Of a stretch of DNA of 35,658 nt, positions 1 to 35,658 are shown piece by piece (the stretch's first letter is position 1; each line of letters opens with the position of its first letter). The notes under the pieces were generated by a model. It searched no databases and was not told the origin of the DNA. It was given only the letters and a program-made list of their open reading frames with translations. Location: NCBI GenBank assembly GCA_964611705.1, contig CAZTAW010000003.1, positions 1-35,658 on the forward strand, written 5' to 3'. The position numbers and the translations under genes are program-made. The DNA is from an uncultured Bacteroidales bacterium (GTDB lineage: Bacteria; Bacteroidota; Bacteroidia; Bacteroidales; JAIOZK01).

Positions 1-39
1 GGAATTAACCCTCGTCCGCCTCAGGCGGATTAAAACTTT

Positions 40-663
40 CTATTGATCCAGATACTTCCGGAATAATTCAAGATACATGCTAATATGCCAGGCATCCATT
101 AGTCCATGATGGACATCAATTGAAATGGGCATCATGGTTCTTCCGTTTTCCGTAAAAAGTTTTCCGAACGCTATTTTGGGTGATGAATCCTTGTTTTTAA
201 ACAAGGCCGGTTGTCGTACGGATGTAAACTTAATCCAGGGAATAGTTGTATAATGAATAATATTATCTTCCCCATCAGCATAAATAAGTCCCTTTTGTTT
301 TTGCACCCGTTTGATTTCCTGTAATGCTTCCTCATAATATTTGTTGAAATCATGATAAAAACGTATAAATGCAAACCCAAAGGTTTTATCCTCTCTAAAA
401 ATAGTCGGGCCTGCATGAACAACATCATACTGATAAACCTTATCATATTCTATTCTTAGCTTAAACCCGTCAACTTCATTTACAGCCCTGAGTGAGTGGT
501 AAAGATATGTGAGAAAAAACGATTTGTTAGCTGCTTTCGACTTTTTAAAACAATAACTACAATCAATATTTGTAGTTATCCCGAAAAAGGGATCATCAAG
601 TTTGTTAAAATGATCGAAATGATCTTTTCTTTTCCATGAATTCAAATTTATCTTTTTCTTCAT
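40..663 (-). CDS. CatA-like (type A chloramphenicol acetyltransferase family) O-acetyltransferase
   Basis: 207 aa; N-terminal W.RK.HF..F, IPWI.FTS, P.I.FGK and C-terminal VHHGLMDAWH (canonical HH...DG.H catalytic motif). Confidence 0.85.
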   Translation of the reverse strand: MKKKINLNSWKRKDHFDHFNKLDDPFFGITTNIDCSYCFKKSKAANKSFFLTYLYHSLRAVNEVDGFKLRIEYDKVYQYDVVHAGPTIFREDKTFGFAFIRFYHDFNKYYEEALQEIKRVQKQKGLIYADGEDNIIHYTTIPWIKFTSVRQPALFKNKDSSPKIAFGKLFTENGRTMMPISIDVHHGLMDAWHISMYLELFRKYLDQ

Positions 664-680
664 CTTTTCCGTAGATCAAA

Positions 681-1685
681 TTAGATTTTTGTTTGAAAAT
701 AATACCAGATAGAACTCAAAAAATTCCTTGATTTCTCCATATCACAAACCAGCGCTTTCCTGCTATATGATTGCAGCTTAAATTCATCATCTGTTTTCTT
801 TTCCAATCCTTCCAACTGATCCATGCAAACATAGCATCGTGTAATGATGGGCGTTAATTGATGGAGGTATTGTTTGATGTGTTTACTTTTATAATTGGTT
901 TTGTAGCACAAGTTAAAGGCTTCCTTACGCTGTTCATCGAATAGCTTTCTCAGGCCATTGATTTTACCGGCAGTTGATGCAAGCGTATTGATTTTTTGCT
1001 CACGGTCGTTGTAAATGTCAAAAATATCATTACCCAACTGGAACAATGCCCCGATATTAAACAAAGCCTCATATTCGCCTTCCTGCAGAGGATGTTCAAA
1101 AACACTTCTGAATAATAAAACACTGTACCCACCCTTTTCGAATGTAATACGCTTAATTTCTTTAAAAGAAATATCAGGGTTTTTTTGTTTTTTGCTTTCT
1201 ACCTGGCTTTCAAAAATCTTATCTGTCATCTCCCAGTGAAATTCCTTATTTACCGTATTTTTTAGAACTTCTTTGCGGTAGTTTACAAATATTTTATCAA
1301 TAAGAGTTTTGGCTTCGAATTGATCAGGATTTCTCGAAATTTTGATCACATCTTCCTGGCTCATACTGCGTTTGTCGAAAAAATCGTCATATATACCTGT
1401 AATCATTCCCAAACATGTAATAGCCCATCTTTCTTTTTCTGTCATCTTTTTTCCGCGTAAGGTGCAAAACGATTCCCCCAAAACAGAAGTGGTATAATTG
1501 CCGTAATATGTTGTAATTTTTCGAATATCTTCTGCATCAACAGTCCCGTCATTTTCTTGCTCAATTTCCCTGAACAATGGAATCAGCTTTTTATTTAGGT
1601 ATTTTTTCTGCCTTTTCAAATTCCTGAGCACAACATATGCCACAGCAGGAAATCGAAGAAAGTTGCTTATCAGGAATTTGTTCAT
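681..1685 (-). CDS. Class 1 isoprenoid synthase superfamily protein (terpene/prenyl synthase-like), function unknown
   Basis: 334 aa, probably helical; Asp-rich motif YDDFFD, a KGG motif and second motif QLGNDIFD at appropriate spacing. Confidence 0.65.
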   Translation of the reverse strand: MNKFLISNFLRFPAVAYVVLRNLKRQKKYLNKKLIPLFREIEQENDGTVDAEDIRKITTYYGNYTTSVLGESFCTLRGKKMTEKERWAITCLGMITGIYDDFFDKRSMSQEDVIKISRNPDQFEAKTLIDKIFVNYRKEVLKNTVNKEFHWEMTDKIFESQVESKKQKNPDISFKEIKRITFEKGGYSVLLFRSVFEHPLQEGEYEALFNIGALFQLGNDIFDIYNDREQKINTLASTAGKINGLRKLFDEQRKEAFNLCYKTNYKSKHIKQYLHQLTPIITRCYVCMDQLEGLEKKTDDEFKLQSYSRKALVCDMEKSRNFLSSIWYYFQTKI

Positions 1686-1711
1686 CGGGTTCAGTTCACT
1701 GGTTGACCCAA

Positions 1712-1719
1712 CAAAAATA
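1712..1719 (-). promoter_or_regulatory. Bacteroidota sigma-A -7 element (TATTTTTG)
   Basis: Matches TAnnTTTG, 26 bp upstream of the ATG at 1685. Confidence 0.5.
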
Positions 1720-1809
1720 CATATTTGTTATTAATTACTGCTTCGAACTTTTCAACATTAAATCCTAAACAATACTTTGATTGGGATTTAAGTTATTTTT
1801 TTCGAGGGA

Positions 1810-4179
1810 TTAAAAAGATAAGCTTATGCCACCCATCACATTAATACCGGCCTGGGGAAAATAGCCATCCATTTCGTAATACGCACCCTTATAGTAATAG
1901 CGATAAACCCATGCATAAGTTTCATATTCTATGTCAAACAGGTTATTAATCATCAGGTTCAGGCCGATCTCCCTGATAAAGTTGGTTTTAAAAGTGTAAT
2001 TGATTACCAAATCATTGATAAAATACGGATTCAGGCTTCGTGATTCGCTTGACGTATTATCAATATATTGCCTGCTCACATATTTGGAATTCAGTGAGAT
2101 TTCCAATCCTATTGCTGACTGGTAGTTTATCATGCTTCCCGCAACGATCTCAGGAGAAAAAGACAAATCAGTGGCACCGAGATGATTCTTCTTCTGCTCA
2201 TAGGGCGGGCTCCAGTTGTCAATAAATTCCGTGAAATCCCTGACTTTGTTCCTGCTAAAAGTCGCATTTACATCCCATTTCAGGAATTTAAAGATCTGAA
2301 CACCTGCCATAAGCTCAATGCCTGCGCGATAGCTGTCCGGGACATTTGTCATGATAGCTGCCCCAACATCATTGATCTCACCAGTCAGAACCAGTTGATC
2401 TTTATAATCCATAAAATACAAATTGGCTTCCAGTCCATAACGGGGATGGGTATATTTGTAACCTACTTCATAATCATATAGCCTTTCTGCTTTGGGTTGA
2501 TAACCTTCATCCGCATCACGGTAATTGCTCCGGTTGGGTTCGCGGTTGGCTACGGCAAAAGAAAAATATAAGCTCTGGTTTTTTGTCAGGTCAAACAATA
2601 ACCCGGCTTTGGGATTAAAAAAGTTAAAGGTATGATTCTGTGATATATCCCGGAGATCATCATGAATTCCATCAATTTTGTAATCTACATTACGATATTG
2701 CAGATCACCGTATATATTGATCTTATCCGTGATCTGATAATTCATCTTTCCGAAAATATTAAAATCGGTTTTAATACCGGTGTTGTCATACCATTGATAA
2801 TCCTTTTCCATGTTTGATGCATAAGCTGCCCAGATAACCTCACCAAAATGATCACCGTCAAAGCGGTTCCATGATCCTCCGATAATCAGGTTGGTTTTGT
2901 TTTTGTTATATTTGAGTGAATACGTTAACCCATAGTAATCATTTTTCAACCATTTTTGCCTGATCATATCCGTTGCAGTGATAAGGGTATCTCCGATCTC
3001 AACATCAGGCAATTGATAATCCACATAGGCCTGAGCTTCTTTATATTGCTCATAATATCCTTCTCCATGAATCAAAAACAATGATGTATTCAGATGCAGG
3101 TTTTTGTTGAACTGATAGGTGTAATGCAATTGGTAGTGATCCTGTTGATAGTTATCGGTTTCGTTTTCGTATGTATAAGGATTGTAAGTACGGTTGGTTT
3201 CAAGCGAATCTTTGGGAACTCCGCCCCATGCCTGGTAGGTTCTTTCCTTGCCCGAAAAAATAACTGCCTTCAACATACTTTTTTCACCATAATAGCCACC
3301 TGAAAAATAAAATGATTTCAAATCGGCAAAAGCCCTGTCAATATATCCATCCGAACTAATTTTGGAAAGTCTGCCATCAAAGCTCCATTTGCCCTTAATC
3401 AAACCGGTTCCAAAGGCAACATTATTTTTAAATGTGTTGAACGAACCGGCGTTGCTGTTAACAATCCCATACGGATCAGGCTGAAGCGTTGTTGTTTGTA
3501 TGTTAATGCTTCCTCCGAAAGCTGCCGCTCCGTTTGTAGATGTACCCACACCACGCTGGATTTGAATATTGTCAATTGAGGATGCTATATCAGGCATATC
3601 CACCCAGAAAACACCTTGAGATTCCGGGTCATTAAGCGGAATACCGTTAATGGTAACATTCAGTCTTGTGATATCCGAGCCTCTGATCCTGATCCCTGTA
3701 TAGCCTATGCCCGTGCCCGCATCAGAAGTAATTACCGTTGAAGGACTTTGATCAATCAGATAGGGCAAATCCTGACCCATGTTGATCTTTTCAATTTCTT
3801 CAAAATCAACATTCTCATAGGTTGTGGGTGATTTTTTATCTGCACGTATCGCTGTGATGATCACCTCATCGCCAATATAAGCTTTGGTTTCAAGGGTAAA
3901 GATAATGGTTGTGTCTTTGCTCAGGTGAATATTTTTCACCACCGTTTCATGCCCGATAAAAGACACCTTCATGGAATATTTCCCCTCCGGGATTCGTGTC
4001 AGTGAATATTCGCCATTATCATCGCTAACAGTTGACTTGTATGTTTTCTGCAGAATGATGTGTGCACCGGTAAGTGGCCGGTCTTCTTCATCCGTTACTT
4101 TTCCCCGTATACTAAACTGGGGAAATCCCATCATCGGGATCAAATTGGAAATTAAAAAACAGATAACAAATTTTTTCAT
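1810..4179 (-). CDS. TonB-dependent outer-membrane receptor, probably thiamine uptake
   Basis: Signal peptide, N-terminal carboxypeptidase-regulatory-like domain, plug motifs (IRIRG, NGIPLND, IQIQRG...GGSINI), beta-barrel ending in Phe; directly downstream of a TPP riboswitch. Confidence 0.9.
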   Translation of the reverse strand: MKKFVICFLISNLIPMMGFPQFSIRGKVTDEEDRPLTGAHIILQKTYKSTVSDDNGEYSLTRIPEGKYSMKVSFIGHETVVKNIHLSKDTTIIFTLETKAYIGDEVIITAIRADKKSPTTYENVDFEEIEKINMGQDLPYLIDQSPSTVITSDAGTGIGYTGIRIRGSDITRLNVTINGIPLNDPESQGVFWVDMPDIASSIDNIQIQRGVGTSTNGAAAFGGSINIQTTTLQPDPYGIVNSNAGSFNTFKNNVAFGTGLIKGKWSFDGRLSKISSDGYIDRAFADLKSFYFSGGYYGEKSMLKAVIFSGKERTYQAWGGVPKDSLETNRTYNPYTYENETDNYQQDHYQLHYTYQFNKNLHLNTSLFLIHGEGYYEQYKEAQAYVDYQLPDVEIGDTLITATDMIRQKWLKNDYYGLTYSLKYNKNKTNLIIGGSWNRFDGDHFGEVIWAAYASNMEKDYQWYDNTGIKTDFNIFGKMNYQITDKINIYGDLQYRNVDYKIDGIHDDLRDISQNHTFNFFNPKAGLLFDLTKNQSLYFSFAVANREPNRSNYRDADEGYQPKAERLYDYEVGYKYTHPRYGLEANLYFMDYKDQLVLTGEINDVGAAIMTNVPDSYRAGIELMAGVQIFKFLKWDVNATFSRNKVRDFTEFIDNWSPPYEQKKNHLGATDLSFSPEIVAGSMINYQSAIGLEISLNSKYVSRQYIDNTSSESRSLNPYFINDLVINYTFKTNFIREIGLNLMINNLFDIEYETYAWVYRYYYKGAYYEMDGYFPQAGINVMGGISLSF

Positions 4180-4249
4180 GGTCTTTTTATTTTAAAGATT
4201 AAACATCAAAAGACCAATAGAGGAATTTGTTGAAAGAACGTGACTCTTC

Positions 4250-4327
4250 GTGCTCCCTTCGCCGGCATTACCCGGATCAGGTTCGAAGGGTGTGATCTCA
4301 GCCCGTAATTTGGGGCACCCCTATTGG
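4250..4327 (-). ncRNA. TPP (thi-box) riboswitch aptamer
   Basis: Minus strand reads GGGGTGCC...GGCTGAGATCACACCCTTCGAACCTGATCCGGGTAATGCCGGCGAAGGGA, containing the conserved CTGAGA, ACCTGA and TAATGCC..CG.AGGGA elements. Confidence 0.95.
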
Positions 4328-4338
4328 ATTCATCGCTG

Positions 4339-4346
4339 CAAAGTTA
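4339..4346 (-). promoter_or_regulatory. -7 element (TAACTTTG) for the riboswitch/TonB receptor transcript
   Basis: TAnnTTTG about 12 bp upstream of the aptamer; overlaps the TAA stop of the upstream gene. Confidence 0.65.
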
Positions 4347-5018
4347 AGAAATTATTAAGGAAATGTCCAGCCTGTTGGGCTTATAATTAATATCCAGCAC
4401 ATACCTGCTCAGATCAAAAACCGGAACAAAACATCTGTCAATGATTTCAGAATCGGAAGAGCAAATGATACCGCTTTCTGCCAAAGTGATTAAAGAATCC
4501 GGTGAATCAGAAAGTATGACATTTCCATCGGGTTTATCATCTGATAGTTTTATTTTTATTAATTCGGTAAGCTTTGCTGAGCTACCGGGTTTTTCATCAG
4601 CATAAAAAGCAAAATTTAAAGGTTTTAGCTTTTTAAAAGCCTGAAAACACAAATCCAGGCTTCTGTGCAGATTTTTAATTCTGATCCTTTTGCCATGCAC
4701 TTCCGCTGCATCTCGAAGCAAGCCATCAGTAGAAATAAAAACCGCTTTTCCGTTGAAATAGCTAATAATAGTAAGCAAAACATTATAGCTATCTATGTGT
4801 AAAAACCCATCCCTGATTGCAGATGCAGAGATCAATTTCTTTCGTCTTGAAATTCTGTCTTTTTATTTTTGAACCCCCCTGTAGAGCACAGACCTTTCCA
4901 TACCTGATAAGCTGTAGCGATCACCAACAAACTTTTTAATTCCTTTTTCAGGATAATCTTTATTCAATAAATCATTGTAATCCCGAATCGCCTGTATAAA
5001 ATTTTCGCTTATTTTCAT
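4344..5018 (-). pseudogene. DUF434/DUF5616-like protein gene interrupted by an in-frame TAA (4863-4865)
   Basis: ATG at 5018 gives MKISENFIQAIRDYNDLLNKDYPEKGIKKFVGDRYSLSGMERSVLYRGVQK*KDRISRRKKL, in frame with the listed 4344..4835 ORF; resembles DUF434 (LL.+.YP......VG.RY.L....R..L.R) followed by an ID.YN-type domain. Confidence 0.7.
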
Positions 5019-5030
5019 ACCTGATATGCT

Positions 5031-5038
5031 TATTTTTG
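5031..5038 (+). promoter_or_regulatory. -7 element (TATTTTTG) for aroQ
   Basis: TAnnTTTG 7 bp before the ATG at 5046. Confidence 0.55.
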
Positions 5039-5045
5039 TAAAGTT

Positions 5046-5471
5046 ATGAAGATAATAATAATTAACGGACCCAACCTGAACCTGATCGGGCAGCGTGAAA
5101 AGGAAATATACGGCAATACTAGTTTTCAGGATTACTTTGAAGCACTTCGTTCAAAATTCCTGAGTATACGGCTTGATCATTATCAAACCAATATTGAAGG
5201 AGAGATCATTAACAAGATACAAGATGCAGCCGGGAAGTATGATGGCATTATATTGAATGCCGGGGGTTACACCCATACATCCGTTTCCATTGCAGATGCA
5301 GTCAGAGCCATAGCAATACCTGTTGTAGAGGCACACATCTCCAATATTTTTTCAAGGGAAGAATATCGGCATGTTTCTTTAATAGCCCCTTATTCAAAAG
5401 GAACGATTATTGGATTCGGACTTTTGTCTTATGAGCTTGCCATTGAATGCTTCTTAAAACAGGGAAGATAA
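5046..5471 (+). CDS. aroQ: Type II 3-dehydroquinate dehydratase
   Basis: INGPNLNL.G.RE..IYG, N.GGYTHTS, E.HISN...RE..RH.S motifs. Confidence 0.96.
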   Translation: MKIIIINGPNLNLIGQREKEIYGNTSFQDYFEALRSKFLSIRLDHYQTNIEGEIINKIQDAAGKYDGIILNAGGYTHTSVSIADAVRAIAIPVVEAHISNIFSREEYRHVSLIAPYSKGTIIGFGLLSYELAIECFLKQGR

Positions 5472-6491
5472 TTATTTCGAAAACTTCTTCTGATCCAGGT
5501 CTGAAAATTTAGTGATCTTTTTCAGATAATGGTCAAGGGCAATGTTGGAACGGTAAATACAGGACACATCAATATGCTTTTGTTTTCTGCGCTTTTTTTT
5601 CATTTTGCCGTAATTGCGCCAGAAACTGGCATGAGCTCTGAGCACAGCCAGAAAATCCCTGAAGCCTCCTTCAAGCAAAAACTTAAAAGATGCAGCAGCA
5701 TCCAGAAAATATCTGGTAATAAAAACCCGGATCAATCTTTTTGAAGGCAGGTTTTTGTATATCAGGTAGTTATTGTTCCGGAAATTCAGATATGTTTTAC
5801 GGCTTGAGCTTTTGGGCAATGTTCCGCCACCAACGTGATAAACAACTGATTCAGGACAAAATATAATCTTGTATCCCATGGTTTTGAGTCCCCAGCAAAA
5901 ATCAATCTCTTCCATATGCGCAAAGAAATCATTGTCGAGCCCCTCGAGTTGATGATACAAATCGGCCCTCACAAACATGCAGGCACCGGATGCCCAAAAA
6001 ATTTCCCTTGTATCATCATACTGACCCGTATCATTTTCCAGGTACTGAAAAATCCGGCCACGGCAAAAGGGATATCCGTATTTATCAATAAAGCCGCCGG
6101 AGGCTCCGGCATATTCAAATTTATCAGGTTCGTGGAATGAAAGTATTTTGGGTTGCACCGCGCCTATGCTCCTGTCCCAATCCATCATCCTGATCACAGG
6201 TTCTATCCAGTTTTCAGTTACCTGTATATCCGAATTCAATAAAACATAATACTCGGCTTTTATCTGCTTCAGGGCTTCGTTATATCCTTTTGAAAAACCA
6301 AAATTTCCGGCAAGTCTGATAATCCTGATTTCAGGAAATTCCTTTTCCATAAATGCAACCGAATCATCGGTGGATGCATTATCGGCAATGACCACATCAG
6401 CTATTCCTTTGCTATGTTTAACAACTTCAGGAAGAAATTTTTGCAGGAACTTTCTTCCATTCCAGTTTAATATGACGACTGCCGTTTTCAA
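5472..6491 (-). CDS. Glycosyltransferase family 2 (WbbL-like)
   Basis: VVILNWNG, DNASTDDS, LLNSD, WASGAC, HMEEID, VYHVGG motifs; TTG start. Confidence 0.9.
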   Translation of the reverse strand: MKTAVVILNWNGRKFLQKFLPEVVKHSKGIADVVIADNASTDDSVAFMEKEFPEIRIIRLAGNFGFSKGYNEALKQIKAEYYVLLNSDIQVTENWIEPVIRMMDWDRSIGAVQPKILSFHEPDKFEYAGASGGFIDKYGYPFCRGRIFQYLENDTGQYDDTREIFWASGACMFVRADLYHQLEGLDNDFFAHMEEIDFCWGLKTMGYKIIFCPESVVYHVGGGTLPKSSSRKTYLNFRNNNYLIYKNLPSKRLIRVFITRYFLDAAASFKFLLEGGFRDFLAVLRAHASFWRNYGKMKKKRRKQKHIDVSCIYRSNIALDHYLKKITKFSDLDQKKFSK

Positions 6492-6494
6492 ATT

Positions 6495-7373
6495 CTATTC
6501 TTCGCTTTCTTTTTTATGTTTCCACCTTCTGTGGGACCACAACCAGTTATCGGGGTGTTTTATAACAGCATCCTCAAGAAGGTGAACATATTTTTCAGTT
6601 ATTTCATATTCCTTTGTATTGTTGGGTTCTTCCGTGATCTTTTTAACAAACACATCGTAACACCCCCTGTTGGACCTTACAATATCAAAAAACAAAACAG
6701 CAAAATCCATATTTTTCGACATTTTTTCAAGGCCAAGGAAAAAAGGAGTTTCCTGGTTCAGGAAATTTGTCCAGTAATTGATCTCATCCCTTGTTGGTGT
6801 TTGATCCGAAGCAATGATCACGATATTTCGCTGTTTCCTGATCTTCAGCAATTGCCGGTATGTTTGTCTGAATTTGATCAGGTTATTATATCCTGATTTC
6901 GTGCGTAGCTTGTTCATATAGTCTTCAAAATAAGGTTCAGACAATGGTTTAACAATGGCAAAAGGTTTATGTTCGGAAATCATAGCTATTTTCAGTCCCA
7001 TCCACTCCCAGTTACCGCAATGTCCAATGGCTACAAAAATACTTTTGTTCTTTTCGTAAAGCTCCTCAATGATCTCGTAGTTATGAAATCTAACCCGTTT
7101 ATGCAGGGTTTTTGTCCTGATGCTTTTAATTTTCAAAACCTCCACTACCAGGTCGGCCAGGTTTTTGTAAAACCTGCGGGCAATTTGCCTGATCTCCTTC
7201 TCTGATTTTTCAGGAAAAGAATTTTGCAAATTGGCATAGGTTACTTTTTTCCGGTAACCGATCAAATAAAAAATGATCAGATAAAGCATATCCGAAAGCC
7301 TGTACAGTATAAAGAAAGGAAGCAGGGAAACAATCCAGGCAACAGCGCTAAAAATATAGTAGATCAAACGCAT
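6495..7373 (-). CDS. Lipid A biosynthesis acyltransferase (LpxL/HtrB family)
   Basis: GHCGNWE, SDQ.P, P..WLWSHRRWK motifs; N-terminal membrane anchor. Confidence 0.92.
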   Translation of the reverse strand: MRLIYYIFSAVAWIVSLLPFFILYRLSDMLYLIIFYLIGYRKKVTYANLQNSFPEKSEKEIRQIARRFYKNLADLVVEVLKIKSIRTKTLHKRVRFHNYEIIEELYEKNKSIFVAIGHCGNWEWMGLKIAMISEHKPFAIVKPLSEPYFEDYMNKLRTKSGYNNLIKFRQTYRQLLKIRKQRNIVIIASDQTPTRDEINYWTNFLNQETPFFLGLEKMSKNMDFAVLFFDIVRSNRGCYDVFVKKITEEPNNTKEYEITEKYVHLLEDAVIKHPDNWLWSHRRWKHKKESEE

Positions 7374-7403
7374 ATTCGGTTACTGCTTTATTTTGACGAA
7401 TTA

Positions 7404-7411
7404 CAAAAGTA
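7404..7411 (-). promoter_or_regulatory. -7 element (TACTTTTG) for the acyltransferase-GT2 pair
   Basis: TAnnTTTG 30 bp upstream of the ATG at 7373. Confidence 0.5.
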
Positions 7412-7472
7412 ATCCCATTATTTTGATTAATAATGGGATTCACCAAATTTATTAAATGAGCAAGTTAAAAGA

Positions 7473-8939
7473 TTATCTTGGATTACGGTAATAGTCTTCG
7501 GCTTTGTTGCCCCAGGCATCAGGCGGGCCTGTTGCGTCAACGCTTTGAGGATCGTAATCCCGGCGGTGCAACTCCACTCTCCACCTGTAATTCGAAAGCT
7601 CCCCGAGAGCATCCGAATGCAGTAGCATAAAATCGTTTGTAACCAGGTTGTAGGTATAAAAAACAAAACGCTTGTTCCGTTGGTGTTCGCCCAGCTTGTA
7701 ATAATGCCATATTTCATAGGGATAAGCACTTGGCTCATTATAGCTTTCGGTAACAATATTAGGCGGCCCATACTGCAAATGCACCCTACCCCTGTCGGTT
7801 TCGTAACCTCTCTTTACCTGCGTACTGTATGCTTTATCCACGATCTTGACTTCTTCAAGGTAATCTATCCAGGCCTGGGCAGGATTCAGGTTATTGCGTG
7901 TTCGCCAGAAATTCAGAAAAAACTGTTGCAGTGTGTTTAAATCGGATTTTTCTATCTGCTTAAAAATAAACTGTTTTTCAAACTCCGAGGCAATTGGCGT
8001 CAGGGTTTTGATATATTCCTTTAATGTATCGGCATTGTTAATCTTTCCGGCAAATGTATTGCTTACATCCAGCGCTGCAATATCGTCGAGATCAAATTGT
8101 ATGTCGGGATTACTACGTTGGAAAAACAATGAATTGCTGGTGATAAGCTTATTTTCCCTGTCTTTTACCTCAATAACCAGCTTGTAATTCCCCGAAGGAA
8201 GATTCGCGGTCTTAAACTGATTCAGAACGGGTGTAACTTCCTGTGCATTTAATCTTTTGCTCCGCTGATATCCTGAAATAATCTTTCCGGTTTCAAAGGA
8301 TTTGATATAATAGTTTACCAGGTATTTGCCATCTTCACCCAGCACTTTTTTTGCGTTGTATATTTCTGCATAAAAGATCAACTCCTTTTTGTCTTTCGGG
8401 AAGAAATTGGAAACGTACGGAACTAAATCGTAGCCGCTTTTGCTGAGAATATTTTCGGTTTTCGTTTTGGTGTAAGTCTCAACAAGCTCAACACCCGATA
8501 TCGCGATCTCATTGTCAGGATATTCGATTTTTATCATTTGATTATAACGGAAAGGCTTCTTGTCGCTGTATTTATCCGCAATTTCTATTTCAAACTCGTA
8601 TTCCCCGTCGGGAAGCCCGAAGCGCTGCTGGTCAATAAAACTTTGCCGGATATTTACTGTATCTTCTACAACCGGGCTGTTCAGCTCATATTTTGCAAAA
8701 TCCCTGATGGTATCGTTTTGCTTAAAAATCATGGTTATTTCAACAACACCCTGAAACTCCGTTTCATTGATTTTCTGATAAACAAGTGAATTGGCATTGA
8801 AGGATAAATAAGTTTCGATATAGGGTCCGTCCTGTGGAGAATAAAACGTAGTATACCAAAGGTAGGCATCCAATCGTTTTGCATCGGTATGCTGGAATAA
8901 AAACCCAATGAAAGCAATCAGTATAATAAATTTCTTCAT
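7473..8939 (-). CDS. GWxTD domain-containing exported protein
   Basis: Signal peptide; FW..R, GYETDRGRV.LQYGPP and PYEIW.Y motifs of the GWxTD domain. Confidence 0.85.
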   Translation of the reverse strand: MKKFIILIAFIGFLFQHTDAKRLDAYLWYTTFYSPQDGPYIETYLSFNANSLVYQKINETEFQGVVEITMIFKQNDTIRDFAKYELNSPVVEDTVNIRQSFIDQQRFGLPDGEYEFEIEIADKYSDKKPFRYNQMIKIEYPDNEIAISGVELVETYTKTKTENILSKSGYDLVPYVSNFFPKDKKELIFYAEIYNAKKVLGEDGKYLVNYYIKSFETGKIISGYQRSKRLNAQEVTPVLNQFKTANLPSGNYKLVIEVKDRENKLITSNSLFFQRSNPDIQFDLDDIAALDVSNTFAGKINNADTLKEYIKTLTPIASEFEKQFIFKQIEKSDLNTLQQFFLNFWRTRNNLNPAQAWIDYLEEVKIVDKAYSTQVKRGYETDRGRVHLQYGPPNIVTESYNEPSAYPYEIWHYYKLGEHQRNKRFVFYTYNLVTNDFMLLHSDALGELSNYRWRVELHRRDYDPQSVDATGPPDAWGNKAEDYYRNPR

Positions 8940-8980
8940 GGTTCAACTGTTTTAAAAACGCACTTTACAAACTAATTAAA

Positions 8981-8988
8981 CAAAGTTA
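8981..8988 (-). promoter_or_regulatory. -7 element (TAACTTTG) for the GWxTD gene
   Basis: TAnnTTTG 41 bp upstream of the ATG at 8939. Confidence 0.5.
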
Positions 8989-9095
8989 GGCCAAAATAGT
9001 TGCTTAGTCAAGGCATAATCAGTTATCGGTAAAGGGCAAAAAGGAAGTGGTTTTGAGAAAAGGGGTAAATTTTTTTTCAGGACAGAAAAAAGTTA

Positions 9096-9103
9096 TATTT
9101 TTG
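9096..9103 (+). promoter_or_regulatory. -7 element (TATTTTTG) for tRNA-Ser
   Basis: TAnnTTTG immediately 5' of the tRNA. Confidence 0.65.
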
Positions 9104-9107
9104 CAGC

Positions 9108-9194
9108 GGAGGAATGGCAGAGCGGTCGAATGCGGCGGTCTTGAAAACCGTTGTCCGCGCAAGCGGACCGGGGGTTCGAATCCCTCTTCCTCCG
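9108..9194 (+). tRNA. tRNA-Ser (anticodon TGA), CCA not encoded
   Basis: Acceptor stem GGAGGAA/TTCCTCC plus G discriminator, anticodon arm GCGGT-CTTGAAA-ACCGT, long variable arm GTCCGC-GCAA-GCGGAC, T-loop GGTTCGAATCC. Confidence 0.97.
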
Positions 9195-9200
9195 TTGATA

Positions 9201-9228
9201 AGGCTACCCGGATGGGTAGCCTTTTTTT
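9201..9228 (+). terminator. Intrinsic terminator after tRNA-Ser
   Basis: AGGCTACCC-GGAT-GGGTAGCCT stem followed by a T-run. Confidence 0.9.
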
Positions 9229-9815
9229 ATATCTCTTTAAAATACAATTTAAAGCATTGCTTACATATTTTTAATAATTTTTATCAGAACCTTAAAAAAA
9301 TTAGTCGTAAATAGTACGACTCCAAAAAAAGCTAACGCCTATACTTTTAACTTTGATTTTACCAAATCACTTATAAATTTAAGCACCTCAAACATATTAA
9401 ATTTGATTTTTTTTATTTTTGTTATAAATAAGGGAATATATGATATAGTTTTGTTTAATAATTTTGATACAAATGCATTAATGTATTTGAATACATATTT
9501 TCAAGTAGATAGACACTGTTTTTAAAATCCAAATAGGGTTATTCCCCTCCGTTCAACAAATTTCTCCAAATTTCCAGGTTACCTTTTCTTATTTTTAAGA
9601 ATTAATCAGTACAAACCCAAACATTCATTACCATGATTTTTATACTCGGAAAAAACAGGTTTATATTAGCAATCCGATATAGTTCATTTTGAAGCAGTTT
9701 TTCTTTTCTAATCAAAAAAATAATTCGATATTTGCACCCCAAAATAAAAGGGCAGCTTGTCTGCCGAAGAAAGAAAGTTAGAAGTAAACGAAATCAGGAA
9801 TTAAAACATTGAACA

Positions 9816-10652
9816 ATGCCTTCAAAAATCAGATTACAAAGACGTGGTAAAAAAGGAAGACCTTATTACCACATTATTATTGCGGATGGTCGTGCACCAC
9901 GAGACGGAAGATTTATTGAAAAGATTGGCATTTACAATCCAATCACAAGTCCCGCGGAAATTGATCTGGATTTCGACAAAGCCATTGAATGGCTCACCAA
10001 GGGTGCGCAGCCTACCGAAACTGTCAGATCAATTTTATCATTCAAAGGTGTTCTTTTCAAAAATCATCTTTTAAAAGGAGTGAAAAAAGGAGCGCTGACA
10101 GAGGAGCAGGCGGAAGCAAAATTCCAGGCCTGGCTCAAAGAAAAAGAGGAAAAGATTCAAAAACGAATTAAAGAAAGTGAAGAAAAACAGAGAGGCGATC
10201 GCAAGAAAAGACTTGAAGAAGAGATCAAGGTAAATCAGGCAAGAGCAGAAGAGATAGAGAAGAAAAGAGCTGAGGAAATTGAAAAACAAGTGAAAGAAGC
10301 TCAGGAAAAAGAAGAAGAGGAAACAAAGGAAACTGAAGCAAAAGAAAAGGCAGAAAAAGCCAAACCTGAATCAGCACCTGAGACTAAAGAAAAAGAGCAG
10401 CCTAAAGAAGAAAAGAGAGAAGAACACAAGGAAGAGAAGAAAGAGGAACTTAAAGAAGAGAAAAAGGAAGAACCTAAAACTGAAAAGAAAGAAGAGCAGC
10501 CTAAAGAAGAAAAGAAAGAAGAACCTAAGGCTGAGAAGAAAGACGAACCTAAAGAAGAGAAAAAGGAAGAACCTAAAACTGAAAAGAAAGAAGAGCAGCC
10601 GAAAGAAGAAAAGAAAGAAGCTGCTTCGGGTGACAAAACGGATAAAAAGTAA
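9816..10652 (+). CDS. rpsP: 30S ribosomal protein S16 with a long Lys/Glu-rich C-terminal extension
   Basis: KIRLQR.G.K..PYY.I..AD.RAPRDG.FIE.IG.YNP, WL..GAQPT.TV; upstream of rimM. Confidence 0.97.
   Translation: MPSKIRLQRRGKKGRPYYHIIIADGRAPRDGRFIEKIGIYNPITSPAEIDLDFDKAIEWLTKGAQPTETVRSILSFKGVLFKNHLLKGVKKGALTEEQAEAKFQAWLKEKEEKIQKRIKESEEKQRGDRKKRLEEEIKVNQARAEEIEKKRAEEIEKQVKEAQEKEEEETKETEAKEKAEKAKPESAPETKEKEQPKEEKREEHKEEKKEELKEEKKEEPKTEKKEEQPKEEKKEEPKAEKKDEPKEEKKEEPKTEKKEEQPKEEKKEAASGDKTDKK
10451..10620 (+). repeat. 71-bp direct repeat (99-bp period) within the rpsP tail
   Basis: 10451-10521 and 10550-10620 are identical except at one base (10502 T vs 10601 G); embedded in ~24-bp units encoding PKEEKKEE. 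Confidence 0.9.
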
Positions 10653-10670
10653 AAATCTCAAACTGCGATC

Positions 10671-10705
10671 AAAAAAGGCTGGAGTTATTTCTTCAGCCTT
10701 TTTTT
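10671..10705 (+). terminator. Intrinsic, potentially bidirectional, terminator after rpsP
   Basis: AAAAAAGGCTGGAG-TTATTT-CTTCAGCCTTTTTT. Confidence 0.8.
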
Positions 10706-10727
10706 ATTTTTGCTGTATAAACCGGTT

Positions 10728-11249
10728 ATGAAAAAGGAAGATTTTTTTTATTTTGGTCGCATTACCAAACAACTGGGCGCAACAGCCAAATTCCATGCTG
10801 TTATTGATGCCGACGACCCGCAACAATACCGGGAACTTCCTGCTGTTTTGCTATTGATCAACAATACACACATTCCTTTTTCGATCGAAAATATCGAATT
10901 TTTGGAAAATCAGGCCTTAATTACACTTGACGAAACTCCCGACCCGGACATCGTTGAGCTTATTACCGGAACAGAAATATACCTGCCCATTGAACTGCTT
11001 CCCAAACTCAGCGGAAATAAATTTTATTTTCATGAAATAAAAGGTTTTACCATCATTGATAAGAAACACGGTGAGCTTGGAAAAATTAAAGATGTAATGG
11101 AAATGCCCCAACAAGACCTTTTCCAGGTATTTTATCATGGGAAAGAAGTACTAATACCGGTTACTGATGAAGTGATTCAAAAAGTTGACCGGCAAGAAAA
11201 ACAGATCATTGTAAAAATGCCTGAAGGATTAATTGATATTTATCGCTAA
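10728..11249 (+). CDS. rimM: Ribosome maturation factor RimM
   Basis: G.I.K..G, FYFHEI.GF, E.LIP.....I..VD...K.I....PEGLI motifs; ATG at 10728 preferred over the listed TTG at 10710. Confidence 0.93.
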   Translation: MKKEDFFYFGRITKQLGATAKFHAVIDADDPQQYRELPAVLLLINNTHIPFSIENIEFLENQALITLDETPDPDIVELITGTEIYLPIELLPKLSGNKFYFHEIKGFTIIDKKHGELGKIKDVMEMPQQDLFQVFYHGKEVLIPVTDEVIQKVDRQEKQIIVKMPEGLIDIYR

Positions 11250-11953
11250 TGCCTTTCAGATTTAAAAAATTTGAGATAGACGATACGGATTGCACAATGA
11301 AAGTCGGTACGGATGCCGTGTTGCTTGGTGCATGGGTGTATTACAAAAACCCCCGGCACATCCTGGATATCGGTAGCGGATGCGGGATTATCGCACTGAT
11401 GATGGCCCAAAAATTCAGCATGGCCAGGATCAATGCAGTAGAAATTGATGAGATGTCCTGTATCCGAGCCAGGAAAAATGCAAACCATTCACCCTGGCCG
11501 GAGCAAATTCAGATGATCCATTCATCCCTTCAGGAATACCTGAATAAGAATTCGCCGAAATATGATCTTGTTGTCAGCAATCCCCCTTTCTTTAGCAAAT
11601 CTCTTTTACCGGAGAACAAAAAATACGTTTTTGCCAAGCACACAAAAAAACTTGATTATGCCACGCTTTTACATGCTGTAAAATGTTTGCTTACGCCATC
11701 AGGTGCCTGTTTTGTGATCATCCCCTATGAAGCAATATCTGTATTTAATAAAGAAGTTTATATGGCACAACTATTTTACAACAATGATCTGATCATTTTT
11801 CCTAAACCTGGTAAACCTGCCAACAGGGCCATCCTGAAAATAACGAAATCAAAAATTCCGACCGACACAAAAAAGCTGCTTATCAGGAACAGTAAAAACA
11901 CTTACACTGCTGATTACAAGGAACTAACGAAGGATTTTTACCTGCATTTCTAA
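11249..11953 (+). CDS. yfiC: tRNA1(Val) adenine(37)-N6 methyltransferase (TrmN6/YfiC)
   Basis: FRFK.F, MKVGTDAVLLGAW, LDIGSGCG, SNPPFF motifs. Confidence 0.9.
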   Translation: MPFRFKKFEIDDTDCTMKVGTDAVLLGAWVYYKNPRHILDIGSGCGIIALMMAQKFSMARINAVEIDEMSCIRARKNANHSPWPEQIQMIHSSLQEYLNKNSPKYDLVVSNPPFFSKSLLPENKKYVFAKHTKKLDYATLLHAVKCLLTPSGACFVIIPYEAISVFNKEVYMAQLFYNNDLIIFPKPGKPANRAILKITKSKIPTDTKKLLIRNSKNTYTADYKELTKDFYLHF

Positions 11954-12037
11954 AAATTATTTTTTAATTATCCAATTTATATTGTAATATTAAAGCATTA
12001 CCTGTATTTTTGGTAATCTTTTGAAAAAAGCAAAACC

Positions 12038-12850
12038 ATGATCAACACGAGAAAAACAAGATTTCACGTTTTTATTTTATTCCAGCTATTTATACCGGTT
12101 ATTTTGTTCGGATGCCTCGGTAATGAAGTTCAGCGTCCGCTTAAAATTGCTGTTTCCAAAGCTGGACCCGGAGACCATTATGGAAAATATGCCCAATGGC
12201 TTCAAATACAGGACACCACCCTTAAAATCATAAACTGTTTTGATCTGCCGCATAATTCAGCAATACAGGTGCTTGAATATTGCGACGGACTGTTGCTTAC
12301 CGGCGGCCCGGATGTACACCCCGATTTTTACGGTGGCGAACTGAAAAAGGATGTTCCTTTTACAATTGATCTGCGCCGCGACAGTCTTGAATTCATGTTA
12401 ATTGAAAAAGCTCTGGAATTAAACCTTCCGGTGCTGGCTATTTGCCGTGGATTGCAGATCATGAATGTTTCTCAGGGCGGAACCCTTATCTTCGACATAC
12501 CCACAGAAACAGAAAACAAAGTTTTTCACAGATGCCCCGACAAAAACAATTGTTACCATCAGATAAATATTGATACAACATCATTGCTTTACGAAACTAT
12601 CAGTATGGAGATAGGATTTGTAAATTCGAACCACCATCAGGGAATCAAAAAGCTGGCTGGTGTATTCAAAGCCTCAGCACGGACCGAAGACGGATTGATT
12701 GAAGCCATAGAATGGAAAGATAAAAAAAATAAATCATTTTTTATTGGTGTGCAATGGCATCCCGAGAGGCTGGATGAATCCAATCCCTTCTCACTTCCGG
12801 TTGCGCTTTATTTCCTCAAATCAGCAGAAATTTATAATCTAAACAAATAA
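12038..12850 (+). CDS. Peptidase C26 / gamma-glutamyl hydrolase family (PuuD-like), predicted lipoprotein
   Basis: LLLTGGPDV.P, RD..E, ICRG.Q, VNS.HHQ, GVQWHPE; N-terminal signal ending in LFGC; TATTTTTG at 12005-12012. Confidence 0.88.
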   Translation: MINTRKTRFHVFILFQLFIPVILFGCLGNEVQRPLKIAVSKAGPGDHYGKYAQWLQIQDTTLKIINCFDLPHNSAIQVLEYCDGLLLTGGPDVHPDFYGGELKKDVPFTIDLRRDSLEFMLIEKALELNLPVLAICRGLQIMNVSQGGTLIFDIPTETENKVFHRCPDKNNCYHQINIDTTSLLYETISMEIGFVNSNHHQGIKKLAGVFKASARTEDGLIEAIEWKDKKNKSFFIGVQWHPERLDESNPFSLPVALYFLKSAEIYNLNK

Positions 12851-12869
12851 TCAGCAATCCGAACCAACA

Positions 12870-13448
12870 ATGCCAATGAACGAAAAATCCAAATTCCTTA
12901 TCAGGAACCTTTCAAAAGGTCTTTTGTGGCTTGTTATTATTGTTGCTGTTTCGTTGTACCTGCTAAACCTTGTTGATGATGTCAATTATCAGCAATATCT
13001 CGAACAGATATACGACCGTCCGTTTATTGTCTTCCTCATTTTTATGTGCTCTGAAGTTGTTTTTGGCATTATTCCGCCGGAGATGTTCATGCTGGTAAGC
13101 GCCCAGCACGACAAGATCATGTTTTATGTGATCAGTATTGTCATCTTCTCTATACTGTCTTATATTGCCGGGGTAATTGGATTTTTCATCGGAAGATACC
13201 TGCATAATACGGCTTTTTTCAGATACCTCTACCGTACTTTTCTGCACAAATACACCGAGCAATTAAAAAAATTCGGAGGATTTCTTATCATTGTTGCATC
13301 CCTCACCCCCCTGCCCTTTTCAGCCATAGCTATGCTGATGGGAGCCGTACAATACAGCCGCAACCAGTATTTACTTTATTCCACAGCCAGATTCCTGCGC
13401 TATATCGTTTATTCAATATTGATCTGGCATACGAATATTTTTGCGTAA
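12870..13448 (+). CDS. YqaA/DedA (VTT) family membrane protein
   Basis: Hydrophobic; SE...G.IPPE, LTPLPF, RF.RY motifs. Confidence 0.78.
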   Translation: MPMNEKSKFLIRNLSKGLLWLVIIVAVSLYLLNLVDDVNYQQYLEQIYDRPFIVFLIFMCSEVVFGIIPPEMFMLVSAQHDKIMFYVISIVIFSILSYIAGVIGFFIGRYLHNTAFFRYLYRTFLHKYTEQLKKFGGFLIIVASLTPLPFSAIAMLMGAVQYSRNQYLLYSTARFLRYIVYSILIWHTNIFA

Positions 13449-13574
13449 AAAGGGGATTTCACTTGTAATTTGATTTGATATATTGTTAAACCAGCTAAGG
13501 AATATTTTCGCATGATATAAAATCTATCCTTATCGTCAAATAATTCACTTACTAAAGCAATTTTAAAAAAATCT

Positions 13575-14141
13575 CTACTTATTCTGGTTATACTCCTTCA
13601 AAAATGCCTTCCATTTATCTCCTTCAAAAGTGGTGTCGAGATGAACATTTTCGCCCAGGAAAAGGATGATGGGTGCAAAACGGTCAACTGCCATGTAACC
13701 GCTTAAGGCAGTAAACGGTTTGTTGTTTTCATCCAGCACTACATAAGAAGGATAAGACATTTTGCCCCGCAGTAAGGCAATAGCAAGTTGATGGGATGAT
13801 CTTTTGCGGGAAGGCTGAGGATTTACATAAGCAGTTCCCCTGTAATTGATGGTGTCTTTGGTTTCGGCATTCAGTTTTACCGCATAGAATTTTTCGTTCA
13901 TGTATCGGGCAATTTCAGGATCGGCAAAAGTACTTTTATCCATGCGTTTGCACCATCCGCACCAGTCTGTGTAAACATCAATGAATATTTTACGGGAATT
14001 CTCTTTGTTCAATGCAATGGCATCTTCAAAACTACGCCATTTTATTTTTTCATCACTATCTTGCGAAAACATTGCCGGCATGCTGCCGGACAAAAAAATA
14101 GTTGTAATTACAATTCTTAGAAAATAAGTCCTCATATACAC
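13575..14141 (-). CDS. Exported thioredoxin-family protein (DUF255-like)
   Basis: Signal peptide; IDVYTDWCGWCKRMD and cis-Pro SYP motif. Confidence 0.88.
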   Translation of the reverse strand: MYMRTYFLRIVITTIFLSGSMPAMFSQDSDEKIKWRSFEDAIALNKENSRKIFIDVYTDWCGWCKRMDKSTFADPEIARYMNEKFYAVKLNAETKDTINYRGTAYVNPQPSRKRSSHQLAIALLRGKMSYPSYVVLDENNKPFTALSGYMAVDRFAPIILFLGENVHLDTTFEGDKWKAFLKEYNQNK

Positions 14142-14200
14142 AACCTTTTATATATAACCATAGATGGAAGTTTATATTGTTAAAAATTATCTGGATGTTA

Positions 14201-14650
14201 TCAGGTAAGTGTTCTTTCAACATCCCGTTTGATGTCTTTCTTTTTGATGCTTTCGCGTTTATCGTAAAAATGTTTTCCTTTGGCCAAGGCGATTTCCAGC
14301 TTGGCAAGGCCTTTTTCATTAATAAACATCAAAGTGGGAATAATGGTCAATCCTTTTTCAGTTACTTTGGTATGAAGCTTCTTTAATTCGCGGGCGGTAA
14401 GCAGAAGCTTTCTGTCGCGCTTGGGTTCGTGGTTATAAATGGTTCCCATTATGTATTCTGCAATGTGCATATCCCTTACATAAAGTTCGCCTTCTTCAAA
14501 CACGCAAAACGATTCGGCCAGGCTAACTTTTCCTTCACGTATGGATTTTATCTCAGTGCCCTGTAATTGTATTCCGGCCACAAAACGCTCAATCAGAAAA
14601 TACTGATAAGATGCCTTTTTGTTTTTTATTTTGATGTTGTTTTTCTGCAT
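14201..14650 (-). CDS. smpB: SsrA-binding protein SmpB
   Basis: NKKA, AGI.L.GTEIKSIR, R.RKLLL, GK..YDKRE; -7 element TATTTTTG at 14658-14665 (-). Confidence 0.97.
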   Translation of the reverse strand: MQKNNIKIKNKKASYQYFLIERFVAGIQLQGTEIKSIREGKVSLAESFCVFEEGELYVRDMHIAEYIMGTIYNHEPKRDRKLLLTARELKKLHTKVTEKGLTIIPTLMFINEKGLAKLEIALAKGKHFYDKRESIKKKDIKRDVERTLT

Positions 14651-14807
14651 AGAAATGCAAAAATAAAGGAATTAAATGGAAATCAATCAACAATAGAACG
14701 AATTTACACAGGAGTATTTCGAGGCTCTCTATAAAGTCAATAATTTAAACATAGCTATAAGATATCTCGCTTCGCTCGATATAACACGATGTTTTGTTAA
14801 CAGATTT

Positions 14808-15782
14808 TTATTCAGAGATTGTCTCTTCAATCACCATTGCGAAAAGTTCCCCAATTGAAATGCCCATATCTTCGGCTTGCTGGGGAACTATACTGGCGGC
14901 AGATAAACCAGGTACGGTATTAACCTCCAGGAAATACATGCCGTTTTCATTAAAGATATAATCAAAGCGGACAATTCCCTTGCAGTTTAACTTATTATAA
15001 AGAAAAGCCGACAAGGTTTTACATTCCTTCTCCTTTTCAACAGAAATTCTGGCCGGTGTGATCTCATCAGCCATGCCATTGTATTTGGCTTCGTAATCGA
15101 AGAATTCCTTTTTGCTTACAATTTCTGTAACAGGCAAAACAATTAGTTTTCCCTTATGCCTGAATATACCACATGTGATCTCGGTTCCTTCTATGAATTC
15201 TTCAACCAGTATCTCATTATCTTCATGAAATGCACTCTGAAAAGCTCTCTCAAGCTGTGATTCTTCAGTTACTTTTGTAATTCCAACACTGGAGCCTCCC
15301 TTGTTGGGCTTCACAAAACAGGGCAAACCGATCTCTTGCATTACTTTTTCTGCAAGGCCCCTTCCATTGCTTTTAAAAAAAAGCGTTTGCGGTTGTGTAA
15401 CACCATATTGCTGAACAACCCCCTTACAAACATTTTTATCGAATGTAAAAGCCGAAACAATCCAGTCGGATGTTGTGTATGGAACAGCAAGCATCTCGAA
15501 ATAGCCCTGCAATTTACCATCTTCACCGGGCGTGCCGTGGATGGCAATAAAAACACAATCAAAAATTATTTTTTTACCGGCGATATTGATCGAAAAATCA
15601 TTTTTATCAACGGAAATATTTTCACCCTGATAGTTGCAATTCCATTCTTTTCTCTTCATAATGATCAGGTAAACATCATAAACAGCTTTATCAAGATTTT
15701 TATAAACCACATTGGCGCTGTTTATCGAAACCTCATATTCACCTGAATCACCGCCTGCAACAATGGCAATTTTTTTCCTCAT
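14808..15782 (-). CDS. ddl: D-alanine--D-alanine ligase
   Basis: GG.SGE.EVS..S, HGTPGEDG..QG, FVKP..GGSSVG, FDYEAKY, EVNTVPG. Confidence 0.96.
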   Translation of the reverse strand: MRKKIAIVAGGDSGEYEVSINSANVVYKNLDKAVYDVYLIIMKRKEWNCNYQGENISVDKNDFSINIAGKKIIFDCVFIAIHGTPGEDGKLQGYFEMLAVPYTTSDWIVSAFTFDKNVCKGVVQQYGVTQPQTLFFKSNGRGLAEKVMQEIGLPCFVKPNKGGSSVGITKVTEESQLERAFQSAFHEDNEILVEEFIEGTEITCGIFRHKGKLIVLPVTEIVSKKEFFDYEAKYNGMADEITPARISVEKEKECKTLSAFLYNKLNCKGIVRFDYIFNENGMYFLEVNTVPGLSAASIVPQQAEDMGISIGELFAMVIEETISE

Positions 15783-15936
15783 ATCTGACTGAATTTACAC
15801 AACATCAATTGTTTCCGGTTGTAGTTATTTATCTTATATTTGCCGGTAAAAGGGCAATAATCAGCCCCGTTTAAAGTTATTATGAAAATTATTTTCACCC
15901 AAAAATAAACGACCGGGCGGGCTAAAAATACAAAAA

Positions 15937-16812
15937 ATGGGATTCTTTTATTTTCTCAGGAGAAAAAAATTTTACATCCATGTCGGGATTGCAATTGTGC
16001 TAACATTCTTTTTGCTATGGCTAAGCTTTCAGGTTTTGAAACTTTATACACGACATGGGGACACCATTTCCATTCAGGATTTCAACGGAATGACGCTTGA
16101 GGAAATCAAAGCCGAAGGCCTGGATAAACATTTCAACTTTGTTGTGGAAGATTCAGTGTATGATCCTACCAAGGACAAAGGAATTATTATTCAGCAAAAT
16201 CCTTTACCATTCAGTAAAGTAAAAAAAGGCAGGAAAGTTTATCTTACCATTGTTGCTAAAAACCCGGAAAAAATCAGCATGCCTGATCTGACTGACCTCA
16301 GCCTGCGTCAGGCGCTTGTTATTCTTGAATCCTCAGGATTAAGGGTGGATTCACTGGAATATATAACCCATTTTGCAGAAAATGCCATACTGGGCCAGAT
16401 GTTTAAAAATAAAGAAATTGAACCCGGAACACTGATAGAAAAAGGATCAAAGATCAAGCTTGTGATCGGGAGCGGGTATTCACAAAAAAAACTGCCCATT
16501 CCTTTCCTGATAGGCAAAAAACAAAAAGCCGCGATCAAGTTGATCCACAGGGCTTCGTTCAATATCGGTAATGAATACTTTCTTGACGGAAGGGATACCG
16601 CAACAGCAAGGATATATCAGCAGGAACCTTCATGGGACAGCGACACCATCCTTCAACATGGCAACTACATAGATGTCTGGTACCGCTCGGAAGAATTATT
16701 CGATTTTGATGAATATATCCTGAGCCTGTTCCCGGATACAACAAGGGTGGATACTATTTTAACAGATTCTATCAGAAATGAGATCATTGATAAAATCAAT
16801 AATCAGGAATGA
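15937..16812 (+). CDS. PASTA domain-containing membrane-anchored protein
   Basis: N-terminal TM, YT.HG motif and three PASTA-like repeats (Q.P....VK.G..V.L); -7 element TATATTTG at 15835-15842. Confidence 0.88.
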   Translation: MGFFYFLRRKKFYIHVGIAIVLTFFLLWLSFQVLKLYTRHGDTISIQDFNGMTLEEIKAEGLDKHFNFVVEDSVYDPTKDKGIIIQQNPLPFSKVKKGRKVYLTIVAKNPEKISMPDLTDLSLRQALVILESSGLRVDSLEYITHFAENAILGQMFKNKEIEPGTLIEKGSKIKLVIGSGYSQKKLPIPFLIGKKQKAAIKLIHRASFNIGNEYFLDGRDTATARIYQQEPSWDSDTILQHGNYIDVWYRSEELFDFDEYILSLFPDTTRVDTILTDSIRNEIIDKINNQE

Positions 16813-18935
16813 AAAAAACAATAATCACAATACTCACTTTATTTGTTTCAGGCTGGGGATTTTCACAGGAGATCGTGACAGGGTTGACTGAAAATCCGGT
16901 CATCAAAAAAGCTTATCAGCAACGGCTGGAACAAAAAGAACACGAAAGATCAAGCGTAACCAAAGAATGGATACCTGTAACGCTGCCTTTCTTTGATGAT
17001 TTCAGCGATTATGTTGGCTACCCGGATACAGCTATATGGCTTGATGACGAGGCATACATCAACAGGGATTTTCCTTTCAGGCAAGCGAATCTGGGTTCCG
17101 CAACACTTGATGTGATTGATGCACAGGGAAACATATACTCCAACGCAAGCATCTATCCTTTTATCGCCGACAGGCTGACATCAAGACCCATACGCCTCGA
17201 CTCCGTTTTTTATCCAATACCTGAAGCCATTCGTCCTTCCGATTCGGTATATTTCAGCTTCTTTTACCAGCCCCAGGGAAGAGGGGAACCCTTGAATCCC
17301 AGCGATTCACTCATACTTGAATTCGGGCATTACGGGGAAGACTCCGTATTTACTTCGGTTGATAGTATCACCGTTCCGCTGAGTGCATACATAACACCCA
17401 ATGACACTGTATTTCCCGGCGATACACTTTTTTCTCCCTGCGACGATACCTGGGGGATGGCAATTTTCGACACTTTGTATTACGGGGATGAAGTCACCCT
17501 GCCCTGCGACTCGGTTTTCTTCCCAAACATAAAATGGACAGAGGTCTGGGGCACACCAGGTATGCCGCTTGATACTTTTTATAAAAATGACAGTGTGTAC
17601 CGCAAGCAGGTTATGATACCCATCACAGATAGTGCAAAATACCTGCGTGAAGATTTCTTTTTCCGTTTTTTCAACTATGGCAGTCTACCTTCCATCCCAA
17701 GCTGGAAAAGCAATTGCGATCAATGGAATATTGATTATGTTTACCTGAATATCGGACGCTCAATGGGTGATACGGTATACAGAACCATTGGCTTTGTTGA
17801 GCGCTCACCCTCCATGCTCAAAAATTTTGAAAGGATGCCCTACGATCAGTACCTGCATAATCCTACCAATGTATTGCGTGATACATTCAAGTTATATATT
17901 ACAAATCTTGATAACACTACTTTCAATACCATATATAAATATCGTCTGACCAACGATGAAGGCACATTTGAAAAATCATACGACGGAGGAAGCTGCAACC
18001 TGCTTCCGTTTTATGAAGAACAATACCAGAATTGCACCACATGTCCGCAACATGCCTGTCCACCCTGGAAGTTTCTTTTCCCTTTGAATTATAGCTCGGA
18101 ATTTGCAAAATTCAGGATTGATCACATTTTGCTTGGCGACATAACTTCTGCTGATACTTTGCATGATACGCTGACCTTTTACCAGGAGTTTTACAATTAT
18201 TTTGCATATGATGACGGCACGCCCGAAGCGGGATATGGTCTGGTACCTGCCGGTGCCCAACTGGCTTACCAGTTTAAGCTTAGCCGGCCGGATACCCTTC
18301 GGGGAATCAAGATGTTCTTTAACAAGGTGGTCAATAATGCCAATGATATGTATTTCGACCTTGCCGTTTGGGCAGATAATAATGGAATACCCGGCGAACT
18401 CATCTATATACAGGAAAATGAAAAACCCAGGTTTACCAATGATCTGTATAAAATGCATACTTACGAGCTGGACTCAGGCGTTCTGGTGAACAATATATTT
18501 TATATCGGCTGGATACAATCCGAAAACAAAAACCTGAATGTAGGTTTCGATAAATACAATGATGCACGGGAATACACTTTCTACAACTCAACAGGCAACT
18601 GGAACCAATCACTGATGAAAGGAGCCATTATGATGCGCCCGTTGCTTGGTAAGGAAATCATTATCGGAATGCATGAAAATAAAGTCCGGACACAATCCGT
18701 AAGCTTGTATCCCAATCCGGTTCATACCGGAAGCATTAATATTGACCTTGAGGGAATAAAGGTTCCCGAAAAAGCTTATATCCAAATATACAATATTTTC
18801 GGACAATTGGTATACGAATCGAAATACAGTGAAACACATAATATAAGCCATCTAAAAGATGGTGTATATATTTTCAGACTGATACAGCCGGAGAACAGGA
18901 AAGTTTATTCGGCCAAATTCATCGTTTCCGGATAA
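16809..18935 (+). CDS. T9SS type A sorting domain-containing protein, function unknown
   Basis: Signal peptide; LPFFDDFS, AYDDG..E..YG; C-terminal YPNP...IYN..GQ...L..G.Y....KF. Confidence 0.85.
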   Translation: MKKTIITILTLFVSGWGFSQEIVTGLTENPVIKKAYQQRLEQKEHERSSVTKEWIPVTLPFFDDFSDYVGYPDTAIWLDDEAYINRDFPFRQANLGSATLDVIDAQGNIYSNASIYPFIADRLTSRPIRLDSVFYPIPEAIRPSDSVYFSFFYQPQGRGEPLNPSDSLILEFGHYGEDSVFTSVDSITVPLSAYITPNDTVFPGDTLFSPCDDTWGMAIFDTLYYGDEVTLPCDSVFFPNIKWTEVWGTPGMPLDTFYKNDSVYRKQVMIPITDSAKYLREDFFFRFFNYGSLPSIPSWKSNCDQWNIDYVYLNIGRSMGDTVYRTIGFVERSPSMLKNFERMPYDQYLHNPTNVLRDTFKLYITNLDNTTFNTIYKYRLTNDEGTFEKSYDGGSCNLLPFYEEQYQNCTTCPQHACPPWKFLFPLNYSSEFAKFRIDHILLGDITSADTLHDTLTFYQEFYNYFAYDDGTPEAGYGLVPAGAQLAYQFKLSRPDTLRGIKMFFNKVVNNANDMYFDLAVWADNNGIPGELIYIQENEKPRFTNDLYKMHTYELDSGVLVNNIFYIGWIQSENKNLNVGFDKYNDAREYTFYNSTGNWNQSLMKGAIMMRPLLGKEIIIGMHENKVRTQSVSLYPNPVHTGSINIDLEGIKVPEKAYIQIYNIFGQLVYESKYSETHNISHLKDGVYIFRLIQPENRKVYSAKFIVSG

Positions 18936-18949
18936 ACACATTTGTATTC

Positions 18950-19984
18950 ATGAACTTGCAAACCGACAATCACGATGGAAGCAGTGAAATGTATGAACAT
19001 TACCGCTTTGTTGTTGACCCGGGTCAGATTCCATTGCGAATAGATAAATTTCTTTTTCATAAAATACCTAATGTCTCAAGAAACAAAATTCAAAATGCTG
19101 CAAAAGCCGGCAATATAATTGTGGGCAATGAAAATGTTAAACCAAGTTACAAGGTAAAACCTGAGGATGTGATATCTATTGTATTGGCACATCCGCCAAG
19201 AGATACAGAGATAATCCCGGAGAACATTCCTATTGAAGTTGTTTATGAAGACAAAGACCTGATGATCGTCAACAAGCAGGCCGGAATGGTGGTTCACCCG
19301 GGTTATGCAAATTACACAGGGACACTGGTTAATACCCTTGCATATTATCTGCAGAATATCTCAAAAACACCCAACGAAGAAGGTCTTGGATATTTGGCTC
19401 ATCGCATTGATAAAGATACTTCAGGGCTTGTTGTAGTCGCAAAAAATGAGCTCACCCAATCCGGGTTAGCCCATCAGTTTTTTTATCATACTATTGAACG
19501 AAGATACATTGCCCTTGTTTGGGGGGATTTCGAAGAAGGCGAAGGCAAGATCAGCAGGCATATCGGCAGGGATATGAAAGACCGCAGAATCATGAATATT
19601 TATGAGGATGGCTCATACGGAAAGGAAGCCGTAACGCATTATAAAATCATCAAACGTTTTGGCTATGTAACACTTATTGAATGCAGGCTGGAAACCGGAC
19701 GCACCCATCAGAACAGGGCGCATCTCAAATACATCAAACATCCATTATTTAATGATGAAGCATATGGAGGCAACAAAATCCTGAGAGGAACTACATTTAC
19801 AAAATACAGGCAGTTTATCAATAATTGTTTCAAGATCATCCCCCGGCAAGCGCTTCATGCAAAGTCGCTTGGATTTGTACATCCAATCACAAAAAAACAT
19901 ATGTTTTTCGATTCGGAACTCCCGGAAGATATGCAACATGTAATTGAAAAGTGGGAGAAGTATGTAGGTATGCAGGAGAATTAG
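18950..19984 (+). CDS. rluD: RluA-family 23S rRNA pseudouridine synthase with S4 domain (RluD-like)
   Basis: RIDKFL..SR..IQ (S4), VNK.AG.VVHP, HRIDKDTSG, LETGRTHQ.R, RQALHA. Confidence 0.9.
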   Translation: MNLQTDNHDGSSEMYEHYRFVVDPGQIPLRIDKFLFHKIPNVSRNKIQNAAKAGNIIVGNENVKPSYKVKPEDVISIVLAHPPRDTEIIPENIPIEVVYEDKDLMIVNKQAGMVVHPGYANYTGTLVNTLAYYLQNISKTPNEEGLGYLAHRIDKDTSGLVVVAKNELTQSGLAHQFFYHTIERRYIALVWGDFEEGEGKISRHIGRDMKDRRIMNIYEDGSYGKEAVTHYKIIKRFGYVTLIECRLETGRTHQNRAHLKYIKHPLFNDEAYGGNKILRGTTFTKYRQFINNCFKIIPRQALHAKSLGFVHPITKKHMFFDSELPEDMQHVIEKWEKYVGMQEN

Positions 19985-20099
19985 ACTATCATTAAAAAAA
20001 ATTCAAAATTCAGTTTTCAAATCACAAACACTAAAACAATGTCCGCCCTCTGGCAGATAAATCACAGTTTATAATAAATAAATGACCGAACCGAAAGCA

Positions 20100-21977
20100 C
20101 TACTCCTGATTCACCACCTTCATCATTTTGTGAACGGAAACGTCATTATTTTGAACAATTTCAAGAAAATACATACCTTGCCGGAGGTAAGAAATATTAA
20201 ATTTGAGACCTTCACCCGTGATATTATAATGTCCTTCTCCAACCAGGCCTCCCTGAAAATTAAAAATCCTTACTGCAATTTTTCCTGTTTCCGTATTCCC
20301 GAAAAACAACTCAACTTCATTGGAAACCGGATTTGGTCCGATCTTAGGCCGTACCCAGATCAAACCCGGTTTATCCAGTGTATCTGTTTTTTGGTCATTG
20401 GAAACAATTAGTCTGACACGGTACCTGCCAACACCATTGTACTTCACAACAGGATTTTGTTCCAGGGAATTTGAAGGCAATCCGCCATCAAAAACCCACT
20501 CCCATGTATCAGGCCCTCCTCTTGAAAGATCAGTAAAATCAACACTTTCACCCACAGCAACAGTATCGGAACTGGTCTTGAACAATGCAACCAGCACATC
20601 CGTATTAATTCCTATTCCGTCAAGAGATGTAACTCCGGTGTTTTCAGGATCAAGCCAGGGACGAAGCTGAAGCGAATCATAGCTTCCGTTTGATTCCCAT
20701 GAATAAGAAAACTTTCCATAATAATCCGGGCCGGTTAAATTCTGACAGGAAGCAGCGCCGCCTGTCAGTGCACCTATTATCAGCCTGTCATGATTAAAAA
20801 TGGGCGAACCGGATGAACCGCCTTCAGTAACCCCATGATTCGTTTCAGTTTCAGCCCATACTACTTTCCAGTATTTACCTTCAGGATCATAAGTTGTACC
20901 CTCATACTTTGTTGAAACCAATGGACTGGTAAAAGTTGATATTTTTTTTATATCCCCCTGTGGATGATGAATACCCACACCTTCCGGAGAAGCATTCACG
21001 CTTCGCGACCAACCATTGAAATATGGATTGTAACCTTCGGGTACATTTTCATTCAGCAACAACAACTTAAAATCGGATCCCTGCCCTCCGTTGTTTTTAC
21101 TTTTGGCAACAAGCTGCGACCCGACAATGCTTTGATACTGGGGCTCTATGAGCGGATCAGGGCAGGTAGAAGCCTGGTAATTGAAAATAAAGACCCATTG
21201 ATTGTATTCATTTAAAGTTGTAGTTTCTCCGCAATGGTTTGCCGTATAAAAATAGGGTGTATTATCCAGATTTGTATTATTAACAAGGCTTCCGGTGCAT
21301 AAATAAGTTCCTCCGCCTTGCTTTAACAGGATTTTAGCGATGCCGTTTTTTTCATGCCGCCAGTTATTACCTTCCGGGCAATTTACATTTACCTCACAGG
21401 GACCGGAATCCCCAAACCCTCTTTCATTAATGCTGTAAAAATATGCTACTTCGTTGATGAGAATTTCCGGCAATACATTTGTTTGCTCCGTAAATACATA
21501 CTCCAGTATAATTTTATCTCCGGGAACAGGAATTGTAGCAAAGGATCTTCCTTTTTTGTTTGTTTGGGAATTAAACGAACCAATATAGCTGCTTCTTTTG
21601 GCATTATAAATAAATAGCTGCCCTCCATCCGGTATCCTGAATTGAGAATAATAAAAACCCAATGCTTTTGCACCCGGAACTGATATTGAAAGTCTCAGCA
21701 GCTTAGTTCCCTTATTCGTAAACAGTGTTGTTGCTGTATTGGCAAGATCAATATCGGATGGTATGCTAACAGCCACCTGCAAAGGTTGAAAACCGGATTT
21801 TTGTATTTTTTCTCTTTCCGGAATATCTGGTTCGCTGAATGTTATTGTTTTGATGTTATCGAATGAATTTACTTTTTTGAATCCGGGCGGCACACCACCG
21901 TGATTTATTTGCGCATTTGCAGAAAATATACCGGCTAATAAGCTTGCTACGAAAATTGCTGTTTTTCTAATCATCAT
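20100..21977 (-). CDS. T9SS-secreted trypsin-like serine protease (lysyl endopeptidase-like) with one PKD domain
   Basis: Signal peptide from MMIRK (start 21977 or 21974, not 22040); propeptide; TANHC, SDF and TEGGSSGSP triad; IHHP.GDIKKIS; PKD (F.D.S......W.W.F.GG); T9SS CTD. Confidence 0.88.
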   Translation of the reverse strand: MMIRKTAIFVASLLAGIFSANAQINHGGVPPGFKKVNSFDNIKTITFSEPDIPEREKIQKSGFQPLQVAVSIPSDIDLANTATTLFTNKGTKLLRLSISVPGAKALGFYYSQFRIPDGGQLFIYNAKRSSYIGSFNSQTNKKGRSFATIPVPGDKIILEYVFTEQTNVLPEILINEVAYFYSINERGFGDSGPCEVNVNCPEGNNWRHEKNGIAKILLKQGGGTYLCTGSLVNNTNLDNTPYFYTANHCGETTTLNEYNQWVFIFNYQASTCPDPLIEPQYQSIVGSQLVAKSKNNGGQGSDFKLLLLNENVPEGYNPYFNGWSRSVNASPEGVGIHHPQGDIKKISTFTSPLVSTKYEGTTYDPEGKYWKVVWAETETNHGVTEGGSSGSPIFNHDRLIIGALTGGAASCQNLTGPDYYGKFSYSWESNGSYDSLQLRPWLDPENTGVTSLDGIGINTDVLVALFKTSSDTVAVGESVDFTDLSRGGPDTWEWVFDGGLPSNSLEQNPVVKYNGVGRYRVRLIVSNDQKTDTLDKPGLIWVRPKIGPNPVSNEVELFFGNTETGKIAVRIFNFQGGLVGEGHYNITGEGLKFNISYLRQGMYFLEIVQNNDVSVHKMMKVVNQE

Positions 21978-22023
21978 TAATAATCTTTCAGGAATAAAAG
22001 TATAAAAAAGTTGAGGAATAAAT

Positions 22024-22058
22024 AAAAAACCCGGCAGCAAATATCAAACCACCGGGTT
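22024..22058 (-). terminator. Intrinsic terminator between the two protease genes
   Basis: Minus strand AACCCGGTGGT-loop-GCTGCCGGGTT followed by TTTT. Confidence 0.7.
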
Positions 22059-22082
22059 AACACATTTTATTTTCCAAGTTAT

Positions 22083-24281
22083 TTATCTTACCAAAGATAT
22101 CCTTTCAACAACCTCAATATCATTGATATTGATTGAAATTAAATAAACACCTTCAGCCTGTTTGCTCAGGTCAATCAAACATTTGCCTTCATTATCAAGG
22201 TTGTTGTAATGTTGTATTTGTTCTCCGATGGCATTGTAAACAGTAATCTCTGCATTTTCAACTTCAATATTCGCTACTTCCAACGCAACTTTACCTTTCG
22301 AAGGATTGGGATAAAGTTTTATGTTTTGAGCAAGCTTGTTTTCGTCCAATCCTACCCAAACTACGCTGATATATGCTTCTTTATAGATTGAATCCATTCC
22401 TCCGGGGGCATAAGCTTTAAGGGTCACATCAAAAACACCTTTTTCAGGATAAACAATATCTTGCGGGTCCTGATCATTTGAGTTTTCGGGTTCACCTCCC
22501 TCAAAATACCATTCCCACCAGAAAGGATCGTTCGTTGTCAGGTCAGTGAAATCAATATCATTTCCGGGTTCGATCATGGTAGCATTGGCTTCAAAATCAG
22601 CCTCCGGGGCTTCGCCTTCATACCTTACATGGATATAATCCTCCATGATCAATTCATCATCGCCATCGGGATTACTTACCTGCAGGGTTACATCAAAATA
22701 TCCCGTATCAATATACATCACTTGCGGGTTTTGGATATGAGATGTATCAATATTAGCGCCTTCAAAAATCCATGTCCAGGATTGTGGTTTATTAGTTGTT
22801 GAATCAGTGAACTGAACTGCTTCTCCCGAAACCACCTCTGTTTCATCTGCGCCAAAATTAGCAACCGGAGGAATCGCCTCCAGTGGAATCCCATCGCAAA
22901 CCGTATCACCGGTGTTATTTGGATCGAGCCAGTCTTTCAACCTGAATTCCGCTGAATTACCGCATTTATCCCAGGAATAATAAATTTTCCCGTAAAAAGC
23001 CGGTCTTGGGGATTCGCATGAATTACCCTGGTAGGTACCTGTCAGGTCTCCCAGGATTCTTTTGTCCTGGTTAAAAACCGGTGAACCTGAAGAACCACCC
23101 TGAATGACAGATGTTCCATTTGCGGTTTCAATCCACCATAATCTCCAGTGTGTCTGTGCGCTGCTTCCACCAGGCCATGAGGAAGAAACCATATGGTCAT
23201 AGGTGGAGATTTTCTTGATATCACCATTCGGATGATGTATATTAACGCCGCTGTCGCCGGGTACATCCCTTCTGTCCCAGCCATTATAGAAAGGATTATA
23301 CGTTGAAGGCAACTGTGAATTTAAAAGAACAAGGAAAAAGTCAGACCCGTTTCCGGCAAATGTATGATCCCAGGCTTTTAGTGAAGCGCCTGTCATAGTT
23401 TGGTTTTGCGGCCCTGATGATCCGCTGCATGAACCCGACTGGTAATTAAAATAAAACACCCATTGATTCAGGTCGGATGTAGAAGCGCCTTCTCCACAAT
23501 GGGCCGCAGTAAGAAAATAGGGCTGTCTGTCCCAGTTTGTGTTATTGATCAATGATCCGGAGCAATATCCGTATAAGCTGCCAATTTTAAGTAATATTTT
23601 GGCAATTCCGTTTTCTTCTTCACGCCAGTTATCTCCTTCTTCGCATGCAATATTGATCATACACCACCAGGATGGATCGCGGCTGTCTCTTTCGGCAAAC
23701 TCAAATTTAACAAACCTATACATATATGCTAGCTCCGAAATATTTAGCTTGGGAATATTTTCAACAGAAGCCGGTTGATAATATTCCAGTGTTACCTTAT
23801 CACCTTGTATCAACTCTGTTGCAAACAATCCGGAAGAATGATTATTGGCACTGGTAAAAGCGCCAATTACTTGTTTCTGATCTGCATTGTATAAATACAG
23901 CTCCCCTCCTTCAGGAAGTTGAAAATCGTCATAATACAAACCAAGGCCAACTGCGCCGGGGCATTCCAGGCTGAGACGCCAGATTTTTCCGCCATCGGCC
24001 AGTTCTGTCCAGGTTCCCGAGTTATAAATTCCCTTGTTAACAATGATCGAAACACCTGCACGTGGAACTGCCGGATTATCCATTGCTGCAATGGCATCTT
24101 CCTGCCGGATTTTTTCCATGTCAGGAGCCTGCAGCATTATGGTTTGATAATCATCATTCAATGCTTTACCCAGCATACTGGGCGGGGTTCCCCCCTGGCT
24201 GATCTGTGAATAAGATTGGGCGCTGAATCCGAGAAAAGCAAACGCAATCAATAAGTAAACGTAAATTCTGTAATTTGTCAT
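22083..24281 (-). CDS. T9SS-secreted trypsin-like serine protease (lysyl endopeptidase-like) with two PKD domains
   Basis: Signal peptide from MTNYR (start 24281); TAAHC, SDF and QGGSSGSP triad; two PKD repeats; YPNP-type CTD; paralog of the downstream gene. Confidence 0.88.
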   Translation of the reverse strand: MTNYRIYVYLLIAFAFLGFSAQSYSQISQGGTPPSMLGKALNDDYQTIMLQAPDMEKIRQEDAIAAMDNPAVPRAGVSIIVNKGIYNSGTWTELADGGKIWRLSLECPGAVGLGLYYDDFQLPEGGELYLYNADQKQVIGAFTSANNHSSGLFATELIQGDKVTLEYYQPASVENIPKLNISELAYMYRFVKFEFAERDSRDPSWWCMINIACEEGDNWREEENGIAKILLKIGSLYGYCSGSLINNTNWDRQPYFLTAAHCGEGASTSDLNQWVFYFNYQSGSCSGSSGPQNQTMTGASLKAWDHTFAGNGSDFFLVLLNSQLPSTYNPFYNGWDRRDVPGDSGVNIHHPNGDIKKISTYDHMVSSSWPGGSSAQTHWRLWWIETANGTSVIQGGSSGSPVFNQDKRILGDLTGTYQGNSCESPRPAFYGKIYYSWDKCGNSAEFRLKDWLDPNNTGDTVCDGIPLEAIPPVANFGADETEVVSGEAVQFTDSTTNKPQSWTWIFEGANIDTSHIQNPQVMYIDTGYFDVTLQVSNPDGDDELIMEDYIHVRYEGEAPEADFEANATMIEPGNDIDFTDLTTNDPFWWEWYFEGGEPENSNDQDPQDIVYPEKGVFDVTLKAYAPGGMDSIYKEAYISVVWVGLDENKLAQNIKLYPNPSKGKVALEVANIEVENAEITVYNAIGEQIQHYNNLDNEGKCLIDLSKQAEGVYLISININDIEVVERISLVR

Positions 24282-24305
24282 GATAATGGGTTTTGTTTTA
24301 AGCCA

Positions 24306-24332
24306 CAAATATAATGATATTATGTACATTTG
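24306..24332. promoter_or_regulatory. Back-to-back divergent -7 elements (TATATTTG on -, TACATTTG on +)
   Basis: CAAATATA at 24306-24313 and TACATTTG at 24325-24332 in the 83-bp gap between the protease and MFS start codons. Confidence 0.65.
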
Positions 24333-24364
24333 GGGCGAATTCTGAAATCCCAATAAAATTTATC

Positions 24365-26422
24365 ATGGAGCAAATCAAAAGAACATTAAGAGATTCGGCC
24401 AAAGCCCGCTGGACTATGATGTTCATCATTAGCTTTTTAATGGCTGCCAATTATTATTTTTATGACGCGTTATCCCCCTTAAAAGAAATCCTTACCGAAC
24501 ACCTGAATTTTTCATCGGGTGATTACGGGATTGTAACCGGTTTTTATGCCTTCCCAAACACCTTTCTTTTAATGGCCATTATTGGCGGGATCATCCTCGA
24601 TAAGCTCGGCATACGACCAACTGGATTTATGTTTGCGGTTTTAATGCTGATCGGCGCTGCATTGACAGCCTACGGCGCTTCTAACTATTACAGTTCCGGC
24701 GGTATAGGTTATGAATTCATGGGTTCATTCTGGAAATCATACTCTCCTGAACTTAAAATGATGTCCCTGGGTATGCTCATCTTTGGTCTGGGAGCTGAAA
24801 CCAGTATTGTTGTTGCCAGTAAAGTACTCGTTAAATGGTTCAAGGGTTATGAGATTGCGCTTGCTTTTGCTCTCAACCTTGGAATAGCAAGAATAGGAAC
24901 AGCCCTGGCTTTCAATCTCTCACCCCGTTTAATATTCGGAGATAACTGGCAATTCCCGATCTGGTTTGCCGTAATGATATTACTGATCGGTTTTCTCGGC
25001 TTTCTTATTTATATAATGTATGATGTTAAACTTGACCGGCAGATGAAAAGCAATATCAAGCTTATGGATAAAGAAGATGAATTCCATATTGCAGATATTG
25101 GCAGACTTCTCACAAATAAATCTTTCCTTTTTATTACTGCACTTTGTGTTACTTTTTATGCAGGTGTATTTCCTTTTCTCAAATTTGCGCCTGATCTTTT
25201 TTATAATAAATACGGATTTTCTTTGCAGGCCAGCGGAGATATTGCCTCCCTCCTGCCATACGGAACAGTGTTGTTTACACCGATTTTCGGATGGGTAGTT
25301 GATAAATGGGGGAAAAGTGCTACCCTAATGATCTATGGTTCCCTGTTATTGCTAATTGTCCATTTGCTATTCGGGTTAACACGATTTGATGTATATCTGT
25401 TGATGGTATTGCTGGGTATCGCCGTGTCACTTGTACCGGCAGCCATGTGGCCGTCGGTTGCCAAGATCGTTCCTACTTCACGGATCGGAAGCGCTTACGG
25501 TACGATGTTCTCTCTTCAAAATTTAGGGCTGTTTGCTGTGCCAATACTTGCCGGCGTGATCCTGGATTCAACCAATAAATATTCTGACACCTACTTAAAA
25601 CCCACACAGGTAAAAGAAGTGTTTGCAGAAAATTATGAACTGCAATCATCCTATTATAATAATGATAAGGAACCTATCACGGATAAAGACCTGCGGGCAA
25701 CAGTATACATCCTTACAATCCCTGACAAAATTGAGTGGCAGGATAAAGAAGAAAATATAATTGCCGACACCATTCAGAAATACAGTAAAACTGTATGGTC
25801 GGAATACGACAGCACCCAAACCAACAACAAGGGCAAGTTTGATATTTTCTTCGGAAAGGGAAATCTGCTTAAACTTAATATGCAATACATGAACATCCCG
25901 TCAGGCAAATACCTGATGAATATTTCCACGGAAGAAGAGGAAAACGAACCGGCAGTCACGATTTATAAGGGGCTACTTATTTTCGACAGGGATAGCCTGG
26001 ACAGGATACCATTGGAACATAATCTTTCTGATGAATTATTAAATAAAATTGATGAAACAGGGTTTGACATCAACATTGTTGTAAGAGATACTGCAAACAA
26101 TGCAAACATAACAGTTCTTAAAGAATCACATGAGGTGAAAATTAAGAACAATAAAATAGATTTCAAGCTTGGGAAAGGAAATATTGCTTTTGCCAACATC
26201 AATTATCTTAACTCCAGCAAACCCAACGAGGTTTATTTCATAAAAGTAAGAACACCCCTGGATTATACATACACTTGCCTGTTGTTCGCTTTATTTGGCA
26301 TCATCGGCTTCTTCTTTGCCCTGCTGTTAAAGCATAACGACAGAACATCAGGCTACGGACTTGAATTACCATCCAATGCCACGGAGGAGGAAATACAGGA
26401 AAAACTTAAAAAGAAGGAGTAA
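24365..26422 (+). CDS. MFS transporter (MFSD1-like) with a large soluble insert before the last TM helix
   Basis: YFYD, GGIILDKLGIR, FGLGAE, KWFKG.E, FYAGVFPF, MWPSV, AYG.MFS.QNLG; ~225-aa hydrophilic insert; start at MEQIK. Confidence 0.88.
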   Translation: MEQIKRTLRDSAKARWTMMFIISFLMAANYYFYDALSPLKEILTEHLNFSSGDYGIVTGFYAFPNTFLLMAIIGGIILDKLGIRPTGFMFAVLMLIGAALTAYGASNYYSSGGIGYEFMGSFWKSYSPELKMMSLGMLIFGLGAETSIVVASKVLVKWFKGYEIALAFALNLGIARIGTALAFNLSPRLIFGDNWQFPIWFAVMILLIGFLGFLIYIMYDVKLDRQMKSNIKLMDKEDEFHIADIGRLLTNKSFLFITALCVTFYAGVFPFLKFAPDLFYNKYGFSLQASGDIASLLPYGTVLFTPIFGWVVDKWGKSATLMIYGSLLLLIVHLLFGLTRFDVYLLMVLLGIAVSLVPAAMWPSVAKIVPTSRIGSAYGTMFSLQNLGLFAVPILAGVILDSTNKYSDTYLKPTQVKEVFAENYELQSSYYNNDKEPITDKDLRATVYILTIPDKIEWQDKEENIIADTIQKYSKTVWSEYDSTQTNNKGKFDIFFGKGNLLKLNMQYMNIPSGKYLMNISTEEEENEPAVTIYKGLLIFDRDSLDRIPLEHNLSDELLNKIDETGFDINIVVRDTANNANITVLKESHEVKIKNNKIDFKLGKGNIAFANINYLNSSKPNEVYFIKVRTPLDYTYTCLLFALFGIIGFFFALLLKHNDRTSGYGLELPSNATEEEIQEKLKKKE

Positions 26423-26423
26423 A

Positions 26424-28430
26424 ATGGAACAGTTCAGAAAAGCACTGAAGGACTCAGCAAGCATCAGGTGGAGTATACTATTCCTGATCGCATTTGTGCA
26501 AGCGGCCAACTATTATTTTTACGATGCTCTTTCACCTTTAAAGAGATTACTCGAAGATAATTTCAACTTTACATCTTCCGATTACGGATTTTTTGTAGCT
26601 GCTTATTCCATTCCCAACACATTTCTGTTGATGGCAATTTTGGGAGGAATGATACTCGACAAACTTGGCATCAGAAGAACAGGATTTTTGTTTGTAGGTT
26701 TGATGGCTGCCGGAGGTTTGCTTACTGCATACGGTGCAAGCGAGTATTTCTCGAATGGCGGTTTTCTTTACGGGTTTTTCAATTCTTTTCTAACGGATTA
26801 TACACCTGAATTGAAAATGATGTTGCTGGGTCGCTTCCTCTTCGGTTTGGGAGCTGAAACCAGCATTGTGGTCGAAAGCAAGGTCATTGTGAAATGGTTT
26901 AAGGGAAAGGAACTGGCGCTGGCATTCGGAATGAAGATCGGGCTTGCAAGGGCAGGTTCGGCTTTGGCGCTCTTTTACTCAGCCGAAATTGCTGAAGCGG
27001 CCTCCCACTGGACCATAGCTATATGGTTTGCTGCTATTTTACTACTGATCGCATTCCTGGCTTTTCTGGTATATACCATCTTTGATGTGAGACTTGATAA
27101 GCAGATCATTCAGAAATCCGCCGTCAAGAGCGACGATCGTTTCAGCTTTGCCGACCTTGGAAAACTACTGACCAACAAATCCTTTATTTACGTCACACTG
27201 CTTTGTGTTACATTTTATTCAGCGGTATTCCCATTCCAGGCATTTTCTCCTGATTTTCTATTAAACAAATTCGGGATGGGATTATCACAAAGTGGTAAAA
27301 TTGCTTCAATTCTTTATTGGGTTACCATGTTTGCCACACCTTTGTTCGGTTTGGTGGTTGATAAATACGGGCGAAGCGCTACATTAATGATATTCGGGTC
27401 CATTTTACTTGCTGTCATCCATCTTACTTTTGCTTTAACCTATTTTAATCCGGTAGTGCCGTTACTTTTCTTAGGTATCGCGATAGCGCTTGTACCGGCT
27501 GCCATGTGGCCATCGGTTGCAAAAATTGTTGCAGAAAAAAGAATTGGAACTGCCTATGGAGCCATGTTTTCAATTCAAAATCTTGGGTTATTTGCATTTC
27601 CAATACTGGCAGGTTTTATTCTCGATATTACCAACAAAAACGCTGAGATATATCTTACACCTGAACAAACAACAACAATAAAAAATGCAAAGGTGTTTGA
27701 GGTTGAGTATCTCGATAATCAAGACCAGCCAGTTGCAAACAAAAAACTTTTGTCATCGGTAACACTTTATTGGATGCCGGATACATTAAAACTCAAAGAA
27801 GAGGAAAATGAACTAAAAAATCAGATTGACAAACATGGTAAAATGATCTGGACCGAATACTTCCAAACACGATCTGACAAAAGCGGAAAATTTTCAGTCA
27901 AACCGGGAAGTGACGGCACTGAAAAAATCAATGTAAAATATTTTAATATTGATCCCAAAAACACACTGATACTTATTTCAGCCAATGATTCGGCCCGAAC
28001 CTCGCTGTATGAATTCACAGACGTACAGCAGGATACGGTAAATGAATATTTGCTTCAAAAAATCAGTCTGCCTGAGGAAGTTGAAAACAAAATCAAACAA
28101 TCAGAAAAAATTAATGTTACTTTAACAGACACCTCAGGAAATGTAATTATTTTGGACGAAAAACATAAAGTGTTCTTTGATGATGAAAGCTTACTGAGTC
28201 TCAGGGTCGGTAAAGGTGAAATAGCCTATGCAAATATTGATTACCTCAACTGGACTGATAATGTTGTGGTAAAGATCAGGACGCCATTAAACTATACATT
28301 CGCCATCTTAATGTTCGCAGCGCTAGGTGTTCTTGGATTTATATTCGCATTATTGCTGAAACGTGAAGATAAAAATTCCGGTTACGGACTTGAGCTTCCA
28401 TCAAACAAGAAAGCCAAAAATTCAGCGTAA
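26424..28430 (+). CDS. MFS transporter (MFSD1-like) paralog with the same type of insert
   Basis: Same motifs as the upstream gene; start MEQFR 1 bp after the upstream stop; both share SGYGLELPSN near the C-terminus. Confidence 0.88.
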   Translation: MEQFRKALKDSASIRWSILFLIAFVQAANYYFYDALSPLKRLLEDNFNFTSSDYGFFVAAYSIPNTFLLMAILGGMILDKLGIRRTGFLFVGLMAAGGLLTAYGASEYFSNGGFLYGFFNSFLTDYTPELKMMLLGRFLFGLGAETSIVVESKVIVKWFKGKELALAFGMKIGLARAGSALALFYSAEIAEAASHWTIAIWFAAILLLIAFLAFLVYTIFDVRLDKQIIQKSAVKSDDRFSFADLGKLLTNKSFIYVTLLCVTFYSAVFPFQAFSPDFLLNKFGMGLSQSGKIASILYWVTMFATPLFGLVVDKYGRSATLMIFGSILLAVIHLTFALTYFNPVVPLLFLGIAIALVPAAMWPSVAKIVAEKRIGTAYGAMFSIQNLGLFAFPILAGFILDITNKNAEIYLTPEQTTTIKNAKVFEVEYLDNQDQPVANKKLLSSVTLYWMPDTLKLKEEENELKNQIDKHGKMIWTEYFQTRSDKSGKFSVKPGSDGTEKINVKYFNIDPKNTLILISANDSARTSLYEFTDVQQDTVNEYLLQKISLPEEVENKIKQSEKINVTLTDTSGNVIILDEKHKVFFDDESLLSLRVGKGEIAYANIDYLNWTDNVVVKIRTPLNYTFAILMFAALGVLGFIFALLLKREDKNSGYGLELPSNKKAKNSA

Positions 28431-28431
28431 T

Positions 28432-29529
28432 ATGAAAAAATCATTGTTTGTACTCGCGATAACTGTTTTTATTTCAGGATGCAACATAAATCAAAAACCT
28501 GATTACAGTGCAGATTCCAATCAACCCAAAAACATCATTTTATTGATCGGGGATGGAATGGGCCTTTCACAGCTTTATGCTGCTTTTAAGACAAAGCAGG
28601 ACAAAACGCAATTAGCCCGATGTAACTTCATTGGATTGATCAATACCAGTTCAATCAGCGATTTGATTACTGATTCGGCAGCTTCCGGAACAGCTATGGC
28701 CTGCGGTGTTAAAACCAACAACCATGCACTTGGTGTTGACCGCGAAGGAAATAAGGTAAAAAGCATCCTTGAAATTGCCGAAGAAAACGGAAAAGCAACA
28801 GGACTGGTTGCAACCGCCGCGATCACACATGCCACACCGGCTTCGTTTGTTGCCCACAATTCCAGCAGACACGATTATGAGGGCATCGCCATGGATTTCA
28901 TCAAAAGTGATATTGATGTATTCATTGGAGGCGGAATAAAACATTTTGCACATCGGGATGACAGTTTAAATCTTTTGGATAGCCTGAGAGCAAAGAACTT
29001 CCGGGTAATTACCGAAATGAATGAAATTGAGACCATCAGCTCAGGAAAATTAGCTGCACTACTTTACGAAAAACATCCGCCAAGCCTTTTGGAAGGAAGG
29101 GAAGGATTTCTTGAAAAATCAAGCCTGAAAGCCATTGAATTGCTAAACCACGATGAAGACGGTTTTTTCCTGATGATAGAATCTTCACAGATTGACTGGG
29201 GCGGACATGATATGAATCAGGAATATGTTGTTAGCGAAACCGTAGAATTTGATGATGTTGTCGGAAAAGTTCTTGATTTTGCCGAAAAAGACGGTGAAAC
29301 ACTGGTTATCATCACATCCGACCATGAATGTGGTGGAATGACCATAATTGGTGAAGATCAGGAAACAGGTGAGATCATAGCACATTTTTCAGCAGACCAT
29401 CACACACCTGTATTTGTACCACTATTCGCTTTTGGCCCCGGAGCTGAAGAATTTTCAGGTATTTACGAAAATACTGAGATCTTTCATAAAATGATGAAAG
29501 CATTTGGTTTCTCCGGGAAACAGGAATAA
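28432..29529 (+). CDS. phoA: Alkaline phosphatase, predicted lipoprotein
   Basis: IGDGMG, TDSAASGTA (catalytic Ser), THATPA, E...ID..GH, TSDHE.GG; lipobox ISGC; ATG at 28432. Confidence 0.92.
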   Translation: MKKSLFVLAITVFISGCNINQKPDYSADSNQPKNIILLIGDGMGLSQLYAAFKTKQDKTQLARCNFIGLINTSSISDLITDSAASGTAMACGVKTNNHALGVDREGNKVKSILEIAEENGKATGLVATAAITHATPASFVAHNSSRHDYEGIAMDFIKSDIDVFIGGGIKHFAHRDDSLNLLDSLRAKNFRVITEMNEIETISSGKLAALLYEKHPPSLLEGREGFLEKSSLKAIELLNHDEDGFFLMIESSQIDWGGHDMNQEYVVSETVEFDDVVGKVLDFAEKDGETLVIITSDHECGGMTIIGEDQETGEIIAHFSADHHTPVFVPLFAFGPGAEEFSGIYENTEIFHKMMKAFGFSGKQE

Positions 29530-29737
29530 ATCAAAAGCATATAATTATTTTTCATTACTTTGCATAACATTGAATGGTGTTTAATACGTGATGATTTTAA
29601 TCGCAACATTACATATTGATAAAACGGATGTACATTAATCCGTGATTATCAGTTGCATCTGTGTTATCAGCGTGCTATTTTTCTTGATCAGCTTAATAAT
29701 ACCTTAAAATCTATTGATAAAAAAAAGGAAATAAATC

Positions 29738-30703
29738 ATGATTGTGATTACAGGAGCGGCAGGATTTATTGGAAGTTGCCTTGTTGAAAAGCTTAACGAA
29801 AAAGGATACAAGAATTTAATCCTTGTTGACGATTTTTCAAATCTGCAAAAGAATAAAAACTTCGGGCAAAAGGATTTCCTCCAAAAAGTTGACAGAGAGG
29901 AATTCTTCAACTGTTTTGAAAAAAATCACAGCGACGTTGAATTTGTTTTCCATATTGGGGCAAGGACCGACACAACCGAGTTCGATGTTAAAGTATTCAA
30001 CAAACTCAACCTGAATTACAGTAAGAAGATGTGGGAGCTTTGCAGTGACTTCAAAATACCCTTGTTGTACGCATCTTCAGCAGCAACTTACGGAATGGGT
30101 GAGTTGGGATATGCGGACCGTCATGATATCATTGAAAAGCTTAAACCCCTGAATCCTTATGGGGAGTCGAAAAACGAATTTGACAAATGGGTTTTAAAAC
30201 AGGACAAACAACCTCCTTATTGGTATGGCATGAAGTTTTTCAATGTATATGGCCCCAATGAGTATCATAAGGGAAGAATGGCTTCTGTTATTATTCATGC
30301 TTTTGGGCAGATCAATGAAACCGGAAAAGTAAAACTATTTCGCTCGCATAATCCTGATTTTGAAGACGGAAAACAATTACGTGATTTTATTTTTGTTAAA
30401 GATGTTGTGGATATATTGTACTACCTGATGAATCACGGCAAAGACTCCGGTATTTACAACCTGGGAACTGGCAAAGCCAGGACATTTCTTGATCTGGCCA
30501 ATGCCACATTCAAAGCAATGGATAAAAAGCCAAATCTAGAATTCATAGATACACCATTAGACATCAGGGATAAATACCAGTATTTTACAGAGGCATCAAT
30601 GGACAAATTACGCAGCATTGGCTATGACAGGGAGTTTCACAGCCTTGAAGAAGGCATCAATGATTATGTGAGGAATTACCTGTTGCAACAAGCGTATATG
30701 TAA
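29738..30703 (+). CDS. rfaD: ADP-L-glycero-D-manno-heptose 6-epimerase
   Basis: MIVITGAAGFIGS, YASSAATYG, PLN.YG.SK, FNVYGPNE.HKGRMASV, KYQYFTEA. Confidence 0.93.
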   Translation: MIVITGAAGFIGSCLVEKLNEKGYKNLILVDDFSNLQKNKNFGQKDFLQKVDREEFFNCFEKNHSDVEFVFHIGARTDTTEFDVKVFNKLNLNYSKKMWELCSDFKIPLLYASSAATYGMGELGYADRHDIIEKLKPLNPYGESKNEFDKWVLKQDKQPPYWYGMKFFNVYGPNEYHKGRMASVIIHAFGQINETGKVKLFRSHNPDFEDGKQLRDFIFVKDVVDILYYLMNHGKDSGIYNLGTGKARTFLDLANATFKAMDKKPNLEFIDTPLDIRDKYQYFTEASMDKLRSIGYDREFHSLEEGINDYVRNYLLQQAYM

Positions 30704-30714
30704 AATCATGATAA

Positions 30715-32337
30715 ATGAAACGCTCCGGCGCACATTTGCTTCATAAGAAATTATTCAGCGAAAAAATTATTGTTCCGGTTTTCTTTATTCTTTTTTTCCT
30801 GACAGTAATTTTTATTTACAAAGATTATGGATTGTCGTGGGATGAACCTTATTGCAGGGAAAGAGGTAAATTGAACTTTCAGTATATTTCTTATCTTTTC
30901 GGTCAAAATGAAGAAGACACAGCAAAAACGGCATTTCTTGAAAAATGGAATTCATACCCCTATCAACATCACGGTCCATCTTTCGACCTGATTTTCTTTT
31001 CTCTTGAGAAATTGTTTTTACCTGAAACCCCTCGGCAAGTTCACCTTATGCGTCACCTGTTAACTTTTTTGATTTTCTTTATAGCCTGCATTATTTTTTA
31101 CCTCAGCAACCGCCACAGGTTCAACTGGAAGATTAGCCTGCTTGCAACTGCTTTCCTGGTATTAAGTCCACGGATATTTGCCCATGCATTTTATAATGCA
31201 AAAGACATCATTTTTATGGCCATGGTAATCTTTACTTTTTATACGATGATACGGGTTTTAAAAAATCCTAAATTCACAAGTATATTGTTACATTCAATCA
31301 TTACGGCCCTGGCAATTGATACGCGCATCACAGGATTGTTTATTCCGCTTTTAACAGTAATTTTTTTGATCTTCTTTATAAATAAAGATCTCAAAAAACA
31401 ACTTCTGATTATAAAACCTTTAATATATCTTTTTCTGCTTTGTTTATTTATTTATGTTTTCTGGCCATGGCTCTGGCATGATCCTTTTCAGCGTTTTTCA
31501 AACTCAATCTCTGATATAAGTAATTATGAATGGAAAGACTTAATGCTTTACAGAGGCAAATGGATATATTCAACAAATCTCCCCTGGCATTATCTTTTTA
31601 CCTGGATCGGCATAACCACTCCCGTGATTTACCTTGTATTATTTATAATCGGACTTATAGTCAGTGTAAAGAATCTCATCATGAGAATTACAAAACTACC
31701 TTTAGAACAAGTAAATCAATTTAATTTAATGGCTTTGGGCTTTTTATTTGCACCTGTTTTTGCCATTTTCATCTTACAATCAACACTTTACGACGGATGG
31801 CGGCATATGTTTTTTATTTATCCCTGTATAATAATGATCGCCGCAACAGGATTATATCACATCGTAAATTTGATCAATTCAAAAAGCAGCAAAATCAGAG
31901 GTCTACTATACACAATCACCGGAATTATCCTGGCAGCAAATTTTGTTTTGATCATTTCTTTCATGATCCGCAATCATCCGCACCAATATTTGTATTTCAA
32001 TGCACTAACAGGAGATTATCCGGAACAGAAATATGAACTGGACTACTGGGGCTTGTCATACAGACAGGCCTATGAAGAACTCCTGAATAAGTTCCCGAAC
32101 GACACTCTTCTGGTTTGCCCGGCCAACAATGCAGGGAAATCCAGTCTGATTTTATTGAAATCATCTGAAAAGAAAAGACTTAAGCTTACTGAATTTAATG
32201 CAGCCGAATATTTTGTTACAAATTTCAGGTGGTTGGACAGAAAAGTTGTAAAGAAAAAACTAAAGCCTTATCAGCATGAAATACTTGAGATCAAAGTTGA
32301 TGGGATGAAAGTTGCCGCCATTTATAAACTGAAGTAG
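30715..32337 (+). CDS. GT-C fold membrane glycosyltransferase (ArnT/PMT-like)
   Basis: Multiple TM segments; WDE motif after the first TM; PR.F.H.F.N.KD; LYDGWRH; DYWG.S in the soluble C-terminal domain. Confidence 0.75.
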   Translation: MKRSGAHLLHKKLFSEKIIVPVFFILFFLTVIFIYKDYGLSWDEPYCRERGKLNFQYISYLFGQNEEDTAKTAFLEKWNSYPYQHHGPSFDLIFFSLEKLFLPETPRQVHLMRHLLTFLIFFIACIIFYLSNRHRFNWKISLLATAFLVLSPRIFAHAFYNAKDIIFMAMVIFTFYTMIRVLKNPKFTSILLHSIITALAIDTRITGLFIPLLTVIFLIFFINKDLKKQLLIIKPLIYLFLLCLFIYVFWPWLWHDPFQRFSNSISDISNYEWKDLMLYRGKWIYSTNLPWHYLFTWIGITTPVIYLVLFIIGLIVSVKNLIMRITKLPLEQVNQFNLMALGFLFAPVFAIFILQSTLYDGWRHMFFIYPCIIMIAATGLYHIVNLINSKSSKIRGLLYTITGIILAANFVLIISFMIRNHPHQYLYFNALTGDYPEQKYELDYWGLSYRQAYEELLNKFPNDTLLVCPANNAGKSSLILLKSSEKKRLKLTEFNAAEYFVTNFRWLDRKVVKKKLKPYQHEILEIKVDGMKVAAIYKLK

Positions 32338-32676
32338 CTATTCCAATTCTTCTTTCAGCTTGAGCAGAGATTCTCTTATCCTCTTAAGGGATTTGATAAC
32401 CTCAATGTCCTTTTCCGTTTCCTCCTTGTTAATCTTAAGTTTTTGTTTGGCGCCATTCAGGGTAAATCCTCTTTCCTTTACCAGGTTATAAATAATGTGG
32501 AAATTATCAACATCCTTTTGGGTAAAAAGCCGGTTTCCTTTTTTATTCTTTTTGGGCTTGATCACATCAAATTCTTTTTCCCAAAACCGGATCAGAGATG
32601 CTTTTACATCAAACATTTTTGCAACTTCCCCGATTGAGTAATAGAGTTTTTCCGGGTATTCAACTGATTTTGACAT
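32338..32676 (-). CDS. MerR-family HTH transcriptional regulator
   Basis: YYSIGEVA......S..RFWE.EF..I.P.KN.KG.R.F, G.TL.GAK. Confidence 0.92.
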   Translation of the reverse strand: MSKSVEYPEKLYYSIGEVAKMFDVKASLIRFWEKEFDVIKPKKNKKGNRLFTQKDVDNFHIIYNLVKERGFTLNGAKQKLKINKEETEKDIEVIKSLKRIRESLLKLKEELE

Positions 32677-32715
32677 AGCTGCTTTTATAATATCATTCCT
32701 AAATTAGAAAAAAAA

Positions 32716-34212
32716 TTACAATTCACCAAAACAATATAAATATCCATCACGACAAGCCAGATAAATATGGTTATTATGAACTACTGGTGTTGCCTCAAAC
32801 GGGCCTGCAAATTTATCCAGCAAAGTAAAATTGAGATCATCATCATATTCAAACAAAAAAACATGACCGTATCCGGCAGCTATTAACTTGTCTTTTACAA
32901 TTATGGGTGTTGAAATTGACGGGCCTGTTTTGTATCTGAAAACCAGCTCCGGCTTCGGATACATGCTGATGCTATCGGGTCCAGGAACGGAATCAGCAGT
33001 TATCATTTTATGCTTCACAACATATAAGTAACCATCAATACCGGTAAAAGCGCAAAGGGTTCTGTCTCCGGTTGTATATCTGTCATTTACGGAAACCGAA
33101 CCAATGATTCCCCCTTCCCATCCTGCAAATTTTTTATCATCAACCGGATAATACCAAACCACAGCATTTCCAGGGCTTTTGGATGGATCAAGTTTCATTG
33201 CTCCTCCTTTTCCTTTAATAAATTGTTTTTCAACACTCACAACAATACAGCTATCTGATGTAACCACTGGGGAGCCATCCATATCCGAGCCAATATAGAA
33301 ATCCCAGTCAAGTTTGTTTGTTTTTAAGTTAAATCCGTAAACATGCCCCGAACCGGAAGCCACATAAATATGGTCACCTAGTAAACATGGAGAAGCTTCC
33401 GTAACAATATTGTTTTTATGTGTTGCAACATCCACTTGTTCATAGAGATATAACTGCCTGTATATCTTTGGCTGAAGCATGCTGTCACGAACTTCTGCCT
33501 TTTTATAATCAGGATCAAAAACAGTAAAGAGTGAATTTTCCAGTCCGATGTAAGCCGTATCATTCAGTATCAAGGCCGAAGCATCCACATCCCGGCTATA
33601 GCTGTCGGTCCACTTACTGTCATGTCTCCAGAGTTCTTTCCCTGTAGTAAAAGAAATTGCACGGTAACTTGGAATATGATCATAATCAAGATAATTTCCA
33701 ACACCAAGTCGGCTACCTTGCAAGATTACATAAGCGTTTTCAGCTTCAGATGCCAACACGTTTTCCCAAATTGTTCCTGTTCCTTTCACGACATCATCAA
33801 ATTGATATTTCCAGATCACTTTAACCGATTCTGCATCAATCTTATATAATTGGTGATTAAAAGCACCCTGAATCAGAATTAAGCGACCATTTTCTGTTGC
33901 CAGCAAAGGTTGACCTGTCCATCCCGCACCTGCCCATACACGTTCTCCTTTGCTTCTTGAAATAACTGTTTTTCCTTGACCTAAATAGAATTTCCATTTC
34001 ACATCCAGTTTTGAGGGTGCCTGGTTTCCGTAATAATTTCTTTGTTCATTTCCCAAAAATGTCGGGATGATCAGATCAATGTTTAAAGAATCACAAACAG
34101 TGGCAGGTTTTACACGATATCCGGCATAAGGATCAATTTTCTCCTGAGCTTTATTAGTGATTGAAAGAAAAATGAAACAAACACTCAGGCTAAAAATTTT
34201 CATTCTCTCCAT
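32716..34212 (-). CDS. Exported PQQ-like (BamB-type) beta-propeller protein
   Basis: Signal peptide; repeated blade motifs (TGKELW, S..G.VYG, DG.LY, ACRDGYLY); start uncertain (34227/34212/34203). Confidence 0.72.
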   Translation of the reverse strand: MERMKIFSLSVCFIFLSITNKAQEKIDPYAGYRVKPATVCDSLNIDLIIPTFLGNEQRNYYGNQAPSKLDVKWKFYLGQGKTVISRSKGERVWAGAGWTGQPLLATENGRLILIQGAFNHQLYKIDAESVKVIWKYQFDDVVKGTGTIWENVLASEAENAYVILQGSRLGVGNYLDYDHIPSYRAISFTTGKELWRHDSKWTDSYSRDVDASALILNDTAYIGLENSLFTVFDPDYKKAEVRDSMLQPKIYRQLYLYEQVDVATHKNNIVTEASPCLLGDHIYVASGSGHVYGFNLKTNKLDWDFYIGSDMDGSPVVTSDSCIVVSVEKQFIKGKGGAMKLDPSKSPGNAVVWYYPVDDKKFAGWEGGIIGSVSVNDRYTTGDRTLCAFTGIDGYLYVVKHKMITADSVPGPDSISMYPKPELVFRYKTGPSISTPIIVKDKLIAAGYGHVFLFEYDDDLNFTLLDKFAGPFEATPVVHNNHIYLACRDGYLYCFGEL

Positions 34213-34235
34213 CATTCCCTCCCGCAAGTTAATTT

Positions 34236-35207
34236 CTAATCCATTGATTGTGTTGGGATGGTAGAAAGTTCAAGCATCTGTTCAAATTCAGCGGAAGTAA
34301 GATCATTAAAGAAATAATAAATCGGATTTACGGTTTTATCATTTTTTATGACTTCATAATGGAGGTGCGGCGCAGTTGATTTACCAGTGTTTCCAACCAG
34401 TCCGATAACCTGACCTCTTTTCACCTTATCTCCTCTTTTAACTTTGAACTTACTTAAATGAGCATATCTGGTTTTGTATCCATAACCATGATCAATGATG
34501 ATCTCATTACCGTAACCTCTTCTGGAAAGCTTAACACGTTTAACTTTCCCATCGCCTGTTGCATATATCTCTGTTCCCAAAGGTGAGGAAAAATCAACAC
34601 CGGAATGGAATTTTGTTACTTTGTAAAACGGATCGGGACGATAACCATAATAGCTTGAAATTCTGCGGAGATTTTCATTTTTCATGGGCTGTATCGCCGG
34701 GATAGAGGCAAGCATTTCAGATTTGTTTTTAGCCATTTTAAAAACTTCGTCAAAGGATTTCGACTGTACAAAGATCTGACTTGATATCCTGTCAAGTTTT
34801 TTTGCAGTTTCAATGATCACATCCGAATACTGGTAGCCATCCATTTTGGCATATCTGTCAGCACCACCATAACCGGCTTTTCTGATTGAAACAGGAACCG
34901 GTTCCGACTCAAAAATAACACGGTAAATATTATCATCTTTCTCCTGCAGTTCATCAAGCACTCCCGATATTTGATCAAGCCTGTCGTTGAAAATTTGATA
35001 TTGCAAAACCATTTGTTCAATTTCCCGCTGCTGCATTTTTTCTTTAGGCGAATCAAAAAAGCTAAAAGCAATCACAAGCACCACGAAAGCAAAAACGGCA
35101 AAAGTTGCCAGGTAAAACAAACATCTTAACAATCGTGACTTTAACGTTGGTCTAACCTCCTCATATCTAAGCGATTTCGGGTTGTAACGGTACTTGGTTT
35201 TGGGCAT
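34236..35207 (-). CDS. M23 family metallopeptidase (peptidoglycan endopeptidase)
   Basis: N-terminal TM, coiled coil, HSGVD, YAHL, STAPHLHYEV. Confidence 0.93.
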   Translation of the reverse strand: MPKTKYRYNPKSLRYEEVRPTLKSRLLRCLFYLATFAVFAFVVLVIAFSFFDSPKEKMQQREIEQMVLQYQIFNDRLDQISGVLDELQEKDDNIYRVIFESEPVPVSIRKAGYGGADRYAKMDGYQYSDVIIETAKKLDRISSQIFVQSKSFDEVFKMAKNKSEMLASIPAIQPMKNENLRRISSYYGYRPDPFYKVTKFHSGVDFSSPLGTEIYATGDGKVKRVKLSRRGYGNEIIIDHGYGYKTRYAHLSKFKVKRGDKVKRGQVIGLVGNTGKSTAPHLHYEVIKNDKTVNPIYYFFNDLTSAEFEQMLELSTIPTQSMD

Positions 35208-35246
35208 ATTTAAAAAAATTATTATTCTCCGCTCAACTCATCAACA

Positions 35247-35273
35247 CAAAAATAATTAAATAAACTAAATTTG
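35247..35273. promoter_or_regulatory. Divergent -7 elements for the M23 operon (TATTTTTG, -) and alaS (TAAATTTG, +)
   Basis: CAAAAATA at 35247-35254 and TAAATTTG at 35266-35273. Confidence 0.6.
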
Positions 35274-35314
35274 CAAACCTTAAGCACAAATAAAATTAAC
35301 AAAAACACTGTTAA

Positions 35315-35658
<344 letters not shown>

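Follow-up and report, generated by a model that had tools for sequence, protein, structure and literature searches.

Secreted serine proteases divergent from MFSD1-family transporters in an uncultured Bacteroidales bacterium: a candidate protein-to-dipeptide feeding route

Gene organization of the locus

We analyzed a window of 35,658 nucleotides (the whole stretch of DNA examined) from an uncultured Bacteroidales bacterium (GCA_964611705.1 CAZTAW010000003.1:1-35658), in which two genes for T9SS serine proteases on the minus strand diverge from two tandem MFS genes on the plus strand, with 83 bp between the pairs (Table 1). Gaps of only 1 bp separate MFS1 from MFS2 and MFS2 from phoA; phoA is probably co-transcribed with MFS2. 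Both pairs are part of a bigger block that also carries the housekeeping genes RluD, hldD, M23 and AlaS.

Table 1. Features of the protease-transporter locus (positions counted from the first nucleotide of the window).
Feature	Position	Strand	Description
Terminator-like hairpin 3' of protease A	20042..20057	-	Consensus scan; regional count equals that in shuffles
Protease A	20100..21977	-	625 aa; signal peptide, pro-region, catalytic domain, one PKD domain, type-A CTD
Protease B	22083..24281	-	732 aa; paralog of A, two PKD domains, type-A CTD
Divergent intergenic region	24282..24364	.	83 bp, back-to-back TAnnTTTG boxes
MFS1	24365..26422	+	MFSD1-family transporter (predicted), 685 aa
MFS1 periplasmic insert	25577..26263	+	Residues ~405-633, between TM11 and TM12
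MFS2	26424..28430	+	MFSD1-family transporter (predicted), 668 aa
MFS2 periplasmic insert	27636..28289	+	Residues ~405-622; two homologous beta-rich repeats of ~100 aa each
Alkaline phosphatase (phoA)	28432..29529	+	Lipoprotein with lipobox; PF00245, E 6.2e-75

The first-pass annotation of this DNA had described a two-plus-two layout with a compact shared promoter and without a SusC/D pair. The layout is real, including the 83-bp gap and the 1-bp gaps up to phoA. The back-to-back TAnnTTTG boxes (a motif that we take to be the Bacteroidota -7 element) are likewise present, 11 bp apart at 24306-24313 (-) and 24325-24332 (+), and the same geometry, as had been stated, recurs at 35247-35254 (-) and 35266-35273 (+), before M23/alaS. 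The compact promoter, however, is not kept in relatives, where the boxes lie about 70-300 bp apart. With 62 matches in the window versus 43 ± 7 in shuffles, the motif is weak as evidence. Neither a SusC-like TonB-dependent receptor nor a SusD-like lipoprotein is encoded between 15937 and 35207, as had been noted; the nearest TonB-dependent receptor, the only one of the window, is at 1810..4179, and its adjoining 334-aa ORF (681..1685) matched no Pfam family at E up to 1e-5, which left no recognisable SusD partner.

MFS1 and MFS2 as putative dipeptide carriers

MFS1 and MFS2 share 51% identity. Residues 15-402 of MFS2 matched MFSD1 (8r8q_A) with an E of 1.3e-48 and 32% identity over about 400 columns, the next chain being MCT2 at 4.6e-4. 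When the full-length MFS2 model (pLDDT 83.5) was searched with Foldseek, 8r8q_A was also the best match (E 3.4e-13, 32% identity), followed by DgoT (4e-9). Helices of the model span residues 12-403, with the last one (625-652) beyond the insert, as predicted for a twelve-helix MFS fold, and homology suggests that the termini of MFS2 are cytoplasmic. Sequence comparison therefore upholds the likeness to MFSD1 proposed in the first-pass annotation, the dipeptide-clamping residues included, and shows both proteins to be true MFSD1-family members.

The binding site of MFSD1, as described in PMC11252000, includes a Glu150/Arg181 clamp that holds both termini of the dipeptide. In MFS2 the clamp corresponds to E145 and R176, and its equivalents were found in 131/131 bacterial relatives, among them MFS1 and the third MFSD1-like paralog of the genome; the equivalents of Tyr276, Phe280, Trp373, Gln396 and Asn397 are also kept in all 131. 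MFS2 retains 10 of the 13 binding-site residues of MFSD1, that is, besides the clamp, 8 of 11 (Tyr56, Tyr59, Gln176, Tyr276, Phe280, Tyr365, Trp373, Gln393, Gln396, Asn397 and Leu400). The changed positions are Gln176, which is Lys in MFS2 and Asn in MFS1, Tyr365 (Ile in MFS2, Val in MFS1) and Gln393 (Phe in MFS2). Gln176 is termed variable in PMC11252000, and in 30/30 tandem arrays the last copy carried Lys at this position and the upstream copies N, E, S or Q.

A gene for a PepD dipeptidase (TIGR01893, 610 bits with a cut-off of 344; 3mru, E 7e-146) lies 130 bp downstream of the third paralog, which is on contig C46. This arrangement is one of those in 14 of the 51 MFS-positive genomes of the order (10 families) in which pepD adjoins an MFSD1-like gene, as it also does in 10 of the 22 MFS-positive genomes from the rest of the phylum (6 families). 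Among five of these phylum-level loci, four had pepD directly upstream on the same strand, with gaps of 55-172 bp; in the fifth (L119), about 400 bp separate the end of the largest pepD-side frame from the transporter frame. The Glu/Arg clamp is kept in the transporters of all five loci. The dipeptide reading of these predicted carriers is well supported by the invariant clamp together with the recurrent pepD-transporter operons.

We consider it quite improbable that MFS1 and MFS2 carry a phosphatase product or a cell-wall-derived compound instead and resemble MFSD1 in fold and ancestry only. The clamp that measures dipeptides is invariant in the 131 relatives, pepD and transporter genes form operons in 16 families of the phylum, and no solved organophosphate antiporter matched MFS2 at E up to 0.01. 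A non-peptide substrate would be in keeping with the position of phoA, which lies 1 bp after MFS2 here and, among the 78 related loci, directly downstream of the MFS gene in 12-13, six of which have gaps of 4-13 bp, but its linkage is found in fewer lineages than that of the protease (2/9 versus 5/9 groups at 70% identity). A cell-wall compound would suit the nearby Ddl, PASTA and M23 genes, 3 of the 13 binding-site positions differ from MFSD1, and NCBIfam gave far sub-threshold matches only, to sugar-acid and other MFS families. A literature search by title found no transport assay of a bacterial MFSD1-family member, and the available parts of the MFSD1 papers (PMC11252000, PMC10990142) refer to bacteria solely when discussing POT transporters.

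Because dipeptide carriers of this type would sit in a bacterial inner membrane, unlike MFSD1, uptake from the periplasm is the likely direction. According to the available parts of PMC10990142 and PMC11252000, lysosomal MFSD1 is a uniporter that moves dipeptides down their gradient, which sets the direction; carriers acting chiefly in the outward direction or as equilibrators, through which surplus dipeptides would leave the cytosol, would agree with this. Such a role seems to us highly improbable, given that the cytosolic dipeptidase operons and the adjacency of secreted proteases fit uptake followed by hydrolysis and that the genome holds periplasmic peptidases that produce dipeptides.

MFS1 and MFS2 exceed the usual length of their relatives (450-465 aa) by about 215 aa because of the insert in the TM11-TM12 loop. 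The two halves of the MFS2 insert are homologous (hhalign probability 97.7%, E 1.7e-12), and its model (pLDDT 86.5) is beta-rich. No Pfam or PDB family was found for it, nor a convincing match to an Ig or other fold (best Foldseek E 0.014, best VIA Z 6.2). The insert is patchily distributed, and the family tree implies 6 or more gains or losses of it. In mammalian PepT1 and PepT2, an extracellular domain sits in the TM9-10 loop. It consists of tandem immunoglobulin-like folds and binds trypsin, as reported in PMC4597091. GLMP, a beta-sandwich protein and the obligate accessory subunit of MFSD1, contacts Tyr416 of MFSD1 (PMC11252000), a residue that by sequence probably lies in the TM11-TM12 loop, the one bearing the insert here. 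No candidate gene for a GLMP-like partner was evident at the locus. By analogy, the insert might be a built-in counterpart of these eukaryotic accessory domains, either a GLMP-like shield against proteases or a PepT1/2-like dock for periplasmic peptidases, an idea that we regard as speculative and rather unlikely. If it were true, docked peptidases would release dipeptides at the mouth of the carrier, and the patchy insert would mark lineages with heavy periplasmic proteolysis.

The two proteases and the recurrence of their linkage

Proteases A and B are 43-45% identical. Their assignment as relatives of Achromobacter protease I (API) with T9SS tails was borne out, with matches of protease B to 1arb (E 4.9e-42) and of protease A to 4nsy (E 6e-40), and with a T9SS type-A C-terminal domain on both (PF18962, E 1.7e-12 and 5.6e-11; TIGR04183, 38.1 and 35.1 bits with a cut-off of 23). 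Both N-termini are hydrophobic and then have Gln, and the genome encodes SprA (2553 bits). By signal peptide, C-terminal sorting domain and the presence of a T9SS in the genome, both are predicted type-A cargo.

The His/Asp/Ser catalytic triad is kept in 31/31 sequences compared, proteases A and B included; we take its numbering in API to be 57/113/194, in agreement with the residues in the 1arb alignment. In API, Lys specificity is conferred by Asp225 at the floor of the S1 pocket. The equivalent residue is Asp in protease A, which is thus probably Lys-specific, and Ala in protease B as well as in 5 related type-B genes among the 31 sequences. Owing to this replacement, the S1 preference of protease B has probably changed, its Lys specificity is doubtful and it should not be filed as a lysyl endopeptidase, so that only the protease A half of the lysyl endopeptidase pair proposed earlier stands. 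The lost Asp of protease B, the TM11-TM12 insert and the pocket-residue difference between tandem copies go beyond the first-pass annotation.

When all ORFs of the 78 related loci were clustered without bias, an API-like T9SS protease emerged as the commonest neighbour of the transporters (21 genes in 19 loci and in three different contexts), so that the check for protease-MFS linkage in other genomes proposed earlier came out positive. Grouping at 80% identity gave 30 groups, 8 of which showed the linkage, and of the 48 loci whose flanks both extended 2.5 kb or more, 15 were protease-positive. In 16 loci the protease gene was divergent at 140-1015 bp; in the other 3 it followed the transporter in the same direction, at a distance of 9-13 bp (L084, L098) or about 1.7 kb (L090).

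Protease linkage was seen in this order only. Both families occur in 42 of 61 order-level genomes, which is no excess over the 41 expected under independence, and occur together in none of 150 other phylum-level genomes, where the protease was absent from all 22 MFS-positive ones. Among the five other genomes of the genus, adjacency was found only in G002, where protease B has three stops; unrelated genes separate the pairs by 7.8 kb in G003 and 8.8 kb in G004, the distance grows to 43 kb in G005, and the G001 genes are found on different contigs. Unrelated genes are also inserted between the pairs in G046 and G050. Furthermore, much of the adjacency lies inside a block that keeps the functionally unrelated RluD, hldD, MerR, M23 and AlaS genes and tracks the MFS genes to nearly the same extent as the protease (RluD, 11 loci and 6/30 groups; hldD, 15 loci and 6/30; protease, 19 loci and 8/30), and across the phylum it is pepD, not a protease, that partners the transporter. 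These data would suit an inherited neighbourhood, in which MFSD1-like dipeptide importers work with PepD and the protease is nearby through conserved gene order, without shared regulation or function. We view this explanation as possible but somewhat doubtful: the protease, besides being the single commonest neighbour, directly adjoins the transporter in 17 of 19 positive loci, the pair remains in 8 loci without RluD, hldD or phoA in the flanks (short in three of them), the co-directional genes of L084 and L098 are operon-like, and in G053 a non-homologous T9SS protease of the gingipain type (C25) occupies the divergent position instead. The link to the proteases is nevertheless weaker than the dipeptide reading.

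A predicted feeding route and its relation to known systems

The adjacency of protease and MFSD1-like genes points to a protein-to-dipeptide feeding route in this microbial-mat bacterium, and we hold, with somewhat better than even confidence, that the locus loosely couples two of its steps, secreted proteolysis and inner-membrane dipeptide uptake. The data show the homologies, residue conservation, gene neighbourhoods and model confidence; the substrate, transport direction, energetics, co-regulation and functional tie to the proteases we infer. Proteases A and B would leave the cell via the T9SS and cut environmental protein into oligopeptides, which would cross the outer membrane and presumably be trimmed by periplasmic dipeptidyl peptidases; the peptide machinery of the genome comprises 1 POT gene, 3 S46-type genes, 2-3 DPP4-type genes and SprA. 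MFS1 and MFS2 would then import dipeptides across the inner membrane, the termini being held between E145 and R176 in MFS2, as in MFSD1. Should they be uniporters as MFSD1 is, PepD hydrolysis in the cytosol would provide the driving force for uptake, joined by the membrane potential in the case of cationic dipeptides. The tandem copies, with Asn in MFS1 and Lys in MFS2, probably split substrates by charge, and each bears its folded two-repeat beta-rich domain of about 215 aa in the periplasmic TM11-TM12 loop.

Some observations count against the route. The proteases act outside the outer membrane, and neither an outer-membrane peptide importer nor a dipeptidyl peptidase is encoded at the locus. 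The binding site differs from that of MFSD1 at Gln176, Tyr365 and Gln393, and the tightly coupled phoA is not easily placed in a peptide route.

PepK of Porphyromonas gingivalis is a T9SS-secreted Lys-specific serine endopeptidase (PMC4674972), and the proteases described here also bear a T9SS C-terminal domain. Their catalytic domains are homologous to that of API (E 1e-38 to 1e-42), with the triad kept; PKD domains between catalytic domain and CTD set them apart, and protease B and its 5 type-B relatives differ from API in having Ala for Asp225.

With mammalian lysosomal MFSD1 (PDB 8R8Q), a dipeptide uniporter, the carriers share clear homology, the best structural match, the clamp and most pocket residues, and in both cases cytosolic dipeptide hydrolysis would come next, seen here as pepD operons. 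Three pocket positions are changed, and in place of a known GLMP partner there is the insert of about 215 aa with two repeats in the TM11-TM12 loop. As in PepT1 and PepT2, a putative MFS peptide carrier bears a tandem beta-rich pair in an extracytoplasmic loop, although those belong to the POT family and use the TM9-10 loop, whereas the proteins here belong to the MFSD1 family, use the TM11-12 loop and have no clear Ig fold match in the insert.

In Porphyromonas gingivalis, as outlined in the available part of PMC8048996, the route runs from gingipains through RagAB and periplasmic DPPs to a POT dipeptide transporter. Here the predicted carrier is of the MFSD1 family, not POT (one POT gene is also present in the genome), the endopeptidases are serine instead of cysteine enzymes, and protease and carrier genes are adjacent, an arrangement that the available part of PMC8048996 does not report for P. 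gingivalis. Both systems would nevertheless share T9SS endopeptidases outside the cell, periplasmic dipeptidyl peptidases (here of the S46 and DPP4 types) and, in the inner membrane, a dipeptide carrier of the MFS.

Gene map, promoter boxes and proteases

The window genome is that of an uncultured, Bacteroidales-like organism (3.56 Mb in 405 contigs, 93.5% complete), and the DNA runs that contain it are metagenomes of microbial mats and sediment; the search of sequencing runs returned no RNA run. A gene map based on an ORF listing and translation reproduced exactly the 2+2 layout described in the first-pass annotation, with its 83-bp divergent gap and the 1-bp gaps that join the two transporter genes MFS1 and MFS2 and the alkaline phosphatase gene phoA. 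This last gene, whose product carries a lipoprotein signal, is probably co-transcribed with the carriers.

Coordinates of the genes of the protease-transporter locus and of two related gene sets
Feature	Location	Strand	Size
Protease A	window, 20100..21977	-	625 aa
Protease B	window, 22083..24281	-	732 aa
Divergent gap protease B/MFS1	window		83 bp
MFS1	window, 24365..26422	+	685 aa
MFS2	window, 26424..28430	+	668 aa
Alkaline phosphatase with lipoprotein signal	window, 28432..29529	+	
Third MFSD1-like paralog and PepD (apparent operon)	window genome (G000), contig C46, locus L112: 4971-6431 and 6562-8358	both -	
C25 protease	genome G053, locus L023 (also L107): 8045-11545	+	1166 aa

Three other genes of the window deserve mention. 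The ribosomal protein S16 ORF (9816-10652, +) is 278 aa long and matched the S16 model by residues 9-67 only, its long tail lying within a stretch of strong AT skew (0.42) and GC skew (0.16). A 708-aa T9SS cargo protein (16809-18935, +) has a sorting tail as its sole recognisable domain, and adjoins a PASTA-domain gene and RluD also in genomes G002 and G054 (37-50% identity). Finally, a 207-aa protein (40-663, -) belongs to the chloramphenicol acetyltransferase (CAT) Pfam family (E 3.5e-29).

The divergent gap contains two TAnnTTTG boxes, which we take to be the Bacteroidota -7 promoter element, at 24306-24313 (-) and 24325-24332 (+). The 11-bp back-to-back arrangement was seen here as previously noted, as was the one upstream of M23/alaS (35247-35273), although the motif is weak, with 62 matches in the window versus 43 +/- 7 in shuffles. 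Since the boxes of relatives are ~70-300 bp apart, the 11-bp geometry is peculiar to the window genome. In four related loci (L053, L054, L056 and L057) the box closest to the MFS gene lies ~180-190 nt upstream of the start codon, a distance that implies a long leader. M23 and AlaS remain neighbours in 7 related loci.

In both proteases the N-terminus is hydrophobic, with Gln after it; next come a long pro-region and a trypsin-fold domain. A carries one PKD domain and B two, and each protein ends in a T9SS sorting domain of type A that scored above the curated cut-offs; the T9SS translocon SprA is encoded in the same genome. The proposed homology to Achromobacter-type lysyl endopeptidases held for the catalytic domains of B (E 4.9e-42) and A (E 6e-40), the matches of both being Achromobacter protease I (API) and Lysobacter-type lysyl endopeptidases. 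A search of the genome showed that these are its only two API-like catalytic domains, other matches to the protease query covering PKD and C-terminal sorting parts only. The His/Asp/Ser triad is kept by all 31 aligned related proteases. Lys specificity of API is set by Asp225, and in the same 31-sequence alignment type A proteases (480-830 aa) have Asp at this position whereas type B proteases (727-818 aa; the window's B and five others) have Ala. Because of this difference, a lysyl endopeptidase activity is plausible for A and probably absent from B.

Binding site and periplasmic insert of the transporters

The likeness to MFSD1, which had been proposed on the basis of motifs, was borne out by profile and structure comparisons. 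MFS2 residues 15-402 aligned to the MFSD1 structure (8R8Q chain A) with an E of 1.3e-48, the next solved MFS protein reaching 4.6e-4. The best Foldseek match of the full-length MFS2 AlphaFold model (pLDDT 83.5, pTM 0.81) was also 8r8q_A (E 3.4e-13, 32% identity), with DgoT behind at 4e-9. A hydropathy scan recovered only 9-10 of the 12 helices, and topology was not drawn from it. The bacterial branch of the family is large (at least 7259 matches in one search). MFSD1 was deorphanised in 2024, and the consulted portions of both deorphanisation papers mention bacteria only with regard to POT transporters (PMC11252000, PMC10990142); a literature search without most subscription journals returned no relevant title on bacterial MFSD1 homologs.

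Cryo-EM of MFSD1 defined 13 binding-site residues, among which Glu150 and Arg181 clamp both dipeptide ends (PMC11252000), and the numbering of the 8R8Q chain in our MFS2 alignment agrees with that paper. MFS2 keeps ten of them (Y30, Y33, E145, R176, Y265, F269, W362, Q385, N386 and L389), and departs from MFSD1 at Gln176 (Lys171), Tyr365 (Ile354) and Gln393 (Phe382). The equivalents of both clamp residues and of Tyr276, Phe280, Trp373, Gln396 and Asn397 are invariant in 131 bacterial relatives.

The Gln176 equivalent, five positions ahead of the clamp Arg, differs between tandem copies. Lys fills this position in the last copy of all 30 arrays (29 loci, three of which repeat genomes already included, plus the window), with Asn, Glu, Ser or Gln in the copies upstream; the window pair conforms, with Asn in MFS1 and Lys in MFS2. 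Since the variable residue lies so close to the clamp Arg, it is reasonable to propose that tandem copies may share out substrates by charge. Such a systematic difference between paralogs provides a natural experiment on charge selectivity, and bears on a disagreement between the MFSD1 papers, whose consulted parts report either cationic or general dipeptide selectivity (PMC11252000, PMC10990142).

Most relatives are 450-465 aa long, and a minority, including MFS1 and MFS2, reach 640-700 aa by means of ~215 extra residues that follow TM11 and precede the last helix (MFS2 ~405-622, MFS1 ~405-633). By homology with MFSD1, this loop would be extracytoplasmic. The insert is net acidic (28 K+R versus 36 D+E), and hhalign showed homology between its two halves (probability 97.7%, E 1.7e-12). 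A model built with 16 sequences was beta-rich (pLDDT 86.5, pTM 0.82). Searches against Pfam gave nothing above threshold for the insert; for 5 of 16 members DUF7038 scored in the range E 1e-3 to 1e-2, and there were CarboxypepD_reg-like hints below threshold. Its profile produced one chance-level row only against the PDB, and Foldseek found no PDB match to the model at E up to 1e-3. The ESM Atlas gave no score above 0.90, the clusters hit being either unnamed or of the Big_1/CarboxypepD_reg kind. VIA-align, run over 48,161 chains, ranked split-barrel flavin-binding proteins highest, at Z 6.2, and no chain attained a Z of 8. Remote relatives of the repeat numbered 37, the weaker hits coming from multi-domain proteins that are secreted, where it stands at the N-terminus or in arrays; Pfam annotation of 20 of the 37 placed Ig-like families elsewhere in some of them, and these families do not define the repeat itself.

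In a core-column tree (FastTree, SH-like support only), the MFS2-type long forms made up one clade of 11 rows with a support of 100, while long and short forms were intermixed in the MFS1 clade, with at least 6 state changes overall; the MFS1 orthologs of G002, G003, G004 and G053 are 75-81% identical in the core and lack the insert. A recent copying of the MFS2 insert into MFS1 was rejected, as identity between the two is only 32%, and so was homology of the insert to the extra length of the third paralog (hhalign probability 3%). Most protease-adjacent carriers are short, so there is no tie between insert and protease. In MFSD1, Tyr416 is reported, in the part of the source consulted, to lie within hydrogen-bond distance of Arg292 of the accessory protein GLMP (PMC11252000). 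This Tyr would map 3-4 residues past the last aligned TM11 residue, where the bacterial insert starts, so that a confidently predicted fold appears to occupy a site known to matter for the function of mammalian MFSD1.

Gene neighbourhoods of the transporters

Whether the association with proteases recurs was determined by clustering, without prior labels, all ORFs of the best 78 related loci from one-genome-per-species contigs. The API-like T9SS protease was the biggest neighbour cluster (21 genes in 19 of the 78 loci). Of the 48 loci flanked by 2.5 kb or more on each side, 15 had it. Protease-positive loci spanned 8 of 30 groups when transporters were grouped at 80% identity, and 5 of 9 when grouped at 70%. 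The protease was upstream and divergent in 16 loci, at 140-1015 bp, and followed the transporter on the same strand in three, at 9-13 bp (L084 and L098) or ~1.7 kb (L090). The 1014-bp spacer of L035 (4760-5773) contains small open frames and looks like a small insertion between divergent genes. In many loci the pair is enclosed in a block (Ddl-PASTA-T9SS cargo-RluD-protease-MFS-phoA-hldD-MerR-M23-AlaS) whose housekeeping members are almost as widely conserved as the protease. RluD, hldD and phoA are all missing from the flanks (short in three cases) of eight positive loci, most of them labelled Lentimicrobiaceae, which argues that the pair survives in a different neighbourhood. In G053, where the window-genome protease query found no API-like protease, the gene divergent from the MFS1 ortholog encodes a T9SS protease of the gingipain type (C25) instead.

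Within the genus, only G002 has the two pairs adjacent (~0.8 kb), and its protease B ortholog carries three in-frame stops. Unrelated genes, including T9SS cargo, YadA-like, PCMT, PLP decarboxylase, SDR and TrmO genes, separate the pairs by 7.8 kb in G003 and 8.8 kb in G004; the proteases are 43 kb off in G005 and on another contig in G001. Among 61 order-level genomes (the window's own and 60 relatives) both families occurred together in 42, versus 41 expected from 51 and 49 positives, and in a separate phylum-level sample of 150 other genomes, 22 were transporter-positive and 15 protease-positive with zero overlap. Because the presence of the two families is uncorrelated, the carrier does not need an API-like protease and the link is lineage-specific. 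Of the feeding module proposed in the first-pass annotation, the layout, homologies and recurrence stood, but adjacency is lost in most genomes of the genus and co-occurrence shows no excess. These neighbourhoods suggest that in one order the carrier repeatedly stayed beside secreted endopeptidases; the protease link is circumstantial, and the chances of a functional tie are close to evenly balanced.

A second neighbour is the cytosolic dipeptidase PepD. Downstream of the third paralog (598 aa), after 130 bp and in the same orientation, comes the gene of a 486-aa M20 peptidase of PepD type (TIGR01893, 610 bits against a cut-off of 343.75; 3mru, E 7e-146). By comparison of coordinates between separate genome searches, PepD adjoins a gene of the MFSD1-like kind in 14 of the order's 51 MFS-positive genomes (10 families) and in 10 of the 22 of the phylum sample (6 further families). 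Among five phylum-level loci inspected, four had pepD directly upstream on the same strand, with gaps of 55-172 bp; in L119 the largest pepD-side frame stops ~400 bp short of the transporter frame. The clamp is retained in each of the five transporters, which are 420-500 aa long. A carrier beside a cytosolic dipeptide-splitting enzyme is what uptake followed by hydrolysis predicts, and carriers of the MFS1/MFS2 type quite likely transport dipeptides. If so, the bacterial MFSD1 branch would be dipeptide carriers working with PepD, a second Bacteroidota uptake route for dipeptides beside POT. In G002 (L014, and contig C1 ~1817548-1819004), a near-complete MAG, the PepD gene by the third paralog is split in two frames, and both this gene and the protease B ortholog look like decaying genes. 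G057 has an API-like protease 1.3 kb from a PepD gene (contig C3, 83970-88014) with no MFSD1-like gene adjoining.

Proposed peptide route and comparison with known systems

From the homologies, conserved residues and neighbourhoods shown here we infer a feeding route in which T9SS endopeptidases would cleave protein outside the cell, and the resulting peptides would enter the periplasm and be trimmed by dipeptidyl peptidases; the window genome encodes 3 S46 genes, 2-3 DPP4 genes and one POT gene. MFSD1-like carriers would then import dipeptides, which PepD would split. MFSD1 is described as a uniporter in the part of the source consulted (PMC10990142), and if the bacterial carriers are uniporters too, import would be driven by hydrolysis and, for cationic dipeptides, by the membrane potential. 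The observation that opened this analysis is confirmed, and its interpretation partly supported.

New at the level of variants are the pairing of pepD with MFSD1-like genes in bacteria, the dimorphism of the pocket and, above all, the two-repeat periplasmic insert. Neither the proteases nor the carrier family are novel in kind, and the locus is no new kind of system. A Lys-specific serine endopeptidase exported by T9SS is already known from Porphyromonas gingivalis, namely PepK (PMC4674972, consulted in part), and the proposed route mirrors the steps of the POT-based feeding route of the same species, as far as the consulted part of its description goes (PMC8048996).

What the first reader, a model, noticed from the sequence alone, without database searches (positions are those of the whole stretch)
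25577..26250. MFS transporter with a ~225-aa beta-rich two-module domain inserted between TM11 and TM12
Seen: after ...GVILDSTN the hydrophobic pattern breaks for ~225 aa and resumes at PLDYT with a final TM. The insert contains two similar segments: VWSEYDSTQTNNKGKFDIFFGKGN...LNMQYMN and VLKESHEVKIKNNKIDFKLGKGN...ANINYLN...YFIKV. Established: in the 12-TM MFS topology the 11-12 loop faces outward and is normally short, and MFSD1 needs a separate luminal partner, GLMP. Inference: a built-in periplasmic accessory domain for substrate capture, gating or partner docking. From memory it resembles the N-terminal module of many Bacteroidota exported proteins (N..V..RISI...VY.ETH...TN..GL..L.IG.G....F..IDW....FLKV), suggesting domain capture.
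Basis: partly seen in the sequence, partly recalled or inferred. Interest (0 to 1): 0.75.

Follow-up and report, generated by a model that had tools for sequence, protein, structure and literature searches.

The report
Peptide-type transporter with captured fibre-anchor modules
A bacterial relative of the lysosomal dipeptide transporter MFSD1 carries, in one outward-facing loop, two copies of a small beta-rich module that otherwise sits at the start of exported fibre proteins, a real and undescribed built-in accessory domain whose job is still unknown.

Summary
Window 24365-26422 (+) encodes a 685-aa, 12-helix MFS transporter. About 231 aa (residues 404-634, nt 25574-26266) are inserted between TM11 and TM12. 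The next gene (26424-28430) is a 50%-identical paralog with the same insert.

- **Core:** it is MFSD1-like. The only PDB sequence hit is 8r8q (E 3.4e-43), and 10 of 13 dipeptide-site residues are identical.
- **Insert:** it folds confidently (pLDDT 88.5) as a beta-rich body made of two homologous modules (hhalign 98.4%). It matches no Pfam family and has no clear PDB fold match.
- **Origin:** each module is homologous (hhalign 98.3-98.5%) to the N-terminal module of signal-peptide-bearing fibre-like proteins. These proteins occur in 131 of 201 genomes of the order and resemble the N-domain of Bdellovibrio "mosaic adhesive trimer" (MAT) fibres.
- **Distribution:** most orthologs have a 17-23-aa loop at this site. 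The insert occurs in about 18 of 401 genomes of the order.
- **Evolution:** it is under purifying selection but evolves 4-5 times faster than the core. In one genome it was copied between tandem paralogs.

Function is inferred: most likely a periplasmic docking or tethering module. An earlier scan note described Bacteroidota MAT fibres on other DNA, but not this transporter insert.

The parts
24365..26422 (+). p1: MFSD1-like MFS transporter, 685 aa counted from MEQIK (the gene caller's frame starts at 24314)
   Evidence: ORF. Pfam MFS_1 E 5.1e-29. PDB 8r8q_A E 3.4e-43. AF2 pLDDT 88.0, pTM 0.86. Foldseek top hit 8r8q_A, E 2e-12.
25475..25570 (+). TM11 (residues 371-402). It carries Q385/N386/L389, which align with MFSD1 Q396/N397/L400
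25574..26266 (+). Periplasmic insert, residues 404-634, bounded by the conserved LD.TN and PL.YT motifs
   Evidence: Short orthologs have 17-23 aa at this site. AF2 of the insert alone gives pLDDT 88.5, pTM 0.84.
25637..25930 (+). Module 1 (residues 425-522): six strands plus an inserted helix at 467-473. Contains ...VWSEYDSTQTNNKGKFDIFFGKGN...
   Evidence: hhalign against module 2: 98.4%. Against the exported-protein module: 98.3%, E 2.5e-14. Strands.
26012..26254 (+). Module 2 (residues 550-630). Contains ...VLKESHEVKIKNNKIDFKLGKGN...YFIKVRT
   Evidence: hhalign against module 1. Against the exported-protein module: 98.5%, E 4e-15.
26267..26350 (+). TM12 (residues 635-662)
26348..26377 (+). 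Conserved cytoplasmic tail motif SGYGLELPSN, shared by long and short forms
26424..28430 (+). p2: tandem paralog (668 aa). It is 50% identical to p1 overall, 59.7% in the core and 30.1% in the insert
27633..28298 (+). Insert of p2 (about 222 aa, two modules). Its module 2 is the only place in this genome hit by the exported-module profile
28432..29529 (+). Alkaline phosphatase lipoprotein gene, 1 nt after p2. It belongs to the syntenic block and is not specific to the insert
   Evidence: Pfam Alk_phosphatase E 8.6e-75 and a lipobox. Follows long forms in G351, G126, G246, G165 and G282. It also follows a short form in G048.

Best explanation
**Shown**
- p1 and its neighbour p2 are inner-membrane transporters of the MFSD1 family. 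They keep the dipeptide-binding residues of the lysosomal transporter.
- Their periplasmic TM11-TM12 loop has taken in a tandem pair of about 90-aa beta-rich modules. These fold into one compact body.
- The modules are homologous to the N-terminal module of exported, signal-peptide-bearing fibre-like proteins of the same phylum. Those proteins in turn resemble the N-terminal domain of Bdellovibrio MAT fibres.
- The insert is optional in evolution: most orthologs lack it.
- It is kept under purifying selection and can move between tandem paralogs by recombination across the conserved flanks.

**Inferred (about 45% likely)**
- The insert is not part of the transport cycle. It is a docking or tethering module on the periplasmic face of the transporter's C-domain.
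- It would hold a periplasmic or envelope partner (a protein or a wall component) next to the entry of a small-peptide-type transporter.
- Three comparisons suggest this. The periplasmic domain of AmpG1 holds Slt. The PepT1 extracellular domain holds trypsin. The MAT N-domain is thought to hold a cell-envelope element.
- The partner is unknown.
For: **Core**
- The only PDB sequence hit at E <= 0.001 is MFSD1 8r8q_A, E 3.4e-43.
- 10 of 13 published binding-site residues are identical: Y30, Y33, E145, R176, Y265, F269, W362, Q385, N386, L389. One is conservative (Q176 to N171). This is my reading of the alignment against residues named in PMC11252000.
- Foldseek with the full model ranks 8r8q_A first.

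**Fold**
- pLDDT 88.5 and pTM 0.84 for the insert alone. pTM 0.86 for the whole protein.

**Duplication**
-.

**Homology to exported modules**
- The 19-insert profile hit 36 other genomes of 400 in a phylum-wide sample, with E down to 2.6e-11.
- All 11 loci inspected are N-terminal modules placed just after a signal peptide in non-MFS frames.
- hhalign gives 98.3% and 98.5% and 98.1%.
- In reverse, the exported-module profile finds only p2's module 2 in this genome.

**Link to MAT fibres**
- NF053851 Bdello_MAT_N hits 6 of 6 exported proteins, E 3e-11 to 2.6e-7.
- It hits 7 of 19 inserts directly, best E 7e-8.
- 2 of 11 exported proteins end in Peptidase_S74.
- Caulton 2024 (PMC10769870, passages read) says the MAT N-domain has no PDB homologue and presumably binds a surface element.

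**Accessory nature**
- 89 of the 120 best homologs are short, with a 17-23-aa loop at the same site.

**Selection**
- Insert dN/dS is 0.17-0.37. Insert dN is 0.479 against 0.092 for the core in one same-genus pair.

**Mobility**
- In the G084 tandem pair the insert is 83.6% identical against 61.4% for the core. Insert dS is 0.22 against 1.63 for the core.

**Precedents**
- AmpG1 periplasmic domain binding Slt (PMC13507758, abstract and passages).
- PepT1/2 extracellular domain binding trypsin (PMC4597091, abstract).
- Rv1410 TM11-12 extension and LprG (PMC10576003, passages).
Against: - No partner was identified.
- The neighbouring genes (alkaline phosphatase, T9SS trypsin-like proteases) also flank short forms. 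Synteny therefore points to no partner.
- This genome has no detectable exported copy of the module, so any partner cannot be specific to such fibres.
- The binding role of the MAT N-domain is itself only presumed in the literature.
- Invariant insert residues are mostly Gly, Trp and Glu. That fits a scaffold but names no ligand.
I could not see whether the insert sits over the substrate entrance, which would favour gating or capture.
- The insert's own NF053851 scores are far below the 60-bit cut-off, and p1's insert gives no hit.
Confidence: 0.45

Rival explanations
1. Built-in GLMP-like cap. The insert stabilises the transporter or shields its periplasmic face from proteases. It would do in cis what the separate subunit GLMP does for MFSD1.
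For: - The core is MFSD1-like.
- GLMP is a beta-sandwich on the luminal side, and its TM helix lies next to MFSD1's C-domain (PMC11252000, passages).
- The insert hangs from the last two C-domain helices.
- Protease genes lie upstream.
Against: - Most orthologs in the same order do without it, including ones next to the same protease genes.
- No fold match to GLMP appeared among the 50 rows listed. That is inconclusive.
- The module's relatives are fibre N-domains, not chaperone-like subunits.
Confidence: 0.2
2. Substrate capture or selectivity filter. The modules bind the transported solute or a larger precursor and feed it to the cavity.
For: - The position is beside the outward opening of the C-domain.
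- High whole-chain pTM (0.86) suggests a fixed pose on the transporter.
- Fast sequence change could track different substrates.
Against: - There is no conserved polar pocket motif. The invariants are Gly, Trp and Glu.
- The binding-site residues in the membrane are the same in long and short forms (invariants).
- Homologous modules sit in fibre proteins with no transport role.
Confidence: 0.15
3. Tolerated passenger. A mobile domain landed in a permissive loop and persists with little function.
For: - The distribution is patchy. It needs at least 4 changes on the core tree. Holding the clade-C short forms together as one clade is rejected, p-AU 0.00028.
- The same loop holds a different, helical insert in a distant paralog.
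- The insert evolves fast.
Against: - dN/dS is 0.17-0.37, not about 1.
- Frames are intact and folds confident across three deep clades.
- It was re-acquired or converted rather than decaying.
Confidence: 0.1

Closest known systems
MFSD1 with its accessory subunit GLMP (lysosomal dipeptide uniporter; PDB 8R8Q; PMC11252000)
   Same: - The core is homologous (E 3.4e-43; Foldseek rank 1).
- 10 of 13 binding-site residues are identical.
- A beta-rich accessory domain sits on the non-cytoplasmic side, next to the C-domain.
   Different: - Here the accessory part is in the same chain, in the TM11-12 loop.
- It is a tandem of fibre-N-domain-like modules with no shown likeness to GLMP.
- The host is bacterial.
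- Transport activity is untested.
N-terminal domain of mosaic adhesive trimer (MAT) fibres (Bdellovibrio; NCBIfam NF053851; PMC10769870) and the matching N-terminal module of exported Bacteroidota fibre-like proteins
   Same: - Module-level sequence homology.
- Beta-rich.
- No clear PDB homologue (the paper says the same of the MAT N-domain).
   Different: - There it is a single copy directly after a signal peptide at the start of a fibre.
- Here two copies sit inside a transporter loop.
- All scores are under the family's 60-bit cut-off.
- p1's own insert matches only through profiles.
AmpG1 of Acinetobacter baumannii (PMC13507758)
   Same: - An MFS permease with a lineage-restricted Ig-like periplasmic domain of about 196 aa inserted in a C-bundle loop.
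- That domain docks a periplasmic enzyme (Slt).
   Different: - AmpG family with 14 TMs, and a different loop in canonical numbering.
- No sequence comparison was made here.
- Its partner is known; none is known here.
Extracellular domain of PepT1/PepT2 (PMC4597091)
   Same: - Two tandem beta-sandwich domains in an outward loop of the C-domain of a peptide transporter.
- Binds a protease.
   Different: - POT family, mammalian, TM9-10 loop.
- Structural match is only Z 4.0, at noise level.
TM11-TM12 periplasmic extension of Rv1410 (and QacA) (PMC10576003)
   Same: - The same loop is used as an outward-projecting functional element.
- It is proposed to position the lipoprotein LprG.
   Different: - There it is a helical extension of about 20 Å in a DHA2 efflux-type MFS.
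- It is not an independent beta domain.

Membership tests
Major facilitator superfamily, MFSD1-like subfamily (core of p1/p2) | 12 TM helices in two six-helix bundles; Pfam MFS_1 above the gathering score | tested here: met
   MFS_1 scores 101.7 and 122 bits against a cut-off of 33.4. 12 TM helices.
Major facilitator superfamily, MFSD1-like subfamily (core of p1/p2) | Closest solved relative is MFSD1 | tested here: met
   Only PDB sequence hit, E 3.4e-43. Foldseek rank 1, 28% identity.
Major facilitator superfamily, MFSD1-like subfamily (core of p1/p2) | Dipeptide-binding residues (Y56, Y59, E150, Q176, R181, Y276, F280, Y365, W373, Q393, Q396, N397, L400 of MFSD1) | tested here: met
   10 of 13 are identical and Q176 becomes N. 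Y365 becomes V and Q393 becomes F, so these two differ (alignment read against PMC11252000).
Major facilitator superfamily, MFSD1-like subfamily (core of p1/p2) | Dipeptide transport; dependence on a GLMP-type subunit | not testable with these tools
   Needs a transport assay.
MAT fibre N-terminal domain (NCBIfam NF053851 Bdello_MAT_N) | HMM score at or above the curated 60-bit cut-off | tested here: not met
   The best insert scores 32.4 bits (L016). 7 of 19 inserts hit at E <= 1. p1's and p2's inserts give no hit. I therefore do not file the insert as a member, only as a homologous module.
MAT fibre N-terminal domain (NCBIfam NF053851 Bdello_MAT_N) | Profile-level homology to N-terminal modules of signal-peptide-bearing fibre-like proteins | tested here: met
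   hhalign 98.3%, 98.5% and 98.1%. HMMER E down to 2.6e-11. Reciprocal hit.
MAT fibre N-terminal domain (NCBIfam NF053851 Bdello_MAT_N) | Position directly after a signal peptide at the head of a fibre protein | tested here: not met
   Here the modules lie inside the TM11-12 loop of a transporter.
PepT1/2-type extracellular domain | Two Ig-like domains between TM9 and TM10 of a POT transporter | tested here: not met
   The loop is TM11-12 and the carrier is MFSD1-like. Fold likeness to 5a9h is Z 4.0, which is inconclusive.
GLMP | Separate single-pass membrane protein with a luminal beta-sandwich | tested here: not met
   The domain is in cis. Fold likeness is inconclusive: GLMP is not among the 50 rows listed.
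Pfam DUF7038 (PF23047) | Score at or above the 27-bit gathering cut-off | tested here: not met
   Scores are 15-18 bits. 6 of 19 inserts hit at E <= 1, best E 0.0011.

The most novel reading that the evidence does not exclude
The tandem modules are an autonomous envelope- or partner-binding unit that Bacteroidota re-used from surface fibres to give an MFSD1-type transporter a built-in accessory subunit. This would be the bacterial, in-cis counterpart of GLMP. It would also show that the so far uncharacterised MAT-fibre N-domain binds a ligand present in the periplasm. That would make both the MFSD1-GLMP relationship and the unknown anchor of MAT fibres testable in one small bacterial protein.
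Probability: 0.2. Interest if true: 0.75.

Novelty: new variant of a known kind. Interest (0 to 1): 0.6.

Why it matters
MFS transporters with extra outward-facing domains are rare, and each studied case (PepT1/2, AmpG1, MFSD1-GLMP, Rv1410) revealed coupling between a transporter and an outside partner.

- **A bacterial MFSD1 model:** this is an MFSD1-type carrier with an accessory domain in the same chain. Natural loop-only orthologs, and even a one-module form, serve as ready-made controls.
- **A handle on the MAT N-domain:** the accessory domain comes from a module family that is very common in this order (131 of 201 genomes) and has no Pfam model. Its Bdellovibrio counterpart has no known ligand. 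A soluble two-module unit of about 230 aa from a transporter loop is an easy object for finding that ligand.
- **A clean evolutionary example:** it shows domain capture followed by gene conversion between tandem paralogs.

I found no description of this architecture in searches of the held library.

Tried and rejected
- **ESM Atlas** on the insert gave no usable hit.
- **Foldseek** of the insert model against PDB and BFVD gave nothing at E <= 0.001, with TM-scores <= 0.2.
- **VIA-align** over 48,161 chains gave a best Z of 5.5 (a split-barrel FMN protein). The rest were generic beta-sandwich rows at Z 4-5, below the level the tool calls meaningful. PepT2 ECD scored Z 4.0, and GLMP is not among the 50 rows. 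I therefore name no fold. The N-terminal half of the insert was barely tested by that search.
- **Pfam** gave only sub-threshold DUF7038 and stray CarboxypepD_reg-type hits. DUF7038 in the own genome hits only the two inserts, below cut-off.
- **Word-index search** with the insert gave 3 proteins among 1,152 candidates.
- **The search for related loci** with the insert alignment returned an error because no stretch was conserved enough.
- **Partner hypotheses from synteny** (alkaline phosphatase, T9SS trypsin-like proteases) were dropped. Both also flank short forms.
- **A complex-prediction job** (p2 insert with the phosphatase) was never accepted because the queue was full. I abandoned it after one search removed its rationale.
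- **A recent copy of p2's insert into p1** is rejected. The inserts are 30.1% identical. p1-type inserts also form their own clade in the insert tree (99 SH-aLRT).
- **Chimeric assembly** is rejected.
- **Expression:** no RNA holder was listed.
Full report
**1. What is in the sequence**

Window 24314-26422 (+) is an open frame of 702 aa. Homologs begin at MEQIK, so I count from 24365, which gives 685 aa and which I call p1.

Hydropathy shows eleven hydrophobic helices up to residue 402 and one more at 637-655. Pfam finds MFS_1 on residues 40-410 of the frame and nothing above threshold beyond that.

A full-length AlphaFold2 model was built from an alignment of 58 homologs. It has mean pLDDT 88.0 and pTM 0.86. 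It places TM11 at 371-402, a beta-rich block at 403-634 and TM12 at 635-662.

Short loops on the predicted cytoplasmic side carry 13 K+R against 3 on the other side. The core also aligns with MFSD1, whose termini are both cytoplasmic (PMC11252000, passages read). The loop therefore faces the periplasm.

The gene that follows after 1 nt (26424-28430, p2, 668 aa) is a paralog. It is 50% identical over the full length and has the same insert. These two are the only copies of the insert in this genome, which is 93.5% complete.

**2. The carrier is MFSD1-like**

The only PDB sequence hit at E <= 0.001 is MFSD1, 8r8q_A, at E 3.4e-43. Foldseek with the full model also ranks 8r8q_A first (E 2e-12, 28% identity).

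I read the alignment against the binding-site residues named in PMC11252000:
- Ten of 13 are identical: Y30, Y33, E145, R176, Y265, F269, W362, Q385, N386, L389.
- Q176 becomes N.
- Y365 becomes V and Q393 becomes F.

Most of these positions are invariant across 58 long and short homologs. A small zwitterionic substrate such as a dipeptide is therefore a reasonable inference. It is not shown.

**3. The insert is a precise, optional addition**

- Of the 120 best database homologs (6,777 proteins at E <= 1e-20 among 8,000 scored candidates), 89 are 435-507 aa, one is 566 aa and 30 are 624-702 aa.
- In an alignment of 124 sequences, the short forms have 17-23 residues (typically NPGITPEMIE.G..LNYT) between the same LD.TN and PL.YT motifs that flank the insert.
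- P0069 has one module (124 aa). The long forms have 206-236 aa.
- In a 401-genome sample of the window's order, a two-sequence insert profile hit 19 genomes. Eighteen of these hits lie in MFS frames and one (G091) does not.
- The carrier itself is found in 132 of 201 genomes of the order at E <= 1e-80. Only 10 of the 145 listed matches, in 8 genomes, lie in frames of 640 aa or more.
- In a phylum-wide sample of 401 genomes, no transporter-embedded insert was seen outside the window's own genome.

**4. The insert is a folded tandem duplication**

- The insert alone, folded from 19 sequences taken from genomes, gives pLDDT 88.5 and pTM 0.84. It has 15 strands of three or more residues and three short helices.
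- The N half against the C half of the 19-sequence alignment gives hhalign probability 98.4%, E 5.2e-15, over 78 columns.
- No fold could be named. Foldseek against PDB and against BFVD gave nothing.
- VIA-align over 48,161 chains gave at best Z 5.5, below the tool's own noise guide. Generic beta-sandwich rows cover model residues about 107-196.
- Those ranges straddle the repeat boundary. Each module may therefore lend its last strand to the other. This is inference only, because I could not see coordinates.

**5. Where the modules come from**

A HMMER search of 1.84 billion representative proteins used the two-sequence profile. It found 7 proteins at E <= 0.001. Six are this transporter family, whole or as fragments. 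One is a weak hit (E 1.3e-4) to an unrelated repeat protein.

The richer 19-sequence profile hit 36 further genomes of 400 across the phylum. Each hit covers one module only (E 1e-4 to 2.6e-11). All 11 loci I opened show the module directly behind a signal peptide at the start of non-MFS proteins of 249 to over 600 aa.

- Profile-profile comparison gives 98.3% (E 2.5e-14, 79 columns) to module 1 and 98.5% (E 4e-15, 80 columns) to module 2. With the tool's own hhalign it gives 98.1%.
- In reverse, a profile of the 11 exported modules finds only p2's module 2 in this genome (E 2e-5).
- That same profile finds 131 of 201 genomes of the order, with up to 25 copies each and E down to 1e-40.
- Pfam has no model for the module. 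2 of 11 carriers end in Peptidase_S74 and 1 in DUF7452.
- NCBIfam NF053851 (Bdello_MAT_N) hits 6 of 6 exported proteins tested, E 3e-11 to 2.6e-7.
- It also hits 7 of 19 transporter inserts directly, best E 7e-8. These hits cover module 1 or module 2, and all are below the 60-bit cut-off. None is for p1 or p2.
- Caulton et al. [quoted passage not shown] It has no structural homologue in the PDB, and they presume it binds a cell-surface element.
It did not describe this transporter.

**6. History and selection**

The core-only maximum-likelihood tree had 81 rows with the insert columns removed. Rows left out were 59 of the 89 short database proteins (every third was kept), five fragments, P0001 and P0126. 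It shows three groups:
- a p2-type clade, all two-module apart from one short row;
- a clade of single-copy two-module forms;
- a clade of short forms, in which P0069 and the p1-type long forms are nested (100 SH-aLRT).

The insert's presence needs at least 4 changes on this tree, 3 of them forced by starred branches. Holding the 33 short forms of that clade together costs 101.4 log-likelihood units (p-AU 0.00028). The caveat is that I named the group after seeing the tree. Regain cannot be told from repeated loss here.

On the insert tree, p1-type inserts form their own clade (99 SH-aLRT). That clade also holds the insert of the p2-type copy of genome G084. In that tandem pair:
- the insert is 83.6% identical against 61.4% for the core;
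- insert dS is 0.22 against 1.63 for the core.

This shows gene conversion between neighbours.

The insert changes much faster than the core. p1 against P0002 is 96.6% identical in the core and 66.5% in the insert. It is still under purifying selection:
- dN/dS is 0.168 in a close pair, where the core is 0.175;
- it is 0.37 in the G084 pair;
- it is about 0.22 against 0.057 for the core in a same-genus pair, where dS is saturated.

**7. Surroundings**

p1, p2 and an alkaline-phosphatase lipoprotein gene follow each other at 1-nt spacing. Two T9SS trypsin-like protease genes lie divergently upstream.

The block rluD / proteases / transporter(s) / phosphatase / epimerase / M23 is syntenic across families. 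However, the phosphatase also follows a short form (G048), and the proteases also flank short forms. The neighbours therefore say nothing about the insert.

**8. Reading**

Shown:
- An MFSD1-type carrier has captured a tandem of fibre-N-domain-like modules in its periplasmic TM11-12 loop.
- The insert is optional, selected and mobile between paralogs.

Inferred, at about 45%: it is a docking or tethering module for a periplasmic or envelope partner. The grounds are:
- the presumed binding role of its relatives;
- the lack of any catalytic-looking invariant;
- its dispensability for the carrier;
- precedents in AmpG1 with Slt (PMC13507758), the PepT1/2 extracellular domain with trypsin (PMC4597091, abstract) and Rv1410 with LprG (PMC10576003).

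Rivals are a GLMP-like protective cap (0.2), substrate capture (0.15) and a tolerated passenger (0.1).

**9. Novelty**

Searches of the held library found no description of an MFSD1-type or other MFS carrier with such modules. The searches were:
- MFSD1 + Bacteroidetes;
- MFS + periplasmic domain + TM11 and TM12;
- MFS transporter + beta-sandwich + periplasmic + Bacteroidota;
- mosaic adhesive trimer + Bacteroid.

Subscription journals and supplements were not searched. I rate it a new variant of a known kind: MFS carriers with an accessory outward-facing beta domain.

Noticed in passing
window 26424-28430: A tandem paralog (p2) has the same two-module insert. It belongs to a clade in which nearly all members carry the insert. 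In most relatives the pair is a short form followed by a long form.
   Followed up: yes
L037 (G084:C137) 4201-6234 and 6339-8369: The inserts of two tandem paralogs are 83.6% identical while their cores are 61.4% identical. Insert dS is 0.22 against 1.63 for the core. This is gene conversion of the insert between neighbours.
   Followed up: yes
P0069 (566 aa, database protein): A natural one-module form (124-aa loop) of the same transporter family. It could be an intermediate or a partial deletion.
   Followed up: partly
L031 (G260:C1) 10559-12322, minus strand: A distant paralog (588 aa, 37% identical to p2). By eye it has what look like two extra hydrophobic helices after TM7 and a different, non-hydrophobic insert of about 70 aa that looks helical in the same TM11-12 loop. 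This loop seems to be a hot spot for additions. Several frames of 530-600 aa may be similar.
   Followed up: no
L041-L058 and (order-wide): A very common N-terminal module of exported fibre-like proteins has no Pfam model. It occurs in 131 of 201 genomes of the order, with up to 25 copies per genome. It gives only sub-threshold hits to NCBIfam Bdello_MAT_N. Some carriers end in Peptidase_S74.
   Followed up: partly
window 20100-24353, minus strand: Two paralogous secreted trypsin-like serine proteases with PKD domains and T9SS C-terminal sorting domains lie divergent from the transporter operon. The arrangement is syntenic in several families.
   Followed up: partly
window 28432-29529: An alkaline phosphatase lipoprotein gene lies 1 nt after p2. 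It is conserved after the transporter in at least six other genomes, including one where the transporter is a short form. A functional link between an MFSD1-type carrier and a phosphatase is unexplained.
   Followed up: partly
window 24365-28430: The stretch is held in single contigs of two runs labelled microbial mat metagenome, with 3-4 single-base differences. These may be the source sample.
   Followed up: yes
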